Of a stretch of 44,388 nucleotides of DNA, positions 1 through 44,388 are shown in pieces (within the stretch, counting starts at the first letter, position 1; each line of letters begins with the position of its first letter). Under the pieces are notes generated by a model. The model did not search any database. It had not been told where the DNA came from and worked only from the letters and a program-made list of their open reading frames with translations. The translations under genes and the position numbers were made by a program. The stretch is from a phage. The DNA lies in the sequence record PX136376.1, one strand, 5' to 3'.

Positions 1-561
1 ATGCAAGGGGATTCTATGAAGCTGAAACTTAAGCAGCCATCGCCAGAGGTGGTGCAAGCTGCACATGAAGAAGCTGTTAGCGCAAACCGTCGCCGTAAAC
101 GACCGCGCGGTAAACAGAGCCTTTATCAATCATCCCGTAATTCTGCGGCATTGTGGGACCCGGACTACTGTGACGCGTTAATCGAGTTCTTCGACCGCAC
201 GTCGTGGGAGCTTGTGCCAACGTCTAAGGGTGATGAACGCCCACTGATTCAGGATAAGCCGCCGTCACTGGCCCGCTTCGCCTTACACATCGGCGTCACT
301 ATCCCTATTATTAAGCTTTGGCTGCGTGAGATTCCCGCATTTGCAGAAGCCTGGGAGACAGCACAGGCGCTGGAAGAGGCATACTTCACTGAGACAGGGG
401 CTGCGGGCATCTCGGCTACGTTTGCCGCGGCTAAACTGGGCCTCAGCAAAGAGAAACCGGTTGCATCCACCGAAGAACCAGCACCGACTGAGATTGTTTT
501 CAGTGTTGCGGAGCCTGTAGGTAAAATCGTAACAACGAACATGGGTGAGGTAGAGGAATGA
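1..561 (+). CDS. putative terminase small subunit
   Basis: 186-aa ORF ending 4 nt inside the start of the terminase large subunit; position-based call, no diagnostic motif recognised; true start uncertain (window begins at this ATG). Confidence 0.4.
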   Translation: MQGDSMKLKLKQPSPEVVQAAHEEAVSANRRRKRPRGKQSLYQSSRNSAALWDPDYCDALIEFFDRTSWELVPTSKGDERPLIQDKPPSLARFALHIGVTIPIIKLWLREIPAFAEAWETAQALEEAYFTETGAAGISATFAAAKLGLSKEKPVASTEEPAPTEIVFSVAEPVGKIVTTNMGEVEE

Positions 562-1808
562 GTATTCAGCTATCCGCACCACAGGCACTGTTCCTGAATT
601 GCGATAACAAATACAAGGCCTATGTCGGAGGCTTCGGTAGCGGCAAGACATTTGTCGGCTGTCTCGACCTGCTTACGTTCATGCTCCGGAACCCGGGTAC
701 CCGCCTGGGCTACTTCGGCCCCACCTACCCGGCTATCCGCGACATCTTCTACCCGACATTCGAGGAAGCGGCTAACCTCCTCGGCCTCGATGTGCTGGTT
801 AAATCTGGCGACAAAGAAGTCGTGGTCACTCGCGGTAAGACGGTGCTCGGAACTGTTATCTGCCGCTCGATGGATAACCCCGGCTCGATAGTCGGCTTCA
901 AAATCGCGGCTGCGGTCGTGGATGAGCTGGACGTATTGAGCCGTGAGAAAGCCGAGCTGGCGTGGAACAAAATCGTAGCCCGCATGCGTCTGGTTATCCC
1001 GGGGGTAATTAACCACATCTCCGTCACCACGACTCCGGAAGGGTTCAAGTTCGTTTACGCCAAGTTCAAGGAGAACCCGACGCCGAGTTACTCAATGGTG
1101 CAGGCGTCCACTCACGAGAACGCCAGATTCCTGCCGCCGGATTACATTAGCTCGCTGACTGAGACTTACCCGGCGCAACTGATTAACGCGTATCTGAACG
1201 GTGAGTTTGTCAACCTGACATCCGGAAGCGTGTATTACGCATACGACCGACGCAAGCACCGCAGCAAAGAGACAATTCAACCGGGCGACACGCTGTACAT
1301 CGGGCAGGACTTCAACGTTACGAAGAACGCCAGCGCCGTGTATGTGCAGCGTAAAGATGGATGGCACGCGGTTGCAGAACTGAAGGGCCTGTTCGATACG
1401 CCGGACACCGTGCGCGTAATTACCGAGAAGTGGAAGTCACAAGGCCACCGCATCGTCGTTTACCCCGACGCTAGCGGCAAGAACCGTAAGACAAACTCGG
1501 CGTCAATCTCTGATATTGCATTACTCCAGCAGGCGGGTTTCGATGTTCGCGCTAAATCAGCCAACCCCCCGGTTAAAGACCGCGTTTTAGCCGTGAACAC
1601 CGCGCTGGAAAAAGGTAAGCTGTGGGTTAATGACCACTTATGTCCTGAGATAGCCAAGACGCTGGAACAGCAGGCATACGACGATAACGGAGAGCCGGCT
1701 AAAGACGGCGTCATTGACCATATGGCTGATGCTCTCGGCTATCCTGTAGTTTATGAGATGCCGGTGGTTAAACCAGTAATCAACATCCCGGTGACTTTCG
1801 CACTTTAA
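558..1808 (+). CDS. terminase large subunit
   Basis: 416 aa; Walker A-like GGFGSGKT near N-terminus; RBS gaggtagagg before ATG; canonical position upstream of portal. Confidence 0.85.
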   Translation: MSIQLSAPQALFLNCDNKYKAYVGGFGSGKTFVGCLDLLTFMLRNPGTRLGYFGPTYPAIRDIFYPTFEEAANLLGLDVLVKSGDKEVVVTRGKTVLGTVICRSMDNPGSIVGFKIAAAVVDELDVLSREKAELAWNKIVARMRLVIPGVINHISVTTTPEGFKFVYAKFKENPTPSYSMVQASTHENARFLPPDYISSLTETYPAQLINAYLNGEFVNLTSGSVYYAYDRRKHRSKETIQPGDTLYIGQDFNVTKNASAVYVQRKDGWHAVAELKGLFDTPDTVRVITEKWKSQGHRIVVYPDASGKNRKTNSASISDIALLQQAGFDVRAKSANPPVKDRVLAVNTALEKGKLWVNDHLCPEIAKTLEQQAYDDNGEPAKDGVIDHMADALGYPVVYEMPVVKPVINIPVTFAL

Positions 1809-1820
1809 GAGGATTATTAA

Positions 1821-3293
1821 ATGTTAACTATGAACGGTCAGAATCAGGGTGTTAAGACAAAACACCGGGAATGGCTGCATCACTTCGATAAATGGCAGAA
1901 GGTACGCCACGCGCTGGAAGGCGACCTTATTCGCTATCTGCGCAACGTCGGGAAGAACGAACCTGACCCGACCTACGCAGCCCAGCGCCAGGAAGAATAC
2001 GAGAACGGTGCTATCTGTTACAACTTCACTAAACGTACCCTGGCGGGGATGACGGGGTCAGTGATGCGCAAAGACCCTGAGCAGATTATCCCGCCTGAAC
2101 TTGAGTACCTGTTGCACAACGCTGACGGTTCGGGTGTAGGGCTGTGGCAGCACGCGCAGGATACGTTAATGGAGATTGACTCGATAGGACGCGGTGGGTT
2201 GCTGGTGGATGCCCCGGAAACAGCCGCAGCAACGGCGGCAGAGCAGAACGCGGGATTATTAAACCCGGTAATCGCATTCTATACCGCGGAGAACATTATC
2301 AACTGGAGACTCACCCGCATCGGTTCAGTGAACCGCGTGACGATGGTTGTATTGCGTGAGGCATGGGAATACTCGGAACCAGGCACTGAGTTTGAAACAA
2401 AATTCGGCGAGCAATACCGCGTCCTTGACCTGATTGATGGGCGCTACCGCCAGCGCATTTACCGCTTCGATGCAGAAGGTGGCGCACAGGGTGACGTAAA
2501 ACAAATCTTCCCGGAACTTGGCGGGCAATTGCGCGGTAAAATCCCGTTCACGTTTATTGGGGCAAGCAACAACGATGCGACCATCGACGACGCCCCTTTG
2601 CTACCGTTAGCTGAGCTTAATATCGGACATTTCCGCAACAGCGCAGACAATGAGGAATCCAGCTTCGTCGTGGGCCAACCCACTCTGTTCATCGCCCCCG
2701 GTGAGAACATGAGCATGGAGCAGTGGGCAGAAGCCAACCCACACGGCGTGCGCATGGGGTCGCGTTCAGGCCATAACATCGGTTACGGCGGAAACGCGTT
2801 CCTGGTCCAGGCGGGGGAAAACAACCTCGCCAAACAGAACATGCTGGATAAAGAGAATCAGGCAATCCAGATTGGCGCGCAGCTTATCACCCCGACGCAG
2901 CAAATCACCGCTGAATCGGCCCGTCTGCAACGCGGCGCTGATACGTCTGTTATGGCGACAATCGCACGTAACGTAAGCATGGCGTATACCGATGCGTTGC
3001 GCTGGGTAGCTGCGATGCTTGGGCTGCGTGAAGGCACAGAGGTTGAGTTCAAGCTGAATATGGAGTTCTTCCTGCAACCGATGACAGCTCAGGACCGCGC
3101 TCAGTGGATGGCGGATATTAACGCGGGCCTGTTACCCGCAACTGCTTACTATGCTGCGTTGCGCAAGGCGGGTGTAACTGACTGGACCGACGAGGACATT
3201 CAGACCGCTATCGAAGATGCACCGTTGCCATTAGGTACTGTTACTCAGGTGGCGGGGGAGATTCCTCCGTCGGCGCAGCAGCAACAGGAGTAA
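1821..3293 (+). CDS. portal protein
   Basis: 490 aa directly after terminase large subunit; RBS aagagga; size and position typical of portal; no motif-level confirmation. Confidence 0.7.
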   Translation: MLTMNGQNQGVKTKHREWLHHFDKWQKVRHALEGDLIRYLRNVGKNEPDPTYAAQRQEEYENGAICYNFTKRTLAGMTGSVMRKDPEQIIPPELEYLLHNADGSGVGLWQHAQDTLMEIDSIGRGGLLVDAPETAAATAAEQNAGLLNPVIAFYTAENIINWRLTRIGSVNRVTMVVLREAWEYSEPGTEFETKFGEQYRVLDLIDGRYRQRIYRFDAEGGAQGDVKQIFPELGGQLRGKIPFTFIGASNNDATIDDAPLLPLAELNIGHFRNSADNEESSFVVGQPTLFIAPGENMSMEQWAEANPHGVRMGSRSGHNIGYGGNAFLVQAGENNLAKQNMLDKENQAIQIGAQLITPTQQITAESARLQRGADTSVMATIARNVSMAYTDALRWVAAMLGLREGTEVEFKLNMEFFLQPMTAQDRAQWMADINAGLLPATAYYAALRKAGVTDWTDEDIQTAIEDAPLPLGTVTQVAGEIPPSAQQQQE

Positions 3294-3296
3294 AGA

Positions 3297-3325
3297 AAAA
3301 GGCCCCTTACAGGGCCTTAGTTTTA
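3297..3325. terminator. bidirectional rho-independent terminator (family copy 1)
   Basis: inverted repeat AAGGCCC/GGGCCTT with A-tract upstream and T-rich tract downstream, between convergent genes; stronger reading on minus strand. Confidence 0.55.
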
Positions 3326-3844
3326 TTTAACTCGCGCAGGCATTAACACCATAAATGCTGTATTTGAAAATGATATTTTACATCCTCTTGTTTGGTCCTG
3401 GAAATCGAAACGGGCAAATTCATTTTTGTATGCCTTAGAAATCTTGTACGCGTCCGCCAAATAGCGCAGAGTGAACCCTATGCTATCTACAGCACCTGGA
3501 GTAATGCGCGCCACGCGTCGCCAGTCAGGAAATTTTCCGTCTACAACATCAACCGGAAGGGTACATATAAGCGCACGACTATCGTCATAGAAAGAAACAT
3601 TGCCGTTGTCGTGGTCTACCTCAGCGTAGTTAAATTTAGAAGGCTCCCTCCCTTTGATGTCTATGAGAACTCCCGTTTCAACGTTTGTCTTCACATTGTC
3701 GCAGAACAATCTATGGCCATCCGTAGAAACTATCAATCCTTCAGGGTCTATGTAAAAAGCGTTAAAATAGTAGCGCACATCATTTTTAGCCCTGCAGATT
3801 TTCGCCCCTACATACGCGGGGAAAGTAATTACTGTAGTAACCAT
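3323..3844 (-). CDS. beta sliding clamp (DnaN)-like protein lacking clamp domain I
   Basis: 173 aa; motifs DVRYYFNA, LIVSTDGHRLF, VDGKFPDWRRV and C-terminal FMVLMPARVK resemble E. coli DnaN domain II/III motifs (recalled from memory); AGGAG RBS 8 nt before ATG; own promoter element upstream. Confidence 0.7.
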   Translation of the reverse strand: MVTTVITFPAYVGAKICRAKNDVRYYFNAFYIDPEGLIVSTDGHRLFCDNVKTNVETGVLIDIKGREPSKFNYAEVDHDNGNVSFYDDSRALICTLPVDVVDGKFPDWRRVARITPGAVDSIGFTLRYLADAYKISKAYKNEFARFDFQDQTRGCKISFSNTAFMVLMPARVK

Positions 3845-3863
3845 TTTTCATCTCCTGTTTAAG

Positions 3864-3900
3864 TTAACTGAATAGTACCCTATTATATTGGTGTCTGCAA
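3864..3900 (-). promoter_or_regulatory. conserved promoter/operator element, class 1 copy 1 (overlapping divergent sigma70-like promoters)
   Basis: minus-strand reading TTGCAG-N17-TACTAT toward the DnaN-like gene; plus-strand reading TTAACT-N17-TATATT toward head morphogenesis gene; central palindrome TAATAG-ggta-CTATTC. Confidence 0.5.
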
Positions 3901-3944
3901 ATATTATTTTTATGCGTTACACTGTCGATACTACAGGAGGGCTT

Positions 3945-4988
3945 ATGAGCTTACTTACATCCCTAATCAGCCACCAGATATGGCTACAACGCGCCGCATC
4001 CGGTGAAGTGAAAGACCTCACACCGTTCATTCAGGAAATGCGGGACGAAATCAAACGACAGGTGCTGTTATTCGGCGACGATGGGCGAAGCACTGCGCGA
4101 CTGAATAAACTGTTACGCGACCTCGAAGAGGCACTAACCGGGCTTACCGATGACTGGCAGACAAAGCTGACAGAAGACCTTAAGGAGCTGGCGGCGTATG
4201 AGGCTGAGTGGAACGTAAAGACGCTGACGGCTAACGTTAACGCGGAATTTGTTACACCTACCGCAGAACAGGTGTTGGCCGCTGCCGAGTTTCAGCCTCT
4301 GTCACTAAGGGACAAGCCGGTTGATTTCACTAAGCTGGTGGATGGCTGGGGTGAAACGGAGGTCGCGCGCCTGGTAACCGGCGTTAAGATGGGTTTTGTG
4401 CAAGGCCAGACAACACGGCAGATTATTAAGAATGTTGTTGGTGCCGGTGGGCTGGCGGACATCTCTGAGCGTAACGCAGCTACCGTAATCCGCACTGCGC
4501 TGTCCCACGTATCCAACGAAGCACGTAACGAGACGTATCGCCAGAACGACGACATTATCGAGAAGTACGAGTGGGTGTCAACGCTGGACAGCCGCACCAG
4601 TACGATTTGCAGGGCCAGAGACGGAATGACGTGGGAAATCGGTAAGGGCCCGATGCCGCCAGCGCATCCAAATTGTCGAAGTACCACAGCCCCGGTGATA
4701 AGTTCCGAGTTCGACTTCCTGGACGTAGGAGCTAAACGCGCGGCTAAAGGCGCAGACGGCGGTACCCAGGTAAGCGCGGACACCACCTATTACGAGTTCC
4801 TGAAACAACAACCAGCGTGGTTTCAGGATGAAGCGCTCGGCCCGGTGCGGGGTAAGATTTTCCGTAACAGTGGTATAACGCCGGAAGAGTTTCGCGTAAT
4901 ATCTGTAGATGGTTTCGGGAACCCGCTCACGCTTAAGCAGATGGCGGAACTCGATAAACGTGTTGCTGATTATCTGAAAGGGGAATAA
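3945..4988 (+). CDS. head morphogenesis protein (Mu F / SPP1 gp7-like minor head protein)
   Basis: C-terminal region contains HPNCRS motif typical of the Mu-F family; RBS acaggaggg before ATG at 3945 (ORF track frame opens at 3888); follows portal. Confidence 0.7.
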   Translation: MSLLTSLISHQIWLQRAASGEVKDLTPFIQEMRDEIKRQVLLFGDDGRSTARLNKLLRDLEEALTGLTDDWQTKLTEDLKELAAYEAEWNVKTLTANVNAEFVTPTAEQVLAAAEFQPLSLRDKPVDFTKLVDGWGETEVARLVTGVKMGFVQGQTTRQIIKNVVGAGGLADISERNAATVIRTALSHVSNEARNETYRQNDDIIEKYEWVSTLDSRTSTICRARDGMTWEIGKGPMPPAHPNCRSTTAPVISSEFDFLDVGAKRAAKGADGGTQVSADTTYYEFLKQQPAWFQDEALGPVRGKIFRNSGITPEEFRVISVDGFGNPLTLKQMAELDKRVADYLKGE

Positions 4989-5449
4989 TGATGGGCTTTT
5001 TCAAAGTAACTGATGTACCGTCGCGTCGCGTAGTCCAGTACGCCCGTGTGTCTGGCTCTGGCGAGAACGTGGTATTTATTGAAAATGAAAGTGTACTCGG
5101 TACACCAGTAGACGATATGCCGTTTGCTGATAAAACCGGTATTGCACTACCGGCGGCGGGTATGCTTTATGAAATTCCGTATCTGGCTGATGCTGGTGAT
5201 GTGTATTTCTCGGTGCAACCGAAAGACACGGAACTGGCAGACGGCAGCGCAACTATCACTGTCGAAGTTAAGGCGGGTAAAGCGCCGTATGCGCTGACCT
5301 GGTACAAAGACGGCAAGGAAGTGGTCAACGCCCCTGAAGAAGCTTTGTCTCTGACGGTTAACGCGGTGGGTGAATACTTCGTTAAAGTCACCGATGCCGA
5401 TGGGGTAGAGGCCGTCAGTAAAGCTGCGAAGGTTACTAAGCCGGAATGA
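4988..5449 (+). CDS. Ig-like domain protein (possible capsid accessory/decoration protein)
   Basis: 153 aa; beta-rich segment ...ALTWYKDGKEV...EYFVKVTDADG resembling an Ig-like fold; start overlaps preceding stop. Confidence 0.5.
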   Translation: MMGFFKVTDVPSRRVVQYARVSGSGENVVFIENESVLGTPVDDMPFADKTGIALPAAGMLYEIPYLADAGDVYFSVQPKDTELADGSATITVEVKAGKAPYALTWYKDGKEVVNAPEEALSLTVNAVGEYFVKVTDADGVEAVSKAAKVTKPE

Positions 5450-5519
5450 TAAAAAGCCGGAATGATAAAAAGCCGGAATGATAAAAAGCCGGAATGATAA
5501 AAAGCCGGAATGATAAAAA
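5440..5519. repeat. perfect tandem repeat, 5 copies of 16-bp unit GCCGGAATGATAAAAA
   Basis: read directly; first unit contains the stop codon of the 4988..5449 CDS; array abuts a terminator hairpin. Confidence 0.95.
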
Positions 5520-5545
5520 GCCCCGCTATGGGGCTTTATTTTTAT
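5515..5545 (+). terminator. rho-independent terminator
   Basis: stem AAAGCCCC/GGGGCTTT with loop GCTAT followed by TTTATTTTT. Confidence 0.65.
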
Positions 5546-5609
5546 ATGAACATCGCGGTGATAGCCGCAGCCGATACCCACAAAACAAAATAAAACATCA
5601 CACTATTTG

Positions 5610-5954
5610 TCATTTGCATTTCTCGTCGTATGTTTGTTGTAACTGCGACAGACGATTACCGGCTGTCATCTCGTCCATAGAAGGCCCGGCGCCCGTGTCC
5701 ATAAAGAACAGCGGAACAATCAGGAATGCGCCTGTAACACCGAGTACAACGTTAGTACCTATTTGCTTATTAACACGGTGCGTAGCGTTGGCTTGAGCTT
5801 GTTTTGTCGTGGCGATTCTCGATAGTAACTGATTACATGTTGCCGTTGTATCCCCTGCCTGATAAACCTGTAAAGCCGGGTCTGGCAACGACCTTACGCA
5901 ACCACTCAAACAAACGGCTACAACACCTGCTACTGCTAATTTAATATATTTCAT
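5610..5954 (-). CDS. lipoprotein (candidate superinfection-exclusion or envelope-modifying protein)
   Basis: 114 aa; signal peptide with lipobox LSGC (MKYIKLAVAGVVAVCLSGC); later hydrophobic stretch VVLGVTGAFLIVPLFF; antisense to structural operon. Confidence 0.65.
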   Translation of the reverse strand: MKYIKLAVAGVVAVCLSGCVRSLPDPALQVYQAGDTTATCNQLLSRIATTKQAQANATHRVNKQIGTNVVLGVTGAFLIVPLFFMDTGAGPSMDEMTAGNRLSQLQQTYDEKCK

Positions 5955-6052
5955 AGTTCACCATTACCCGTGTCAATGTCACCAATACCGCTACAAGCCC
6001 AAAGAAACATCACCGCATCAACTGCAATTACTACTGAAATAACGACTAACAT
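5951..6052 (-). CDS. small hydrophobic membrane peptide (33 aa)
   Basis: MLVVISVVIAVDAVMFLWACSGIGDIDTGNGEL; GGAGG RBS 5 nt upstream; stop overlaps lipoprotein start (ATGA); below ORF-track size cutoff. Confidence 0.45.
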   Translation of the reverse strand: MLVVISVVIAVDAVMFLWACSGIGDIDTGNGEL

Positions 6053-6077
6053 GACGGCCTCCCCGGTTCGATAGAAT

Positions 6078-6108
6078 GAATAGTACCCTATTATATTGGG
6101 GTGTGCAA
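6078..6108 (-). promoter_or_regulatory. conserved promoter/operator element, class 1 copy 2
   Basis: GAATAGTACCCTATTATATTGGGGTGTGCAA, identical to copy at 14882-14912; minus-strand TTGCAC-N17-TACTAT upstream of peptide-lipoprotein pair. Confidence 0.5.
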
Positions 6109-6174
6109 ACTATTTATTTACCTATTCCAGTTATTCCTCTCAATTGTAAATGTTGGAATAAACTATTCGAATAG

Positions 6175-6203
6175 TTGACTTTTCACTAAAAATGTGCTAA
6201 GCT
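6175..6203 (+). promoter_or_regulatory. putative sigma70-like promoter
   Basis: TTGACT-N17-TAAGCT; downstream ~200 nt have no convincing ORF and end in a GC hairpin at 6384-6403. Confidence 0.3.
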
Positions 6204-6427
6204 CCACCTGAGCTTGTGAAGTATGAACAAGCGACCGCGGCGCGGGCAGGTAACGGAGCGGGACGTAAGTCCTGAGTGTAGTTACGCTGACGCGTTCGGA
6301 AGGGCCATACTCTATTGCTTGTGTAAAAAGTAACTGGTTTACTGAGATTACGCCGTTTCTATGTTTAAATGATAAGGACTAGCGCCCCGCTTTATGGCGG
6401 GGCTTTACTTATCGAGAAAGGGGAAAC

Positions 6428-6814
6428 ATGAATCTTAAAGCAACTGTCGTAGCAGGAGCATGTTTCATCATCCTGGTTTACGCACACGGCATCTACCAGT
6501 ATCGCAGCGGATGGAACGAAGGCCGGGCTAATCTCGTTTCGCAGCAACAGCAGAAAGCACAGGCTGAGTTAGCGAAGAAAACACAACGGCAGCAGCAGGA
6601 TGAATCGAAGGCCGCCGCCGCTGACAACGAAGGCAAGACGAAATCAGAGGTGATTACCCGTGAAGTCGTTAAGTACATTAAAACGCCTGGTCGCAGCGTG
6701 TGCACTTTTGACCCTGAGCGCGTGCAGCTCAAGTCCCGCGCCGTCGCCAACGCCAATTCCATCCCCGGATACGACGATGATGCAGCCGCCGTGCAAACTG
6801 GCGCAGCCAAGTAG
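6428..6814 (+). CDS. i-spanin (Rz-like)
   Basis: 128 aa; N-terminal TM helix (TVVAGACFIILVYAHGIY) then charged Q/A/E/K-rich periplasmic region; contains embedded +1-frame lipoprotein gene. Confidence 0.7.
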   Translation: MNLKATVVAGACFIILVYAHGIYQYRSGWNEGRANLVSQQQQKAQAELAKKTQRQQQDESKAAAADNEGKTKSEVITREVVKYIKTPGRSVCTFDPERVQLKSRAVANANSIPGYDDDAAAVQTGAAK

Positions 6815-6923
6815 CGACGCTGATGAGGATTTGGCCGTCGACGTTCAGAATGCTGAATGCGTACGGCAACTGAGACTGAAAGTGTTCATGTTGCAGGATT
6901 ACGTGAGGAATATTCTGGAATAG
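6660..6923 (+). CDS. o-spanin (Rz1-like lipoprotein), overlapped architecture
   Basis: 87 aa in +1 frame overlapping the 3' end of the i-spanin; lipobox LSAC; proline-rich mature region (SPAPSPTPIPSP); GTG start inferred. Confidence 0.65.
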   Translation: MKSLSTLKRLVAACALLTLSACSSSPAPSPTPIPSPDTTMMQPPCKLAQPSSDADEDLAVDVQNAECVRQLRLKVFMLQDYVRNILE

Positions 6924-7005
6924 TTGCCTTGCATGTTGGAATAATTTATTCTTGACATGTAAATCCGGGTGGCCCGGATTCCAACGTCCAGGGGACATAC
7001 TGACT

Positions 7006-7707
7006 ATGAATCGTTTTTTACGTTATCCGTTCCAGGAAGAAGCTGGAGCAGAAGATAAAGCTGGTGGCGGTGACGCTCCTAAAATGTTCACCGCTGAAGA
7101 AGTTCAGGCGCTGATTGAGAAAGAAGTTGCCGGGCTTAAGGCTAATCAGGAAGCATTGTTGGCGGAGAAGAAAGAAGCCGCTCGCAAAGCAAAAGAGGCC
7201 GAAGAAGAACGGCAGCGCGCGCACCAGGAGGCGTTAAAAGCCGCTGGTAAGATGGATGAGTTCGAAAAGACGATTCGTAGCCAGTACGACCCTGTGTTAG
7301 CCGAGAAAGACGGTCGCATCTCCAGAATGGCAGAGCGTATCCTCGGCAGCGAACGTAAAGCGGTGCTAGGCTCTTTCGCGGGTGACTTTATTACCCCAGA
7401 AGCAGTGGACATTCTTGCGCCGTTCGTTAAGACTGAGTTCGAAGGCGATGATGTGGTTACTAAGTTTGTTGGTGCAGACGGTAACGTAATCACGACTGAC
7501 CCGGAACAGTTCCGCAAATACCTGCGCGAACACAAGGCGTTTTCGCATTTGATCAAAGCAAATGCAGCTTCCGGCGGCGGGGCTTCCGGTAGCAAAGGCG
7601 GCGGGGCCGCACCAGCGTTTAAAGACATGAGTGAAGCAGAGCGTTTAGCCCTGTATAAATCGAACCCTGCCGAATTTGAACGGCAACTTAAAGCCCTGAG
7701 GAAATAA
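7006..7707 (+). CDS. putative scaffolding protein
   Basis: charged Ala/Glu/Lys-rich predicted coiled coil immediately upstream of major capsid gene; ATG at 7006 chosen within ORF opening at 6952. Confidence 0.55.
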   Translation: MNRFLRYPFQEEAGAEDKAGGGDAPKMFTAEEVQALIEKEVAGLKANQEALLAEKKEAARKAKEAEEERQRAHQEALKAAGKMDEFEKTIRSQYDPVLAEKDGRISRMAERILGSERKAVLGSFAGDFITPEAVDILAPFVKTEFEGDDVVTKFVGADGNVITTDPEQFRKYLREHKAFSHLIKANAASGGGASGSKGGGAAPAFKDMSEAERLALYKSNPAEFERQLKALRK

Positions 7708-7709
7708 TA

Positions 7710-8759
7710 ATGGCAATTACCACTATCGGCGATATCGTAACTGGCAACATCCCGGTCCTGGCGTCTTATATGACCGAGGACCCGGTAGAAAAAACCGCGT
7801 TCTTCCAGTCTGGTATTCTCACCCCGACCCCATACGCCGCCGAGATTGCCCGCGGCCCGTCCAACGTCGCTAATATTCCTTTCTGGAAAGCGATTGATAC
7901 CTCTATCGAGCCGAACTACTCGAACGACGTATACCAGGACATCGCCACCCCGCGTAACGTGCAGACCGGCGAGATGATGGCGCGCGTTGCGTACCTGAAC
8001 GAAGGTTTCGGTCAGGCGGATTTGACCGTTGAACTGACCAGCCAGAACCCGCTGCAATCCGTAGCGTCACGTCTGGATAACTTCTGGCAGCGTCAGGCAC
8101 AACGCCGTCTGATTGCTACCGCGCTCGGGCTGTACAATGACAACGTAGCCGCTACCGACGCATACCACGAGCAGAATGACATGGTAATCGACGTGTCTGC
8201 TACTCTGGGCTTCGATGCGGGCGCGTTCATCGACGCTACCCAGACTATGGGCGATGCTCTGATGGGCAACGGCGGTGAAGTGCTGGGGGCTATCGCGATG
8301 CATAGCTTCGTTTATGCGCAGGCACGTAAGCAGCAGCTTATCGACTTCATCCGTGACGCGGACAACAACACCATGTTCGCCACCTACCAGGGCTACCGCG
8401 TGATTGTTGACGACAGCATGACCGTAGTCGGCACTGGCCCGACCCGTAAGTTCATCTCCATCATCTTCGGCAACGGCGCTATCGGTTACGGTGAAGGTAA
8501 TCCGTCCAACCCGCTGGAATACGAACGCGAAGCGTCCCGCGGTAACGGCGGTGGTGTTGAAACCCTGTGGACCCGTAAGACCTGGTTGCTGCACCCGTTC
8601 GGCTACAGCTTCACCAGTGCAGTAATCACCGGCAACGGCACCGAGACTACCCCGCGCTCCGCTTCCTGGCAGGACCTGGCGAACGCCTCCAACTGGAACC
8701 GTGTTGTTGACCGCAAGCATGTACCGATTGCCTTCCTGGTAACTGGTGTAGGGGCTTAA
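7710..8759 (+). CDS. major capsid protein
   Basis: 349 aa; strong RBS gaggaaa; follows scaffold gene and is followed by a strong terminator; position-based. Confidence 0.7.
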   Translation: MAITTIGDIVTGNIPVLASYMTEDPVEKTAFFQSGILTPTPYAAEIARGPSNVANIPFWKAIDTSIEPNYSNDVYQDIATPRNVQTGEMMARVAYLNEGFGQADLTVELTSQNPLQSVASRLDNFWQRQAQRRLIATALGLYNDNVAATDAYHEQNDMVIDVSATLGFDAGAFIDATQTMGDALMGNGGEVLGAIAMHSFVYAQARKQQLIDFIRDADNNTMFATYQGYRVIVDDSMTVVGTGPTRKFISIIFGNGAIGYGEGNPSNPLEYEREASRGNGGGVETLWTRKTWLLHPFGYSFTSAVITGNGTETTPRSASWQDLANASNWNRVVDRKHVPIAFLVTGVGA

Positions 8760-8773
8760 GGTTAAGCTATAAT

Positions 8774-8803
8774 CGAGAGGGACTTCGGTCCCTCTTTTCA
8801 TTT
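8774..8803 (+). terminator. rho-independent terminator (UUCG tetraloop)
   Basis: stem AGAGGGAC/GTCCCTCT, loop TTCG, followed by TTTTCATTT. Confidence 0.7.
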
Positions 8804-8820
8804 ACTAAGAGGATTCCTAA

Positions 8821-9162
8821 ATGGCAGACGTATTGAAGCGACGCATCACCGGCGTCTCCGCTGACGCCCCGGGCGCTAAGATTGACATGGCGACTATTTC
8901 TCCTGCGTCTTTCTCATCCGCGCTGGCGGCTACTACCGCAGTAACCGCAGGTGAAACTATGACGCTGACAGTCGCAGTAACTGGCGGTCTGGAGCCATAT
9001 TCTTATCAGTGGTATAAGAATAACAACGCTATCGCCGGTGCTACCGCGGCTACCTATGCTAAAGCGTCGACCACTACCGCCGATTCTGGCACGTATAAAG
9101 TGGTTGTTCACGATGTGTATGGTAATATTATTTCCAGCAGCACCGAAGCAACTGTGTCTTAA
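8821..9162 (+). CDS. Ig-like domain protein (possible capsid decoration, Hoc-like)
   Basis: 113 aa; YQWYKNN...ADSGTYKVVV pattern typical of Ig-like I-set/Big domains. Confidence 0.5.
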   Translation: MADVLKRRITGVSADAPGAKIDMATISPASFSSALAATTAVTAGETMTLTVAVTGGLEPYSYQWYKNNNAIAGATAATYAKASTTTADSGTYKVVVHDVYGNIISSSTEATVS

Positions 9163-9166
9163 TGCA

Positions 9167-9184
9167 ACGGCCCTTCGGGGCCGT
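9167..9184 (+). other. GC-rich stem-loop with UUCG tetraloop
   Basis: ACGGCCC-TTCG-GGGCCGT; no T-tract, so more likely an RNA stability/processing hairpin than a full terminator. Confidence 0.35.
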
Positions 9185-9198
9185 AATAAGGAAAGGTC

Positions 9199-9378
9199 AT
9201 GGCTGATAATTATGTAATCCGCGAAAAGTACACCCACGTTGACGTTGTTGACGGTCAGGTGATGCCTGTTCGCGGTGTTGTAGAGGCGGATGAACTGGTC
9301 GCAACCCAACCGGACAACAAAGAAGCGCACAACAACGGCGGTGGTGCCAAGCGTCGTCGCCGTAAGTCAGAGGAATAA
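9199..9378 (+). CDS. small hypothetical protein (59 aa, basic C-terminus)
   Basis: RBS aaggaaagg before ATG; ends KRRRRKSEE; below ORF-track cutoff. Confidence 0.4.
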   Translation: MADNYVIREKYTHVDVVDGQVMPVRGVVEADELVATQPDNKEAHNNGGGAKRRRRKSEE

Positions 9379-9381
9379 TTT

Positions 9382-9894
9382 ATGCCGCTAATCGTGGAAA
9401 CGGGGGCAATCGTCCCGAATGCTGATTCGTACATCTCACTAGCGGACGCCCGCGCGTTAGCGGCTAATTATGGCCTTGAACTACCGGCAGACGATACCGC
9501 TGCAGAGGTGGCCTTGCGCAACGGTGCTACTTATGTCGGGCTTGCAGAACCGCAGATGTGCGGTCGTCGTGTATCCGCTGAACAGTCTCTGGCGTATCCT
9601 CGCACTGGTGTAACATTGAATGGTTTCCCCGTATCGAACAACGTTATCCCGAAACAGGTAATTCTTGCGCAAGTAATCGCTGCGGCTACATACGGTGCTG
9701 GTACTGAGGTGCGGGCTAACTCTGACGGTCGTTCCGTGCAGACAGAGCGCGTAGAGGGCGCGGTGACAGTGACCTACTTCAACAACGGCAGCAGTGGCGC
9801 TACAACCGCGATTACCGCTGCGGACGACGCCTTACGCCCGTTACTGTGCGGTGGTCTTAACAATGGCTTCTCGTTTAACGTGTACCGGGGCTGA
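9382..9894 (+). CDS. hypothetical structural protein (head-tail joining region)
   Basis: 170-aa ORF in tightly packed structural operon; position-based. Confidence 0.4.
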   Translation: MPLIVETGAIVPNADSYISLADARALAANYGLELPADDTAAEVALRNGATYVGLAEPQMCGRRVSAEQSLAYPRTGVTLNGFPVSNNVIPKQVILAQVIAAATYGAGTEVRANSDGRSVQTERVEGAVTVTYFNNGSSGATTAITAADDALRPLLCGGLNNGFSFNVYRG

Positions 9895-9896
9895 AA

Positions 9897-10517
9897 ATGG
9901 CGAAGACTAAAACAGAGATGTTTACCCTTATCGGCGCGAACCTCCCAGATAACACCGCCGGACTTATTACCCCCGCGAAGCTACGCGAGGTAATGACGCA
10001 GATGGCCGACTCGCCTATTTACGCCACTCCGGGTGTTAAAGAGGTTGAAGTTCTCCGCGCTGCGTCTACCGTAATACAAGCGCCAACAGCGACGGACACG
10101 GCGTTGCAGTTAACTTTTGGCTCCGCTAAGGGAAGTGCATCTGACCCGGTAATGATTAATGCCGCCGGGCTGGTTACGTTCAACGCCGCAGGCAACTACG
10201 CCGTTCGCATCAAGTTACAAGCTGGCCGCACAGGGGCCAGCGGTACATCTATCCTGCTATCACGTATTTTAGTAAACGGCGCTCAGTACGGCTCACCCGC
10301 CGCCACGAAACTGGTAAGCGCCGACATAACAATCCCGATTGAATCCCGCGTCGTTATTAACCCTGCAGCAGGCCAGACGTTTGCCGTTCAGATTATGCGA
10401 GATAGCGCAGGGAGCAACTTCGGCGGTGTATATCCGCAAGCGGCTACAGTAACCTCATGGGCACAGCGCCGTCAGCGTTATTGGTTATCTCGAGACTGGA
10501 GGCCGCGTAATGCGTAA
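9897..10517 (+). CDS. hypothetical structural protein
   Basis: 206-aa ORF; position-based. Confidence 0.4.
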   Translation: MAKTKTEMFTLIGANLPDNTAGLITPAKLREVMTQMADSPIYATPGVKEVEVLRAASTVIQAPTATDTALQLTFGSAKGSASDPVMINAAGLVTFNAAGNYAVRIKLQAGRTGASGTSILLSRILVNGAQYGSPAATKLVSADITIPIESRVVINPAAGQTFAVQIMRDSAGSNFGGVYPQAATVTSWAQRRQRYWLSRDWRPRNA

Positions 10518-10637
10518 AATAATTAATATGTGGATTAATTCTGATTTTTTGTGGAAGTACGAATTTTTGGTATCAGTGTTTGCGCTGGTATCAACAACAG
10601 CTCTAATTATATTTTTAGCGGTTTGCGGGGAGTCAAC

Positions 10638-10997
10638 ATGAGCACCGCCTTCAGTAAACGTATGCAAGGCGTTGGTACGCGCCTGCTAACCAAATTCGGT
10701 AGCACGGTATCTCTAGTCCGCGCTGGCTCGAAAGTGTGGGACGAAATTCTCGGTGAGTACGTCTGGTCCGCGGATGAAGTGCTGCCGTTGAAGGCCGTTC
10801 CGGTTCCGGTAAACGCAGGACTGGTAAACGGTACGACGATTCAGGCGGGCGACATGATTGTTAAAGCGGATTGCAGTGTCGTTCCGAAGATGGAAGACAA
10901 GGTGCAATTCGGCGGCGAGCAATGGTCTGTCGTGGTCATCGAGAAGAAGATGGTTAACGATGATGTTGTGGCCTACTTTATTCAGGTGAGAAAATGA
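10638..10997 (+). CDS. hypothetical structural protein (possible head-tail adaptor)
   Basis: ATG at 10638 with RBS ggggag; ORF-track frame opens at 10551 inside an AT-rich intergenic region. Confidence 0.4.
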   Translation: MSTAFSKRMQGVGTRLLTKFGSTVSLVRAGSKVWDEILGEYVWSADEVLPLKAVPVPVNAGLVNGTTIQAGDMIVKADCSVVPKMEDKVQFGGEQWSVVVIEKKMVNDDVVAYFIQVRK

Positions 10998-11494
10998 GTT
11001 TCGCGCTTGATGTCTCTAAGTTCGTGGAAAAGGCGAAGAAGAACCCTGAGAAGGTGATGCGTCAGGTGTCTATCAAGCTGTTTTCCGCTATCATAAAGGC
11101 GAGTCCGGTAGATACAGGCCGGTTCCGAATGAACTGGATGGCCTCTGGCAGTACCCCCGCTTCCGGTACAAGCCGCGGTACTGACCCTAGCGGGGCGAAC
11201 GCAATAAGTGCCATGGTTTCTACCGTGTCTGGTTTACCCGACTGGAGCGAGTTCACCCTGACAAATAATCTGCCGTATGCGGAAGTTATAGAGTTCGGGG
11301 GTTACGCTACCGGCTTCCATGGCCCTAAGCGTCCTTCTAACTTAGGCTCTAAATTTGTTGGCCCATTGAGGCCGAAAGCGCCCAGCAGAACAACCACAGA
11401 CGGATATTCCCTTCAGGCTCCGCAAGGTGTTGTCCGGGTTAACGTTCAGCGATTCAATAAACTGCTCGAAGAAGAAGCGAGGAAGTATAAATAA
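10994..11494 (+). CDS. HK97 gp10-like neck/head-tail joining protein
   Basis: PVDTGRFRMNW motif resembling the HK97-gp10 family signature (recalled). Confidence 0.55.
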   Translation: MSFALDVSKFVEKAKKNPEKVMRQVSIKLFSAIIKASPVDTGRFRMNWMASGSTPASGTSRGTDPSGANAISAMVSTVSGLPDWSEFTLTNNLPYAEVIEFGGYATGFHGPKRPSNLGSKFVGPLRPKAPSRTTTDGYSLQAPQGVVRVNVQRFNKLLEEEARKYK

Positions 11495-11907
11495 TGGGCT
11501 ACTTTGAGGACTTAACAAAAGCGTTCGATGTTCCGCTGGTAGCCTTCGGAACCGCCAACGGCATCAAGGTTGCGCTTGAAAACATCGACGCGCCGACGTC
11601 AACCGATACGCCGTATCTGGCGAGTTACATGCTACTGGCAGATACCGAGCAGGCGGATTTGTTCTTCACTGAGCAACGCTCTGGTATTTATCAGGTAGAC
11701 ATTAACTACGCATCGGTGAAAGGTAGCGCGCCAATCAATAAAATGGCAGACTTACTTAACACGGCGTTTAAAGCAGGTAAGTCATTTTCGCGTAACGACA
11801 TCTGCGCCGAGGTTCAATCGGTTAGCCTGGGGCCGCTGATTGTAGAAAACGGATGGGCCAAACGGCCATTGTCAATTAACTTTATAGCATTCACCAAGAG
11901 GCTGTGA
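11494..11907 (+). CDS. putative tail completion/terminator protein
   Basis: 137 aa immediately upstream of major tail protein; position-based. Confidence 0.35.
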   Translation: MGYFEDLTKAFDVPLVAFGTANGIKVALENIDAPTSTDTPYLASYMLLADTEQADLFFTEQRSGIYQVDINYASVKGSAPINKMADLLNTAFKAGKSFSRNDICAEVQSVSLGPLIVENGWAKRPLSINFIAFTKRL

Positions 11908-11909
11908 AT

Positions 11910-13076
11910 ATGGCTACAACTCCTTTTAAGGGCGCGAATACCGCGCAATTCTATGTGGCGGAAGTGACCCCGGGTGTAACACCGACTAACCCGGTCTGGT
12001 CACCATTACGTAACACGGGCGGTGTTCCTGCCATTACCCGTGACACACTGACCTCCAACGAACTCGACGGCAGCCGTGAAACTACATCCATCCGCACCGG
12101 TAACAAACAGGTTAGCGGTGAATACGCAATTGAGCTTAGCTCTAAAAGCCAGGATGACTGGTTGGCAGGTGCTTTAGGCTCTACGTGGCAATCCGGTGTT
12201 TCTCTGCCAGGACTATCGATCACCGTCGCGCCCGCGGGCAAGACGTTCACACGCGCTACCGGCAGTTTTATCACTGACGGAGTTGGGGTAGGCGACCTGA
12301 TTGCGTTTACCGACTTAACAGGCGATAACGCAAAACCATTTATTGTTACCGCAGTAACGGCTACCGTTGTTACTGGTGCAGGCATCCAACACACCCTGAC
12401 CACCGAGACAAAAACTAGTAAGGCTAAAACTGGCGACACGCTGGAAACCGGTAACACATGTAAGACGTTCTCTATTCTCACCTGGTACAAAGGACAGTGC
12501 GGCGGGACTGACGCATACACACTAACCAAAGGTGTGGAAGTTTCCGGTTTCACCGTTGAGCAGGCCGTTAACGCGATGGTTACAGGTAGCTTCCCGTTCA
12601 TCGGGCGCAGCCAGGAGATTCTTACTACGCCGCCGTCTGGTTCCAACTTCTCCTCTGTCACGTTTGGTGATGAGCCATTCTCCTCGGTTGACGTTTCTGT
12701 GTTTGACGGCTATACGCCGTTGCGTTGCGACAGCCTGACCATCACCAACGACAACAGCGCATCCGCGCAGTTCGAACTCGGCAACACTAACGTAGCGTTT
12801 GTAGAACGTAGCCGCGCGGCTAACACCTTCTCCATCTCCGGCAAGCTGTATGACATGGCGATGATTCAGAAGTTTATCAACGAGCAGCAGGTAGAGATTA
12901 ACTCTATTCTGGCGGGGGTAAACGGGGCTATGTCTTTCAGTTTGAAACGTGCGGAGCTTACGGCAGTTACCCCAGAGATTGGCGGACCTGAGTCAATCAC
13001 TCAGTCCATTGAAGGCCAGGCTACTGGCAACCAGTACCAGTCGTCTATTGTTATTCAGCGTATCACCTACGCATAA
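11910..13076 (+). CDS. major tail protein
   Basis: ~389 aa just upstream of chaperone/tape-measure genes; RBS aagagg 9 nt before ATG 11910; followed by strong terminator. Confidence 0.55.
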   Translation: MATTPFKGANTAQFYVAEVTPGVTPTNPVWSPLRNTGGVPAITRDTLTSNELDGSRETTSIRTGNKQVSGEYAIELSSKSQDDWLAGALGSTWQSGVSLPGLSITVAPAGKTFTRATGSFITDGVGVGDLIAFTDLTGDNAKPFIVTAVTATVVTGAGIQHTLTTETKTSKAKTGDTLETGNTCKTFSILTWYKGQCGGTDAYTLTKGVEVSGFTVEQAVNAMVTGSFPFIGRSQEILTTPPSGSNFSSVTFGDEPFSSVDVSVFDGYTPLRCDSLTITNDNSASAQFELGNTNVAFVERSRAANTFSISGKLYDMAMIQKFINEQQVEINSILAGVNGAMSFSLKRAELTAVTPEIGGPESITQSIEGQATGNQYQSSIVIQRITYA

Positions 13077-13106
13077 AACTAAGGCCCCGAAAGGGGCCTT
13101 TTTTAT
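13077..13106. terminator. bidirectional rho-independent terminator (family copy 2)
   Basis: AAGGCCCC-GAAA-GGGGCCTT followed by TTTTTTATT; sits between convergent major tail gene and minus-strand cassette. Confidence 0.7.
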
Positions 13107-13336
13107 TACTCATCAATGTTACTCCTGTACTCCCGTAACTTTTCCAGACTTTCAATTGCTTCCGCTAAGTCGGTTCCGGTGTCCTTGTGTCCACGTAAAC
13201 CCATGCACAATAGCTTCTTCAATGCGTGCTGTAACGCCGGGTCGCGGATGTCGAAAGCGCGGAGCACATCATAAACGTCTACTGTCATAGTGCTGCCGTG
13301 AGTATTTGTCATTGTGCGGTTGTATTTTGAAGTCAT
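13106..13336 (-). CDS. hypothetical protein (76 aa), last gene of minus-strand cassette
   Basis: start overlaps stop of upstream gene (ATGA); no recognised motif. Confidence 0.45.
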   Translation of the reverse strand: MTSKYNRTMTNTHGSTMTVDVYDVLRAFDIRDPALQHALKKLLCMGLRGHKDTGTDLAEAIESLEKLREYRSNIDE

Positions 13337-14463
13337 CCCAGCATCTCCGGTGAAATAGTTAAACGTGCGACCTCGCCATATTCGGCGCTATAAGTAATTA
13401 CATTTGCACTGCGGCCTGACATCCACCCGCCGCGGGAGGCATAGGCGTCTTTAGCCGCTAAGGTGCGGTGTTGCTCAACAATCATGTTACGGCTTTCTAC
13501 AATCTTCTGGTGGTGCAGGTGGCCTACGTGGGCGTAGCTATAGACACTCTCACCGAACGCTTTGCGGAATTTGGCAATCATAACCGGTTCGATAGCATCG
13601 AATCGCGCCTTATGCCCGTGGTGAAAGAACAACGTCGTTTTTCCGTGTTGCACCATCTTGTAAACATCCGGCGACGTATCGACAATCACTCGGCTGTCGT
13701 TCGAATATAAAACTGTGAACATTTCAGCCAGCCATACAGAGCCTACAGGGTCATGGTTCCCCTGTACGATAAGCAAGCGAACATTTTTATGTTTAACCAG
13801 TGCCATATCTACAACACGGCGTACCATACGAATCATGTAGCGGACGAGTTTCTGGTAGCGAGTGTCTGCGTCCAACACGTGACGCGACTCAGGTGTAACG
13901 GCATCCAGACTATCGAAGTGCGCGAAATCACCCAGCAGGTTAATAACTCCTGTTCCTGCATCCGGTGCTTTCTGAAACGCCGCGTCGAACCAACGAGAGA
14001 ACAGGTCTTCCGCAATCTTTATATCCCAGTCGTCGCCGCTCTCGTCGGCCCAGGCAAGCATACCGAGATGGAAATCAGATACCGTGTAAAGATTGAGTAG
14101 CTTGTCGTCGCGTTTGGCTCGAGTCGCTTTAGCCGGCGCAACTGGCGTAATCTCTGACTTCATGCCTTCAATCACGGCTTTCATCAACTCGACCTGACGT
14201 TCAGCGTCGGTGTCTGTCTTAACCCATTGCAACTTAGTATTGCCGAACTCGTCTACCAGAGACGACGTCCCTTTAATCTTGTAGCCGTCTGGGACAAGGT
14301 GGCTAACGTCACGCCCGTGGCCTACACCTTTCTTAGCCAGCTTCGCTTTACGGATACGAATAACTCGGTCTGAGATGCCGTATTTACGGGCGATGTCTAC
14401 ATTCTTCATCCCGGCGTTCAATTCTTCCTGTAACTGTTCGTCGGTTATTTTCTTCTGGGCCAT
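13333..14463 (-). CDS. HTH-domain protein fused to calcineurin-like metallophosphoesterase (Mre11/SbcD-like or phosphatase-like)
   Basis: N-terminal HTH-like segment (NVDIARKYGISDRVIRIRKAKL); metallophosphoesterase motifs DFH, GDFAHFD, GNHD, HHGH, GHLHH; RBS gaggaag. Confidence 0.7.
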   Translation of the reverse strand: MAQKKITDEQLQEELNAGMKNVDIARKYGISDRVIRIRKAKLAKKGVGHGRDVSHLVPDGYKIKGTSSLVDEFGNTKLQWVKTDTDAERQVELMKAVIEGMKSEITPVAPAKATRAKRDDKLLNLYTVSDFHLGMLAWADESGDDWDIKIAEDLFSRWFDAAFQKAPDAGTGVINLLGDFAHFDSLDAVTPESRHVLDADTRYQKLVRYMIRMVRRVVDMALVKHKNVRLLIVQGNHDPVGSVWLAEMFTVLYSNDSRVIVDTSPDVYKMVQHGKTTLFFHHGHKARFDAIEPVMIAKFRKAFGESVYSYAHVGHLHHQKIVESRNMIVEQHRTLAAKDAYASRGGWMSGRSANVITYSAEYGEVARLTISPEMLG

Positions 14464-14528
14464 GCTTACTTCCTCGTGTTTAGGATTTGTCCTATTTAAC
14501 CACAGTGGATTCCTTTAAATAAAGGCAA

Positions 14529-14855
14529 CTATTTACTTTCTGCGCCTATTGCCCATCCAGTCATTACCATTTGCAGACGGGTGGCTGTCAGAAGGCTGTA
14601 AAACGCGTCCCCGGTTTTCTCTACCGAACGTATTACCGTGTATGTTACGGCTTGCGGAGGTAGGCCCGATTTACCGACATCTACGGCGGCCTCGCATTCA
14701 CGGACTGTGGAGTCCTTAAATGCCTTTACAATAGTAGGGTCGGCTTTATCAAGCACACCAGAAGTCATAAGAACAGATTCACTAAATACCTGTTCGCACG
14801 GGGCTCCAAAAGTAGCAAAAGACATAAACCCCAGAGCTAATACTAATTTACGCAT
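14529..14855 (-). CDS. secreted/periplasmic protein (108 aa)
   Basis: N-terminal signal peptide MRKLVLALGFMSFATFGA; RBS gagga; first gene downstream of conserved promoter element. Confidence 0.55.
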   Translation of the reverse strand: MRKLVLALGFMSFATFGAPCEQVFSESVLMTSGVLDKADPTIVKAFKDSTVRECEAAVDVGKSGLPPQAVTYTVIRSVEKTGDAFYSLLTATRLQMVMTGWAIGAESK

Positions 14856-14881
14856 AATTATTTCCTCAGTAAGTTACATGT

Positions 14882-14912
14882 GAATAGTACCCTATTATAT
14901 TGGGGTGTGCAA
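14882..14912 (-). promoter_or_regulatory. conserved promoter/operator element, class 1 copy 3
   Basis: minus-strand TTGCAC-N17-TACTAT upstream of the three-gene cassette; plus-strand TTACAT-N17-TATATT toward tail chaperone gene. Confidence 0.5.
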
Positions 14913-15019
14913 GTAGTGTGCTAGAATAAGTTTGCGCCTAGTGTCGCACACGAAAAGCGGGTGGTTCCCGCCTGGCGCATTAACCATAACCAGTAACCTC
15001 TTAACCAAAGGACTAAAGA

Positions 15020-15436
15020 ATGAAACTTTCTGATTTCTATTTTGCCGACCGCCACGCCGCCGGTACTAAAATGCCTATCCTTCTGCCCAGTGGTAAAGAT
15101 TCCGGTGAATGGTTGCAGGTCATCGGCCCCGATTGTGACGCTGGTGTTCGTGCGGGCCGTGCCTACACAACGGCAATTCGACGCCTTACGGAAGAACTTG
15201 CGCCATTAGATAAAGAGTGCGAGGCGCTGAATAACTGGGCGCGCTATAATGATGAGAAGGGCTGGCGGGTGATGGACCTGAACAAGCAGCTTGCCGTGGA
15301 AATCGTCACCGGTTGGTCATTCGACGAACCATTCAGCAAAGAGGCGCTTGCTAACCTGTTCGACCAGTACAGTGGGTTGGCAGAGGCCGTAGTTAAGCAT
15401 CACACCGATAGCCGTGAGAAACTCTCGGAAAAGTAA
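15020..15436 (+). CDS. tail assembly chaperone (lambda gpG-like)
   Basis: 138 aa immediately upstream of tape measure gene; followed by a -1-frame ORF extension. Confidence 0.6.
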   Translation: MKLSDFYFADRHAAGTKMPILLPSGKDSGEWLQVIGPDCDAGVRAGRAYTTAIRRLTEELAPLDKECEALNNWARYNDEKGWRVMDLNKQLAVEIVTGWSFDEPFSKEALANLFDQYSGLAEAVVKHHTDSREKLSEK

Positions 15437-15798
15437 AAGCGCTGTATGAATTTGCGCAATGGTGCTTTGTCGACCGCCACAAACGTAAGCAATTCGACGA
15501 CATCGCGGCGGGCCACCAGGCGGCTTTGATTGCAATGGGCGTGATTAAAGAACCGCAGATGAAAGAAGCGACGGGGCCGGAATGCCCCGTTTCTCTTATC
15601 GACGTGTTCGAGAAATACCGTGCCATTAAATTCCTACAGCGCGAAACAGATGATACTATCGTTATAATCCCGCGCGATGCGCTCAAATGGCAAGATTTGG
15701 TAGCGTTTCGTGATGTCGCCGGTTACGGCATAAGTTTGTTCGAAGCCGAGGTTATCATGGGCTTAGACGGAATATTTGAGGGCAGAGAAGATGGCTGA
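15020..15798 (+). CDS. tail assembly chaperone frameshift product (gpGT-like), -1 slip near 15430-15433
   Basis: -1 frame is open from 15418 to 15798; G frame ends GAA AAG TAA, allowing P-site slippage A_AAG to AAA next to the stop codon; conserved G/T arrangement of long-tailed phages. Confidence 0.5.
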
Positions 15799-18103
15799 TA
15801 CGGCTTCCCTAATTGCCAGAGTAAAAACAGAAGGCGCTGATGTAGCCGCTAAACAGCTTGACGCTATGGCGGCATCCGCAGACCGTGCGGACACATCCGT
15901 AAACAAACTAACGCCGGATGTTAATAAAGTAAACTCCGCTACGTCTAAAGCGGCTTCTGACGGTTTCGCTAAATTCCGTAACGCCGCCGGGCAGGTAGGC
16001 TTCCAGGTGCAGGACATGGTCGTCCAGTTGCAGTCCGGCACGTCTGCATTCGTAGCAATCGGGCAACAAGGCTCTCAGCTTGCGGGTGCTTTCGGCCCTG
16101 GTGGCGCGGTGCTCGGGGCTGTGATTGCTCTTGCTTCGGCAATCGGCGGTGTCCTGTACAAATCGCTAACCGAAGCAGAAGGCAGTTCAAAAGACCTCGA
16201 AGCCGCGCAGAAACAGTTAAAAGACACCTTCCAGCAAACGGCATCCGGTTCTCTTGAACTGACAGATGGCCTTATCCAGCTTACCCAAATCAGCAGAGAA
16301 GCAGCGGAGACTCAGCTTGCTCTGGCTAAGGCTAACGCGGACCTTATCGCGCAGCAAACCGCTAAAGCTGTTCGTGAAGATGCCGAATCATGGGAAACGT
16401 GGAAAGCCTCCACGGCATCGGCGATTAGCCAGTATGATGCATTAGTCTCTAAGGGCGCAGATGTAGGCGACACATTAGAAAAACTCGGCGGCACTTACGA
16501 GGGCAACATCGTAGGCGTCAACATGCTGGCGCAGAATATCGCGGAGCTTAGCAGTAAGTTCGGAGTTAACCGTGACCAGGCGCTGGAGATGATAGCGGCG
16601 CAGAGTGCGTTTAACAAAGAGCCAACCGCCGAGAATGCCCGTCGCATCGCCGATGTGTTTACCGACTGGCTCGGTAACACAAAACAGTTGAACCCGGAAC
16701 TTATCCGCCTGACGGACAACGCCAACAAGAACGCCACGGCACTGGAGAACGCGGAGAAGTCAGCAAACGCGGCGGCAGAGGCCCAAAAGAATCTTGGTCG
16801 CAACGTCAACTCAACCACGCAGAGATTCCAGGAACAGAACGAAGCTATCGTCAAAAACCAGCAAATCGCCATCTTAAGCGACCGTGAGCGTATCCGGGCG
16901 CAAGCTGAACTTGATAAACAGGCGTTCGCTAAACGTGAAGCCGTCACCAAAGAACAGATAGCCGCGTATAATGCGGCCCGCGACGCGGAAGCGCAGCAAG
17001 ACATCGCCCGCATTGACAAGGCCGAGAAAGAGAAGGCCGACCGCGAGGCTAAATCGAACGAGGAACGTCTGGCGGCACAAGCCAAACGCGAAGAAATAGC
17101 GGCACAACGTCAGAAAAAAGCGGCGGAAGATTTCCTGGCTACTGTCGACCGCACAACCGGAGATGAGATTTCGCGCATTACCGCTGCGGAAGAACAGAAA
17201 CTGGCGAAACTGGAGGAGTTCAACCGCGCCGGAACGATAAGCCAGCAGCAGTATGAAAACGCCAAAACTCAAATTATGCTCACAGCCGAGCAGGCCAGAC
17301 AGGAAGAACTGGATAAGAAAAGAAAAGAGCAGCAGGAAAAGCAGCAGAAAGGCGAGGACTTCATGGCACAGATTATGGGTCAGAACGCTACTGAGCTTGA
17401 GCTTCTCGACATCCAGGAACAGCAGAAACTGGAGGTAGCGGATAAGTACCGTGAGCAGGGGCTTATTAGTGAGAAGCAGTACCAGGCGGCGCTTAACGCC
17501 ATCAATGAGCAGTATGCTACGAAGCGTGCCGACGCAACGGCAACCGCCTTCGGTAACATGGCTTCAAACATCGGTTCGGCTTTGGGCGAGGCTTCTGGCG
17601 CGTATAAGGCATTCGCTATCGTACAGGCCACTATCGCCACGTACACCGCGGCTATCGAGGCGTACAAGTCCACAGCGGCTATCCCTGTAGTTGGTCCGTT
17701 CCTGGCTCCTGTAGCTGCCGCCGCTGCCGTTGGGGCGGGTATGGCGCAGATTTCCGCTATCAGGTCCGCACGTGAACAGGGCGGACAGTTATCAGCCGGG
17801 CAGGCTTCCACCATCGCTGAACGTGGTAAACCAGAAGTTATCATGCCCGCTGGTGCGTCACGTGTACGCACCGCACAGCAGATGAAAGAAATTATGGGGC
17901 AAAACGGGTCTTCTTCCGGCCCATCTAATGTTACCATTGTAAATAATACATCGAGTCAGATTGGCAACGTATCCACCGAGCAGGATGATGAAGGCCGTCT
18001 GCGTATCATCATAGAAGAGCAAGTTGCTGCATCTTTGCAGAACAGCAACAGTAAGATTAGCAAGGCCCGCAAGGCCACAAGAAACGCGCCGGGGTTTAAA
18101 TAA
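15791..18103 (+). CDS. tail tape measure protein
   Basis: ~770 aa, Ala/Gln/Glu-rich coiled coil with Gly/Ala-rich hydrophobic segments; RBS gagggcagag before ATG 15791; follows G/T chaperones. Confidence 0.85.
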   Translation: MADTASLIARVKTEGADVAAKQLDAMAASADRADTSVNKLTPDVNKVNSATSKAASDGFAKFRNAAGQVGFQVQDMVVQLQSGTSAFVAIGQQGSQLAGAFGPGGAVLGAVIALASAIGGVLYKSLTEAEGSSKDLEAAQKQLKDTFQQTASGSLELTDGLIQLTQISREAAETQLALAKANADLIAQQTAKAVREDAESWETWKASTASAISQYDALVSKGADVGDTLEKLGGTYEGNIVGVNMLAQNIAELSSKFGVNRDQALEMIAAQSAFNKEPTAENARRIADVFTDWLGNTKQLNPELIRLTDNANKNATALENAEKSANAAAEAQKNLGRNVNSTTQRFQEQNEAIVKNQQIAILSDRERIRAQAELDKQAFAKREAVTKEQIAAYNAARDAEAQQDIARIDKAEKEKADREAKSNEERLAAQAKREEIAAQRQKKAAEDFLATVDRTTGDEISRITAAEEQKLAKLEEFNRAGTISQQQYENAKTQIMLTAEQARQEELDKKRKEQQEKQQKGEDFMAQIMGQNATELELLDIQEQQKLEVADKYREQGLISEKQYQAALNAINEQYATKRADATATAFGNMASNIGSALGEASGAYKAFAIVQATIATYTAAIEAYKSTAAIPVVGPFLAPVAAAAAVGAGMAQISAIRSAREQGGQLSAGQASTIAERGKPEVIMPAGASRVRTAQQMKEIMGQNGSSSGPSNVTIVNNTSSQIGNVSTEQDDEGRLRIIIEEQVAASLQNSNSKISKARKATRNAPGFK

Positions 18104-19503
18104 TGAGCGACTTATATTTCCCACGTAGCCTTAAGCCGGTGGTATCGAAAGGCTACTCAATGACCAGACGTAACAACGTCTGGAGTGTAGATTTAGCTGG
18201 TGGCGGTGTACGTCAGGGGCGCGACACGTATTACGACGTGTTCCCGATAAGCGTAACTCTGATTACATCGGCACTGGGACGGCAGGCGTTTCTGTCGTTC
18301 CTCGAAAAAGTAGACGGCGGTGCGTCAAGTTTCTGGATGGCGCACGACTTCGGCATGGGTATTGAAGATTATCAGGTAACCATCACGTCCACCATCGCGG
18401 AGTCCACCGAAGATGGCATTAACTGGACGATTACTTTCACGGCAACCGCCGAGAAATCCCCGTTCCAGGACCTCGAGAACCAGTGTCTTGTCAATAATCT
18501 GCCGGATTTGTATGGTTGCTATGGTGACGGGCTGGGGTGTTTCCTGAAAATATACGCGAACTATGAGACAACGTTCCCGCGAATCTGGAGTAATGAAGGC
18601 CCTGCCGGATATCCGCCGATTAACCTTCTGGCGTCGACTCTTGATAGCCGCATTGTGTATGAAGGGCCGCAGGTTTATTACATCAACCGCAACGGCAATC
18701 TTGTGCAGTCCGCCACTAATGAATGGCCTCTTACGTTTATCGATGGAGTTGCTGTTGGGCGTGTACCACCGGAAAAGGCGGCTACCAATGTGGTAGAACA
18801 TTCTAACAACTTACTATCTACATCATTTTCGCGCACCAGAACAACAACTACGGCGAGTTCTTTGGCGTTATTCCAAGAAACTTATGCTGCTAAATTAACC
18901 GCAACGTCGGTATCAGGTAACCGTTATATAAACAAGGCAGAGGCCCCAGAACAAGAAACAAGATACTCTATTAGTGCTATTATAAAAGCAGATGAGTACC
19001 AGTCGGCAGCGGTAGCCATCGGCAACCGAGCCGCTTTAGATAATTTCCAGTATGCCTATGTTGACTTAGCCTCCGGCTATTTGATATCAGGCGACACCTC
19101 AAGGTCGTTCGTAAGCAATCTTGGTGGTGGGTGGTATCACGTTTCAATGTCAGCGGACACTAACGACTCCGGCGGATTGATTTATTCGCAGATAAACATG
19201 TTGTCTCCGTCTAACTCCCTCACCTTCACAGGGGATGATGTCAGTGGGTTCATTATAGCCCTAATCCAGATGGAGCCTTCAGAGTTTGCCTCCTCCCCGA
19301 TAGTGACCGAGGAGTCACCGGTAACTCGTCCAACGGCATCAGCAAAAGTGGCAATGAACGGCGCGACAAGCATCGACATTACCTATTCCGACGGCTCTGT
19401 GGTAAACGTTCTGGCGGCAGATGATTACGCAACCATCCCGCAGGCTGATTCCGCGTGGGGTAGCAAGTACATCACTCGTATTGATTTTAATGTGGACGGT
19501 TAA
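18103..19503 (+). CDS. minor tail protein with lambda gpM-like N-terminal domain
   Basis: N-terminal ...ISVTLITSALGRQAFLSFLEKVDGGASSFW resembles gpM pattern (recalled); long C-terminal extension. Confidence 0.5.
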   Translation: MSDLYFPRSLKPVVSKGYSMTRRNNVWSVDLAGGGVRQGRDTYYDVFPISVTLITSALGRQAFLSFLEKVDGGASSFWMAHDFGMGIEDYQVTITSTIAESTEDGINWTITFTATAEKSPFQDLENQCLVNNLPDLYGCYGDGLGCFLKIYANYETTFPRIWSNEGPAGYPPINLLASTLDSRIVYEGPQVYYINRNGNLVQSATNEWPLTFIDGVAVGRVPPEKAATNVVEHSNNLLSTSFSRTRTTTTASSLALFQETYAAKLTATSVSGNRYINKAEAPEQETRYSISAIIKADEYQSAAVAIGNRAALDNFQYAYVDLASGYLISGDTSRSFVSNLGGGWYHVSMSADTNDSGGLIYSQINMLSPSNSLTFTGDDVSGFIIALIQMEPSEFASSPIVTEESPVTRPTASAKVAMNGATSIDITYSDGSVVNVLAADDYATIPQADSAWGSKYITRIDFNVDG

Positions 19504-19506
19504 TTT

Positions 19507-20022
19507 ATGAGCCAGGAATCTGTAGAAGCCGCCTATCGCCGTAAGCTGGCCTCAAATCCCGACGGCGAGATGGACTACATCACGTTGCAAATCAGCCACC
19601 CGTTGTTGTCAAAGACGTACTATCTTGTTCGTGGGCTACAGGAACTCACGGCAACACTGGAGACAGGCGAAATTATCACGTTCGAGCCAACCCCGATGGA
19701 GGCGTCGGGGGCGGCTAACAACAGTGATATGGACCAGACGACTACGTTTACTTTACCGGATATTCTCAATCAACTTGACGATGAGATGGATAAAATCCCT
19801 ATGAGTAACACCGAGTTGCCGAAGTTCGTCTTCCGTCGTTACGTCAGCACAGACCTGTCTTATCCGGCTGACGGTCCTGTCATGTATGAGTTGCAGGCCA
19901 TCAACCAGGAGAAGGGCGAGTTCTCCGCGGATGTTGGTACACCTATGCTGAACCAGCGAAGCACTGGTATACTGATGACACCTAAAGAGATACCGTTATT
20001 ACGCGGCCTGTTGACCACATGA
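19507..20022 (+). CDS. minor tail protein (lambda gpL-like)
   Basis: 171 aa; position after gpM-like gene. Confidence 0.4.
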   Translation: MSQESVEAAYRRKLASNPDGEMDYITLQISHPLLSKTYYLVRGLQELTATLETGEIITFEPTPMEASGAANNSDMDQTTTFTLPDILNQLDDEMDKIPMSNTELPKFVFRRYVSTDLSYPADGPVMYELQAINQEKGEFSADVGTPMLNQRSTGILMTPKEIPLLRGLLTT

Positions 20023-20384
20023 ATATTAACGACTACACGGGCATACCTTACGACTTTCGCAAGCGCAATTGCTGGCATCACGTTCGCATTGTACGGGCCG
20101 ATGCCGGGTTAGAAACCCCGGCGTTCGACGTTACAAGCCCAACGGCGATTAACGAAGCGTTCGACGAAGGCCATCGTGACACGAAGGGGCTTACAAAAAT
20201 TGATAAGCCTGAAAACTTCTGTGCGGTTCTTATGGGGTATCGCCGTGGCGGTCGTATCGTGTGGCACGCGGGAGTTTACTTCGACGGGATGGTGAGTCAT
20301 TGCGAGCTTGCGTCCCGTCAGGTACGGCTTGACAGGCTGGCGGATCTCAGAGACACGTACACGGAGATTGAATTTTGGCGATAA
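20019..20384 (+). CDS. tail tip protein with NlpC/P60-like Cys-His signature (lambda gpK-like)
   Basis: 121 aa; NCWHHVR Cys-His motif; position between L-like and J-like genes. Confidence 0.45.
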   Translation: MNINDYTGIPYDFRKRNCWHHVRIVRADAGLETPAFDVTSPTAINEAFDEGHRDTKGLTKIDKPENFCAVLMGYRRGGRIVWHAGVYFDGMVSHCELASRQVRLDRLADLRDTYTEIEFWR

Positions 20385-22942
20385 TCCTGCACTACACGCG
20401 AAACGCTGATGGCGCTTTCAACCGTACAAAACACGTCGGGATGCCGATGGAGTTTGTCGTTAACCGTATCCCGGACGGCGTTCCGGTACGCGTCTATCTT
20501 GGCGAGATTGGTGATGATACTGATGTTACAGACGACTTCGACGCGCTCAAAGACGAGGACGCCGTGTACCACATTATTGAGGGCGCTGGCGGCGGCATTG
20601 GCGACGCCATCGGGAGTGTATTCAGTTTCATCCTTAAGCCAATCGCCAAATTGTTCGGGCTAAACACAGCGGCTAACGCTAATTATTCCGCTACCAACAA
20701 TCAGGCTACGTCGCCTAACAACAGTCTCACCGACCGCTCAAACAAGCCACGACCTTATGAGCGTTCCTATGATATCTGCGGGACAGTGCAGACCATCCCC
20801 AATGACCTGATGCAGACATATAAGGTGTTTAATGCCGCGGGTGCGCTTATTGAATATGCGTACTATGACGCCGGTCGAGGGTATCTGCATATTGAGGAAG
20901 ACGGTGTAACTGAGGCAGATACCCGAATCAGCGAGATAACTGGCTCGTCGGTGACGGTGTATTCTCCTTACACTTCGCCGAATAACACCAGCACACCACA
21001 ATTGCATATCGGCGACCCTATAGACCAGAAATTGTACGTTACATTTAAAAACGCCGATGTCGATGGCGCTGTTCTTCCCGCCCCTAATGATATCGCTATA
21101 GACGTGCAGGACTACACTGTCCAGCGGCAGGGAACAACCGGCGTTGTAGTAGGCGATGACGCTGGTTTCGATGAGTTTTTGGCGGTCGGGGACCTGGCAT
21201 ACTTCGATAACGTATATGCAGATACAACCCCAGGGTCTTTGGGTAATGAGGTTAACCTGGACGGGAGGTACACGGTTCTTTCGGTTAGTGAAACCACCCT
21301 TATTGTGGACGTCAGTACAAATCAATCAGTATGGAACCAGCTAGGGGCGTCTGTGTGGTTTATAGGTGAAGAGGGTAACCATCTTATAGGCCCGGCGGAC
21401 ACTTACGCGGCTTCTCTCTCTGAATGGGCGTACATCACCCGCGGTACTGTCGACCGTGTTGTAGCCAATGTCGCCGCCAGCAACGGCATGTATAAATACA
21501 ACGGCGACTATAACCGCGCTTCAGTGACAGTGGAACTGCAATACCAGATGGTTGATGAGCTGAAACAGCCTGTAGGTGATATATTTACTGTACAAGGAAC
21601 CGTAACAGGCCGGAACACGGATTACACAGGTATTACTCTTTACGGAAGTTTACCAACTGCTTCCAGATTCCGCGCCCGTATGCGTCGTGTTTCCGACACC
21701 GATAAAGATTTTGAAGGTACTGTTAGTGATGAGGTTACTTTCACTAATCTGTACGGGCAGTCTCTGGACACAACCCCACACTACGGCAACAGAACCACCG
21801 TACACTGCGCTCGTAAACAAACGCCACGTGCCGCGGAGGTGTCAGAACCGGAACTGCGCATGATTGCTACCGAGATGTGCTACAAATACTTAGGTAACGG
21901 CGTATTCGATACGGTAATGACACCGAACACTCAGGCCGTGCAGTCGCTAATCAGGCTGGCGCGTGACCCTGTGGTGGGTAACCTGGAACTGACAACGGCA
22001 AATATGGACAAGTTACTTGCCGTGCAGGAAGAAATTGAGTCGTATTTTGACAGTGAATTAGCCGGGCAGTTCTGCTACACATTCGACGACTACGACACAA
22101 CCATGCAAGACATCGTTCAGACCATCGCGGAAGCCGTGTTTTGTACGGCATACCGTAAAGGTGCTGATATTATGCTGCGATTCGACCGTCCTGTTGCGGG
22201 GCCTGAGATGGTTTTCACCCACCGCAGCAAAACGACCGGTACGGAGAAATGGACGCGCACGTTCAACGATTCGACAACCTACGATAGCCTGTCGTTCTCG
22301 TACATTGACCCGGATACAAACGTACAGGAGACGATTTATATCCCGGAAGAACTCGGCGCGAACACCGAGGAGTACGAATCGAAGGGTGTACGTAACTATC
22401 AGCAAGCGTACTGGCTGGCGTGGCGTCGCTACCAGCGCAATGCGTTAAGTAAAGTTGTCGTAGAGTTCGAAGCTACCGAAGAAGGCGCTCTAGCTACTCC
22501 CGGCGGCGTAATCAGCGTGGTTAAAGGCTCCCGCATCGCGCCGCAGGATGGTTATGTTGTCGCCGTTAATGGGCTTACGCTTACGCTGTCGCAGCCGGTT
22601 ACGTTTACTCCTGGTGATGACCATTCCATCATTCTTAAGAAGCGCGACGGCTCTGTGCAGAGTATTTCTGTTATCAAAGGAAGCCACGACCGCGAAGTGA
22701 TTATGCTCTCCGCGCCGGAGGAGGCAATCTACACGGGGAATAGTGCGCTAAAAACTGAGTTTTCATTCGGCAACGAAGCAAGGCATAATGCTCAGAAGAT
22801 AGTTGTTTCTTCAATCGACCCCGGCGACGACCGCACGGTCAAGATTACGGGCTACAACTATGATGACGGATTCTATAAATACGACGGCGTCGCGCCATAC
22901 GGCAGCGGTTTCTCCGACGGATTCAGCAATGGTTTTAATTAA
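20375..22942 (+). CDS. tail tip / central fibre protein (gpI+gpJ-like host specificity protein)
   Basis: 855-aa ORF; largest tail gene after tape measure; start uncertain (frame opens with TTG at 20375, first in-frame ATG at 20441). Confidence 0.55.
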   Translation: MAIILHYTRNADGAFNRTKHVGMPMEFVVNRIPDGVPVRVYLGEIGDDTDVTDDFDALKDEDAVYHIIEGAGGGIGDAIGSVFSFILKPIAKLFGLNTAANANYSATNNQATSPNNSLTDRSNKPRPYERSYDICGTVQTIPNDLMQTYKVFNAAGALIEYAYYDAGRGYLHIEEDGVTEADTRISEITGSSVTVYSPYTSPNNTSTPQLHIGDPIDQKLYVTFKNADVDGAVLPAPNDIAIDVQDYTVQRQGTTGVVVGDDAGFDEFLAVGDLAYFDNVYADTTPGSLGNEVNLDGRYTVLSVSETTLIVDVSTNQSVWNQLGASVWFIGEEGNHLIGPADTYAASLSEWAYITRGTVDRVVANVAASNGMYKYNGDYNRASVTVELQYQMVDELKQPVGDIFTVQGTVTGRNTDYTGITLYGSLPTASRFRARMRRVSDTDKDFEGTVSDEVTFTNLYGQSLDTTPHYGNRTTVHCARKQTPRAAEVSEPELRMIATEMCYKYLGNGVFDTVMTPNTQAVQSLIRLARDPVVGNLELTTANMDKLLAVQEEIESYFDSELAGQFCYTFDDYDTTMQDIVQTIAEAVFCTAYRKGADIMLRFDRPVAGPEMVFTHRSKTTGTEKWTRTFNDSTTYDSLSFSYIDPDTNVQETIYIPEELGANTEEYESKGVRNYQQAYWLAWRRYQRNALSKVVVEFEATEEGALATPGGVISVVKGSRIAPQDGYVVAVNGLTLTLSQPVTFTPGDDHSIILKKRDGSVQSISVIKGSHDREVIMLSAPEEAIYTGNSALKTEFSFGNEARHNAQKIVVSSIDPGDDRTVKITGYNYDDGFYKYDGVAPYGSGFSDGFSNGFN

Positions 22943-22954
22943 AGAGGACTCTAT

Positions 22955-24886
22955 ATGTCAAGCGGATGTGGTGACGTTTTAAGCCTGGCGGATTTACAAA
23001 CCGCCAAGAAACACCAAATTTTTGAAGCCGAGGTTATCACCGGTAAAGCTGGCGGTGTAGCTACGGGTGCTGATATCGATTACGCGACAAATCAGGTTAC
23101 AGGGCAGACTCAGAAGACGCTCCCGGCCGTGTTGCGTGACGCCGGGTTCAGACCTGCGCCATTCACATTCGAAACAGGTGGGACTTTGGGCGTTAACGAC
23201 GCTGACCTGGCGGTGTTGTGGCCAGGGCCATCAGGCGACGGCAACTATTATGCATGGAAAGGTGCCCTGCCAAAAACCATCCCGGCATCTTCAACCCCGG
23301 CGTCTACGGGCGGAGTAGGCCAGACCGCATGGGTTGCCGTTAGTGAAGCTGCATTGCGCCGTGATTTGGCCCTAAGCACTGGCGCAGGGCTAGTCGGTAC
23401 GTCTTCGGGTCGCACAGTGCAAGGCGAGGTTGACCATTTCAAAATAGGGTATATGACACCCGATGATTTCGGCGCGGTGGGTGATGGTGTTACCGACGAC
23501 ACCGCGCCTTTGCAACAGGCTATTGACTATTGCTCAAGCAACGGTATCGCGTTAAGAATCCCCGCAAAATCTTATGTTTGGAATGGCGGTATTATAACTT
23601 CACCCGTAACAATAATCGGTGACAGACGTCCTGATTACAATCTTAGCTCCAATTCTATGTCTAACGGGTCTGTTATAATTGGCAATTTAAGATTTTCCGC
23701 AAGCCAGGTGATTATTAAGTCACTTGGTGTGCGTAGGCCTACAGGCTCCCCAGGAGATTGTCTGGTGTTATCGACCGATAACTATGCTGGTGGGTCTTGT
23801 ATTGTTCAAGATGTAGTTGCCGCGGGCCTTTCCGGTTCGGACACGTACCACAGCGTTCTTGTTGAAGGCTACGATTCCGCGCATGTATCTCAAATAACTG
23901 GCGGTTATAATCTTTTTGGCCTCGCGATTAAGTCAAGAAACGTTGTTGCCAGAGGCGTAATAACCGTAAGCTGTGATACTGGCGTTATCATTAAATCTGA
24001 TAGTGAGTTCAGCACGGCAAAAAATGTGGTGCTGGACGGGCACATTAATGTCGGTAATGGTGTTTCTAGTCAAGGTGTTTGGATTTACAGCACAACCGCA
24101 CAACTTGAGCGTATTACCTGCGCAAACTTACAAAGCATCGATTCCGCTATACATATGCGGATTAAGTCCGAAAACGTAGCTAATGACGTGCAAATTGTTG
24201 GGGCAAATTATTCAGGATCTACTTATGCGGATGTGCTCGTCGAAGGCACTTCGGCTGGCACGTTGTACAATGTTAGTTTAGATAGTATAACCGCAGTAAA
24301 TAGCCAGAAATTTATGGCTGCAGGTTTCTGTGAACAACTGATGGTAACAGGATTCTATGGGTCCCTGAAACCTGGCGCTCCCGCCGATACTGCGTTTGAG
24401 GTTAGCGCCGCCGTAGGGCTTTTTAGCGGGTCAAATATCCAACTAGTCCGTCAATACAGCAGTGACCTAATGACAATGAATCTCGGTAACAGTTATCTTA
24501 ATAATAGATTATCATCTGTTAAGGCGAAAGTAATAGGAAACGGCAAACCTAGGCCGGGGTATAAAGAACAGAATCTTAGCGGCGCTGCGGCTACAATGAT
24601 TGTTGGCGACAGTTTGGGGCCCTCTGGGGTTGTGTCTGTCACCGCGATATCCGCCGGCAGTTCATTCAGCAGTATTGCTATTAATGACGACTATGGTCAG
24701 CCGGTTAAGCCAGGTTTTCTTCTAATAATCCGAAACGCATCCGCTATCTCGTTCGTTATGAACCATAATCCAGGGTCTGGTGGAATCGCAAATAACGGGG
24801 CGGTTGGTAAGACCATTGCGGGCGGAGACACTATAATGTACGTTTTTGACGGGACGAATTGGCGTCAAACTCCATCTATAGCTTAA
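22955..24886 (+). CDS. tailspike / polysaccharide depolymerase with pectate-lyase-like beta-helix
   Basis: 643 aa; FGAVGDGVTDDTAPLQQAIDY motif typical of the pectate-lyase superfamily; RBS aagagga; last gene of structural operon. Confidence 0.75.
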   Translation: MSSGCGDVLSLADLQTAKKHQIFEAEVITGKAGGVATGADIDYATNQVTGQTQKTLPAVLRDAGFRPAPFTFETGGTLGVNDADLAVLWPGPSGDGNYYAWKGALPKTIPASSTPASTGGVGQTAWVAVSEAALRRDLALSTGAGLVGTSSGRTVQGEVDHFKIGYMTPDDFGAVGDGVTDDTAPLQQAIDYCSSNGIALRIPAKSYVWNGGIITSPVTIIGDRRPDYNLSSNSMSNGSVIIGNLRFSASQVIIKSLGVRRPTGSPGDCLVLSTDNYAGGSCIVQDVVAAGLSGSDTYHSVLVEGYDSAHVSQITGGYNLFGLAIKSRNVVARGVITVSCDTGVIIKSDSEFSTAKNVVLDGHINVGNGVSSQGVWIYSTTAQLERITCANLQSIDSAIHMRIKSENVANDVQIVGANYSGSTYADVLVEGTSAGTLYNVSLDSITAVNSQKFMAAGFCEQLMVTGFYGSLKPGAPADTAFEVSAAVGLFSGSNIQLVRQYSSDLMTMNLGNSYLNNRLSSVKAKVIGNGKPRPGYKEQNLSGAAATMIVGDSLGPSGVVSVTAISAGSSFSSIAINDDYGQPVKPGFLLIIRNASAISFVMNHNPGSGGIANNGAVGKTIAGGDTIMYVFDGTNWRQTPSIA

Positions 24887-24916
24887 AACTAAGGCCCCAA
24901 ACGGGGCCTTTTCTCT
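24887..24916. terminator. bidirectional rho-independent terminator (family copy 3)
   Basis: AAGGCCCC-AAAC-GGGGCCTT followed by TTCTCT; convergence point of structural and replication modules. Confidence 0.65.
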
Positions 24917-25052
24917 ACTCTTCTGATAACTTCTCCAGCACAAACGCCAGTTGCGCATTAGCGGCGTCTCTTTGCTGCCGTAGTCGTAGAACCTCTTCTT
25001 CCAGTTCCTTGATACGTTTTTGCAATGCTGGAATCGGGGCTATGATGTTCAT
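24915..25052 (-). CDS. small coiled-coil protein (45 aa)
   Basis: MNIIAPIPALQKRIKELEEEVLRLRQQRDAANAQLAFVLEKLSEE; start overlaps helicase stop (ATGA); below ORF-track cutoff. Confidence 0.35.
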   Translation of the reverse strand: MNIIAPIPALQKRIKELEEEVLRLRQQRDAANAQLAFVLEKLSEE

Positions 25053-26473
25053 TTCTTACCTCGTCTCTTCATGTAGTTAAGCAACTCTTCCTGTACCGAT
25101 TTCTTCTCGTCGGTACGCGCGGCAACAACCTCGTCCAGCGTGTCTTTAGCGACTATGTGATAAAGGAACACCGGGCGCTCGTGCCCAGCTTGTTTCTGGC
25201 GAACAGGGCCGATGCGCTCGACAACCTGCAAATAGTGCTCAAGATTCCAGCCTTGTGAAATAAACGCCAGATGATGGCCGCCGTCCTGTAAATTCAAACC
25301 ATGCCCGGCTGACGCAGGGTGTACGCATAAGATTTCTATTTCGCCGCGGTTCCACGCTTCCATCTGCTTATTACCCTTCGCGCCTTTGGAAAACGCCTGC
25401 GCCTGTGGGAATCGCTTAAGGATGCGCTCAAGTTCGTGCTTGAACTGATAGGCGACCAGCAACGGCGCGCCCTGCAACTCCTCCACAATTGACTCCAGCG
25501 CATCAAGTTTCGTGTCGTGCACTTTCTCCCATTCTTTGGTTGATTCGCCATCTGGCCCCGATACATACACGGCACCGGAGGCAATCTGTAGGCACTTCGA
25601 CGTCTTCGCCGCAGCGTTAGCCGCTTCAACTTCTCCGCTTTCCAGTTCCGCGAATAACTTCTCCTCCATATCGATGTACGCCTGACGTGCTTTCTTCGGC
25701 AGGTCGATTTCAACCGGCACAATAATCGGCGCTTCACACCCGAACCACTCGGCGGCGTCAATCGTGAGACTAATGTCCTTCATCTTCTGGTGGATTTCAG
25801 TATCCGCACCCGGGCGGGCGTGGTATTCGCGCGCCATAGCAGATTTGCCTTTCTGCACCGAGTTAAACCAGCGGTCGGTGAATGCCGTGTACGAAGAACC
25901 GAGGCGCTCGCCCGCGTCGATAAACCAGTTCTGTCCCCACAAGTCCTTGAGGCCGTTAGGCGATGGTGTACCTGTCAGGTTGATAAAACGCTTAACCTTT
26001 CCGAACGCCACTCTACTAAGCGCCTTCGCCCGCTTGCTGCCGCCTGAACGGCTGCGGAATGACTTCAGTTTCGTGCTTTCATCGGCAACGATAACGGTAA
26101 AAGGCCAGTCGTCTTTGCCGTAGTAGTCAATCAACCACTCTATTACCTCATAGTTCGTGCACACCACGTTAGCATCTGACTCCAGCGCCGCGATGCGGCG
26201 CTTCTCTGAACCGGTCGCGTCTACGACACGCAGACATGGGAAATTCCATTTAGTTTGTTCCGCCGGCCATGTGCCTGATGCAACGCGCAACGGGGCGAGG
26301 ATTAACACGCGGTCCTCTTCTGTAAGCTGCCCGTTGCGGAACAGTCGGTTTAATGTCCACAGTACGCTGCCAGTCTTCCCGGCGCCCATGCTCGCCCAAA
26401 TATTACAGCGATGGTGCCGCAACATGAACGAAGTCATTAGCTTCTGGTATTCGCGCCTTTGAAACTTACTCAT
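25049..26473 (-). CDS. superfamily-2 DNA helicase (DEAD/SNF2-like)
   Basis: Walker A GAGKTG, motif II VADEST, LTGTP motif; 474 aa. Confidence 0.8.
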   Translation of the reverse strand: MSKFQRREYQKLMTSFMLRHHRCNIWASMGAGKTGSVLWTLNRLFRNGQLTEEDRVLILAPLRVASGTWPAEQTKWNFPCLRVVDATGSEKRRIAALESDANVVCTNYEVIEWLIDYYGKDDWPFTVIVADESTKLKSFRSRSGGSKRAKALSRVAFGKVKRFINLTGTPSPNGLKDLWGQNWFIDAGERLGSSYTAFTDRWFNSVQKGKSAMAREYHARPGADTEIHQKMKDISLTIDAAEWFGCEAPIIVPVEIDLPKKARQAYIDMEEKLFAELESGEVEAANAAAKTSKCLQIASGAVYVSGPDGESTKEWEKVHDTKLDALESIVEELQGAPLLVAYQFKHELERILKRFPQAQAFSKGAKGNKQMEAWNRGEIEILCVHPASAGHGLNLQDGGHHLAFISQGWNLEHYLQVVERIGPVRQKQAGHERPVFLYHIVAKDTLDEVVAARTDEKKSVQEELLNYMKRRGKK

Positions 26474-27263
26474 TTACGGCCCCCATGAACGCCTTTATAA
26501 ATTCAGCGGCTACTTGCGGGACGATAGCATTGCCGTAACCGCGCAATCGTCCCACTCTTGCGGATACCCCATGAGTTGCCTCGCAAAATCCGCCTGGTAT
26601 GACTCTAGTTTCCTTATCTGCTCCATGGTTGGGTTTCCATGAATCCCATAAACATGAAGCCACATCTGGCGATAAAGAGTATCGTTCCTGAATTTTCCGT
26701 CCTTTCTGTAAAATGTCTTGCTGAGATCCCCGTAATCCTTCCATCCTCGCGCCGTTGGTGTCGCCCATCCTCGCGCCAAAGATGATTCTTTTCCTTTCCT
26801 GTGGAGAGCCGACGCTGCAAGCTGGCAATACTGACGCCCCGCAGGCGTAGCCTTTGTCTTCCAGGTTAAGGAATACAAAATCGAGCCAGTGCTTCCCAAT
26901 TGCTGCTGCAACCTGCTCTCCAAACAGCAATTCAGGCTTGCACTCTCTGATGAGCCTGAGAAATGCTGGGGCAAGGTGTCGATCGTCGTCAAATCCGAGA
27001 GACTTACCGGCAACGCTAAACGGCTGGCAAGGTGGTGATCCTGTCCAGAGTCGAGTGCTTTCTGGTATTCCTGCCAGCTGGAGTGCAAGGGGCCACCCTC
27101 CGATTCCGGCAAAGAAGTGACACTGTGTAAATCCTTCCAGGTCTGAAGGGGTGACTTCGGTGATTGATCGTTCATCGACATATCCGTAAGGAATTAGTTT
27201 ATTGTTAATTAATTCACGCAGCCACGCGGCTGCGCCTTTATCCCATTCGTTGTAATAGTTCAT
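26466..27263 (-). CDS. DNA (cytosine-5)-methyltransferase
   Basis: motif I FFAGIGG, motif IV PPCQPFS (catalytic Cys), ENV-like EQV, QERKR, C-terminal GNAIV; compact 265 aa. Confidence 0.8.
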   Translation of the reverse strand: MNYYNEWDKGAAAWLRELINNKLIPYGYVDERSITEVTPSDLEGFTQCHFFAGIGGWPLALQLAGIPESTRLWTGSPPCQPFSVAGKSLGFDDDRHLAPAFLRLIRECKPELLFGEQVAAAIGKHWLDFVFLNLEDKGYACGASVLPACSVGSPQERKRIIFGARMGDTNGARMEGLRGSQQDILQKGRKIQERYSLSPDVASCLWDSWKPNHGADKETRVIPGGFCEATHGVSARVGRLRGYGNAIVPQVAAEFIKAFMGAVNE

Positions 27264-27451
27264 TTCGCCACCAGCACCAGCTCTTTACGCCCGAACGCCG
27301 TAACGTTACCCGTTACATCTTCGATAACCAGTTTACCGTTCGACTCGACGAACACCGTATCAACGGCAACAGGACGACGGGTCTTAACGTTGAAAATCAT
27401 GTCGCCTGGTACGATGTCACGTGCTGGTTTGCGGTCATATTCGTGTTTCAT
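27260..27451 (-). CDS. hypothetical protein (63 aa)
   Basis: RBS aagga 8 nt before ATG; overlaps neighbours at both ends. Confidence 0.45.
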   Translation of the reverse strand: MKHEYDRKPARDIVPGDMIFNVKTRRPVAVDTVFVESNGKLVIEDVTGNVTAFGRKELVLVAK

Positions 27452-27767
27452 TTCTAAATTCCTTATATTGTTGGGGTATGTGCTTACTATAATAGTCTGC
27501 TATTAGGGTGTCAATCTGTTTTATCGAACCAACGACAAAAACATTTGCGCCACGTTTACGTATACGCTCGTGTTCCCGTAGCTGGTGCGGGTCTGGCTTA
27601 GTGTTTTCGTCTTTCTTCACCTCGACGAACCAGACGATGCCGCCGGGTAGAATTGCCAGCAGGTCAGGAGCGCCTGAACGTCCTTCGTAGGAAAGTTTAC
27701 GAACGAGGCCACCAATGGCCTCGAATCGCTCTTTTGCGTATTTCTGGATGCGGCCCTCTTTAGTCAT
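27435..27767 (-). CDS. VRR-NUC domain nuclease
   Basis: 110 aa; PDLLAIL...VWFVEVKK pattern consistent with VRR-NUC PD-(D/E)XK core (recalled). Confidence 0.6.
   Translation of the reverse strand: MTKEGRIQKYAKERFEAIGGLVRKLSYEGRSGAPDLLAILPGGIVWFVEVKKDENTKPDPHQLREHERIRKRGANVFVVGSIKQIDTLIADYYSKHIPQQYKEFRNETRI
27486..27514 (-). promoter_or_regulatory. class 2 promoter with palindromic operator (internal to VRR-NUC coding region)
   Basis: minus-strand TTGACA-N17-TATAGT with perfect palindrome TAATAG-tctg-CTATTA in spacer/-10. Confidence 0.45.
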
Positions 27768-27916
27768 GACCGCAGCATCCAGGTAAGGAAAACCCAGCCT
27801 AGAATGGCAACACCGGCAAACTGAAAGAACAGGCCGTAACAGAACATAGCAGCTATTCCCGCACCGAGTAACAGTGTGAGCATGGTTACTATGGTCCTAA
27901 ATACAAACTTTGTCAT
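27764..27916 (-). CDS. small membrane protein (50 aa, two predicted TM helices)
   Basis: MTKFVFRTIVTMLTLLLGAGIAAMFCYGLFFQFAGVAILGWVFLTWMLRS; ATGA overlaps at both ends. Confidence 0.4.
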   Translation of the reverse strand: MTKFVFRTIVTMLTLLLGAGIAAMFCYGLFFQFAGVAILGWVFLTWMLRS

Positions 27917-28002
27917 AATACACACCCCTCACGTTTCGTATGTTCAGTACCGCAGCGCGGACAGATTCGACAGTCTTCTTCATAAAACCAGTAGATTTTC
28001 AT
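27913..28002 (-). CDS. small Cys-rich peptide (29 aa)
   Basis: MKIYWFYEEDCRICPRCGTEHTKREGCVL; ATGA overlaps both neighbours. Confidence 0.3.
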   Translation of the reverse strand: MKIYWFYEEDCRICPRCGTEHTKREGCVL

Positions 28003-28130
28003 TCCAGCACCCACATATAAATTGCGATGAACATGCCCAATATGGCAACCATCATGCCGTATTGACCCTCGTGACAGTAGACACCGGCGGCAAATCCCGC
28101 CAGTACCGCGATAATCAGTTTACTTGGCAT
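27999..28130 (-). CDS. small membrane protein (43 aa)
   Basis: MPSKLIIAVLAGFAAGVYCHEGQYGMMVAILGMFIAIYMWVLE; RBS aaggag 9 nt upstream. Confidence 0.4.
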   Translation of the reverse strand: MPSKLIIAVLAGFAAGVYCHEGQYGMMVAILGMFIAIYMWVLE

Positions 28131-28815
28131 CTCTACATTCTCCTTCAGGCCACCTATTAGGAAAAGACGGTATATGTGAAACTTCTCTCGCCGCTTTTAT
28201 TCTTTTAATGGCGGGACCTATCTCCGTAACCATTTCAATGAATGTAAACCGGTGTCCTCTGGTAAGATTACATGTCTGACAACAAGAAACGCAGTTAGAT
28301 ACTATGTGCCCGCTTGTATTATCTATGCGGTCTACCCCGACTTTTGTAGTGCTTCCGCAATAATGGCATGGCTGTGATATTAGTTTAATAACGCTTTCCA
28401 GTGTTAAATCGCAGATAAGCCCTTTTCCTGAATCTGCTCTTTTGTATCCTAACAAAAGCGCGTACGCCCGCGTCCTTTGGTCCTTATTCACCAGTTCCCT
28501 GCGTTGCTTGTTGAGACACTCCCGGCAATCTTTCCTGATATGAGAGCCATTACTTTTATTTCCTTTCCTGAAGTTTTCCTCTGTTAAAGGTTTTACCTCC
28601 CCACACTTTCTGCATTTAACAGGCTTCCCAGTGAAAACATACCAAGGGCTTTCTCGTCTGGATTTACCTTGTAATTTAAGTTTTTCGTCATACTTTTCCT
28701 TCCTGTTAGCATTTACACACTCTTTACACCAGCGTTGCAGCCCGAGGCGCGTTGACTTTGAAAAATACTCTGTAGTCGCCGGTTTATCTTCGCCGCATCT
28801 TGAACACTTTTTCAT
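28120..28815 (-). CDS. HNH endonuclease with N-terminal zinc-ribbon repeats
   Basis: repeated CxxC...CxxC units; C-terminal HNH-like CHYCG...DRIDN...GH...N; ATG at 28815 with GGAG RBS (ORF-track frame opens at 28827). Confidence 0.65.
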   Translation of the reverse strand: MKKCSRCGEDKPATTEYFSKSTRLGLQRWCKECVNANRKEKYDEKLKLQGKSRRESPWYVFTGKPVKCRKCGEVKPLTEENFRKGNKSNGSHIRKDCRECLNKQRRELVNKDQRTRAYALLLGYKRADSGKGLICDLTLESVIKLISQPCHYCGSTTKVGVDRIDNTSGHIVSNCVSCCQTCNLTRGHRFTFIEMVTEIGPAIKRIKAAREVSHIPSFPNRWPEGECRDAK

Positions 28816-28892
28816 TAATAACTCCAAAAAAAAATACCGACATAGCCATTATATCGGTATTTACATTTTCTACAACGTATTTCCTAAATCTA

Positions 28893-31073
28893 CTACTTGG
28901 CGTATCTGTACATTTCGCTACCTTCTGCTACAAGAGGGAACCCCTCCGCCCACTCCGGTAATTCGCACATCAACCGCTCAAGCTCTGCAACATTGTATTC
29001 TGGCGTATCTGGTGTTTCGCAGATAATTTCGTCGTGTACGTGAAGCACAATAGGATAGCCGTTTGCTTCAACGTTCAGCAGTGCATTGGCCAGCAAATCA
29101 CGGCACAGCGCCTGAGTACAGTTTTCCACGAGTTTACCAGAGTAGGTGTACTGGAAGCCCCACTGACGGGTTAACTGGTTCTCCCCCTGGTACTTGATGC
29201 GTACGTTAGTAGACACTTTTCCATCTTCGTCTGTTTCTTTCGACACGCTTAACCCGACGCCCGGATAAGACATAACGCGACCCGACGGCAACGTCATGCG
29301 CAACCACCAGCCGGCGACTTTGTTGCCGTTGTTGTCTGTCTCTACGTTGCGCGAAAACTTAACCCCCCTAGGCCCCGCGGTGAACTCTTTACCTGGATTG
29401 CGGATAGCGGCCATAGCTGCGTCTTCAATATCTCGCCAGAAAGCTACTGTTTCAGGGTGTGACTCTCGCCACATACGCTTGATAGCGTCACAGGTACGCC
29501 ACACTTTCTTATCAAGAATATACGATGGTCGGTCATCCTTCTCCCCGGGTCGCGGCGGTCGCTTGGCTTCCTGAATACGTGCCCATTCATAGCCGCGTGC
29601 AGTAGCCGCCCAGATGTGGTCCGGGAAAGTACCGTCCATTGTTTTTGACATATCAACAAGGTCAAGTCCGAGGTTCTTAGCAAACTGAACGAAAGCGCCA
29701 ACACCACCAGCGTAGCCGAGGCCAAGCTCGCAGGCTTTACCAATCTGGCGCAAGTCTTTGCGTTCCTTCTTAATGTAATCCGGCTCCATGCCGAACATCT
29801 TACCCGCGGTTACACAGTAAATGTCCAGCCCGGCGCGGAACGTATCTAGCGCGGTTTCTTCGCCTGCCAGCCACGCAAGCCCCCGACCTTCAACGTTAGA
29901 GTAATCGGCGACGACAAACTTTTTTCCGGCTTCCGGGATAATGCAGCTACGCACCGTCGATGCCGTTAGCTTAGCGACATCGAAACGGCGATGCGCGCGG
30001 CCCTTAAGTAACGCTGAAATACCTTTATCCAGTTCATCATCGTGATAGTACCCACGCGCGAGGTTCTGCGGCTGAAATCCTTTACCGGCAAATCGTAATG
30101 TACGCTTGGCTCCGCCGTACTGAATGCAACCACGACGGCGGTCGTCCGACGAGCGCCCTAACAGCAGCGGGTTATATTTCGTTGACGCTGTGGACGCGGC
30201 CCCGAGGCGCATTTCGATAATCGTGCGTGCGTCGTCCGGTAAATCATCATCCGCCAACAGGTCGTTAAGCGTAGACTTCTGCGCGTTGTGGATGCGGTGC
30301 GCTGGTGCAAGTTCACGCAGAATCGGCAGGAAGTCTTTACCAGTAAGCGAGCCGCCGTATTTGCGCTGTGCTTCTTCCTGTAGCTGGGCCTTGTGTTTTT
30401 CCACGGCTTCAATCGCGGCTTCCGCCAGCGTCACATCAACCTTAAACCCACGGTCGTTAATCAACTGGTCCAGTTCCAGTACACGGTCTTCGAACTCGGA
30501 GTTACCCCAACGCGGCAGCTTATGGAAGACTTCACGCATCGCAGTGATGTCGCTCACGGCGTACCTGATGAACATCGCCCACTCGTCAGGGTGAGTTTCT
30601 GCGGTGTAGCGGCGGATTTTGTAGTTCTTCGGCGTCGGTTTAGAGAAACGCTTAATCAGAGCCTTGCCGCGTTTATCTTTCGCGTTGTCTGCAGACACGC
30701 CCAGCACTTCGCACAGCGCATCAAGAGAACCCGGCAGCGCGTGACGGAACGCCCAAATCATAGTATCAATGGTGTTACTTACCGGAATATCAAAGTCCCA
30801 GCAGTGTTTCATGATTAGGCGATCGAAAAGTCCACCGTTGTGCCACACCATCTTGATGCGGCTGTTGGGCTTAACAAGGCGGCGCAGTGCGCGGTGTAAA
30901 TCCCCCGGCATGTCGCTGCCGTCGGTGCAATCCCATACCCGCACAGGTTCGTCGTCAAAAGCATATGTACAGATAAGCACTTCGGTTGACGGGTGTTCGG
31001 CGTAAGCGTAAGAACCGACTTTCTTCAAATCGGCTTCGGAGAATGTTTCAAAGTCCAGGTATAAGTAGCTCAT
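28893..31073 (-). CDS. family A DNA polymerase with 3'-5' exonuclease domain
   Basis: exo motif YLDFETFS; Pol A motif A VVADYSNVEGR; motif B RQIGKACELGLGYAGG; ATG at 31073 with RBS aaggaaaag (ORF-track frame opens at 31127). Confidence 0.9.
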   Translation of the reverse strand: MSYLYLDFETFSEADLKKVGSYAYAEHPSTEVLICTYAFDDEPVRVWDCTDGSDMPGDLHRALRRLVKPNSRIKMVWHNGGLFDRLIMKHCWDFDIPVSNTIDTMIWAFRHALPGSLDALCEVLGVSADNAKDKRGKALIKRFSKPTPKNYKIRRYTAETHPDEWAMFIRYAVSDITAMREVFHKLPRWGNSEFEDRVLELDQLINDRGFKVDVTLAEAAIEAVEKHKAQLQEEAQRKYGGSLTGKDFLPILRELAPAHRIHNAQKSTLNDLLADDDLPDDARTIIEMRLGAASTASTKYNPLLLGRSSDDRRRGCIQYGGAKRTLRFAGKGFQPQNLARGYYHDDELDKGISALLKGRAHRRFDVAKLTASTVRSCIIPEAGKKFVVADYSNVEGRGLAWLAGEETALDTFRAGLDIYCVTAGKMFGMEPDYIKKERKDLRQIGKACELGLGYAGGVGAFVQFAKNLGLDLVDMSKTMDGTFPDHIWAATARGYEWARIQEAKRPPRPGEKDDRPSYILDKKVWRTCDAIKRMWRESHPETVAFWRDIEDAAMAAIRNPGKEFTAGPRGVKFSRNVETDNNGNKVAGWWLRMTLPSGRVMSYPGVGLSVSKETDEDGKVSTNVRIKYQGENQLTRQWGFQYTYSGKLVENCTQALCRDLLANALLNVEANGYPIVLHVHDEIICETPDTPEYNVAELERLMCELPEWAEGFPLVAEGSEMYRYAK

Positions 31074-31245
31074 TTCTTTTTCCTTAAATCCAGTGCCTTC
31101 GTTTCGCTTAATCTTATTTTCATACAATCACGGCAAATCCACACATGCCTGTACCCGGCCCGGTGCCCATCCGCGTACCACGGAAGCGGTTTCATATAGC
31201 GATAAACGTGCTTACAGAAAAACATTATTTTCGACCCCTAGTAAA

Positions 31246-31265
31246 AAGGCCCAATGAAGGGCCTT
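31246..31265 (-). terminator. rho-independent terminator (family copy 4)
   Basis: AAGGCCC-AATGAA-GGGCCTT with T-tract on minus strand, between SSB-like gene and polymerase gene. Confidence 0.55.
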
Positions 31266-31284
31266 AGTTAAATTGATTCAGATA

Positions 31285-31911
31285 TTAGCGGCGGCGACGT
31301 TCGCGGCGCGGTGCTTCATCTTCTTCGTCGTCTTCCAGGTCATTGACGCTCGCAGCGACTTTAGAACCGCCGAACGCTTTGCCTTCGCCAACGTATTTAA
31401 TCGCCAGCAGGTTAACGCCGAGGACTTTGTATTTCTGGCTGAACCAGATTTCAACGCTTACGTTAGCTAAGCATCCGCTGTAAACCTGTTCACCTTCAAT
31501 CTGTTCGCCGTCTACGTTGAAGTCCTGCTCTACCTGAGTCTCACCTTTTTTAGAGGTTACAATCAGCGGCTGTTTCTGTGCCTTCGCTTTGAAGTAGAAG
31601 CCTTCCGGGAAGTCTTCAAACGGATTGTCGCGCTCGGCAATGTCTTTAATCGCGCATTTATCCATGTGCTTACCTTCACCGTAGTTGGACTTCATCCATT
31701 TCTCGGCAGCGGCTGCGCCTAACGCTTCTTCAACTACAGCGTAAACGGTGTCGTAGAGTGCATCGATTTGAGCATGGTCAGACGGCAGGATAATAGTCGC
31801 GCTGTACTGGCCTTTAGTGATTGAGCCATCATCGTTTTCACGGTCTTTTTCGCGTTCGAATACGTTAACCCAAGCAGTGTTTACTTTACGCAGATTCAGT
31901 TTAATACCCAT
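31285..31911 (-). CDS. putative ssDNA-binding protein
   Basis: 208 aa with acidic C-terminal tail (DLEDDEEDE); position between nuclease and polymerase; tentative. Confidence 0.4.
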   Translation of the reverse strand: MGIKLNLRKVNTAWVNVFEREKDRENDDGSITKGQYSATIILPSDHAQIDALYDTVYAVVEEALGAAAAEKWMKSNYGEGKHMDKCAIKDIAERDNPFEDFPEGFYFKAKAQKQPLIVTSKKGETQVEQDFNVDGEQIEGEQVYSGCLANVSVEIWFSQKYKVLGVNLLAIKYVGEGKAFGGSKVAASVNDLEDDEEDEAPRRERRRR

Positions 31912-31970
31912 CGTGATTTCTCGCTTTTAAGTTTCGTTTACTCCGGGAAGCTGCCCGGTCAGTGATTAGA

Positions 31971-31999
31971 ACTATAATAGCTAACTATTCAGGTGTCAA
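31971..31999 (-). promoter_or_regulatory. class 2 promoter with palindromic operator
   Basis: minus-strand TTGACA-N17-TATAGT; palindrome TAATAG-ctaa-CTATTC; ~55 nt upstream of SSB-like gene start. Confidence 0.5.
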
Positions 32000-32188
32000 A
32001 TAAAATTTCGCAATACGGACTATGTTCTCGAAATCATTCATATCAACGGGTTCGAATTCATCCTCCACATGGTTGTATCGCACCATCGTGCCGTTCAGGA
32101 ACGTAAACGATTCCGAATGGATATAACCGCCCCAGCGCCATATCATCACAAAATCTTTATCTGTGGGCATTTCATTTACTTGAATCAT
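31985..32188 (-). CDS. hypothetical protein (67 aa)
   Basis: ORF overlapping upstream nuclease stop by 4 nt. Confidence 0.45.
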   Translation of the reverse strand: MIQVNEMPTDKDFVMIWRWGGYIHSESFTFLNGTMVRYNHVEDEFEPVDMNDFENIVRIAKFYLTPE

Positions 32189-33426
32189 TCTAAATCCTCC
32201 TCTGTTACCCTATTCCACTCAGGACGTTTGTCGTCTGCCGTTGCAACACATGGTGCGCCTGGCTTACGGGTAATGAAGTCTTTCAGTTCTTCTTCCGGTA
32301 TGACTTTAACCGCTTCGGTTGGCGTCATGAGCACTTGCTTCATTAGCGCTATGCCATACTTGCCAGCCACTTTCTCTGCGTCTTTCCACGCACGATTGCC
32401 CGGGCGGCCCTCAACCAGCTTGTACCCCGGCACTTTCTTACCGGAATGCAACGCGGTGGCCATCGCTTTCTCAACCTTGTCGATGTGCTGGCGCAACAAC
32501 GGCAACTTCTCATATTCAGCTACGAGTTGCTCCGGCGTCAGTTCCAGCACAAAGTCGTCTTCCAGTTCTTCCGCCAGTACAGAATTAACCGTCTTTGTAC
32601 GCGCAGCGCATTGTTCAGAGAACCGGCACCACTGACAACCATCTACCGATGGCTTGAAGTCCGACGCTTTCAGGTTCTTCTTGCCACGGAAATACGCATC
32701 AAGCGCTAACAGCGCGCGTTTCTGTGCGAACTTAGCGAACAGTTCCAGTCCTTCAACCGAGATGTCCCACTCTGTCGCGCCCCCAGCGTAAGGCTGGAAG
32801 ATGACCAGACGAACGGTTGTTATGTTATAACGTCTCTTGAGTCGACGATAAACACCGAGAGCGTAAAGCATAAGCTGCTTGTTTTCTTTCGCTTCGACGC
32901 GATGCCGCCCGGTTTTCAGGTCGCCGATAATGAGCATGTGCTCGTCGGTGTTTGCCAGTTCCTGGACAGCAACGAGGTCAGCGGTTCCGAACGTCTCAAC
33001 GCCTTCATACCCCGGATGCAATACCTCAGTAAGATTGACACGCATTTCCAGCTTGGCGTAAGTCGCTACATCGATAATCGCTTTGCAGTAGTCAGTGTAC
33101 TTGCGCACTTGCTCAATCATGTCAGCCGTAATCAGTACCGCGCCCTTCATCGGGCTGATTAGCGCCTTAATCTGGCCTTTACCCTCGTCCAGCACATAAG
33201 CACCAACTTCACGTTCTAACGGCAGCGCAGTGCCACGGATATGAGCGTTGAGATGGACCTCGGCTATGGTGTGACACGCGGTCCCCGTAACAGCAGCTTT
33301 ACCGGACGTGTTAGGAATATCTTTTTCACAGGCCAGTGATGCACTGCACGCCAGCCACTTTTTGGCGCCAGACGGCGACAGTAAGGCGTGCACATCGTTA
33401 TTGCCACCGCGTTCTTTTAGAATCAT
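32185..33426 (-). CDS. PD-(D/E)XK nuclease with Fe-S-type cysteine cluster (Cas4/RecB-like exonuclease)
   Basis: 413 aa; IGDLK core; Cys pairs near N-terminus (LACSASLAC) and C-terminus (CQWCRFSEQC). Confidence 0.6.
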   Translation of the reverse strand: MILKERGGNNDVHALLSPSGAKKWLACSASLACEKDIPNTSGKAAVTGTACHTIAEVHLNAHIRGTALPLEREVGAYVLDEGKGQIKALISPMKGAVLITADMIEQVRKYTDYCKAIIDVATYAKLEMRVNLTEVLHPGYEGVETFGTADLVAVQELANTDEHMLIIGDLKTGRHRVEAKENKQLMLYALGVYRRLKRRYNITTVRLVIFQPYAGGATEWDISVEGLELFAKFAQKRALLALDAYFRGKKNLKASDFKPSVDGCQWCRFSEQCAARTKTVNSVLAEELEDDFVLELTPEQLVAEYEKLPLLRQHIDKVEKAMATALHSGKKVPGYKLVEGRPGNRAWKDAEKVAGKYGIALMKQVLMTPTEAVKVIPEEELKDFITRKPGAPCVATADDKRPEWNRVTEEDLE

Positions 33427-33785
33427 CGTAAACTCTCCAAATACAAGTTTAATGCCTGTAGCTGTTCTTCTGTGGGAATGAAAGAATCATCGCGACGTAA
33501 GTCGCTTAACTGTTGCAGCATTCCTGCGAACTTACGTCTTGCGTCAACAGCGACAATGTGATGCTTTTCACTTTTATATATTAAGGTTTTCGGGTAATCC
33601 TCAATCCTGCCAGACGATTTATTCACGCGGAGTGCGCGATCTTCATGCGCAATGTGTATGTACTTTTTGCCGTTTTGTAGCACAGTAGCTACACCGCTGT
33701 TCTTTCTGCGGTCGCCGACGGTGTAAACTTTGTCGCCGCTGCGCAAATTAAGCCACCATTTATCAGTCATACCCTGTTCTCCCAC
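33423..33785 (-). CDS. hypothetical protein (120 aa)
   Basis: ORF in leftward operon; no motif recognised. Confidence 0.45.
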   Translation of the reverse strand: MGEQGMTDKWWLNLRSGDKVYTVGDRRKNSGVATVLQNGKKYIHIAHEDRALRVNKSSGRIEDYPKTLIYKSEKHHIVAVDARRKFAGMLQQLSDLRRDDSFIPTEEQLQALNLYLESLR

Positions 33786-34039
33786 TGGTCAATTAAATGC
33801 CGTGTCTTGTGGTCGCAATGTAAGGCCCATCCATACATCGACTCGAAGACATAAAAGTCAGGCTTGGCGAAAGTTGTGCGCTTAATCTGTGACACGTGAC
33901 GGCCTATATCTTTAGGCCGTGGTACTTTTCCTAAGTACGCCATCTCTTCCATCTGGTGCGCACCGGACGGAGCACGCAATAGCCATAGCGCTTCTGTGTT
34001 ATCCCGCCTGTCGACGGCTCGGTAGAGTTGGTAAATCAT
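33767..34039 (-). CDS. hypothetical protein (90 aa)
   Basis: ORF in leftward operon. Confidence 0.45.
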   Translation of the reverse strand: MIYQLYRAVDRRDNTEALWLLRAPSGAHQMEEMAYLGKVPRPKDIGRHVSQIKRTTFAKPDFYVFESMYGWALHCDHKTRHLIDQWENRV

Positions 34040-34082
34040 AATTCCGACCCTCAGTTAAAGCGGCCCGAAGGCCGCGAGATAG

Positions 34083-34583
34083 TTATTCTTCTTCGAAATA
34101 CTTGTTCTTGATTGCTGTCAGGCGTTCCAGGTATTCAGCCAGGTCTTCGTCTTTAATCGCTGCAATCTTCATTTTCTTACCTGTGAACTCTTCCAGCAGT
34201 TCATCAGAATCATCGCACGCGGCATCGCTCGGACCTTCGTTAATTGCATCGTCGATAGCCTGAATCTGGTCGCGCAGAGACTTATAGTCTACTTCTTCTT
34301 TCTCTTCTTCCGGCTCTGGCGTCGTTTCCTCTACTTTAGCTTTACGCGGCTTGCGTTTTGGCTTCTCTTCCTCCGCCGGTTTAGTGTCAACTACGTCTTC
34401 ACCTTCAACCGGGATTTCTTTTGTTGCTTCTTCAGCGCACTCAGCTACCGCTTCTTTGGTGTACGATACCGTCTCTACTTCCAGCGGCGTGGCAACCTGA
34501 ACAACTTGTTTCGCACTGTTCGCGGCAATCAGTTCGTGCGCAACTACGAAACGTTCCAGTAATACTAAGAATTTCTCTAACAT
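34083..34583 (-). CDS. highly acidic protein (166 aa), candidate DNA mimic
   Basis: long Glu/Asp-rich segments (EEEKPKRKPRKAKVEETTPEPEEEKEE; DDSDELLEEF); second gene after early leftward promoter. Confidence 0.5.
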   Translation of the reverse strand: MLEKFLVLLERFVVAHELIAANSAKQVVQVATPLEVETVSYTKEAVAECAEEATKEIPVEGEDVVDTKPAEEEKPKRKPRKAKVEETTPEPEEEKEEVDYKSLRDQIQAIDDAINEGPSDAACDDSDELLEEFTGKKMKIAAIKDEDLAEYLERLTAIKNKYFEEE

Positions 34584-34607
34584 TATTTATTCTCCTGTTT
34601 ATTTGGG

Positions 34608-34835
34608 CTACTCGCCGTCGCCTTCTGTAAGGCTATCGTCTATTAATTCAAATTTACCGTTTGGGTGTTGAATAGCTTCTTGCCCGCAATGGTCGCAGAC
34701 AACAAGTTTATCGAACCCATCAAACTCATCCCCTACTACGCAAGAAAGTACAAATTTATGTTTTGTGCACACTTCTTGCGGAGCGCCGAAAATTGCTCGA
34801 AAACCTTTAGCTATGGCCCCAGTGATTGTGTTCAT
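34608..34835 (-). CDS. small zinc-ribbon-like protein (75 aa)
   Basis: Cys pattern C-x8-C...C-x2-C; first gene downstream of class 2 promoter. Confidence 0.45.
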   Translation of the reverse strand: MNTITGAIAKGFRAIFGAPQEVCTKHKFVLSCVVGDEFDGFDKLVVCDHCGQEAIQHPNGKFELIDDSLTEGDGE

Positions 34836-34863
34836 ATCTGCCCCTCTCGTTTGGTATGGGCTA

Positions 34864-34893
34864 ACTATAATAGCGAACTATTCACATGTCAAT
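34864..34893 (-). promoter_or_regulatory. class 2 promoter with palindromic operator O1
   Basis: minus-strand TTGACA-N17-TATAGT; palindrome TAATAG-cgaa-CTATTC. Confidence 0.5.
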
Positions 34894-34911
34894 GGGCTTT
34901 TCTAAAATAAT

Positions 34912-34927
34912 TAATATGGTACTATTC
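34912..34927. promoter_or_regulatory. second operator-like site O2
   Basis: TAATAT-ggta-CTATTC, one mismatch from O1 half-site; ~30 bp upstream of the HTH gene start. Confidence 0.4.
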
Positions 34928-34956
34928 ACATATCAACTGACTAAGGAGTAATTGAC

Positions 34957-35172
34957 ATGCAACCATCTGAACTAGGCATCCGTGTAGAACAACGCCGCAA
35001 AGAACTCGGCATCTCCCAGCGCCGTTTGGCGGCCCTGACCGGCGTTTCCCAGGGCGCGATTAACCAACTGGCACTTGGAGTAACTCAGGACGTCCGCCCG
35101 GCAACGCTGTTCAAACTGGCGGAAGTTCTGGAAGTAGACGCCAAGTGGCTGGCGTTAGGTGAAGGGGCTTAA
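34957..35172 (+). CDS. XRE-family HTH transcriptional regulator (Cro/CI-like)
   Basis: 71 aa; classic HTH LGISQRRLAALTGVSQGAINQLALG; RBS aaggag; only rightward gene inside the leftward module. Confidence 0.8.
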   Translation: MQPSELGIRVEQRRKELGISQRRLAALTGVSQGAINQLALGVTQDVRPATLFKLAEVLEVDAKWLALGEGA

Positions 35173-35190
35173 AGCCCCTTTCTTTTTACC
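35162..35190 (+). terminator. rho-independent terminator
   Basis: AGGGGCTT-AAAGCCCCT hairpin followed by TTCTTTTT. Confidence 0.6.
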
Positions 35191-37448
35191 TATTCCAAAT
35201 CCTCCTCTGTCACCACCAGCATCTCATTTGGTTCGTATAGTGTCTTCGGCCTTAATCTATCCCCTATTCTTTCGGGTATACGATATGTTCTCGGTACTAC
35301 TTCGCCGTTAGCATCGCAACCAAGCATTAGTTCTCCATCTTTCAACATTTTATCAAGATGGGTGTTAGTCACAGAGAAGTCACCGGAACGAGCCACTATC
35401 TGCTGCTGAGTAAAACCGCGACCTGTGTCATCTGACTGTTGCAGGTCTTCCAGTGCCGAAAGTATTGACTCCTTCCTTACTTCATCCCTGCCGCGTTTAA
35501 CTTCTTCCTTTACTTTTTGCTTACCTTCTTTCGTCAACCCTTCTTCCCGCTCTTTCTCCTCGTCAGTTTTGAACGGCTCGAAACCCCACGGCATCAACAC
35601 AAGCGCCTTGTGTGGTTCAGGCAGGTCCAGGTTTACGATTGTGCCGTATTCCTCTGTGCTACCCAGGAACTCAACCGCTCGGTATTCTTTAGGCGGCGGC
35701 GCTTCACGGAACTGTACCGACTCCAGCACCATGCCAACCGTCTTCTGCTGAGGCCCGTGCTTGAATTTCGAGTGATATACGTTTATCTGACGGTCGGTTG
35801 CACGTTCGATTGTCAGTTCCACGTCAACACCCGCATACAGCGCCCCACTGCCGCGTGCTTTCTTTCCACCCTTCGGCGTATGGTGGACAACGCCTACTGC
35901 GGCTTTAGTTGCATCGCGTACTTCTTTCAGAATGGCGATAACTTTACCCATGCCGATTGCTGTTGATGAACTGTTCTCGTCGAACTTATCAATCGTCAGG
36001 GCCAGCGTCTGGTTAAGGGTGTCGAAGGCAACCATGCCAATAGGTTCATCCCCTGCGGTTTCGCGCATCCTGCGGATTAGAGCTGGAATTTTTTTATCAC
36101 CATGCGTAGCGAGTATTTCGCCCATATCGATGACATGTACATAATCTTTACCTTCCTCGCCATATTTAGCCGCGAGTGCATCAATACGTGTTCGTGTAGC
36201 TGCACCACCCTCGCCGTCAATATAGAAATGGTGGCAACGTTGGGTGTCAGCCCCCGCAAACCGGTACCCGGCGGCGCTCAGGTACATCATCCCCAGCGTA
36301 TAGAATGATTTGTACGTGCCGGATTCCCCGACAATATCCCAGATACAATCCGACGGCATGTACCCCTCAACGACGAAATCAGCCTTTACCGGTTCTGGTA
36401 ACTCGTCCTCCTCTGAGTCCTCGTCGTCTTCCAGGTCGTCGAGGCTGCATGAGACAGATTCACGCGCCCCCCAACCGATGGCCTCTGCGACTTCACTGAA
36501 CGGCAGCCCGGTCGCATCGCACGCGTACTTCCACACCTCTTTCGGTGACAGGCCTTCTGTCGCCGTAATGTCTGTGTCGTGAATCATGGTTACGTTTGGC
36601 GCTTCATACCCCTCGCGCGGGAAGCACAGCAGGAAGTCGTCCGGGCGCGGTGTCGGGTCGCTGTAGTTTTCGGCATGTTCCGGTGTGGCTGGCATCTTAA
36701 GGCCGCGCGGCGTCATGACGCCGCCGTACTCAAACGCCAGTGCTTCAAACGCGTCTGTAAACGCGGTGCGCAGTTCTTCCGGTATCTGGTAATCCGATGC
36801 GCTGCTAACGTCAACGGCTGGGATGCCTTCCAGTAACTCGTTCGGGTCGATCAGGTCGTTGCGGCGCGACCAGATAACGGTAGCGCCGACCGGCGGCAGG
36901 TACATCGGCTGCGACAGAGTGAACCCGCTGCGGTCCGCACCCATGCCTTTGAAGAAGTGCTCCAGCAACCCATGACGAACACGGATGATGTCACCACCCT
37001 CCACCGGACGGGCCAGTGGCATTACGACGCGAAAGCGCGGTGACTCATCAGTATGTGATGCCGTGGTATAGAGGCACATGGCCCAGCGGCTGCGCTTAAC
37101 CAGGCGCACCGCTTCCTGATACTCTTCCGGTGTTGTGCTGTCGAAATCCAGATAGGCCAGCGACGATTTGCTTACAGACGCATCGCAGCGGTAGAAAAAA
37201 CCTTTACGCGCTTGCTTAAAGTCTCCAGTTTCCGGGTCTTTTACGGTGCTGTGCGTTGAGTCGCACGCGGCGGTGATATAACCGGGCGCGGTCTTAGGGT
37301 TAATCCCGTCGCGAACGGCATCGAGCGGCTGGATTAACTCTTTCAGGTCGTCCAGTGTTGCCGTGTGTGCGGTTCTGACATTTATATCCTTTTTTCCCGC
37401 CCGCGCGTTGCGGCGTGACCACGAGTAGGATAAAATTACATCGGACAT
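35190..37448 (-). CDS. putative replicative primase-helicase
   Basis: 752 aa; Walker A GESGTYKS in C-terminal RecA-fold region; large N-terminal domain of primase-like size; function inferred. Confidence 0.6.
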   Translation of the reverse strand: MSDVILSYSWSRRNARAGKKDINVRTAHTATLDDLKELIQPLDAVRDGINPKTAPGYITAACDSTHSTVKDPETGDFKQARKGFFYRCDASVSKSSLAYLDFDSTTPEEYQEAVRLVKRSRWAMCLYTTASHTDESPRFRVVMPLARPVEGGDIIRVRHGLLEHFFKGMGADRSGFTLSQPMYLPPVGATVIWSRRNDLIDPNELLEGIPAVDVSSASDYQIPEELRTAFTDAFEALAFEYGGVMTPRGLKMPATPEHAENYSDPTPRPDDFLLCFPREGYEAPNVTMIHDTDITATEGLSPKEVWKYACDATGLPFSEVAEAIGWGARESVSCSLDDLEDDEDSEEDELPEPVKADFVVEGYMPSDCIWDIVGESGTYKSFYTLGMMYLSAAGYRFAGADTQRCHHFYIDGEGGAATRTRIDALAAKYGEEGKDYVHVIDMGEILATHGDKKIPALIRRMRETAGDEPIGMVAFDTLNQTLALTIDKFDENSSSTAIGMGKVIAILKEVRDATKAAVGVVHHTPKGGKKARGSGALYAGVDVELTIERATDRQINVYHSKFKHGPQQKTVGMVLESVQFREAPPPKEYRAVEFLGSTEEYGTIVNLDLPEPHKALVLMPWGFEPFKTDEEKEREEGLTKEGKQKVKEEVKRGRDEVRKESILSALEDLQQSDDTGRGFTQQQIVARSGDFSVTNTHLDKMLKDGELMLGCDANGEVVPRTYRIPERIGDRLRPKTLYEPNEMLVVTEEDLE

Positions 37449-37505
37449 GTTGTATTTCCTTCAGCAAGTAATTTGGCCTCGGCGCTCTAACGCTGGGGCT
37501 TTCTT

Positions 37506-37739
37506 TTATTCCAGGTCTTCTAAAGTGGCTGTCACCCCACGAACTTCGGCAACAGCACTATATCTCCCGCCAACATTTTTCACGACACCAGATTTAACCA
37601 GCACCTTCAACGACCCTTCAATGATGGCGGAACTATAGTACCTAAAATAACTGCGGCGCAAGTCCATAACGCTGCACGACCCTTTTTTACGTGTTACCGA
37701 AACAACCGCCGTAAATACGCGTGACTGGAACTCGGTCAT
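37506..37739 (-). CDS. hypothetical protein (77 aa)
   Basis: start overlaps stop of upstream HTH gene (ATGA). Confidence 0.45.
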   Translation of the reverse strand: MTEFQSRVFTAVVSVTRKKGSCSVMDLRRSYFRYYSSAIIEGSLKVLVKSGVVKNVGGRYSAVAEVRGVTATLEDLE

Positions 37740-37906
37740 TTTACATTCTCCTTAATCCACGCTTCTACTTTCTCCGGGTCGAACGTACCTGGCTGGCGAC
37801 GGCCCATAATGCGAACACAACAATCCGGGAACTTACCGCTCTTTAACCAGTTATTCAGCGTGCGGCGGGTAACCCCGATACGCTCAGCTACTTCATTCTG
37901 TGTCAT
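37736..37906 (-). CDS. small HTH DNA-binding protein (AlpA/Xis-like fold, 56 aa)
   Basis: VAERIGVTRRTLNNWLKSGKFP helix-turn-helix; RBS gaggg 9 nt upstream; below ORF-track cutoff. Confidence 0.5.
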   Translation of the reverse strand: MTQNEVAERIGVTRRTLNNWLKSGKFPDCCVRIMGRRQPGTFDPEKVEAWIKENVK

Positions 37907-37938
37907 TCTAAAGCCCTCATTATCAGTTAACGAAACCG

Positions 37939-37967
37939 AGTATACATTGCGAATAATGGGAAATCAA
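37939..37967 (-). promoter_or_regulatory. putative sigma70-like promoter for leftward operon
   Basis: minus-strand TTGATT-N17-TATACT ~30 nt upstream of small HTH gene. Confidence 0.4.
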
Positions 37968-38337
37968 ACATAATTGCACCTATTGACATTATGAAAATCT
38001 TCGTTTAAGATGCTTCTATATCTTAGTTACTTTGATTCCTGTTCACCTTGTAAGAATGTTTAACCCGTGCGTCAAGCAAAGGGTTAAACACAGGCTTACT
38101 GAACATGAGAATTATCGTAACTTTCCTTCCTAAGTATCTCCGGTTGCCCTGGGCAAGCTCTATTCTCATCGGCGGCATATCTCTTAAGTATCTGATTTTC
38201 TTAATGTGCCGTAGATTCGCAACCGTAAAAATGTAACGATTATTGGGCAGGCTTAGGGCCTGCCCTTTAGTTACCAAGTAATAAGAATAAAGGCACAACC
38301 CTACCTGAAGAATCACAACGGCAACGTAACTAATCTC

Positions 38338-38368
38338 TTGCACACCCCAATATAATAGGATACTATTC
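38338..38368 (+). promoter_or_regulatory. conserved promoter/operator element, class 1 copy 4 (rightward)
   Basis: TTGCAC-N17-TACTAT with palindrome TAATAG-gata-CTATTC; 30 nt upstream of RBS gaggag and gene at 38401. Confidence 0.5.
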
Positions 38369-38400
38369 ACTTATTGAAACAAGACAGAGGAGTGATGGTT

Positions 38401-38586
38401 ATGTTTAAGAAGGGTCAGTTGGTGAGAACGAGATATTCTGGTTACTACGGAGTTATTAAGCGCGTTTCAGATAAAGTTAACGGGTTGTATTACGTTACTA
38501 ATACTGATCGGGCTCTCGGTCTATGGTACAGAGAACGCGAGCTAATACTCATCGGCAACAATTTTAAATTAAAAGGGGCGAAGTGA
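38401..38586 (+). CDS. hypothetical early protein (61 aa)
   Basis: RBS agaggag 8 nt before ATG. Confidence 0.5.
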   Translation: MFKKGQLVRTRYSGYYGVIKRVSDKVNGLYYVTNTDRALGLWYRERELILIGNNFKLKGAK

Positions 38587-38801
38587 TGGAAGAATTAATT
38601 TGTATTGAATCCCGCCAGGATGTGCAGGATTGGTTTGTGAAAGGTAACAAATATTCGTCGGGAGTATATTACGACGGCCGTCGATACGTTTTAGATGAAG
38701 ACGGTGATGAATGGGATTTAGAGGACACTGTGGGTGAGACTTTAACCGTTAGTTTTCTTCAATGTTGTTTCCGCATCATTCACAACGGCATCGAATCATG
38801 A
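38586..38801 (+). CDS. hypothetical early protein (71 aa, acidic)
   Basis: TGATG stop-start overlap; RBS aagggg. Confidence 0.45.
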   Translation: MEELICIESRQDVQDWFVKGNKYSSGVYYDGRRYVLDEDGDEWDLEDTVGETLTVSFLQCCFRIIHNGIES

Positions 38802-38901
38802 TGCTCGTGCCGACGACTCTGAGGGAGGTTGCCGTGAATAATTACCCGTTTATTTTAATTGTCAGCGCTGTTTATGAGGCGCACGCGTTGTGGGGGTTGG
38901 T

Positions 38902-39096
38902 ATGAGTCCGTATAACCGGTTTCGTCTGGAGCGTCTACGTCACGGATTAAGTAACGCTAAATTAGCTCTCGATATATGGGAAAGTACGCCGTATTTTTCC
39001 TCGAAGGCATGGTTTGTCGCTCGCGCTACAGCGTCCGTTCAGTACCGGGAATACAAGTTAAACAGTTTCCTTAAACACCATGGGGCTAAGTTATGA
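38902..39096 (+). CDS. hypothetical protein (64 aa)
   Basis: ATG at 38902 within ORF opening at 38890. Confidence 0.4.
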   Translation: MSPYNRFRLERLRHGLSNAKLALDIWESTPYFSSKAWFVARATASVQYREYKLNSFLKHHGAKL

Positions 39097-39254
39097 GAGA
39101 AGCATTCGAACGGTGGGCCGTCGTCGATGGTCTGCCGGTTAATAAGGGTTCGAAGAAAGAGTACCTGAACGTTAAGACGCGTCTTGCGTGGCGGGCGTGG
39201 AAAGCTGGTGCGCAATATCGGGCCGGTGTAACAGGCGGTGTAACAGGTCAATAG
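39093..39254 (+). CDS. hypothetical protein (53 aa)
   Basis: ATGA overlap with upstream gene; below ORF-track cutoff. Confidence 0.35.
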   Translation: MREAFERWAVVDGLPVNKGSKKEYLNVKTRLAWRAWKAGAQYRAGVTGGVTGQ

Positions 39255-39276
39255 GTTACTATTTGTCTTTGTGTCT

Positions 39277-39386
39277 TACGCTGCTACACAGCAGCGTACA
39301 ACTTTAACTTAGTGTCGTCAAAAGGCGACACTTCCATAAGACACTGTTGGGGCAGGGATAAAGTGTCCCCAGTTAGCGACACTAAG
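39277..39386. repeat. structured intergenic region: perfect 8-bp hairpin plus cluster of 7-mer CGACACT/AGTGTCG copies
   Basis: TACGCTGC-tacaca-GCAGCGTA (39277-39298); 10-bp inverted repeat CTTAGTGTCG...CGACACTAAG (39308-39317 / 39377-39386) enclosing further GACACT/AGTGTC copies. Confidence 0.8.
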
Positions 39387-39402
39387 CACCAATAAAATTT
39401 AC

Positions 39403-39431
39403 TTGCACACTAGGATAGAATAGACTACTAT
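39403..39431 (+). promoter_or_regulatory. class 1-like promoter (diverged copy 5)
   Basis: TTGCAC-N17-TACTAT; operator-like AATAG-acta-CTATTC; 30 nt upstream of gene at 39463. Confidence 0.45.
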
Positions 39432-39462
39432 TCATTTACACGAACGAGAGGAGATACGGAAG

Positions 39463-39612
39463 ATGGTTACTTTGATGGTTATGGAATTCGAAAACAGCGC
39501 AGCAACTTACCGTGAGATGACTATGGCGCAGGCGTATCACCTGGCCTCAAACGGCAACTTCTACAAGGCGCAAATCATCAACGAGTTTGGGGTAATTGAC
39601 TATGAATTTTAG
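39463..39612 (+). CDS. hypothetical protein (49 aa)
   Basis: RBS gagaggag; below ORF-track cutoff. Confidence 0.4.
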   Translation: MVTLMVMEFENSAATYREMTMAQAYHLASNGNFYKAQIINEFGVIDYEF

Positions 39613-39874
39613 CAGCTACACCGTTACCGTTGATTTTGAGGGGCTGGAGTTGCCCCTCCCCAACAACTACAGATATGTCACGCGCGACCGTAACGGGTTT
39701 ATCCAGGGGTGGCGGAACAAACCGACAGATACTGAGTTCGGGATGTCGGGCGGCGAAGAGTTGCCTATCACTTTCGGGCATCAGAGTAGCAGCGAAGAGC
39801 TTAAAACTGTGATTCGTAAGTATCGCCGCCGCGGTAACACTGGGCTTATAGCAATAACAGGTGCTGTTGAATAA
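39602..39874 (+). CDS. hypothetical protein (90 aa)
   Basis: ATG at 39602; overlaps upstream ORF by 11 nt. Confidence 0.45.
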   Translation: MNFSSYTVTVDFEGLELPLPNNYRYVTRDRNGFIQGWRNKPTDTEFGMSGGEELPITFGHQSSSEELKTVIRKYRRRGNTGLIAITGAVE

Positions 39875-39903
39875 GCGAGAGGAGAGACAAAGGTGAAAGA
39901 GCT

Positions 39904-40107
39904 ATGACCAGCATCTTATTTATCTGGGTATTGTCCGCAGGCCAGATGCAACTCGCAGCATCGGAAACGTTTTACTCGATGGAGGCGTGCCAGTCAGCGG
40001 CACGCGCTGCAGAGAACGCGCACTTTCTGTTTCAGGGCGACAAGCCCAACGATTCAGAGGTACGCGCTATCTGCTCACCTAAGCGACTTGGTAAACAGGA
40101 GAAGTGA
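39904..40107 (+). CDS. small secreted/membrane-anchored protein (67 aa)
   Basis: N-terminal hydrophobic segment ILFIWVLSAGQMQLAA. Confidence 0.45.
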   Translation: MTSILFIWVLSAGQMQLAASETFYSMEACQSAARAAENAHFLFQGDKPNDSEVRAICSPKRLGKQEK

Positions 40108-40109
40108 TT

Positions 40110-40301
40110 ATGGTACGGTTATATGAAGCACGAGGGGCTGAATTAGGGGGCGACGCATTCTACGAAGATTGGGTTGAGGTTGTTCGGTATGAAGATTACG
40201 CGAAACTTGAAGCTGAGTTACAGAAATACAAAGACCAGTACCCTGATTACGTCGAGTGCGCGAACTGCGGGTCGGTTACACATGTGGAAGGGGTGGAGTA
40301 A
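40110..40301 (+). CDS. hypothetical protein, paralog A (63 aa)
   Basis: RBS aggag 8 nt before ATG; shares YEDYAKLEAELQKY-type motif with next gene. Confidence 0.45.
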   Translation: MVRLYEARGAELGGDAFYEDWVEVVRYEDYAKLEAELQKYKDQYPDYVECANCGSVTHVEGVE

Positions 40302-40495
40302 TGGTGCAGAGATATGAGGTAAAAGCGTGGGGCCTGCCAGAGCCTGAGATGGCTGAGTACGCATACGGCGATTATGTAGAATATGACGCTTATCTGAAAC
40401 TTGAAGCAAAGTTACGTGAATTCGCTAAGCAGGTGCTAGATAGCCCGTGTGACTGGAAGACAAATGAATTAGCGCGCGAGATTCTTGGAATATGA
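40301..40495 (+). CDS. hypothetical protein, paralog B (64 aa)
   Basis: TAATG overlap; YDAYLKLEAKLREF motif paralogous to previous gene. Confidence 0.45.
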   Translation: MVQRYEVKAWGLPEPEMAEYAYGDYVEYDAYLKLEAKLREFAKQVLDSPCDWKTNELAREILGI

Positions 40496-40785
40496 GCCTT
40501 GCAACTGACATCCTGAAACGAAGCGGCCTTGCGCCGCTGTCACCGAGAGCGAAGACACGTATACACAAGCGTCGCCGTAACGTGCTGTACCCAGAGATAC
40601 AAGAACGGCGTAAAGCTATCCGCGCCTGTGGATTCCAGAACGGAAAGGCCGTGAATCTAGGAGAGTTTAAAACAAAGGAACGCGCAGCTATCGCGAACCG
40701 GCTATTTAATTACTGGAAATCGCTGGGGTACGATGATATTCCGACGAAACCACAGAGACGACAATACATCTGGAGACATAAATGA
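40492..40785 (+). CDS. basic hypothetical protein (97 aa)
   Basis: Lys/Arg-rich; ATGA overlaps both neighbours. Confidence 0.45.
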   Translation: MSLATDILKRSGLAPLSPRAKTRIHKRRRNVLYPEIQERRKAIRACGFQNGKAVNLGEFKTKERAAIANRLFNYWKSLGYDDIPTKPQRRQYIWRHK

Positions 40786-41222
40786 CTACTATCGCGTTTG
40801 ACGGAAAGACAATGGCCTGTGATACCCGTGTTGTGTGCGGGAGTAACTGTTACAACACAGACACAAAGATATACGAGAACGAATTTGTTGTTATTGGGGC
40901 GGCTGGCGATGCGGGGGTTGGTATCCTTTTAGTGGAGGACGATAGTATTTTAGTGCCTAAGCACTACGATTTTGATTTCTCTGCCTTGGTGTGGGTTAAA
41001 GACATCGAAACGTTGTGTAGGGTGGAGTTCTATAAATCTTGGGATTGTGCTCTTAGTTTGGTTATTCAGATTGCGGACAGCTTTTCCGCCGTTGGTTCAG
41101 GCGCCCCTTATGCCCTAGCGGCTATGGAATGTGGGTATTCGGCGCAAGGTGGTGTAGCAGTTGCATCGAAGTTCGACCCTGACACCGGCGGCAAGATTAT
41201 TACCAAACAACTATTAGGATAA
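40782..41222 (+). CDS. HslV-like Ntn-hydrolase peptidase (proteasome beta-subunit fold)
   Basis: N-terminal MTTIAFDG (Thr2 nucleophile position), VIGAAGDAGVG and AVGSGAPYALAA align with E. coli HslV MTTIVSV, IAGFAGGTAD, IAIGSGGPYAQAA (recalled); 146 aa. Confidence 0.65.
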   Translation: MTTIAFDGKTMACDTRVVCGSNCYNTDTKIYENEFVVIGAAGDAGVGILLVEDDSILVPKHYDFDFSALVWVKDIETLCRVEFYKSWDCALSLVIQIADSFSAVGSGAPYALAAMECGYSAQGGVAVASKFDPDTGGKIITKQLLG

Positions 41223-41236
41223 TTCCTACCCGTGGT

Positions 41237-41276
41237 ATCCTCCAGTTACTGCATACTTAATACGCACCTGGAGGAT
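41237..41276 (+). promoter_or_regulatory. inverted repeat able to sequester the holin RBS
   Basis: ATCCTCCAG (41237-41245) is exact reverse complement of CTGGAGGAT (41268-41276), which contains the GGAGGA Shine-Dalgarno of the holin gene. Confidence 0.4.
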
Positions 41277-41281
41277 TCATC

Positions 41282-41590
41282 TTGGATAAATTTACTGAAA
41301 CTGTGACGGGGTGGCTTCTCGCTGCCGCACTAGCCGGAGGGGTAATCGGACTAAGGCAACATAAGTCCGCTATTTCCGGCCCTATCGACGGCTTCTGCTT
41401 TATTGCAACTGGCTTCACTTGCGCCGTATTTGGCGCACCTCTCGCAGCTCAATGGTTTGGAATCACGGGCGACCGTGAAATCGCAGGCCTGGGCTTCATC
41501 ATTGCCATTCTCTGGATGCCTATCTATTCCCGCCTTTCTGGCATCGTATCGGGCGGCGATATTGCCCGCCCAGGAGGACCACATGACTGA
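41282..41590 (+). CDS. holin (three predicted TM helices)
   Basis: 102 aa; TM segments WLLAAALAGGVIGL, FCFIATGFTCAVFGAPLAA, IAGLGFIIAILWMPIY; TTG start inferred 6 nt after GGAGGA. Confidence 0.6.
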   Translation: MDKFTETVTGWLLAAALAGGVIGLRQHKSAISGPIDGFCFIATGFTCAVFGAPLAAQWFGITGDREIAGLGFIIAILWMPIYSRLSGIVSGGDIARPGGPHD

Positions 41591-41855
41591 GCTATTCTGG
41601 TTTGCCGTAATGCTGGCAATCGGTGGCACATCGCTGTTTAATGTATACCACCCCAGTGTTGACGATGGGTTATTTGGTCGGGTGCTCTACATCCTGACTG
41701 CTATTGTCTGCGCCGCAGGATGTATCCACCTGTTACCGGGCAGCATGTCTCCGACGCTGCCTGAGACATTAATCACATTAGTTGCGCTGCGCCAGATTCG
41801 TCAGGCGTGGCTGTCATACGGAGGACATAAGCGTGTCTCGAAACATTTCAGATAA
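41583..41855 (+). CDS. second lysis-associated membrane protein (two TM helices; holin/antiholin-like)
   Basis: ATG 41583 preceded by AGGAGG; TM segments LFWFAVMLAIGGTSLF and VLYILTAIVCAAGCIHLL; overlaps endolysin start. Confidence 0.5.
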   Translation: MTELFWFAVMLAIGGTSLFNVYHPSVDDGLFGRVLYILTAIVCAAGCIHLLPGSMSPTLPETLITLVALRQIRQAWLSYGGHKRVSKHFR

Positions 41856-42321
41856 TGGATTGCATTTTACCGCTGCATTCGAGGGGTTCCGTGGAACTGC
41901 GTATCGTGCTACGCCGAACGAGAAGTACCTTACTATTGGCTACGGAAGCTACGGCCCTCATGTGTATGAAGGGCAGAAGATTACGAAGGGTCAGGGACTC
42001 CTGTTACTGAATCGTGATATGGCTAAGGCCGTAGCTGCGGTTGACGCAGCGGCACACCACTCCCTGACACAGGCACAGTTCGATGCAGTGTGCGACCTGG
42101 TCTATAACGCTGGTGCTGGTGTGATTGCCGCTGCCACCGGTACGGGTAAGGCACTGCGTTCCGGTGATGTTGCGACGCTGCGGGCTAAGCTGGCGTTGTT
42201 CATCAACCAGAACGGCAAACCATTACTCGGCCTGCGCCGCCGTACAGCTGGTCGTCTGGCGCTGTTCGACGGTAAACCGTGGCAGGAGGCAGAGGCTATC
42301 GGGCGCGCGGTGAAAGGTTGA
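41833..42321 (+). CDS. endolysin (T4-lysozyme/GH24-like)
   Basis: FEGFRGTAYRATPNEKYLTIGYG matches the phage lysozyme signature; GTG start 8 nt after GGAGG. Confidence 0.8.
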   Translation: MSRNISDNGLHFTAAFEGFRGTAYRATPNEKYLTIGYGSYGPHVYEGQKITKGQGLLLLNRDMAKAVAAVDAAAHHSLTQAQFDAVCDLVYNAGAGVIAAATGTGKALRSGDVATLRAKLALFINQNGKPLLGLRRRTAGRLALFDGKPWQEAEAIGRAVKG

Positions 42322-42385
42322 CACTTAGGACTAATCAGACGATACTTAAGTCACCTCCTGTTCCATCCCTCTGCTCTCCAGTTTT

Positions 42386-42417
42386 ATCCCGGCCCTGACC
42401 CAGCCGGGATTTTTTTA
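42386..42417 (+). terminator. rho-independent terminator after lysis cassette
   Basis: ATCCCGGC-cctgaccca-GCCGGGAT followed by TTTTTTT. Confidence 0.7.
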
Positions 42418-42438
42418 TCTATTTTCTGCGATGACTAG

Positions 42439-42467
42439 TTGACTATTATCTATGACCATATTATATT
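42439..42467 (+). promoter_or_regulatory. putative sigma70-like promoter (related to rightward reading of class 1 element)
   Basis: TTGACT-N17-TATATT; spacer resembles class 1 spacer; upstream of gene at 42502. Confidence 0.4.
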
Positions 42468-42501
42468 TACTCCATCGACAACGAGAACGGAGTAGAGAGA
42501 A

Positions 42502-42690
42502 ATGATGACTAAGATTAAGCATACCGATAACTGGGGCGATTCCATGGAGATAGATAAGCTCCGGGACGGGACATTACTTATAACTTGTACTGACGTAGAT
42601 AGCGGCGAATTGGTTAGTGTTAACGTGAGTATGGATGATTTTATGATTATTGTTGGGCAAGTGGCAGCTTTTTACGGAGATGATAGATGA
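42502..42690 (+). CDS. hypothetical protein (62 aa)
   Basis: ATG with RBS-like gagagaa. Confidence 0.45.
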   Translation: MMTKIKHTDNWGDSMEIDKLRDGTLLITCTDVDSGELVSVNVSMDDFMIIVGQVAAFYGDDR

Positions 42691-42836
42691 AAATCACGGA
42701 TATCGATGCATTCGAAGACGCACAACTGATGGCACGTATCGCCGTTAGTAACCTGAGCGGCAATATCCCGGCGGATGCGTTCTGGTCCGCTGCGATGCAG
42801 GCACTGAAAGCAGCTTATGCAGGAGGGGAGAAATGA
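42687..42836 (+). CDS. hypothetical protein (49 aa)
   Basis: ATGA overlap; below ORF-track cutoff. Confidence 0.35.
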   Translation: MKITDIDAFEDAQLMARIAVSNLSGNIPADAFWSAAMQALKAAYAGGEK

Positions 42837-42994
42837 GCGAACAAGGTCAAGTAAGCCAACCGTTACGAGTAGGCCGTAAAGTCAACCACACCCCGTTCCC
42901 GACACGCGAGGAACTTATGAAACGCAGCAGTTTCCCGGGGCCGGACAAGAACAAGTATCTCAATCGCATGTGGGGAGAGCGTAAAAATGACTGA
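42833..42994 (+). CDS. hypothetical protein (53 aa)
   Basis: ATGA overlap; RBS aggagggg upstream. Confidence 0.35.
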   Translation: MSEQGQVSQPLRVGRKVNHTPFPTREELMKRSSFPGPDKNKYLNRMWGERKND

Positions 42995-43172
42995 CCGTGA
43001 ATACGAAAAGATGATGGTAGAGGCGGTTAACAGCGGCGTAGACATCGGTCATGTGATGCACGTCCTGAATAATAAAATCGCGGTAGCCGAGCAAATGGTG
43101 GAGTCGCTTTATGAGGCGCGCCGCGAACTGATTAACCGCTTCAACCTGAACAAAGGTGACACCAATGCATAA
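42987..43172 (+). CDS. hypothetical protein (61 aa)
   Basis: ORF with ATG start overlapping upstream stop. Confidence 0.45.
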   Translation: MTDREYEKMMVEAVNSGVDIGHVMHVLNNKIAVAEQMVESLYEARRELINRFNLNKGDTNA

Positions 43173-43464
43173 AATCACAATTGCATCGCTCGAGCGCCGT
43201 ATTATGGTGCTTGAGTCGGAGAAACAGACGTTAGGCGGGCAACTGTCAATTAACGGTGAGTTTCAACTGGAGGCGTATAAAGAACTTCTAGAGGCGTTTA
43301 AAGAGCTACAAGCCATCGCGTCTGACATAGAAAATATGATTGGATTGTTGCAATCCGGGGAGTGGGCCGAACACTGCACTAAATCGGCGTTAGGAAAACG
43401 GCTTGAGACGGAGATTACTGACATGCTGAGTTGTCTTGTTGAGGCGCCAGATGAGCACGCCTGA
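43165..43464 (+). CDS. hypothetical coiled-coil protein (~99 aa)
   Basis: heptad-like Leu/Glu-rich sequence; ATG 43165 (frame opens with GTG at 43156). Confidence 0.45.
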   Translation: MHKITIASLERRIMVLESEKQTLGGQLSINGEFQLEAYKELLEAFKELQAIASDIENMIGLLQSGEWAEHCTKSALGKRLETEITDMLSCLVEAPDEHA

Positions 43465-43633
43465 GCCGGTAGTTATCGATGGCGTCCTGTGGAAACCTTA
43501 CTCGGTTAACCACATCGACGCCGATGGGAAGAAGTTCAGTTTCTACATTTTTGCGATTAGCCGCGAGCACGCTGCGTGTGTAGTAGACGATATACGAGAA
43601 ACGGCGTGGCTTGGCGATGAGATAGTGGGGTGA
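43451..43633 (+). CDS. hypothetical protein (60 aa)
   Basis: ATG 43451 with RBS gagg 6 nt upstream. Confidence 0.4.
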   Translation: MSTPEPVVIDGVLWKPYSVNHIDADGKKFSFYIFAISREHAACVVDDIRETAWLGDEIVG

Positions 43634-43637
43634 GAGC

Positions 43638-43721
43638 ATGAGTCTTGAGGTTGTTATAAGTCTGGTTGGTCTTAGTTACTTCATTGGGCTATTGGTCGGT
43701 TTTCTGTGGGGTAGATACTAA
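43638..43721 (+). CDS. small hydrophobic peptide (27 aa)
   Basis: MSLEVVISLVGLSYFIGLLVGFLWGRY; single predicted TM helix; tentative. Confidence 0.25.
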   Translation: MSLEVVISLVGLSYFIGLLVGFLWGRY

Positions 43722-43891
43722 TGTTCAGCGACATCAACGCAGCAATCGAAGAAGCAATCTGGCGCCGTTACAACGGCGAGCAACAGCGTCACTTCTGCCT
43801 GGTGCAACGTGGTAACATGGTCGCCGTGGTGCAGGACCGCGATAACAAATATCCGAATGCGATGTGGACAACGAGGAATTTCTTAGGATGA
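43721..43891 (+). CDS. hypothetical protein (56 aa)
   Basis: TAATG overlap with upstream ORF; tentative. Confidence 0.35.
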   Translation: MFSDINAAIEEAIWRRYNGEQQRHFCLVQRGNMVAVVQDRDNKYPNAMWTTRNFLG

Positions 43892-44124
43892 TTACCAGCA
43901 TTCCTAACCTGATTAAAGAATTTGGTACGATGGCGGAGACATGCCGACAAACCGGTATCAACGAAATGACGATTGCTAAGTACAGTAAAGACGTTGATTG
44001 TGAGCGCCACGTAATTTATAACAATCGTCTGATGACGCACGTTAAGACTAGCCCGGTGTTATTCACGCGCCGTGGTATCACTAAAACTGAGCAACGTATT
44101 GCTAAAGAGGAGAGTGGAGAATGA
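43888..44124 (+). CDS. hypothetical protein with possible HTH (78 aa)
   Basis: ATGA overlap; segment AETCRQTGINEMTIAKYSK is HTH-like. Confidence 0.4.
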   Translation: MITSIPNLIKEFGTMAETCRQTGINEMTIAKYSKDVDCERHVIYNNRLMTHVKTSPVLFTRRGITKTEQRIAKEESGE

Positions 44125-44276
44125 AAAAGTTAACTATCTACTGGAAAACAGGGGCTACGTCAGAACTCGATGTTTTCAGCGTAACGCAGTGTGAAAAGTT
44201 CTGGTATGCCGAAACATTCAACGGTGAAGAGAGAATACCAATCGCACTGGTAGACGGCGGCGATATAACAGAATAA
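44121..44276 (+). CDS. hypothetical protein (51 aa)
   Basis: ATGA overlap; followed by terminator. Confidence 0.35.
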   Translation: MKKLTIYWKTGATSELDVFSVTQCEKFWYAETFNGEERIPIALVDGGDITE

Positions 44277-44285
44277 CCAACCCAC

Positions 44286-44309
44286 AAGCCCTCTACGGAG
44301 GGCTTTTCT
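44286..44309 (+). terminator. rho-independent terminator
   Basis: AAGCCCTC-TACG-GAGGGCTT followed by TTTTCT. Confidence 0.65.
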
Positions 44310-44388
44310 GTACATCCCGCCCAATCCCCTTATATAATCCATTTAGACGCGTAGGGCGCGTCTGGTGCGCTCTGATGGTCAGACGCAT

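Follow-up and report, generated by a model that had tools for sequence, protein, structure and literature searches.

Our analysis of the window, i.e. the whole 44,388-nucleotide stretch of phage DNA in record PX136376.1, points to the three micro-ORFs upstream of the VRR-NUC nuclease gene as genuine, lineage-restricted small genes of the replication/recombination operon of the Guernseyvirinae (Table 1). In the model that we favor, and to which we give a probability of roughly 50%, ORF1, ORF2 and ORF3 would be cotranscribed with the polymerase gene and translated via stop/start coupling, first where ORF1 overlaps the upstream gene by 11 nt and then at three ATGA overlaps, ribosomes being handed from the polymerase gene PolA (here from an inserted HNH gene) through ORF1-ORF3 to VRR-NUC. 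ORF2 would be the core element, a cytoplasmic peptide in which Cys27 and His21/Cys11 supplement a single CPxCG knuckle; it would probably bind a metal ion and assist, as a small cofactor, the replication/recombination proteins of the adjacent genes. ORF1 and ORF3 would be unrelated, dispensable inner-membrane accessory peptides, ORF1 forming a tight two-helix hairpin. Since they occupy a hypervariable slot, these two would most likely act on the envelope or the physiology of the host, as exclusion or takeover factors for instance, and not in replication itself; no result of our analysis tied either of them to a particular target.

Table 1. Genes and signals at the ORF1-ORF3 locus (positions in the window)
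Feature	Position	Strand	Remarks
VRR-NUC / Holliday-junction-resolvase-like nuclease gene	27435..27767	-	phrog_93 and phrog_5702; ATGA-coupled to ORF3
ORF3, hydrophobic micro-protein, 50 aa	27764..27916	-	50 codons, MTKFVFR...MLRS; one or two predicted membrane segments
ORF2, hydrophilic Cys-knuckle peptide, 29 aa	27913..28002	-	29 codons, MKIYWFYEEDCRICPRCGTEHTKREGCVL; CPRCG...H...C
Shine-Dalgarno-like GAGGGG	27925..27930	-	within ORF2 codons 25-26, 8 nt upstream of ORF3 ATG
ORF1, membrane micro-protein (predicted), 43 aa	27999..28130	-	43 codons, MPSKLII...WVLE
Stop/start overlap, 11 nt	28120..28130	-	ATGCCAAGTAA; upstream gene (here HNH; PolA in most relatives) / ORF1; direct reading
HNH/endonuclease-VII-like homing endonuclease gene	28120..28827	-	phrog_1035, E 4.5e-30; probable ATG 28815
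Shine-Dalgarno-like AAGGAG	28140..28145	-	9 nt upstream of ORF1 ATG; direct reading
Family-A DNA polymerase gene (PolA)	28893..31127	-	
Sigma-70-like promoter (predicted)	31971..31999	-	TTGACA-N17-TATAGT, 11/12 consensus match

The window genome is that of an E. coli phage, a Kagunavirus of the subfamily Guernseyvirinae, and this stretch is 99% identical to Escherichia phage SonjaBuckley_Bas74 (PQ850627; Bas74 below). ORF1-ORF3 and all neighboring genes of the locus lie on the minus strand. An earlier note on this DNA had placed three ORFs of 43, 29 and 50 codons in 27764-28130, and both the sizes and the outer coordinates are exact. The ORFs are already known: annotations of near-identical phages list them as hypothetical proteins. 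In Bas74 they are the CDS Bas74_0040, Bas74_0039 and Bas74_0038, which are the same genes, with identical order, lengths and overlaps and with 96-100% amino-acid identity to the window. Each matched one PHROG family lacking functional annotation: ORF1 matched phrog_10404 over its full length (E 8e-32, residues 1-43 of 43), ORF2 phrog_38225 (E 2.7e-21, residues 1-28) and ORF3 phrog_14925, again over its full length (E 2e-26, residues 1-50 of 50). A Kagunavirus transcriptome paper in which 57 genes are annotated (PMC12645636) does not resolve ORF1-ORF3, and they are mentioned neither there nor in the BASEL collection paper.

Conservation and the pattern of selection show that all three are genuine small-protein genes. 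About 50 metagenomic relatives (51 from IMG/VR) have kept the frames, lengths and overlaps of ORF1-ORF3, a conservation on which the earlier note had made its proposal depend. The dN/dS ratios were 0.21, 0.064 and 0.19 for ORF1, ORF2 and ORF3, respectively, compared with 0.8-3.1 in the off-frames (1.1-2.1 in those of ORF1), 0.13 for VRR-NUC and 0.087 for the C-terminus of PolA.

ORF2 is a core gene of the subfamily, found in all 445 GenBank relatives and in 51/51 of those from IMG/VR. Its synonymous divergence is normal (dS 0.62), and 17 positions are invariant, with E8, E9, D10, R12, I13, C14, R16, G18, T22-G26 and C27 among the residues that never change. The peptide is Cys-rich, as the earlier note had it, with four Cys in 29 residues, and is hydrophilic. 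Cys14, Cys17 and Cys27 are near-invariant and His21 is replaced by Tyr or Gln in two of 18 variants, Cys11 and His21 never being lost together. A search against PDB profiles aligned the CPxCG exclusively with zinc-ribbon and rubredoxin knuckles, at non-significant scores (best E 0.29). Neither the PDB nor the Pfam matches reached significance, so that it is only the motif that suggests metal binding. The AF2 model was of low confidence (pLDDT 59.5) and without secondary structure. Like the zinc ribbons and rubredoxins, ORF2 has a CPRCG followed by a His and a Cys within 10 residues; however, those proteins have two CxxC-type knuckles, whereas ORF2 has a single CPRCG, Cys27 and the variable Cys11/His21, which places it outside the family. 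The span from the second to the last Cys equals that of a CCHC knuckle, but the spacing is C-X2-C-X3-H-X5-C and not C-X2-C-X4-H-X4-C, and His21 is not invariant, so that ORF2 does not belong to zf-CCHC either; a Pfam search for this domain gave no match at E <= 10. As functional analogues one can name small zinc-finger regulators of other phages, Mu Com and P2 Ogr for instance, although ORF2 with its 29 residues is much shorter. An exhaustive HMM search of 1.84 billion representatives returned two clusters of the family itself, besides three repetitive Cys-rich matches judged spurious. Should ORF2 prove to be a working 29-residue cofactor of a nuclease or polymerase of the phage, it would rank among the smallest known replication accessory proteins and would offer a handle on the control of VRR-NUC resolvases.

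ORF1 was found in 224 and ORF3 in 121 of the 445 GenBank relatives, and both are therefore accessory. Their strongly hydrophobic character, claimed in the earlier note, was borne out by GRAVY values of 1.30 and 1.47. Hydropathy and insertion-energy windows (the latter negative for ORF3) predicted at least one transmembrane segment in each, as is expected of holins. For ORF1 the AF2 model (pLDDT 95.2) agreed, showing a helix-turn-helix with helices at 2-20 and 23-42 and the conserved YCHEGQYG in the turn. This hairpin retrieved only generic hairpins from PDB and BFVD (E >= 2.3) and superposed on many uncharacterized phage hairpin peptides. The two peptides are not duplicates of each other (hhalign probability 0.5%), and homology of ORF1 to a 38-aa hairpin encoded downstream of VRR-NUC at another locus (L123) was unsupported. 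Synonymous divergence of ORF1 is low (dS 0.25), and fixed synonymous codons are more numerous in ORF1 and ORF2 than in their neighbors; recent recombinational spread or constraints from the overlaps may thus account for part of the conservation of these two. There is also a natural in-frame deletion in which ORF1 is lost and its start codon is retained, fused to ORF2 (MLSKLII-YYFREEDC...), so that ORF2 would still be coupled to the polymerase gene. The slot of ORF1/ORF3 can alternatively hold a 64-aa CxxC protein, hydrophobic peptides of 23-25 aa or two other HNH genes. The PolA/VRR-NUC junction is flagged as a hot spot where small accessory genes settle along with homing endonucleases.

The earlier note had assigned the peptides to a nuclease operon made of HNH, VRR-NUC and methylase genes, and here the comparison led elsewhere. 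The HNH gene is mobile and inserted only sporadically, being present in 3/51 related loci and in about 4/445 GenBank relatives, and its link to ORF1-ORF3 is therefore accidental. In relatives that do not carry it, the stop codon overlapped by ORF1 is that of the polymerase gene. The methyltransferase gene is absent from Kenya-K53, the one Jerseyvirus checked, where ORF2 is kept. The genes around ORF1-ORF3 encode a primase-helicase, an exonuclease, an annealing protein, PolA, VRR-NUC (labeled as a Holliday junction resolvase in the Bas74 annotation) and an SNF2 helicase. The operon holding ORF1-ORF3 is thus a phage replication module and not a restriction-like unit.

A first alternative, which we consider unlikely, joins the three peptides and the flanking enzymes into one unit, in which ORF2 would be a zinc-knuckle adaptor and ORF1 and ORF3 membrane anchors that hold VRR-NUC or the polymerase at the inner membrane, forming a replication or resolution site there. 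It would account for the tight stop/start coupling to both enzymes, and a precedent of sorts exists, phi29 p16.7 and p1 being membrane proteins that organize phage DNA replication. These come from a replication module as well, but p16.7 has a soluble DNA-binding domain, whereas ORF1 and ORF3 are almost wholly hydrophobic, have no homology to the phi29 proteins and are missing from many relatives. Other clades with a homologous VRR-NUC gene also have small coupled ORFs upstream of it, among them a family of Arg/Tyr-rich peptides of 30-31 aa, a CCHC knuckle of 26 aa and membrane-anchored Cys-rich proteins; at five loci (L150, L155, L164, L229 and L232) one protein has both a knuckle (Cys-rich or CCHC) and a membrane anchor at its C-terminus. 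These ORFs resemble ORF1-ORF3 in their position between PolA and VRR-NUC, in size and in overlapping the start of the nuclease gene by 4 or 8 nt, but no homology to any of the three was detected (hhalign probability <= 7%); in particular, neither the 30-aa Arg/Tyr peptides nor the 26-aa CCHC peptide could be supported as homologues of ORF2. Many unrelated soluble proteins occupy the upstream slot in those clades, and the diversity of the families is what an insertion hot spot would lead one to expect. Counted per locus, hydrophobic small ORFs were enriched among the upstream neighbors (14/56 versus 44/451 background ORFs, p=0.002), but clustering into families removed the enrichment (6/38 versus 36/309, p=0.30), and we rejected the idea that membrane micro-proteins generally accompany VRR-NUC. 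Within the Guernseyvirinae, 5/52 loci have ORF2 with neither ORF1 nor ORF3, and half of the GenBank relatives are without ORF1 and three quarters without ORF3. A bolder form of the same idea, in which the 29 residues of ORF2 would form a metal-binding subunit universal to the VRR-NUC or the polymerase of the Guernseyvirinae, with ORF1/ORF3 as optional membrane anchors and the locus as a split version of the knuckle-plus-anchor proteins of other clades, seems distinctly unlikely. If true, it would reveal a previously unrecognized membrane-tethered recombination/resolution module.

We regard as very unlikely the proposal that the hydrophobic peptides are toxins, holin-like proteins or immunity factors belonging to the nuclease and methylase genes. 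ORF1 and ORF3 are indeed small, hydrophobic and adjacent to nuclease genes, and overexpression of small membrane peptides is often toxic. However, the sporadic HNH gene is not co-inherited with them, and scans of all three peptides with Pfam, NCBIfam and PADLOC gave no match above cut-off, placing none of them in the Hok, Ldr, TisB or Ibs type I toxin families. With PHROG added, no similarity to toxin, holin, exclusion or defense families was found, and the PHROG and Pfam searches gave no sequence match to known superinfection exclusion families. Word-indexed homology searches with ORF1, ORF2 (padded query) and ORF3 recovered close relatives only, on contigs of ~43 kb, and none of these searches yielded a functional homologue, domain or structure. 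Read directly, the C-termini of ORF1 (...YMWVLE) and ORF3 (...TWMLRS) have no holin-typical charged tail. Bas74 has its lysis cassette elsewhere (two holins, endolysin and spanins at 39759-40908 and 5486-5981), together with a separate Imm-like exclusion gene at 13442-13648 for a 68-aa "superinfection immunity protein". T4 Imm, Sp and Ac are small phage inner-membrane proteins involved in exclusion and acridine resistance. ORF1 and ORF3 can be likened to them as tiny hydrophobic phage proteins, presumably of the replication phase, but share no sequence similarity with them, and the phage has its Imm-like gene at another place. A further, non-significant match of the ORF1 model (TM-score 0.84, E 3.6) was to the Salmonella phage Melville protein labeled "acridine resistance protein". 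A role of ORF1 and ORF3 as accessory peptides, as in the model that we favor, would extend the short list of characterized phage membrane micro-proteins.

The earlier note had described every ATG as overlapping the preceding stop in an ATGA. This holds at ORF1/ORF2 (28002-27999), ORF2/ORF3 (27916-27913) and ORF3/VRR-NUC (27767-27764) but not at HNH/ORF1, where the overlap is the 11-nt ATGCCAAGTAA. The coupling said to continue downstream was found at the 63-aa ORF/methyltransferase and helicase/45-aa ORF junctions, both ATGA, but not at VRR-NUC/63-aa ORF, which overlap by 17 nt, nor at methyltransferase/helicase, which overlap by 8 nt (ATGAGTAA) or, with the start annotated in Bas74, are separated by a 28-nt gap. 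Among relatives, the polymerase stop overlaps ORF1 by 11 nt in 40/44, and 4-nt overlaps are seen at ORF1/ORF2 in 45/45, at ORF2/ORF3 in 19/24 (the remaining five have an inserted 64-aa ORF, ATGA-coupled too) and at ORF3/VRR-NUC in 24/24. The start/stop geometry has thus been kept, as would be expected of translationally coupled overlapping genes. As a chain of ATGA junctions the locus is not beyond chance: in the Bas74 annotation 4-nt overlaps occur at 20 of the 74 same-strand junctions, shuffling gives runs of at least three in 69% of cases and 21 of the 81 CDS are shorter than 60 aa, ATGA chains and micro-ORFs being ordinary in this genome. The predicted promoter upstream of PolA, which has an extended motif in common with two other sites, likely gives rise to a transcript covering PolA, ORF1-3 and VRR-NUC.

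These signals bear on a further, highly improbable alternative, in which translation of ORF1-ORF3 would merely carry ribosomes from the polymerase gene to VRR-NUC and the peptides would be functionless. In its favor, the Shine-Dalgarno motifs ahead of ORF2 and VRR-NUC are weak, and ORF2 codons 25-26 would also serve the following gene as a ribosome-binding site, being fixed at synonymous sites (GAG in 45/45, GGG in 44/45) while the adjacent codons vary. However, a relay alone would not explain strong purifying selection on the amino acids (dN/dS 0.06-0.21) with variable synonymous sites, the number of invariant positions in ORF2 or its retention in minimal relatives with a direct Pol-ORF2-VRR order.

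That ORF1-ORF3 are not genes, being chance spacer ORFs or the trace of a conserved DNA/RNA element or opposite-strand gene, could be argued from their length (all <60 codons) and from the missing annotation of ORF2 in many Jerseyvirus records, but this reading is effectively refuted already by the frame-specific purifying selection and the conserved starts and stops, by the lack of any conserved antisense ORF at the locus (stops break the frame of a 94-aa candidate at 27876-28160 in the majority of relatives) and by folding z-scores of -1.2 to +0.95, with a 4-bp hairpin as the sole consensus structure. Annotations should retain ORF1-ORF3, even if the practical value is modest on present evidence; kagunaviruses serve as engineering chassis, for which telling the core from the dispensable genes among the three is helpful. 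The ORF2 frame is that of the HNH/Pol gene and is open from the HNH/Pol stop codon. Metagenome assemblies hold frameshifted ORF1-ORF2 and ORF2-ORF3 "fusions" of 72-79 aa; their breakpoints all differ, and we therefore read them as sequencing errors or tolerated mutations and not as products of programmed frameshifting or read-through.

Like the other genes of this region of the window, the three micro-genes ORF1, ORF2 and ORF3 lie on the minus strand, and they are arranged for stop/start coupling. ATGA overlaps were found at the ORF1/ORF2, ORF2/ORF3 and ORF3/VRR-NUC (nuclease gene) junctions, confirming in substance the chain described in the earlier note. Two details did not hold. ORF1 does not begin as an ATGA over the stop of the preceding HNH endonuclease gene; the overlap is 11 nt (ATGCCAAGTAA), with the ORF1 ATG 8 nt upstream of the HNH stop TAA. 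The ATGA coupling said to continue downstream was recovered at the 63-aa ORF/methyltransferase and helicase/45-aa ORF junctions only. The helicase start is ambiguous: its first ATG overlaps the methyltransferase stop, and the annotation of the near-identical phage Bas74 uses an ATG 36 nt further downstream.

Features of the micro-gene region and its surroundings (window positions)
Feature	Coordinates	Strand	Description
ORF1	28130..27999	minus	43 codons, MPSKLIIAVLAGFAAGVYCHEGQYGMMVAILGMFIAIYMWVLE
ORF2	28002..27913	minus	29 codons, MKIYWFYEEDCRICPRCGTEHTKREGCVL
ORF3	27916..27764	minus	50 codons, MTKFVFRTIVTMLTLLLGAGIAAMFCYGLFFQFAGVAILGWVFLTWMLRS
VRR-NUC gene	27767..27435	minus	110 codons, next after ORF3
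63-aa ORF	27260-27451	minus	phrog_4879
Helicase start	26437-26473	minus	first ATG 26473
HNH cassette	28120-28907	minus	inserted
Duplication copy, polymerase end	28907..28893	minus	AGATACGCCAAGTAG; ATG lost
Duplication copy, HNH end	28134..28120	minus	AGAGATGCCAAGTAA; ORF1 start retained
Hairpin	28862..28832		13 bp, with T-run
Promoter 1	34864-34892	minus	sigma-70-like
Promoter 2	31971-31999	minus	sigma-70-like
Promoter 3	27486-27514	minus	sigma-70-like
VRR-NUC/63-aa ORF junction			17-nt overlap
63-aa ORF/methyltransferase junction			4-nt overlap
Methyltransferase/helicase junction			8-nt overlap; gap if later start used
Helicase/45-aa ORF junction			4-nt overlap
Fusion proteins			P0061, P0063-P0068, P0074, P0075 (metagenome assemblies)

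Escherichia phage SonjaBuckley_Bas74 shares 99.3% identity with this stretch, and Bas73 99.1%. Matches were obtained to 445 phage records, almost all of which belong to Escherichia and Salmonella phages in the genera Kagunavirus and Jerseyvirus (Guernseyvirinae). The three ORFs are already known: in Bas74 they are the hypothetical proteins Bas74_0040, 0039 and 0038, flanked by an "endonuclease VII" (the HNH gene) and a "Holliday junction resolvase" (the VRR-NUC gene), and each matches over its full length a separate PHROG family without assigned function. Of the 81 CDS annotated in Bas74, 21 are shorter than 60 aa, and 20 of its 74 same-strand junctions overlap by 4 nt; shuffling yields three such junctions in a row 69% of the time. 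Micro-ORFs chained by ATGA are thus usual for this genome. The observation is correct but ordinary, the arrangement being typical for compact phage operons. Our additions are modest: the ORF2 micro-gene occurs throughout the subfamily under strong constraint and often goes unannotated, and its neighbors ORF1 and ORF3 are dispensable.

Relatives were sampled as 70 IMG/VR loci retrieved via the VRR-NUC protein, 50 of them Guernseyvirinae. Among the latter, ORF2 was present in all, ORF1 in 43 and ORF3 in ~23, with lengths kept. Nei-Gojobori dN/dS was 0.21 for ORF1, 0.064 for ORF2 and 0.19 for ORF3, compared with 0.13 for VRR-NUC, 0.074 for the 63-aa ORF, 0.087 for the polymerase C-terminus and 0.8-3.1 for the two off-frames of each ORF. 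Synonymous divergence of ORF2 is normal (dS 0.62), which places the constraint on the peptide. The 4-nt overlap was conserved in 45/45 relatives for ORF1/ORF2, in 24/24 for ORF3/VRR-NUC and in 19/24 for ORF2/ORF3, the remaining five having an inserted, likewise coupled 64-aa ORF. Conservation of the reading frames, on which the earlier note had made its proposal depend, was therefore found, and at the level of sequence evidence we consider the matter settled in favor of real genes. No RNA structure signal was detected at the locus. An antisense 94-aa ORF was rejected as stops interrupt its frame in most relatives.

A tblastn search of 50,697 phage records located ORF2 in 445, that is, in every record with the locus, ORF1 in 224 and ORF3 in 121. 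ORF2 is core; ORF1 and ORF3 are accessory. Seven metagenomic loci (L012, L017, L025, L026, L031, L048, L050) and many Jerseyviruses, including GenBank records OQ291027 and MK578530, carry a clean in-frame deletion that fuses ORF1 codons 1-7 directly to ORF2 codon 4 (MLSKLIIYYFREEDC...), so that ORF1 is gone and ORF2 is still coupled to the polymerase. The product is a 33-36-aa gene within an 87-nt unannotated gap, and ORF2 falls in such a gap in several GenBank Jerseyvirus records. What lies between ORF2 and VRR-NUC differs among relatives: ORF3, a 64-aa CxxC protein, 23-25-aa hydrophobic peptides, an HNH gene, or nothing at all. The optional 64-aa ORF (MSNKPFSKKLAALVDMPEWEF...CAGCTHKG...; L003, L004, L032, L034, L039, L046, L047; ~2661-2855 or 2810-3004) sits between ORF2 and ORF3 or VRR-NUC, ATGA-coupled at both ends, and the hydrophobic ORFs of L042 and L051 are possibly ORF3 remnants. 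In some assemblies, frameshifts produce 68-73-aa ORF1-ORF2 and 79-aa ORF2-ORF3 fusions, and the ORF2 frame in the window is open back to the HNH stop. A programmed frameshift was set aside since the breakpoints differ in position; we read them as errors or tolerated mutations.

In most relatives, the alignment to the window begins only at 28130-28135, and in 40/44 loci ORF1 overlaps the DNA polymerase stop by the same 11 nt. The alignment places an inserted HNH cassette at the PolA/ORF1 junction, with an imperfect 15-nt duplication on both sides. The ORF1 start was kept at the HNH end, so the endonuclease gene takes over the coupling role of the polymerase. Some other relatives have different HNH genes, either at this junction or in the ORF2/VRR-NUC interval. 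The ORF1-HNH association is accidental. Jerseyvirus Kenya-K53, the one checked, has ORF2 and no methyltransferase, and the genes around the locus form a replication module. The "nuclease/methylase operon" framing was not upheld. The polymerase C-terminus is intact despite the cassette, which opens with the hairpin and T-run, after which come GGAG and the HNH start. The last 135 polymerase residues (28893-29300 compared with L002-L051) occur as two classes of allele (94-99% or 75-78% identity with the window) that do not follow ORF1 or ORF2 identity, implying a recombination breakpoint at the Pol/ORF1 junction.

ORF1 is predicted with high confidence (pLDDT 95.2) to form helices 2-20 and 23-42, with two residues making the turn between them, and conservation is highest around this turn (YCHEGQYG); fold searches returned generic membrane hairpins only. 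In ORF3 the hydrophobic part spans residues 8-48, and position 32 is a conserved Lys/Gln. Comparison ruled out homology between the two. Both would, with moderate confidence, insert into the inner membrane. ORF2 is hydrophilic and its AlphaFold model is poor. E8, E9, D10, R12, I13, C14, R16, G18, T22, K23, R24, E25, G26 and C27 are invariant and C17 nearly so; C11 and H21 are each replaced occasionally, never both in one sequence. Its CPRCG is a classical zinc-ribbon/rubredoxin knuckle motif. The Cys/His spacing does not match a CCHC knuckle. A PDB profile search gave only CPxCG-type knuckles with non-significant E-values, and none of the family models matched. ORF2 probably binds metal via Cys14/17/27 plus His21 or Cys11. 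More tentatively, it might serve the replication/recombination proteins that always flank its gene, and ORF1 and ORF3 could be accessory peptides aimed at the host.

Homology searches found the three ORFs in Guernseyvirinae sequences only; for ORF2 they extended to an exhaustive profile search against 1.84 billion representatives. All three are lineage-restricted orphans. In several unrelated phage clades with a homologous VRR-NUC, the small coupled ORF that directly precedes it encodes a Cys knuckle, a membrane segment, or the two combined in one protein. Examples are a 26-aa peptide that is a perfect CCHC knuckle and nothing more (L201), this knuckle joined to a membrane anchor (L150), and Cys-rich proteins with an anchor (L155, L164, L229, L232). 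One could propose that VRR-NUC may have a dedicated membrane-anchored partner. Among the upstream neighbors in 80 loci from that clade, 14/56 were hydrophobic small ORFs, vs. 44/451 background small ORFs (p=0.002). However, the enrichment disappeared after family clustering (6/38 vs. 36/309, p=0.30), and the upstream proteins of other clades have no detectable homology to ORF1, ORF2 or ORF3. It is safer to regard the junction between polymerase and VRR-NUC as a general hot spot where small, coupled accessory genes settle. In another phage clade, 30-31-aa Arg/Tyr-rich peptides (MTLYRLYRMYRGFGYGRALALKTAWRRTRHA and relatives; L161, L162, L182, L188, L196, L199, L224, L225, L119) lie directly upstream of VRR-NUC, their ORF ending 8 nt into it.

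Four rival explanations were considered. The genes might form a membrane-tethering unit, but ORF2 persists in some relatives where ORF1 and ORF3 are both missing. ORF1 and ORF3 might be toxin or immunity factors. ORFs acting only as a translational relay are opposed by the constraint on the ORF2 peptide. That they are non-genes is contradicted by the preserved frames.

ORF2 codons 25-26 (GAG GGG) are synonymously fixed and are the ribosome-binding site of the following gene. Codons 8, 9, 12, 13, 16 and 23 also use one synonymous codon, rare CGA included, in 43-45 of 45 distinct sequences, and neither an overlapping frame nor RNA structure accounts for these mid-gene positions; codon choice is free at the Cys residues, Gly18, Thr22 and Arg24. 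The 63-aa ORF, for which no family or domain match was found, is 94-100% identical across the subfamily and more conserved than the adjoining nuclease. The three promoters have identical hexamers (TTGACA-N17-TATAGT) and share a spacer palindrome, AATAG...CTATT, possibly an operator. Promoter 3 is within the 3' end of VRR-NUC, upstream of the 63-aa ORF.

Follow-up and report, generated by a model that had tools for sequence, protein, structure and literature searches.

Sigma-70-type promoters in the replication block of a Kagunavirus-like phage contain a 14-bp dyad that may be the operator of a 434-Cro-like repressor

Introduction

What reads the inverted repeat between the -35 and -10 hexamers of the promoter-like sequence at positions 31971-31999, and why does the same repeat recur in the genome? 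The whole stretch of DNA that was analysed (the window, 44,388 bp) is the complete genome of a Kagunavirus-like siphophage of the Guernseyvirinae, which is virulent and has E. coli as its host. A megablast search with positions 30000-36000 matched 478 phage records, the top ones being the Escherichia phages KMB35 and Bas70-76 (93-98% identity). The layout is the same as that of the annotated relative Bas74: the structural genes lie on the plus strand, a leftward block of replication and recombination genes occupies approximately 25-37.9 kb, and small rightward genes and the lysis genes follow from approximately 38.4 kb. Serratia phage eta has only the structural module in common.

Part of the answer is already known, since the orthologue of one of the promoters is marked in the record of phage Jersey and a published "phage RNAP promoter" consensus describes the same motif. 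The reading of the motif as an operator and the assignment of its regulator are new and computational only, and a literature search turned up no study that maps start sites or measures binding in Guernseyvirinae. The best explanation, which is judged probable although with considerable reserve, is that three host sigma-70 promoters carry a 14-bp operator and that a 434-Cro-like HTH_3 protein is the repressor of the early and middle promoters. This explanation rests on sequence, statistics, the pattern of conservation, homology and co-variation among lineages, and start sites, binding, direction of regulation and timing are inferred from these.

Sequences compared

The comparison set consisted of 36 IMG/VR loci around the SSB gene, 46 further stretches containing the exact 29-mer pattern of the promoters, and GenBank genomes of Kagunavirus, Jerseyvirus, Cornellvirus and Serratia phage Otaku. 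In IMG/VR, the exact 29-mer pattern occurs only on contigs of 41-45 kb and on a few short fragments, which belong to this phage group where examined. Alignments were anchored on the flanks and not on the motif; they are free of motif-selection bias, but contain alignment gaps.

Three sigma-70-type promoters in the leftward block

The first-pass annotation had proposed three minus-strand sites of the form TTGACA-N17-TATAGT (class 2), and a pattern search allowing up to one mismatch returned three matches in the window (Table 1), each of them exact and on the minus strand; 0.15 were expected and none of 100 shuffles reached three. Only the end of the third site, placed one base too far at 34893, had to be moved to 34892. 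The three sites are also the top three by sigma-70 score in 25000-44388, each matching 11 of 12 positions. Promoter-like sites overall are not above chance in 25-44 kb (25 versus 19.1 ± 4.3 expected), and only the three 11/12 sites and the motif-bearing sites stand out in this region. Start codons, each with a ribosome-binding site, lie 29-60 nt downstream of the class-2 promoters.

Table 1. Promoters, dyads and candidate regulator genes in the window. Start sites are predicted.
Feature	Position	Strand	Elements	Context
Class-2 promoter P27486	27486-27514	-	-35 TTGACA 27514-27509; -10 TATAGT 27491-27486; dyad TAATAG-CAGA-CTATTA 27490-27505; predicted start near 27479	35 nt upstream of next ATG; drives 63-aa ORF (27260-27451), methyltransferase, helicase
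Class-2 promoter P31971 (P_ssb)	31971-31999	-	-35 31999-31994; -10 31976-31971; dyad AATAGTTAGCTATT 31976-31989; predicted start near 31964	Overlaps stop codon of ORF 31985-32188 (67 aa); drives Gp2.5-like SSB gene (31285-31911), DNA polymerase, further downstream genes
Class-2 promoter P34864	34864-34892	-	-35 34892-34887; -10 34869-34864; dyad O1 AATAGTTCGCTATT 34869-34882	Divergent from plus-strand HTH_3 gene; drives 75-aa ORF (34608-34835), 166-aa ORF, on to exonuclease
Class-1 promoter	3872-3900	-	TTGCAG-N17-TACTAT; dyad 3871-3884	Drives RusA-like moron (3323-3844)
Class-1 promoter	6080-6108	-	TTGCAC-N17-TACTAT; dyad 6079-6092	Downstream: 33-aa membrane peptide ORF (5951-6052), 114-aa lipoprotein-like ORF (5610-5954)
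Class-1 promoter	14884-14912	-	Dyad 14883-14896	Drives 108-aa ORF (14529-14855)
Class-1 promoter	38338-38366	+	Dyad 38354-38367	Heads rightward small-gene block
Class-1 promoter	39403-39431	+	Dyad 39419-39432	
Orphan exact dyad	39250-39263	+	AATAGGTTACTATT	No convincing -10
Dyad O2	34913-34926	+	AATATGGTACTATT, 1 mismatch	Overlaps HTH_3 promoter
HTH_3 gene (XRE/Cro-type, 71 aa)	34957-35172	+	Pfam HTH_3 3.9e-13	Proposed cognate repressor
HTH_17 gene (excisionase/AlpA-like, 56 aa)	37736-37906	-	Pfam HTH_17 2.1e-7	

An internal operon promoter had been predicted, and P27486 is indeed internal to a gene: it sits within the C-terminal tail of ORF 27435-27767, past the matched domain (aa 28-80). The naming of this ORF as VRR-NUC fares less well, since Pfam VRR_NUC scores only 18.4 bits here (E 0.0024), short of the 23.8-bit cutoff; it matches PHROG 93 "endonuclease" at 1.6e-32.

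Across 20-44 distinct orthologous sequences, the hexamers of the class-2 promoters show little or no variation. At the SSB gene of phage Jersey, the orthologue of P31971 reads TTGACA CCTT AATAG TTAA CTATT ATAGT, includes the fully palindromic TAATAGTTAACTATTA, and is annotated as a promoter in the RefSeq record (NC_021777.1). It is one of four promoters annotated there by consensus similarity, with the hexamers only, and in the stretch of the record examined the orthologues of P27486 and P34864 are unannotated and neither an operator nor a regulator is marked. Computation thus supports the view that the three class-2 sites behave as real promoters, given the invariant hexamers, the placement before genes and the Jersey annotation.

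An Rfam scan of the whole window gave no match; therefore, the class-2 sites are not known RNA elements. Downstream of P31971, the sequence of a possible leader hairpin is conserved, but shuffled versions of it fold equally well (z = -0.17). A TATAAT on the opposite strand inside the class-2 sites was considered as a divergent promoter and rejected, as it has no usable -35.

A dyad common to two promoter classes

The three class-2 spacers are CCCT-AATAG-CAGA-CTAT, CCTG-AATAG-TTAG-CTAT and TGTG-AATAG-TTCG-CTAT, so that a dyad, AATAG-N4-CTATT, occupies -25 to -12 with its final T common to the dyad and the -10 hexamer. A perfect palindrome had been reported at 27496-27505; perfect 6-bp arms (TAATAG/CTATTA) are present at this first site only, although that range is part of the 16-mer 27490-27505, and the other two sites read GAATAG...CTATTA. 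The three paralogues in the window have only 21 constrained positions in common, and recent duplication therefore does not explain their identity.

The dyad is not confined to class 2. Allowing up to one mismatch, AATAG-N4-CTATT occurs at 12 sites in the window (1.12 expected), and nine copies are exact, against an expectation of about 0.01; eight of the nine lie within promoter-like sites. Five of the exact copies belong to class-1 promoters (TTGCAC-N17-TACTAT), which drive morons and the rightward small genes. The earlier suggestion that both classes share the element is borne out: the same AATAG-N4-CTATT lies at -19 to -6 in class 1, overlapping the -10 and 6 bp further downstream than in class 2. 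On the strand opposite to transcription, the class-2 sites read ACTATAATAGnnnACTATTCA, which is the extended motif of class 1 in the forward direction; thus, the element is inverted and shifted by 6 bp between the classes. The class-1 copies are near-identical over about 32 bp, and a AAACGAGAGGAG leader is common to the class-1 and class-2 cassettes. Two GGTGTAACAGG repeats come before the orphan dyad.

Further arrangements were found. In the plus-strand promoters at 6175-6203 and 42439-42467, the -35 is covered by a dyad with one mismatch (AATAG-TTGA-CTxxT), the strand opposite to the class-1 promoter at 14884-14912 carries GTTACA-N17-TATATT in a class-2-like arrangement, and in one Jerseyvirus (L083, 15638) a single dyad at -22 to -9 lies between two face-to-face promoters. 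The sequence of the dyad is kept while its register relative to the hexamers moves, as would be expected of a separate DNA-binding protein but not of contacts with RNA polymerase.

Conservation in relatives leads in the same direction. About 40 relatives from two genera show hardly any change in the -35, in either arm or in the -10, and the four central bases, the N4 adjoining the -35 and the flanks vary. The flank-anchored alignments give the same picture; each promoter has invariant arms and five to eight different centres. Among 32 distinct orthologues of P27486, CTATTATAGT is invariant and the centre variable. In motif-selected copies of the SSB promoter, the entropy in bits per column is 0.03 for the -35, 0.04 for the left arm, 0.78 for the centre, 0.05 for the right arm, 0.11 for the -10 and 1.26 for the 30 nt upstream; similarity between genomes begins exactly at the TTGACA of this promoter, and the sequence upstream is unalignable. 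Jerseyviruses retain the architecture (e.g., TTGACA AGTT AATAG TACT CTATT ATATT), and Serratia phage Otaku keeps an exact class-2 SSB promoter (TTGACA GCTG AATAG AATA CTAT TAAATT) and one class-1 site. Arms that stay invariant amid varying neighbours are interpreted as the footprint of a bound protein, and a constraint on the dyad arms that is independent of the RNA polymerase hexamers is thus supported computationally.

A 434-Cro-like protein encoded between two dyads

The HTH_3 gene is a candidate for the source of that protein. The alignment of its product with 434 Cro in the PDB (1zug/2cro/3cro; E 8.5e-6, residues 6-68) and with the 434 repressor (E 1.1e-5) is full-length. 434 Cro and the 434 repressor bind 14-bp dyads whose outer bases are conserved and whose centre is variable. 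An intrinsic terminator (35161-35181) follows the HTH_3 gene, which forms a monocistronic unit flanked by O1 and O2, 44 bp apart from centre to centre. The promoter of the gene is either TGgTACTAT (an extended -10) or TTCACA-N16-TAAAAT at 34881-34908, and O2 is found at at least 25 related loci. The gene is present in Kagunavirus, Jerseyvirus, Cornellvirus, Otaku and an IMG/VR lineage (L139), and is unannotated in Bas74; its product is the sole recognizable DNA binder that all five lineages examined have in common. A word-indexed protein search with HTH_3 returned close relatives on contigs of 41-45 kb only.

The best available argument for HTH_3 is that the first residue of its recognition helix (Ser or Thr) appears to track the arms of the dyad (CTATT or GTATT), as judged from about five non-independent lineages and from variant patterns defined post hoc. 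The helix reads GVSQ in Kagunavirus, Jerseyvirus and Otaku and G(V/M)TQ in Cornellvirus and L139. The S-Q lineages (Kagunavirus, Jerseyvirus and Otaku) have 9, 5, 5 and 1 exact copies of AATAG-N4-CTATT and no dyad with GTATT arms; the T-Q lineages have no AATAG-N4-CTATT and two to three exact dyads with GTATT arms (all expected counts being 0.12 or less). The Cornellviruses vB_STM-ZS and CECAV_044 have three and two exact copies of ATTAG-N4-GTATT, and ATTAG-N4-GTAT(T/A) is located at four to five promoter sites in Cornellvirus, including both divergent promoters flanking HTH_3; this element is not a true palindrome (ATTAG versus AATAC). L139 has the symmetric AATAC-N4-GTATT, with two exact copies, one at each of the promoters flanking HTH_3. 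Both arms are altered relative to AATAG/CTATT in L139, which implies a compensating change.

One lineage does not fit the HTH_3 reading. In Otaku, the divergent promoters on either side of HTH_3 lack the dyad and have GTT(C)GATTGCT instead. Since the dyad of Otaku is found at two promoters only and its HTH_3-flanking promoters have a different repeated spacer motif, some relatives may use more than one regulator. The single regulator of the first-pass annotation, which named no particular protein, is thus a tentative proposal.

Alternative readings of the dyad

It is conceivable, although unlikely, that the dyad is an operator bound by some other phage protein, such as HTH_17, a NinH-like protein (43864-44124, a match below the Pfam threshold) or an unannotated small early protein of, for example, the ribbon-helix-helix type. 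The HTH_17 proteins of Kagunavirus and Jerseyvirus are 89-91% identical, in keeping with the identical operator core of the two genera, whereas their HTH_3 proteins are only 48% identical. Taken alone, this comparison favours HTH_17, which is moreover found only in these two genera, the ones with the largest dyad regulon; the lack of the dyad in the region flanking HTH_3 in Otaku points the same way. Unrecognized binders are also conceivable, because many small early ORFs have no detectable domain: Pfam found no DNA-binding domain, and specifically no ribbon-helix-helix domain, in 20 other small ORFs, 17 of which matched nothing, the other matches including two domains of unknown or unrelated function.

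The distant lineages, however, reverse the argument from identity. HTH_17 was not detected in the Cornellvirus sequence examined, in the non-structural region of Otaku (18000-39857) or in a 12.7-kb stretch of L139, although the Otaku region contains the exact class-2 SSB promoter with its dyad, and Cornellvirus and L139 keep variants of the dyad; HTH_17 was downgraded as the regulator on these grounds. Additionally, the dyad is absent from the vicinity of the predicted HTH_17 promoter (37967-37939), and a PDB search with HTH_17 found no homologue. Short HTH_17/Xis-like proteins usually bind direct repeats as monomers, which also counts against HTH_17 as the binder of a dyad. The comparative data therefore favour the Cro-like HTH_3 protein and argue against HTH_17.

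A rather improbable second alternative dispenses with a dedicated regulator: the arms would be part of a promoter and leader cassette, tuning RNA polymerase binding by way of the spacer or an extended -10, or providing short homology for recombination that shuffles morons, and their identity would reflect descent and gene conversion. The extended identity of the class-1 copies and the leader common to both classes agree with this idea, as do the mosaic boundaries, which fall at the promoter, and the overlap of the right arm with the -10 in both classes. Against it, the left arm in class 2 (-25 to -21) is invariant amid varying neighbours, although sigma-70 makes no base-specific contacts there; the arms are mirror images and have changed in a compensating manner in L139; the dyad is found in three or more registers with respect to the hexamers; and outside the constrained positions, the class-2 paralogues have nothing in common.

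Binding of the dyad by a transcription factor or nucleoid protein of the enterobacterial hosts (Enterobacterales) appears very improbable. The motif is common to phages of E. coli, Salmonella and Serratia, and the trp operator, ACTAG-N4-CTAGT, has the same 5-N4-5 geometry. However, Cornellvirus and Jerseyvirus both infect Salmonella and differ in their arms, and the changes in the arms follow the phage protein; to our knowledge, the dyad resembles no host factor motif. Finally, the seven sites of the Kagunavirus phage fBC-Eco01 that the PHIRE program condensed to tgAATAGTa-ccTATTat-T, the same motif as here, were labelled phage-RNAP promoters with neither the dyad nor its overlap with sigma-70 hexamers remarked upon (PMC9825357), and this label is almost certainly wrong, because no RNA polymerase gene is among the annotated features of Bas74 (81), vB_STM-ZS (59) or Jersey (75) and the copies are embedded in well-spaced sigma-70 -35/-10 pairs (eight of the nine exact copies being promoter-like), PHIRE detecting repeated motifs only.

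A possible mode of action and its relation to known systems

If the HTH_3 protein is the repressor, a feasible model would be as follows. Strong sigma-70 promoters would break up the leftward block, so that its replication and recombination genes form transcription units with starts of their own, and host RNA polymerase would fire the class-2 and class-1 promoters upon entry of the phage. The 17-bp spacer and the 11/12 match make an activator unnecessary and exclude a logic of the MerR type; a MerR-type spacer operator needs an over-long spacer of 19-20 bp, and the spacer here has the optimal 17 bp. As the Cro-like dimer accumulates, it would occupy the 14-bp operators, which lie within or across core promoter elements, and exclude RNA polymerase sterically, so that initiation declines. 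The protein would limit its own synthesis via the weaker O2 on its own promoter, and would dampen or buffer every early and middle promoter in a Cro-only circuit of a virulent phage. In an RNA-seq time course of a Kagunavirus (K1B4), a gene with an HTH domain was one of the four that peaked first, and the replication genes came later (PMC12645636). Neither that paper nor its supplements specify whether the early "HTH" gene is HTH_3 or HTH_17, and they give no start sites (PMC12645636); the time course is compatible with the Cro-like model.

The proposed pairing of HTH_3 with the dyad resembles the 434 Cro system in several respects. The candidate is 71 aa long, as is 434 Cro, with which it aligns over residues 6-68. 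As in the 434 operators, the outer bases of a 14-bp site are conserved as mirror images and the centre, presumably uncontacted, varies, and the operators overlap core promoter elements, one of them covering the promoter of the regulator itself. There are also substantial differences. The 434 operator is ACAA-N6-TTGT, and the arms here have a different sequence, with 5 bp each around a 4-bp centre. Instead of a tandem OR1-OR3 array, single operators are dispersed over at least nine promoters, with two at the HTH_3 locus. No CI/S24-peptidase repressor or integrase is annotated in Bas74, and none was found in Pfam scans of the small ORFs. Lacking both the tandem OR array and a CI/lysogeny partner, the system does not qualify as a 434-type immunity switch.

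A second likeness is to P22 Arc at Pant, where the operator is placed between the -35 and -10 of a strong near-consensus promoter and the repressor competes with RNA polymerase. Here too the operator lies within the spacer, and face-to-face promoter pairs share one operator region (14883 in the window; Jerseyvirus L083 15638). By contrast, Arc is a ribbon-helix-helix tetramer that acts on a 21-bp site at one locus, and the candidate here is an HTH dimer. The promoter cassettes further recall the promoter-stem-loop (PeSL) cassettes of T4-type phages, reportedly described by Arbiol et al. in 2010, in that near-identical early-promoter cassettes stand before variable accessory genes and coincide with mosaic junctions; unlike PeSLs, the cassettes here have no associated stem-loop.

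It is also tempting to speculate, as a tentative extension that is itself doubtful, that a Cro homologue without CI has become the global transcription governor of a strictly virulent subfamily. It would act at no fewer than nine promoters through a single 14-bp operator that takes three or more registers and both orientations, with face-to-face pairs sharing an operator. The arms of the operator and the first residue of the helix (Ser with ...G/C..., Thr with ...C/G...) would have co-evolved into a series of orthogonal repressor-operator pairs, and the cassettes would be the junctions at which morons are exchanged.

Implications for phage biology and engineering

The design is a familiar one, i.e., a Cro-like repressor with operators that overlap core promoters, and the finding is of modest interest, mainly for phage engineering and annotation. 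Kagunaviruses and jerseyviruses are common candidates for therapy and biocontrol and have also been put forward as small chassis for engineering. If the reading holds, their early and replication genes would run from a handful of consensus host-type promoters under the control of a single short operator, which would provide a workable transcription map, and the published label of "phage RNA polymerase promoters" would be corrected. The promoters may also serve as strong, compact and probably repressible parts, and the diverged repressor-operator pairs would constitute a family suited to tests of orthogonality.

Further arrangements of the dyad

The AATAG-N4-CTATT dyad, the proposed operator of the 71-aa HTH_3 protein, also occurs in arrangements other than a single promoter with the dyad in its spacer. 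At dyad 14883-14896 of the window and dyad 15638-15651 of a Jerseyvirus (L083), -35-like hexamers flank the dyad on both strands: in the window, GTTACA-N17-TATATT lies on the strand opposite the class-1 promoter, and in the Jerseyvirus, TTGACG and TTGCAT are each 7 nt from the dyad. By their sequence, these sites look like face-to-face promoter pairs with one putative common operator. Both putative pairs lie at the boundary between leftward moron and rightward tail genes. In two plus-strand promoters, the dyad instead lies over the -35 (see table), and an inverted arrangement, AACTATTC|GAATAGTT, is present as well at 6163-6178; these promoters may form a third, late-gene class with weak putative operators.

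Promoters, dyad and candidate RNA elements in the window
Feature	Position	Strand	Remarks
Promoter TTGACT-N17-TAAGCT	within 6170-6203	+	One-mismatch dyad AATAG-TTGA-CTTTT centred on -35
Promoter TTGACT-N17-TATATT	within 42434-42467	+	One-mismatch dyad ACTAG-TTGA-CTATT centred on -35
SSB leader hairpin CCGGG-N6-CCCGG	31940-31960	-	Immediately 3' of the class-2 SSB promoter
Promoter TTGACA-N17-TAAGAT	within 37983-38270	+	10/12
Terminator	38245-38265		Good hairpin and T; about 230 nt past the preceding promoter
Orphan exact dyad	39250-39263		No usable -10

Two GGTGTAACAGG direct repeats lie ahead of the orphan dyad, and a strong hairpin, ACGCTGCT-N4-AGCAGCGT, comes after it. This layout (39222-39300) is kept in relatives; in Jerseyvirus, the hairpin has a T-run and comes before the dyad.

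Candidate RNA elements

The sequence of the SSB leader hairpin is kept as far as Cornellvirus and Serratia phage Otaku, where the loops differ, but with a z of -0.17 its stability shows no gain over shuffled sequence. The hairpin could influence the translation or the stability of the SSB mRNA. The promoter-terminator unit at 37983-38270, which could encode a small RNA or a tiny peptide, contains no plus-strand ORF of at least 50 aa between promoter and terminator and has no match in Rfam; the orthologue of its promoter is annotated in the phage Jersey record. The unit is placed between the HTH_17 gene and a rightward class-1 promoter.

Gene neighborhoods and mosaic junctions

Immediately 3' of the class-2 promoter that diverges from the HTH_3 gene, a 75-aa minus-strand ORF (34608-34835) has counterparts in T7-like Kayfunavirus podophages (hits H63 and H64), about 89% identical at the nucleotide level, and occurs in only about seven of the related loci; it is therefore a horizontally mobile small gene. 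The HTH_3 gene itself is 100% conserved in Escherichia phage Bas74 (33202-33414), where it is unannotated and the GenBank record has a short minus-strand ORF (33217-33312) in its place. In Otaku (11385-11500), the spacers of both divergent promoters flanking the HTH_3 gene contain not the AATAG dyad but GTT(C)GATTGCT, which may be a second, lineage-specific operator.

Upstream of the SSB promoter (around 32000), no alignment is possible among relatives, and the first homologous position is exactly the -35 hexamer; thus, this promoter is a mosaic junction. Different morons (3323-3844, 5610-6052 and 14529-14855) are each preceded by a near-identical 32-bp class-1 cassette. The pattern is similar to that of T4-type phages, in which gene shuffling is mediated by promoter cassettes.

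Follow-up and report, generated by a model that had tools for sequence, protein, structure and literature searches.

A Cro-like protein and a family of promoter-core palindromes in a virulent Kagunavirus suggest a turn-down circuit without CI

Described repressor systems and the Cro-like locus

Phage 434 offers the closest described parallel to the locus analysed here. Its operators are 14 bp long, the outer five base pairs on each side being contacted and conserved and the inner four neither contacted nor conserved (PMC1636474). 434 Cro itself, about 70 aa long, folds as a single domain of five helices; it is encoded at a divergent promoter region in which its sites overlap the promoters, and it turns down early transcription and its own synthesis. 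In two other phages, P1 (C1) and mycobacteriophage L5 (gp71, acting at "stoperators"), one small repressor acts at many dispersed sites and on most transcription units. Both are temperate immunity repressors with asymmetric sites, and many of the L5 sites lie in transcribed regions. The C proteins of restriction-modification systems, such as C.AhdI and C.BclI, are small autoregulated HTH proteins whose genes are preceded by two palindromic sites, one strong and one weak, and their C-box operators lie adjacent to each other. In the strictly lytic phage phi29, the small DNA-binding protein p4 represses early promoters by binding there; p4 also activates the late promoter and works with p6.

The DNA analysed here, a single stretch of 44,388 nt (sequence record PX136376.1; hereafter the window), is an essentially complete genome of a virulent E. 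coli phage of the genus Kagunavirus (subfamily Guernseyvirinae) and about 98% identical to the BASEL phages Bas70, Bas73 and Bas75. A 2-kb query around the HTH locus matched 471 phage records, the best being Bas73, Bas70 and Bas75 at 98-99% identity. Members of Kagunavirus and of the Guernseyvirinae are siphophages that are described as strictly lytic. In Bas70, 98% identical, the complete annotation holds no integrase or CI-type gene, and the paper on fBC-Eco01 reports no integrase or lysogeny-associated genes. The earlier note on this DNA had seen no such genes either, and the annotation of these relatives bears it out. Searching the window for Rfam families and tRNAs gave no matches.

The Cro-like HTH gene is an ORF with an ATG start at 34957..35172 on the plus strand, encoding 71 aa. 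By sequence reading, a ribosome-binding site (AAGGAG, 34943..34948, plus strand) lies 8 nt before the ATG, and it is the same in 36 Kagunavirus sequences, one variant excepted. On the same strand, an intrinsic terminator consisting of a hairpin and a T-run (35161..35190) ends the one-gene transcript and faces the primase-helicase gene, which converges on the Cro-like gene from the minus strand (35190-37448). The hairpin, at 35161-35181, has a dG of -20 kcal/mol and a z of -3.3. Over 35 Kagunavirus alleles the mean pN/pS of the Cro-like gene is 0.06, indicating strong purifying selection, and helices 2-3 of the protein are nearly invariant across 15 Kagunavirus protein variants. We take the gene as real because of its ORF, its ribosome-binding site, an HTH_3 match, the terminator, its conservation and the transcription of its orthologue in phage K1B4. 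It had been described as the only plus-strand gene in the leftward module; it is the only credible one between about 25.0 and 38.0 kb, but a second is annotated in Bas70. This additional Bas70 ORF, of 30 aa, spans the promoter region and looks spurious.

The encoded protein belongs to the XRE/HTH_3 family, residues 11-65 matching Pfam HTH_3 (PF01381) with an E-value of 3.9e-13 and 49.7 bits, above the curated cutoff of 23. A phmmer search against the PDB detected a sequence relationship to 434 Cro (E 8.5e-6) and to the N-terminal domain of 434 repressor (E 1.1e-5). Using Foldseek, we matched the protein to 2cro and 3cro, with TM values of 0.70-0.75 and 37-40% identity, and C.AhdI and C.BclI were also among the matches. 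An AlphaFold2 model (pLDDT 78) predicts five helices, at residues 5-17, 21-28, 32-39, 48-57 and 62-66. With 71 aa, a five-helix bundle and no C-terminal oligomerisation or peptidase domain, the protein conforms to the single-domain type of 434 Cro (about 65-75 aa). Its earlier description as a 71-aa Cro/CI-like HTH protein was correct, and its closest solved relatives are 434 Cro and the N-terminal domain of 434 repressor. A word-based protein search with the Cro-like sequence returned close Kagunavirus relatives only, and in the literature we found no experimental work on the protein or its operator.

The resemblance to 434 extends from the protein to the DNA, where the candidate operators share the 14-bp two-fold symmetric 5+4+5 geometry, the gene lies at a divergent promoter region and the sites overlap promoters; a turn-down of early transcription and of its own synthesis would be expected of such a protein here too. 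The two systems differ in that the phage studied here is virulent and has neither CI nor a tripartite OR/OL, but two local and ten dispersed sites. Moreover, in Kagunavirus and Jerseyvirus the gene stands alone as a transcription unit that ends at its own terminator, rather than being the first gene of a long early operon. A lambdoid switch would have a divergent CI-type gene, whereas the divergent genes here encode proteins of 75 and 166 aa with no HTH or peptidase domain; and in place of an adjacent OR1-OR3 triplet there are two sites, 44 bp apart centre to centre. The proposed use of one small repressor at many dispersed genome sites recalls P1 C1 and L5 gp71, but the sites described here are symmetric and lie in promoter cores. 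The C proteins share the fold of the Cro-like protein; unlike theirs, however, this locus has no linked restriction enzyme, its two sites are not adjacent, and ten further sites lie elsewhere. Its neighbours are the primase-helicase gene and replication-module genes, and the only methyltransferase gene (26466-27263) is about 8 kb away. Nor does the locus have the form of a type II antitoxin (HigA-, HipB- or MqsA-like XRE), as the gene is a one-gene unit and the next gene converges on it. With phi29 p4 it shares a small phage DNA-binding regulator in a virulent phage; the folds are unrelated, and no activation is implied here.

Palindromic sites at the divergent promoters and across the genome

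Two operator sites had been proposed upstream of the gene, at 34868-34883 (TAATAGCGAACTATTC) and 34912-34927 (TAATATGGTACTATTC). Both are present, each forming the core of one copy of a 25-nt direct repeat (34868-34892 and 34912-34936); the copies are 84% identical and 44 nt apart from centre to centre. As both lie upstream of the Cro-like gene, the gene is not flanked by them, as the earlier note had put it. The first site, O1 (34869..34882), is a perfect palindrome, AATAG-CGAA-CTATT, located within the spacer of the leftward promoter PL at about -25 to -12, so that the claimed overlap of one operator with the divergent promoter is confirmed. PL (34864..34892, minus strand) has the form TTGACA-17-TATAGT, with 11/12 consensus matches, and drives the replication module; 22 nt past its predicted transcription start comes a start codon that has a ribosome-binding site, and the promoter is conserved in Jerseyvirus and Cornellvirus. 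In 36 unique Kagunavirus sequences the arms of O1 show no variation, while the central 4 bp and a few bases beside the -35 vary. Fixed arms around a variable centre are the sequence signature of a putative two-fold symmetric site for a protein dimer.

The second site, O2 (34913..34926), is an imperfect palindrome with one mismatch, AATAT-GGTA-CTATT, and lies on the Cro-like gene's own promoter. The plus-strand sequence at 34881..34925 offers two candidates for this promoter, one being TTCACA (34881-86) and TAAAAT (34903-08) separated by 16 bp, the other having TACTAT (34920-25) as its -10. O2 overlaps the TACTAT hexamer (34920-34925); with TTCACA-16-TAAAAT as the promoter, it would lie at about +1. 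It resembles the class A sites described below, without their TTGCAC -35. With O1 in PL and O2 on the gene's own promoter, the layout is that of a Cro-type autoregulated gene; this much of the "autoregulated genetic switch" seen earlier stands, whereas the CI partner of such a switch is missing.

The same palindrome recurs throughout the genome. Allowing at most one mismatch, AATAG-N4-CTATT occurs 12 times in the window versus 1.1 times expected, a count that none of 100 shuffles reached, and it is by far the commonest 5-mer palindrome there (gaps 0 to 8). Ten copies lie beyond O1 and O2, and the idea of a "palindrome regulon" holds in the sense that one palindrome marks a genome-wide set of promoters. 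The copies are placed in the cores of sigma70-type promoters, in the -35, the spacer or the -10, although the assignment is weak for the copy at 39250..39263, which follows directly on a 12-bp sequence present twice in tandem. At nine palindrome sites a start codon with a ribosome-binding site lies 20-32 nt past the predicted transcription start.

By their position in the promoter the sites fall into three classes. In class B (TTGACA-N4-AATAGnnnnCTATT-ATAGT) the palindrome occupies the spacer, at about -25 to -12, and all three sites point leftward into the replication module. Besides the site in PL (34869), these are 31976..31989, upstream of the SSB and DNA polymerase genes, and 27491..27504, upstream of the methyltransferase and helicase genes, both in the spacer of a leftward TTGACA-17-TATAGT promoter. 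Of the four best sigma70 matches genome-wide, three are the class B promoters, with 11/12 matches each.

In class A (TTGCAC-N10-AATAGGgTACTATT) the -10, TACTAT, is part of the right arm. Three of these sites face leftward into reversed accessory genes within the structural module: 3871..3884 in the promoter of the accessory gene 3323..3844, 6079..6092 in that of a small reversed ORF starting at about 6052, and 14883..14896 between the diverging leftward gene 14529..14855 and the rightward tail-assembly chaperone gene. Two more face rightward, one over the -10 of a TTGCAC-17-TACTAT promoter for right-arm small genes (38354..38367) and one, class A-like, ahead of a gene starting at 39463 (39419..39432). 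The accessory gene 3323..3844 is absent from Bas70. A reading of the class A elements as promoters with GGGGTGTGCAA downstream was discarded: on the opposite strand there is TTGCAC-17-TACTAT, followed 21-32 nt further on by a ribosome-binding site and a start codon.

In class C, A(A/C)TAG-TTGA-CT(A/T)TT, the -35 (TTGACT) is contained within the palindrome. Its two sites are both imperfect and both direct transcription rightward, towards late and structural genes. The one at 42434..42447 belongs to a TTGACT-17-TATATT promoter, follows a terminator and is conserved in phages SE2 and K1H; the other, at 6170..6183, belongs to a TTGACT-17-TAAGCT promoter directed towards the spanin and scaffold genes.

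The repeat had already appeared in print. In the fBC-Eco01 paper, PHIRE reported it as tgAATAGTa-ccTATTat-T in seven copies, which were called promoters of a phage RNA polymerase. This reading looks wrong, because no RNA polymerase is found among the annotated genes of the relatives that we examined. The Cro-like gene, for its part, carries the annotation "transcriptional repressor" in many existing records. What is new here is the link between gene and repeat, the placement of the sites in promoter cores and the comparative argument across genera. In an exact-pattern scan of IMG/VR with the extended motif, the hits that were placed are Kagunavirus contigs, and among them no second phage group using it came to light. 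When k-mers were counted in search of new motifs in other genera, the output was dominated by coding-biased k-mers.

Comparison across Guernseyvirinae and competing explanations

The Cro-like gene is syntenic in Kagunavirus, Jerseyvirus and Cornellvirus, being the first gene opposite PL in all three. Jerseyvirus SE2 carries seven palindromes at orthologous promoters, compared to 0.8 expected. Cornellvirus is without the exact palindrome and has a related quasi-palindrome, AWTAS-N4-STAWT, in 4-5 promoters compared to about 0.5 expected, with one counted match in PL. At the promoter of the Cornellvirus Cro-like gene there is a one-mismatch site, outside the counted matches, which reads ATTAG-TAGA-GTATA in VSiA and ATTAC-TGAT-GTATA in SE1 and contigs L046-L048. 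In Cornellvirus the promoter of the Cro-like gene also drives the primase-helicase gene.

The recognition helix of the Cro-like protein is SQGAINQ in Kagunavirus, SQSLITH in Jerseyvirus and TQSAISH in Cornellvirus. Thus, the Kagunavirus and Jerseyvirus helices differ while their palindrome is the same, and the Jerseyvirus and Cornellvirus helices are similar while their motifs differ. As read from the sequences, this is the opposite of what a simple co-variation of protein and site would give, and it is the main counter-evidence to the Cro-like protein as the candidate binder. Across the genera, co-variation of helix and motif is ambiguous and weakens the Cro-like and the HTH_17 candidates (the latter discussed below) alike. 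The 434 half-site is ACAAG, and in 434 complexes Gln29 reads operator positions 2-3. It is at positions 2-3 that the half-site here, AATAG, departs from ACAAG. The subfamily has a Gln throughout at the position of 434 Gln28, and Gly or Ser at that of Gln29. A Cro homologue of the temperate Hafnia phage Meifeng keeps Q-Q-S, with operators of the form ACAG-N6-CTGT, and in the distant homologues L050-L052 both helices and palindromes differ.

Two small HTH proteins are encoded in this genome, and the second could be the binder of the palindrome in place of the Cro-like protein. This protein, of 56 aa (37736..37906, minus strand), is excisionase/MerR-like (Pfam HTH_17, E 2e-7) and lies outside the circuit proposed here. 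If it bound the palindromes, it would activate or repress promoters after the immediate-early stage, and the role of the Cro-like protein would be minor or different. In its favour, in K1B4, the one close relative with a transcriptome (PMC12645636), the HTH_17 orthologue (008) is one of only four genes classed "early", whereas the Cro-like orthologue (gene 004) is transcribed and, like most others, classed "middle". The HTH_17 gene has no palindrome in its own promoter region; its product is 89% identical between Kagunavirus and Jerseyvirus, both of which have the exact palindrome, and is absent from Cornellvirus, which does not. MerR-type proteins bind within the promoter spacer, and it is there that the class B sites lie. 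Yet HTH_17 is not present wherever promoter palindromes are: Cornellvirus is without it and still has the related 14-bp element in its promoters, and in Kagunavirus contig L028 the HTH_17 gene and a neighbouring gene of 77 aa are replaced by unrelated small genes while eight palindromes are kept at orthologous places. Its recognition helix varies (TRRTLNNW, TRQTINNW, SPMTLNRW), even within Kagunavirus, and the palindrome remains unchanged. At 56 aa the protein has no dimerisation region, and small proteins of this class, such as BldC and the excisionases, are known to recognise direct repeats and not sites with two-fold symmetry. Promoters with 11/12 consensus matches and 17-bp spacers, moreover, need no MerR-type activation. 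We therefore consider binding by HTH_17 very unlikely; on the sequences compared, the cross-genus pattern favours the Cro-like protein as the putative binder.

It is quite unlikely, although somewhat less so, that no dedicated phage repressor is involved, the palindrome being intrinsic to the promoters of this family (through -10-like sequence on both strands and overlapping divergent promoters) or a site for a host protein, and the Cro-like protein acting on other targets, such as host genes, or being a relic from a temperate ancestor. Every copy of the palindrome does lie in a promoter, with one half always merging with a TATAAT-, TATTAT- or TACTAT-like sequence, and part of the palindrome's conservation is indeed promoter constraint on the half that overlaps this -10-like sequence. 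Several sites lie between diverging genes and have promoter-like hexamers that can be read both ways, the fBC-Eco01 authors took the same repeat as a promoter consensus, and the Cro-like helices show no simple co-variation with the motif. But the other arm, TGAATAG, keeps AATAG in 11 of the 12 sites and conserves the G and C positions, none of which is needed for contacts with RNA polymerase; the palindromes of classes B and C sit off the -10, in the spacer or the -35, and still keep both arms; and the central 4 bp vary freely among the copies within this genome, as they do in dimer operators. A host factor is unlikely because the motif follows the phage genus rather than the host, Jerseyvirus and Cornellvirus sharing a host and differing in motif, whereas Kagunavirus and Jerseyvirus differ in host and share the motif. 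In an informal comparison with sites of host transcription factors (OxyR ATAG-N7-CTAT, TrpR CTAG boxes and SlyA TTAG-N4-CTAA), spacing or half-site was mismatched. A relic, finally, would hardly be expected to be under strong purifying selection and syntenic in three genera. Another reading keeps the Cro-like protein as the binder and makes it a two-way controller of its own locus, like a C protein or lambda CI at PRM. Bound at the strong O1 it would activate its own gene and repress PL, and bound at the weak O2 it would repress itself at high dose, which would make the switch delayed and sharp. The perfect O1 and imperfect O2 would suit this arrangement, as would the structural matches to C.AhdI and C.BclI; under the TACTAT reading the gene's promoter has a poor -35, and with TTCACA-16-TAAAAT as the promoter instead, the centre of O1 falls about 40 bp before the start and O2 at about +1. 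However, TAAAAT is lost in contig L045, in which TACTAT and O2 are kept, and it has no equivalent in Jerseyvirus SE2, which has TTGCGT-17-TACTAT at the corresponding place. The distance between O1 and O2 also varies among relatives (44, 45, 55 and about 63 bp), which weakens this reading and also counts against the simpler Cro-type turn-down proposed below, and a separation of 44 bp sets the pair apart from adjacent C-box operators. Two-way control at the locus thus appears unlikely.

A proposed Cro-type turn-down and its meaning for the family

From the gene, its fold class and conservation, and from the number and placement of the sites, we infer the identity of the binder, the repression and any hierarchy of sites. 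On balance, and with moderate confidence, we propose that dimers of the Cro-like protein occupy the palindromes and repress PL as well as the remaining element-bearing promoters and the protein's own gene. A Cro-like dimer on the 14-bp AATAG-N4-CTATT (in the form AATAGCGAACTATT) would contact the outer 5+5 bp and leave the central 4 bp free. Bound over the -35, the spacer or the -10, it would exclude host RNA polymerase by occlusion. With O1 occupied, PL, the near-consensus promoter of the replication module, would be shut, and occupation of the imperfect O2 would limit transcription of the Cro-like gene itself, amounting to negative autoregulation. Through the other sites, two internal replication promoters, the promoters of reversed accessory genes and the right-arm promoters would be turned down. 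Repression is the natural reading because the leftward promoters, with 11/12 matches, would need no activator. The circuit proposed is a Cro-like turn-down in a virulent phage without CI, and a lysis-lysogeny switch is rejected. The Cro-like protein may in this sense be the "master regulator" that the earlier note took it for.

The presence of sites on early and replication, accessory and structural-leading promoters points to a general repression or turn-down, as predicted from site placement, rather than to activation of a middle class. The suggestion that the protein times an early-to-middle transition found no support: its K1B4 orthologue is itself "middle", and the sites are in repressing positions. 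No shut-off is visible in the K1B4 transcriptome (PMC12645636), in which sampling was coarse, from 5 to 120 min. It would be an unusual design for one repressor to act on almost all promoters, those ahead of the structural genes among them, if affinities were not graded. The turn-down is possibly graded by site quality, imperfect sites being found at O2 and at the two structural-leading promoters. Carried further, this would make the protein a one-protein timer, through which a virulent siphophage runs most of its transcription by means of a single Cro-type protein and graded promoter-core operators. In such a scheme the perfect sites, at the strong early and replication promoters and at the accessory promoters, would be shut first, and the imperfect sites, at the structural-leading promoters and the protein's own promoter, last or only partly. 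We regard the timer as doubtful; if true, it would work without CI and without a sigma factor or RNA polymerase of the phage's own.

Guernseyvirinae of the genera Kagunavirus, Jerseyvirus and Cornellvirus are among the commonest isolates against E. coli and Salmonella for therapy and biocontrol, and several are now part of the BASEL reference collection, yet the transcription programme of the group is essentially undescribed. The outcome of this analysis is a testable regulatory map comprising about 12 promoters, one common candidate operator and one conserved Cro-type candidate regulator, and a motif published as a "phage RNA polymerase promoter" receives a corrected reading. The promoter map stands even if repression by the Cro-like protein is not confirmed. 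If the proposed repression is true, these phages would supply a compact repressor-operator pair together with strong repressible E. coli promoters, and they would provide a case study of Cro function in a phage without lysogeny.

Gene order, accessory genes and a possible cassette exchange

The position of the primase-helicase gene relative to the gene for the 71-aa Cro-like HTH protein was found to vary among relatives. In the Cornellviruses (L004, 34354-37005; L005, 4112-7002) the two genes share a strand, with primase-helicase directly 3' of the Cro-like gene, and in Kagunavirus and Jerseyvirus the primase-helicase segment is inverted so that it converges on the Cro-like gene. When a 2-kb region around the Cro-like gene was used as query, the matches to many close relatives fell into two pieces covering 87% of the query and left approximately 250 bp unmatched. 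The operon read from the divergent leftward promoter PL begins with a gene (34608-34835, minus strand) for a 75-aa product with four cysteines (C23, C31, C47 and C50).

A further difference was seen in one Kagunavirus contig, L028, in which the early HTH_17 and 77-aa genes have given way to genes (12559-13144) for a 47-aa protein with a CxxC...CxxC pattern and for a protein of 149 aa. This replacement looks like a cassette exchange within the early region.

Accessory genes on the minus strand (3323-3844, ~6052 and 13333-14855) are embedded in the rightward structural module, each with its own class A promoter, in which the palindrome AATAG-N4-CTATT overlies the -10 element. The one at 3323-3844 is missing from the near-identical phage Bas70.

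Palindromes, tandem repeats and hairpins

Palindromes that share the 5+4+5 geometry lie upstream of ~9953 in L050 and L051, which encode distant homologues of the Cro-like protein (36-37% identity). That of L051, TGTAG-TTTG-CTACA, is perfect, and that of L050, GGTAG-TTTT-CTACA, has one mismatch. The recognition helix of these homologues differs from that of the Cro-like protein of the window. Half-sites in inverse order, ACTATT-CG-AATAGT (CTATT-N2-AATAG), are present at 6155-6170, adjoining a class C site, an imperfect palindrome containing the -35 element.

A perfect tandem repeat of the 16-bp unit AAGCCGGAATGATAAA (5.3 copies, 5438-5522) is directly continued by a two-way terminator hairpin at 5517-5537. 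Immediately beyond the DNA polymerase gene is another hairpin (28832-28862, minus strand), whose 13-bp stem leads into a T-run. Two tandem copies of the 12-bp unit CGGTGTAACAGG (39224-39247) are located directly upstream of the palindrome at 39250 and are also kept in contig L028; this repeat could be the site of another regulator.

A gene-free stretch at 37907-38373

Approximately 470 bp of the window, at 37907-38373, carry no genes. Two diverging, palindrome-free sigma70-like promoters lie within this stretch, one directed leftward into the HTH_17/primase operon (37967 to 37939) and the other rightward (37983-38011), and a strong terminator is found at 38245-38265. An Rfam scan of the window gave no match in the stretch. 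It may give rise to a non-coding transcript of ~240 nt, or may be the site of an immediate-early control region.

Follow-up and report, generated by a model that had tools for sequence, protein, structure and literature searches.

A repeat cluster at an apparent terminator–promoter junction separating two operons of small genes in a Kagunavirus phage

Between two co-oriented operons of small genes in a Kagunavirus phage lies a dense cluster of short inverted and direct repeats that appears, from comparison with related phages, to be a terminator–promoter junction at the operon boundary. The repeated 7-mers are, on this evidence, simply the arms of stem-loops. The first of these, hairpin 1, is followed by a T-tract in most relatives and by a palindrome (palindrome 1) in the lineage studied here, with a second palindrome (palindrome 2) further downstream in this phage. 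The reading that we favour, at somewhat less than even confidence, is that the stem-loops act as RNA where the operon boundary is leaky, with a part in termination, processing or stability.

The window (the whole stretch of DNA analysed, 44,388 nucleotides) is placed in Kagunavirus (Guernseyvirinae) by similarity. The 1.4 kb around the cluster matches 298 phage records, all of them Guernseyvirinae-type siphoviruses of E. coli, Salmonella and relatives, with top identities of 90–93% to Kagunavirus phages, and the helicase-primase (35190..37448, minus strand) is 85–98% identical to its Kagunavirus counterparts, as against ~63% for Jerseyvirus. By synteny with K1G, the terminase genes are located at the window start. 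The cluster occupies a 208-nt non-coding gap with + strand operons on both sides, and no ORF of at least 40 aa is present on either strand of 39254–39463. The downstream operon extends to the holin and endolysin genes. The features of the region are as follows.

38338–38367, + strand: class-1 promoter, driving the upstream operon of tiny ORFs
39093..39254, + strand: ORF of 53 aa (phrog_15836, function unknown), last of the upstream tiny-ORF operon
39250..39263, + strand: promoter-less copy of the AATAG-N4-CTATT motif (AATAGGTTACTATT), overlapping the stop codon of the upstream ORF, just before hairpin 1
39277–39298, + strand: hairpin 1, TACGCTGCT-ACAC-AGCAGCGTA, perfect 9-bp stem, −13.2 kcal/mol as RNA
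39299..39310, + strand: 12-nt spacer, CAACTTTAACTT
39311..39332, + strand: palindrome 1 (stem-loop 2), AGTGTCG-TCAAAAGG-CGACACT, 22 nt
39340..39345, + strand: lone half-site GACACT
39362..39383, + strand: palindrome 2, AGTGTC-CCCAGTTAG-CGACACT, 22 nt
39308..39386, + strand: long imperfect hairpin of 79 nt, palindrome 1 paired with palindrome 2, 26-nt arms, 81% complementary
39390..39431, + strand: conserved class-1 phage promoter, putative
39390–39402, + strand: UP-like A/T-rich stretch of this promoter
39403–39408, + strand: −35 element TTGCAC, followed by a 17-nt spacer
39426–39431, + strand: −10 element TACTAT, overlapping AATAGACTACTATT (39419–39432)
39450–39453, + strand: GGAG ribosome-binding site of the first ORF of the downstream operon
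39463..39612, + strand: ORF of 49 aa (DUF7170 / phrog_4653), opening the downstream operon

Starting 23 nt past the stop codon of the 53-aa ORF is hairpin 1, the perfect hairpin of the initial annotation, whose stem had been given as 8 bp and measures 9 bp. Behind it, the 6-mer core GACACT/AGTGTC is repeated five times in alternating orientation (39311, 39327, 39340, 39362 and 39378). At least five alternating copies had been claimed for the longer word CGACACT/AGTGTCG, a count that holds for the core; the exact 7-mer is present three times (39311 on the minus strand, 39326 and 39377 on the plus strand). A sixth copy, of the 5-mer GTGTC, is at 39271. Genome-wide, both words are ordinary in number (20 hexamers observed and 17 expected; 5 and 5.3 for the 7-mer), and five of the 20 hexamers are packed into 73 bp. 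When the window was shuffled 200 times with dinucleotides preserved, the largest 6-mer cluster per 75 bp contained three copies (178 shuffles) or four (22) and never five, and the sole other five-copy 6-mer cluster of the real window is a plain tandem repeat; the dense intergenic clustering is thus where it had been reported and does not arise in shuffled sequence.

The two palindromes are the only exact AGTGTC-N10-GACACT sites in 44 kb and are 51 bp apart start to start, about five helical turns. The successive repeats are spaced by 16, 13, 22 and 16 bp and show no helical phasing. Palindrome 2 shares with palindrome 1 its arms (13 of 14 positions) and its N10 spacing; the centres match at three of eight positions, where two are expected by chance. 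As RNA, palindrome 1 forms a 9-bp stem including a U.G pair, with an AAAA loop (−12.8 kcal/mol), and palindrome 2 on its own a weak local hairpin (−6.6 kcal/mol). The bounding 10-bp inverted repeat (CTTAGTGTCG, 39308–39317; CGACACTAAG, 39377–39386) is exact, as first described, and constitutes the outer part of the 26-nt, 81% complementary repeat through which the palindromes pair.

Two further repeats were observed in the window. At the 3′ end of the 53-aa ORF, a 12-nt unit, CGGTGTAACAGG, is duplicated exactly in tandem (39224–39247) and encodes GVTGGVTG directly ahead of the stop codon. In the head-gene region is a perfect tandem repeat, AAGCCGGAATGATAAA × 5.3 (5438–5522), with a terminator-like hairpin, GCCCCGCTATGGGGC followed by TTTATT, directly 3′ of it.

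Homologous loci were collected from GenBank and IMG/VR by BLAST, by scanning for hairpin 1 and by scanning for a flanking motif. The stem of hairpin 1 is identical in all 58 loci (IMG/VR and GenBank; Kagunavirus and Jerseyvirus), with no variant even among those retrieved through a flanking motif instead of the hairpin, and its loop is variously ACAC, GAGT, GTGT, ACTC or GTGC. Two alleles with identical flanks are found from this hairpin onwards. Allele A consists of hairpin 1 and a T-tract (TCATTTTTCTCATTTTTG in Kagunavirus, CCATTTTTGTTAATATTTTT in Jerseyvirus), annotated as a terminator in Snoke, Shashou and Schulenburg; allele B consists of hairpin 1, 12 nt (here the spacer listed above) and AGTGTCGTCAAAARGCGACACT, with palindrome 1 occupying the T-tract position. 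GenBank contains 78 allele-B records (51 of E. coli-type and 27 of Salmonella-type phages) and ~351 of allele A, and each of the two phage types carries both; the 58 loci divide into 17 B and 41 A. Per whole genome, the palindrome occurs exactly once in allele B and not at all in five complete genomes of allele A. As to conservation in related phages, hairpin 1 is thus found in every relative retrieved, but palindrome 1 is missing from ~351 of ~430 GenBank relatives (~82%). In a more distant phage, the Cornellvirus FSL SP-031, the genes are ordered differently and nothing homologous to the element is present, so that it could not be used as an outgroup.

Where present, palindrome 1 is near-invariant, in 78 GenBank records and 17 IMG/VR-derived loci. 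One of its 22 positions is variable across two genera whose helicase-primases share only ~63% identity, and its centre, TCAAAARG, is conserved like the arms, while the loop of hairpin 1 is free to vary. A centre shorter by 1 nt in two records is possibly a homopolymer sequencing error. The distance from hairpin 1 is fixed at 12 nt in all allele-B phages, through a spacer of constant length with 4–5 variable positions; the distance to the promoter is not fixed, ranging from ~50 to >500 nt from palindrome 1, and from 103 to 289 nt from hairpin 1 in the allele-B loci. A scan of IMG/VR for AGTGTCG-N8-CGACACT returned 60 loci, of which 12 have hairpin 1 and only these have the TCAAAARG centre; the remainder have unrelated centres and lack hairpin 1. 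Taken at the level of sequence, the comparison shows that T-tract and palindrome replace one another as alleles at a fixed position, that palindrome 1 is under strong sequence constraint and that the palindrome is dispensable among the relatives.

Following the cluster by 20 nt is the promoter at 39403–39431, with the GGAG site and the ATG at 39463 beyond it. The initial annotation had placed the cluster directly upstream of a promoter element, which is borne out: TTGCAC-17-TACTAT begins within 20 nt, is conserved among relatives and is kept in nearly all Kagunavirus loci examined. With a match at only 7 of 12 positions, it escaped a simple consensus scan. The window has five near-identical promoters of this kind, TTGCACACCCCAATATAATAGGGTACTATTCA, at 3871(−), 6079(−), 14883(−), 38354(+) and 39419(+), each shortly 5′ of a gene start. 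The GACACT copies themselves were considered as −35 hexamers and rejected, no −10 element being found at suitable spacing on inspection of the sequence.

The AATAG-N4-CTATT motif that overlaps this −10 element occurs ~12 times in the window (24 strand matches, 2.6 expected), with 14-nt copies starting at 3871, 6079, 14883, 27491, 31976, 34869, 34913, 38354, 39250 and 39419. It is embedded in two promoter classes in different registers, across the −10 element in class 1 (TTGCAC-17-TACTAT) and within the spacer in class 2 (TTGACA-N4-AATAGnnnnCTATTATAGT), upstream of the replication genes. The motif looks like an operator common to both classes, for a putative global phage regulator; in the paper on fBC-Eco01 it is given, from PHIRE output, as a ‘phage RNAP promoter’. 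Three minus-strand ORFs embedded in the plus-strand structural module (3323–3844, 5610–5954 and 14529–14855), each with its own copy of the class-1 promoter, look like moron-type insertions.

Hairpin 1 would then be the conserved terminator stem-loop that ends the upstream early operon of tiny ORFs, and together with the T-tract of most relatives it would make a canonical intrinsic terminator. In the present lineage, palindrome 1 takes the place of the T-tract and, only here and in the metagenomic contig L044, a further, degenerate copy (palindrome 2) is present. None of the three stem-loops of the window has a U-tract on its 3′ side. The U-tail score, −3.37 for allele A, is −1.79 for hairpin 1 here, −2.4 for palindrome 1 and −1.5 for palindrome 2; a terminator scan of the window called none at the cluster, and for the allele-B phage fBC-Eco01 ARNold likewise predicts none at this site. 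Owing to the poor U-tail scores and the lack of an ARNold call in that phage, termination is expected to be leaky: without a U-tract, intrinsic termination would be weak and RNA polymerase would largely read into the next operon, which, besides read-through, has its own conserved promoter. The element would act on the transcript, its hairpins or the 79-nt hairpin being possible pause, weak-termination, processing or 3′/5′-end-protecting structures of the flanking mRNAs, although the effect of stem-loops devoid of a U-tract on termination is conjecture. A bidirectional or minus-strand terminator was discarded, inspection of the minus strand revealing no U-tracts.

Several properties of the cluster agree with a role in RNA. 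Palindrome 1 is locked in position to hairpin 1 and not to the promoter, and it replaces a U-tract. The cluster folds far better than its shuffles (z-score of −5.6), and when the segment is folded in isolation, its minimum-free-energy structure is the 79-nt hairpin (−30.8 kcal/mol here, −26.4 kcal/mol in L044), with an ensemble probability of ~0.98 in both sequences. Only two arm substitutions are found anywhere, each a C>T opposite G (in palindrome 1 of BCH953P1 and palindrome 2 of L044), and both keep a G.U pair only in the RNA of the + strand; the invariant U.G pair that lengthens the stem of palindrome 1 likewise exists on the + strand only. On the other side, none of 23 predicted pairs shows compensatory covariation, the sequences being too similar, and the RNA structure is thus a prediction. 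Comparison with Rfam over 37400–40400, at E values up to 10, gave nothing relevant, and the literature searched contains no mapped transcript ends, promoters, terminators, pac site or origin for any of the Guernseyvirinae. The comparative data favour the explanation that had first been offered as secondary, a structured RNA where the preceding operon ends.

A nut-type site (boxA and boxB) was also considered for the RNA and rejected: the boxA-like spacer varies at 4–5 positions, the loop is AAAA or CAAAAA and not GNRA-like, and there is no Rfam match. The spacer at 39299..39310 has the stretch CUUUAAC in common with rrn boxA.

A purely structural hairpin accounts poorly for one feature, the conservation of the palindrome 1 loop to the same degree as the arms. 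Moreover, that palindrome 2 keeps the arms and spacing of palindrome 1 and not its centre points to sequence-specific recognition of the arms, over pairing alone. The palindromes might therefore be recognised, as DNA or as RNA hairpin, by a dimeric protein with sequence specificity that the phage or the host encodes, a reading that we consider unlikely yet deserving of attention. Two sites 51 bp apart could bind such a protein cooperatively, and whether the boundary terminates or is read through, or whether the downstream promoter fires, would then be conditional. The uniqueness of the two exact sites in the genome, the shared arms (13/14) and the conservation of palindrome 1 through its central 8 nt in two genera (1/22 positions variable, compared with 4–5 in the 12-nt spacer) would all suit a binding site, and a conserved gene for an HTH_17 / phrog_66 DNA-binding protein is ~1.4 kb away (37736..37906, minus strand). 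However, the site is missing in ~82% of relatives, and with one copy per allele-B genome and none in the five of allele A there is no regulon. No ORF is co-inherited with the palindrome, either within ±1.5 kb (42 loci) or genome-wide (7 B and 5 A genomes), although the binder might be a host protein or one that all these phages encode. The site centres are at about −66 and −117 from the inferred start, at a promoter distance that relatives do not conserve, and the two records with a 1-nt shorter centre, if not in error, speak against such a site. From one half-site centre to the other there are 16 bp, or ~1.5 helical turns, an unusual separation for a simple HTH dimer. The multi-site protein-binding region proposed initially is possible but unsupported.

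In a more novel reading, palindrome 1 might be a module that some phage or host factor recognises by its sequence, as an RNA hairpin or as an operator in the DNA; it would replace the U-tract and turn a constitutive terminator into a conditional, factor-dependent one, maintained as a long-lived polymorphism in two genera and made stronger or cooperative by the doubling seen here. We regard this as rather improbable.

The junction downstream of the alleles is a mosaic. In relatives, either allele is followed by a conserved leader, TTTCACCAAACGCAACAATCGAAGCGACTATTGCAGGAGATGCAACAATG, then by a cassette ORF, for which at least five different small ORFs are found, or by none, and then by the conserved promoter. 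The upstream sequence types are shuffled relative to the alleles, and allele and presence of a cassette ORF are not associated (odds ratio 0.88, p = 1), a result on which we rejected the idea that allele B is tied to a promoter-less downstream cassette ORF needing read-through. In the window the leader is swapped for an unrelated 54-nt segment carrying the lone half-site and palindrome 2, here termed variant C. The segment has exactly the length of the leader, and hairpin 1 is therefore as far from the promoter (105 nt) as in the cassette-less allele-B phages. Elsewhere, exact-pattern scans of IMG/VR and JGI metagenomes found variant C in a single metagenomic contig (L044, identical with L107), ~18% diverged, in which the lone half-site is not kept and reads GACTCT. 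The palindrome-2 segment had no BLAST match in 50,697 phage records, nor had the whole cluster in 5,426 E. coli genomes, and the element is therefore neither a host repeat nor a known mobile element. Derivation of the 54-nt filling from the leader, from its reverse complement or from elsewhere in the genome was considered and dropped, no similarity being detected.

The leader that is absent here is ~47 nt long in relatives (for example, L004 1586–1633) and forms a TTGCA/TGCAA hairpin whose loop presents the GGAG ribosome-binding site. Phages that have lost the ORF behind it (ATG changed to ATA) still keep the leader, and in RNAalifold predictions CAATAG at the upstream stop codon pairs with CTATTG of the leader.

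Such a junction invites the view that the extra palindromes have no function of their own and are by-products of hairpin-mediated template switching or of illegitimate recombination, at a hot spot where cassettes are exchanged; they would be tolerated there because two operons of the same class have no critical need of a terminator between them. This we judge to be a minor likelihood. The variety of cassettes between leader and promoter, the reshuffling of upstream sequence types against the alleles and the independence of cassette ORF and allele are all in its favour, as is the confinement of variant C, with a filling that has no detectable homolog in the 50,697 phage records or the genome, to two known sequences. 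In SXAU_B4 (L005/L114), at the equivalent of 39304–39335, the arms of palindrome 1 are perfect over 12 bp (AACTTAGTGTCG / CGACACTAAGTT), an extension that arose through an altered 3′ flank and is, by its form, the typical signature of quasipalindrome ‘perfecting’ through template switching. Template-switch-type events may thus explain palindrome 2, but they fit poorly with palindrome 1, which is essentially invariant across the 78 GenBank records and 17 IMG/VR-derived loci of two genera while its immediate flanks vary, and with the persistence of both alleles in both genera. The invariance indicates that purifying selection acts, on palindrome 1 at least.

It is highly improbable that the array serves the DNA as an essential cis-acting site, be it an origin of replication with iteron-like initiator sites or a pac site for a headful terminase, because it is missing from ~82% of relatives, which have a T-tract instead, and an essential cis site could not be. 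Both had been the leading proposals of the initial annotation, and neither is supported. Dense short repeats of alternating orientation in a non-coding gap do recall such sites, and repeat arrays of this kind occur in the λ ori and in the P1 and SPP1 pac sites. The cluster, however, is not AT-rich (48% GC, compared with 51% for the genome) and contains no DnaA or IHF consensus, no gene is inherited along with it, its repeats are not helically phased, and the cumulative GC-skew minimum (roughly 38 kb) is ~1.3 kb away, with a long non-coding region of divergent promoters at ~37.5–38.4 kb. On the circular map, ~5 kb separate the site from the terminase genes, as positioned by synteny with K1G. 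PhageTerm analyses published for relatives describe headful packaging, the ends being random and permuted, and map no site to this place.

Two other places came to notice in this connection. Adjoining the divergent early promoters and the skew minimum is a stretch (37983–38275) that opens with a strong σ70-like promoter, TTGACA-17-TAAGAT (37983–38011), and ~255 nt on has a terminator, GGGCAGGCTTAGGGCCTGCCC followed by TTT (38245–38268), with no convincing ORF between them. It folds with a z-score of −6.2, its promoter and terminator recur in a Jerseyvirus phage (L003), and it is a candidate non-coding or primer RNA. In the Salmonella phage FSL SP-031 (L134), at least six GGGGGAGA / TCTCCCCC repeats directly follow the helicase-primase gene (13758–13910); this array would be a much better origin candidate than anything in the region of the cluster.

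The chief value of the stem-loop reading is corrective: an array with the look of an origin or pac site is apparently a terminator–promoter junction, and is therefore not to be annotated as ori or pac. Two alleles of one terminator hairpin in Kagunavirus and Jerseyvirus offer a natural experiment on the tuning of read-through between operons. The junction is also a hot spot of small-ORF cassette swaps, and thus an analogue of PeSL (promoter-early stem-loop) elements in a siphovirus subfamily used in phage-therapy collections.

Among known systems, iteron origins such as λ ori and the pac sites of P1 and SPP1 share with the cluster a group of short repeats in a non-coding stretch, but the repeats here are dispensable, not AT-rich, unphased and close neither to the terminase genes nor to the skew minimum. 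The pair of inverted-repeat sites resembles the operators of dimeric repressors in its identical half-sites, its equal internal spacing, the roughly five helical turns between the sites and the promoter that follows; unlike such operators, the sites are outside the promoter core, at a position that is not conserved, have no cognate regulator that could be found and are absent in most relatives. Variant C, with its predicted 79-nt imperfect hairpin of lower and upper stems and an internal loop between units of the same direction, resembles the RNase III hairpins of the T7 early genes. An imperfect duplex of ~20 bp or more with an internal loop is predicted in silico in the window and L044, the only two known sequences with the long hairpin, whereas ordinary allele B offers 9–12 bp, which is too short.

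The PeSL elements of T4-type phages are terminator/promoter cassettes (PMC2839356, PMC4122927), and they have in common with the junction a stem-loop and a conserved early-type promoter among tiny ORFs, in flanks that bracket insertions, deletions and replacements of ORFs. They differ in that hairpin 1 and the palindrome are single-copy here, with only the promoter half repeated (five times), and in that the present phage is a siphovirus, of a different phage family, with no sequence similarity to them. With intrinsic terminators the element shares a GC-rich 9-bp stem and a tetraloop at the 3′ end of a co-oriented operon, and in most relatives a U-tract as well; here the U-tract is replaced by a sequence-conserved palindrome, for which reason efficient intrinsic termination is not expected. 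Closest in kind are intrinsic terminators and PeSL cassettes, and the junction is an undescribed variant of an otherwise ordinary type of element.

Follow-up and report, generated by a model that had tools for sequence, protein, structure and literature searches.

A predicted promoter and two-hairpin leader RNA ahead of the terminase genes in Kagunavirus and related phages

Do the bases that lead into the small terminase gene (terS) of this phage hold a promoter, a packaging site, or both? The window, i.e., the whole stretch of DNA analyzed here, is 44,388 nt long (PX136376.1). Near its end, a sequence-only reading had called TATATAAT at 44331-44338 and an inverted repeat at 44345-44363, and both motifs are indeed found there. 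As bare motifs they do not go beyond chance; their significance comes from conservation among relatives. The window has 21 copies of TATAAT and 46 perfect inverted repeats of 7 bp with 3- to 8-nt loops (17 ± 5.5 in shuffles), and a promoter scan of the last 2.4 kb gives 7 sites where 3.0 are expected.

Comparison with relatives leads us to read the last ∼100 bases as the probable control region of the packaging and morphogenesis operon, comprising a promoter and a cis-acting leader RNA. We give this reading a probability of roughly 0.6. The region is shared by the Guernseyvirinae and the genus Dhillonvirus, which rank with the most frequently isolated phages of E. coli and Salmonella and find use in therapy and as chassis for engineering. 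Table 1 collects the features discussed below.

Table 1. Features at the junction of the window's end and start, with the first genes of the operon
Feature	Position	Strand	Description
Intrinsic terminator	44286-44309	+	stem AAGCCCTC/GAGGGCTT, loop TACG, T-tract TTTTCT
-35-like hexamer TGTACA	44309-44314	+	4/6 match; overlaps end of terminator T-tract
Promoter spacer, 18 nt	44315-44332	+	sequence varies, length kept
-10 hexamer TATAAT	44333-44338	+	TATAAT or TACAAT in every relative
Predicted transcription start, A	44345	+	7th base after the -10, from the usual -10 to +1 distance
Hairpin 1 (HP1)	44345-44363	+	7-8 bp stem, AGG triloop; extreme 5' end of predicted transcript
Hairpin 2 (HP2)	44365-44388	+	outer 5 bp, bulge C44370, inner 5 bp, UGG triloop
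Shine-Dalgarno AAGGGG (terS)	5-10	+	unpaired in predicted fold
terS, first operon gene	16-561	+	phrog_3064 terminase, E = 4e-72
terL	558-1808	+	Terminase_6N + Terminase_6C
portal	1821-3293	+	DUF4055

The closed genome and the start of terS

The window is the complete, circularly closed genome of a virulent E. coli siphophage of the Jersey-like type, genus Kagunavirus (Guernseyvirinae), whose nearest relatives are vB_EcoS_XY2, 590B and Bas74. It is collinear with the genome of 590B and circularly permuted relative to it, such that window position 1 corresponds to 590B position 42656 and window position 44388 to 42655. In addition, the end and the start of the window are joined without a break in fEg-Eco19, CR01, EF2-1 and BUCT825. 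The collinearity and the contiguity together establish that the genome is whole and closed as a circle, as the sequence-only reading had supposed, and that the record was cut open at an ATG. That reading had also raised the idea that the genome is terminally redundant or permuted, which agrees with reports on relatives that describe headful packaging with redundant or permuted ends (PMC10783031, PMC9409062, PMC6776780, PMC6776784, PMC6763661, PMC6753286). Gene order differs at one place: a block with a - strand ORF at 3323-3844 (block 3297-3909) stands before the head-gene block (3944-5458) in the window, and after it in XY2 and partly in 590B, so that it appears to be a transposed cassette.

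The ATG at which the record was opened had been taken as the start of terS, and this assignment has to be given up. ATG 1 is in frame with terS, but several Kagunavirus relatives and every other lineage, Jerseyvirus included, lack it. The conserved start is ATG 16, the equivalent of which is annotated in Jersey_01 and 590B, and a purine-rich Shine-Dalgarno sequence lies 6-10 nt 5' of the terS start in all lineages. Three alternative starts are in circulation: ATG 1 (the window's opening), GTG 44365 (the XY2 and Sciku annotations) and ATG 16 (Jersey, 590B). A further ATG within the HP2 loop, at 44375, opens a 10-codon ORF that runs to position 19, where its TGA (17-19) overlaps the terS ATG (16-18); this arrangement is not conserved in the other lineages.

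The terminator and the predicted promoter

We aligned the region before terS from 50 IMG/VR relatives; a search of IMG/VR with a TerS alignment added no loci to these 50. In this alignment, the terminator and all that follows it are conserved. Upstream of it, gene content is mosaic right up to the terminator, with at least five unrelated contexts among the relatives (L003-L052) and a sharp boundary at ∼44280, just 5' of the terminator. In the window, the control region is preceded by a nin-like gene cluster that includes a NinH-like ORF at 43864-44124.

The terminator hairpin (44286-44305, followed by TTTTCT) was missed by a consensus scan because its stem takes up part of the T-run. RNAalifold predicts it independently, and its folding energy is -14.8 kcal/mol (z -3.8). 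Of 26 distinct relatives, 7 have G-C in place of its pair T44292-A44299, a compensatory change, and the helix as a whole is 96.6% paired. The terminator also occupies the same place in six of six lineages. With a G+C-rich hairpin, a T-run and pairing that has been kept in evolution, it has the properties of an intrinsic terminator, and it closes the upstream small-gene/lysis unit.

The promoter begins where the terminator ends. The scan match is TGTACA-18-TATAAT at 44309-44338, with 10 of 12 positions agreeing with consensus. How much of this is kept by selection can be judged against the four-fold degenerate sites of terS, which are 35-51% identical between the window and Jerseyvirus and serve as a neutral yardstick. 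The spacer behaves like these sites, with 6-7 of 18 positions identical to Jerseyvirus, and its length is 18 in both Kagunavirus and Jerseyvirus. The block formed by the T-run and the -35 is identical at 9 of 9 positions and the -10 at 5 of 6 (TACAAT), and the hairpins are close behind (HP1, 15-16 of 19; HP2, 22 of 25). By this comparison, the four-fold sites and the spacer are near saturation between the two genera, and both hexamers and the hairpins have been kept. Hexamers that are retained across a drifting spacer of fixed length are the signature of a working promoter, and the substitution pattern shows purifying selection on them.

More distant phages tell the same story. A perfect TATAAT is found in the St162-like, Klebsiella, Serratia and Dhillonvirus lineages, and the element sits in the same place in six lineages. 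Upstream of it, three of the other lineages have TTGCCT at 17 nt and Dhillonvirus has an extended -10, TGTTATAAT. The locus thus has a -10 at or near TATAAT, either a -35 at suitable spacing or an extended -10, and conserved hexamers; the -35 match is weak but conserved. From these features, we infer that 44309-44338 is a host sigma-70 promoter of the packaging and morphogenesis operon, with a start at about A44345. It would be active late. Nothing was found in the literature on where transcription starts, or on leader structure, in these genera, and comparison with relatives now pins down a promoter in phages without a known structural-gene switch. The promoter may need an activator, or may be a minor one, because its -35 is weak (4/6, with an 18-nt spacer).

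Two observations bear on promoters in these genomes more generally. First, Salmonella phages L223 and SE129_1TP2 (L106 and L107) combine a Kagunavirus-type spacer, identical to that of the window at 18 of 18 positions, with a Jerseyvirus-type leader and terS, which implies that recombination joined the two types between the -10 and HP1. Second, the window carries three identical near-consensus promoters, TTGACA-17-TATAGT, on the - strand (34892-34864, 31999-31971 and 27514-27486), before leftward replication genes. These are probably strong early promoters, unlike the terS promoter with its weak -35.

The predicted two-hairpin leader

The inverted repeat is one half of a larger structure. Its arms, AGACGCG (44345-44351) and CGCGTCT (44357-44363), enclose TAGGG, and as RNA the hairpin (HP1) has eight pairs, including T44352.G44356, closed by an AGG triloop (-13.0 kcal/mol, z -4.3). 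A second hairpin (HP2), which the sequence-only reading did not list, follows after a single nucleotide, G44364, and ends at the last base of the window (-11.4 kcal/mol, z -2.7). Together, the two fold at -22.4 kcal/mol (z -3.2). In a fold of 44345 to +18, the terS Shine-Dalgarno sequence is predicted to be single-stranded. RNAalifold predicts the same three helices independently. HP1 occurs once in the window, and the leader element as a whole is present in a single copy per genome: a covariance model gives 57.9 bits to 44344-44388 and 12.8 bits to the next best match in the window. Elsewhere, at 39175-39184, the perfect palindrome AGACGCGTCT equals the HP1 arms without the loop; this may be chance.

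Among 26 Guernseyvirinae sequences, the leader helices are 98.1% paired. The HP2 pair C44372-G44382 becomes A-T in Jerseyvirus, the HP1 pair G44351-C44357 becomes U.G, and the change of A44347 to G, which gives a G.U pair, arose in three lineages. The most variable position is the HP2 bulge base, C44370.

The leader is also found in the St162/TS6-like phages, Klebsiella phage VLCpiS11a, Serratia phage Otaku and the genus Dhillonvirus. These loci were reached through TerS homology or blastn and not through the motif, and the distances involved are large: in the St162/TS6-like phages, TerS is 27% and TerL 55% identical to that of the window. Every lineage has the same order of elements, i.e., terminator, -35-like hexamer or extended -10, TATAAT, 6-9 nt, HP1, 0-2 nt, HP2, 12-22 nt containing a Shine-Dalgarno sequence, and terS. 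Across lineages, the stem sequences have been largely replaced (HP1 arms include GTGGCCC/GGGCCGC and AGATGGC/GCCGTCT). What does not vary is the triloops (AGG/UGG in HP1 and UGG in HP2), the distance from loop to loop (GGG-N17-KATGGT) and an imperfection in the middle of HP2.

To measure covariation, we used a gap-free alignment of 49 columns with 18 sequences from six lineages. In it, 92.1% of the cells are paired, compared with 24-56% in slid controls, and two-sided changes are seen at 16 of 19 pairs. On each of five measures, 500 shuffles all fell short of the observed value. Two-sided changes across lineages affect seven of the nine HP1 pairs, and the inner stem of HP2 is 100% paired, with four of its five pairs covarying. 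The two strands can be told apart in HP1. In its core of seven pairs, 126 of 126 cells are paired on the + strand (26 of them as G.U), compared with 100 of 126 (79.4%) on the - strand. The same comparison is symmetric for HP2 and is uninformative on strand. The tolerance of G.U pairs in HP1 on the + strand only points to selection of the structure on the sense strand, as RNA.

Covariation beyond that of the controls and the sense-strand specificity of HP1 are the properties of a conserved RNA structure. The alignments show both helices to be under purifying selection and to covary, with a G.U pattern that fits only the + strand, and they show that the module recurs in at least six lineages. 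With just six to eight lineages, which are related to one another, the number of covariation events is limited. At least two further metagenomic variants, L251 (2438-2488) and L256 (reverse strand), have different stems and the same AGG/UGG loops; the search pattern that yielded them prescribes the loops, which makes the loop identity true by construction. The loose motif scan of IMG/VR in which they turned up gave mostly chance matches among the matches listed. Further lineages with the leader probably exist beyond these two.

By these comparisons, the hairpin called from sequence belongs to a bipartite leader RNA motif that is common to the Guernseyvirinae and Dhillonvirus and absent from Rfam. 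The covariance models of Rfam 15 gave zero matches to 43900-44388 at E ≤ 1, and no description of such a bipartite leader motif was found in the searchable literature. The late operon is thereby headed by an RNA element with covariation support, which offers definite targets for mutation (two stems, two triloops and a fixed spacing) and a covariance model as a possible seed for a new RNA family.

Possible roles of the leader and competing explanations

How would such a leader work? The terminator at 44286-44309 would insulate the operon from the upstream unit. The sigma-70 promoter at 44309-44338 would then fire, and the transcript would begin at about A44345 with a 59-nt leader (44345 to window position 15). 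Its first 44 nt would fold into HP1 and HP2, with their NGG triloops held at a fixed mutual distance, and would be followed by an open Shine-Dalgarno sequence and the terS ATG at 16. The hairpins would act as sense-strand RNA, burying the 5' end and shielding the long late transcript from decay by the 5'-end-dependent route (RppH/RNase E), and the two invariant loops would probably also be a docking surface for a conserved factor. The genes at stake are terS, terL and portal, followed by ∼25 kb of structural genes on the + strand.

In E. coli, a stem-loop at the 5' terminus of an mRNA blocks the entry of RppH and RNase E. For this reason we take 5'-end protection as the most likely main role of a leader RNA here, a tentative choice that we hold at well below even odds. 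HP1 lies 0-3 unpaired nt from the predicted start (the 7th base after the -10) in five of six lineages; in St162, there are 4 unpaired nt 5' of HP1, and the predicted start cuts into HP1. One model is the 5'-terminal stem-loop of the ompA-type 5' UTR, an mRNA stabilizer of E. coli that Emory, Bouvet and Belasco are said to have described in 1992. As in ompA-type stabilizers, a stable hairpin would stand 0-3 nt from the predicted 5' end and is followed by a second hairpin and then by a single-stranded Shine-Dalgarno sequence. The two leaders have no sequence relationship. Unlike ompA-type stabilizers, the phage leader has invariant loops and spacing, which end protection does not require. Plain 5'-end protection leaves the AGG/UGG loops, the loop distance and the HP2 imperfection unexplained. 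The invariant loops and spacing suggest a docking partner that is conserved across lineages, either a host factor or a conserved phage protein. Docking of a factor, or control of translation, is a possible role of the leader RNA, and a less likely one than protection.

The second half of the original proposal, a packaging site, has to be weighed against this. In SPP1, pacL-pacC-pacR overlaps the promoters of gene 1, and in P22 and Sf6, pac lies inside terS. If the element here were a pac site, TerS would recognize its conserved sequences as duplex DNA, and terminase would make the first cut of each headful series at this place. Much about the locus is agreeable to that idea. As in SPP1, a single-copy element stands 5' of terS and overlaps its promoter in a phage family that packages by headful (PMC10783031), and it co-occurs with the TerS family in every lineage. 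TerL is of the Terminase_6N/6C type, and invariant motifs at a fixed spacing could be protein contacts. PhageTerm has assigned headful or pac packaging to Sciku, Shashou, Snoke and Schulenberg (PMC6753286, PMC6776780, PMC6776784, PMC6763661), and K47 gave a P1-like headful result with PhageTerm, a circular EcoRV map and a broad band in PFGE (PMC10783031).

The way in which the element changes argues otherwise. Unlike in headful pac regions, the stems change sequence with pairing kept, as an RNA helix would, and HP1 does so on the + strand only, which is not how a duplex site behaves. The element is also static while TerS diverges: HP1 is identical at 16 of 19 positions in St162, where TerS is 27% identical and its N-terminus is unalignable, so the supposed recognition sequence does not track the protein. 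According to the Sciku record, HHpred matches TerS to gp3 of P22, the phage with pac inside terS. Other relatives have no defined terminus: Se_F1 has redundant, random ends (PMC9409062), and fBC-Eco01 and Shemara have no assignable terminus (PMC9825357, PMC7005123). The published packaging analyses of relatives give no pac coordinate.

Could the starts of deposited records stand in for one? Relatives have been deposited from the equivalents of window position 44353 or 44365, 12 nt apart and within the hairpins. The Sciku record opens at the "RBS" (the AGG of the HP1 loop) of a TerS called from GTG 44365, and the Jersey and BASEL phage records open at the equivalent of that GTG itself. In Kenya-K47 and K14, the first base lies exactly 50 nt before terS, and other Kenya records begin 10 nt before it; we rejected these starts as PhageTerm pac coordinates on account of such fixed 50-nt or 10-nt offsets. 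Record starts inside the hairpin are annotation conventions and not physical termini, which takes away a point that might have favored pac. Several annotation habits can be corrected here, namely the terS start, genome "ends" inside a hairpin and the reading of deposited record starts as physical termini. In all, a pac site at this element appears unlikely. A role at the DNA level, pac among others, may still overlap that of the RNA. Of the two functions first proposed for the junction, the promoter gains from the conserved hexamers and the TATAAT of six lineages, and pac loses to the RNA-like pattern of change.

A more specific version of the leader-RNA reading is that the two hairpins are a signal for processive antitermination across the 25-kb operon, either put-like (acting on RNA polymerase directly) or nut-like (bound by a factor). 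In lambda, as is predicted here, one compact promoter region (PR'-qut-tR') drives a late operon that includes terminase and follows a nin-like cluster. The resemblance ends there. Lambda Q binds between the promoter hexamers, and that region is not conserved in the window's relatives. Moreover, no Q homologue was seen, the first transcribed bases hold no -10-like pause element, and the terminator stands before the promoter, not after it. Another parallel is put of HK022, or more widely the class of RNA-only processive antiterminators that includes put and EAR (PMC11658703). Here, too, two adjacent stem-loops would act in cis, close to the promoter, in the nascent transcript of a long phage operon with terminators; RNA-only antiterminators that act over up to ∼30 kb are known (PMC11658703). 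The leader has its two stem-loops 0-2 nt apart directly after the promoter, and its invariant loops, spacing and HP2 imperfection would suit a specific docking partner. Terminator-like hairpins on the + strand lie within the operon at 3299-3318, 5517-5537, 6384-6403, 8775-8796, 13081-13100 and 15570-15591, and in the stretch from 1 to 20 kb, the scan gave no strong promoter on the + strand.

Against this, the leader motif (44 nt) is shorter than put, and it has neither an Rfam match nor any similarity to the HK022 genome, in which the covariance model of the leader (R1) scored at best 7.5 bits, i.e., no homology to put; the HK022 record carries no annotation of the put sites. Internal terminators are commonly read through in part even where antitermination plays no role, and weak internal promoters exist, e.g., at 14873-14901. 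Antitermination as the function of the leader is an alternative of low probability. We likewise consider it rather improbable that the leader is an undescribed antitermination RNA common to the Guernseyvirinae and Dhillonvirus, whether independent of factors or relying on one that docks through the NGG triloops. If this were true, it would explain how the late genes of a ∼25-kb operon are expressed from one promoter without a recognized late regulator.

Some details of the region can be noted alongside. Four of the six internal + strand hairpins also score on the - strand, and those at 3299 and 13081 adjoin - strand ORFs (3323-3844 and 13333-14463). A boxA-like CGCUCU in HP2 was rejected, as it is not conserved outside Kagunavirus. 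A gene for an "RNA-binding protein" next to the region in Hrm2 was also set aside; its product is an ASCH/DUF3850 protein, and the window lacks the gene.

The inverted repeats might instead be operators at +1, bound by a dimeric phage regulator that times the promoter. The palindromes do overlap the predicted start, the -35 is weaker than that of the TTGACA-17-TATAGT early promoters, and the genome encodes HTH proteins. Operators usually have conserved symmetric arms and are repeated. The element is single copy, and no second copy of the operator or the promoter motif was found elsewhere in the genome. Its half-sites diverge asymmetrically, with G.T on one strand only, and its arms are replaced and its loops fixed, the opposite of an operator. 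We regard this explanation as very improbable.

HP2 could also owe its conservation to protein, if TerS were translated from GTG 44365 or a short upstream ORF were translated. In Kagunavirus, Jerseyvirus and St162, the frame of an RTG at 44365 runs open and in phase into terS, and this codon is the TerS start annotated in XY2 and Sciku. In the Klebsiella and Serratia lineages, the frame is interrupted by a stop, and in Dhillonvirus it is out of phase with terS; the changes in HP2 are paired across the stem and are not codon-like, and the Shine-Dalgarno sequence stands before the equivalent of ATG 16 in all lineages. Upstream ORFs and an N-terminal extension through HP2 were thus rejected as not conserved across lineages, and a coding explanation is most improbable.

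A cos site with a lambda-like 12-nt cohesive end at 44353-44364 (AGGGCGCGTCTG) hardly merits consideration. The sequence resembles the lambda overhang, and the record starts 12 nt apart would suggest one. In addition, G+C-rich sequence tens of bases before terS superficially resembles GGGCGGCGACCT and GGTGCGCAGAGC of lambda and Chi cos, and a published tree groups this TerL family with the 3'-cos terminases of HK97 (PMC11641727). The Pfam assignment of TerL, Terminase_6N/6C with Terminase_3 and not Terminase_1 or GpA, conflicts with that placement. The two record starts are conventions, and PhageTerm, restriction and PFGE results in relatives point to headful packaging (PMC10783031 and others) with redundant or permuted ends (PMC9409062, PMC10783031) instead of unique ends with a cohesive overhang. 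Unlike lambda and Chi, these phages have relatives without fixed ends (PMC10783031) and a TerL of another family, and the resembling bases are confined to Kagunavirus. We rejected a cos site with a 12-nt overhang on these grounds, and also the resemblance to GGTGCGC of Chi cos, which is not conserved outside Kagunavirus.

TerS itself offers some minor observations. A search of the PDB found no sequence relatives of TerS or TerL. The N-terminal region of TerS gives no alignment with the TerS of St162 or Dhillonvirus, and near the N-terminus of the window's protein, residues 24-33 (nt 85-114) form an arginine-rich stretch, NRRRKRPRGK. Among relatives, synonymous codon diversity in terS dips at nt 151-177 and 64-99, to 0.33-0.41 bits compared with a mean of 0.79. 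These dips may be taken as a weak lead to an embedded element such as pac.
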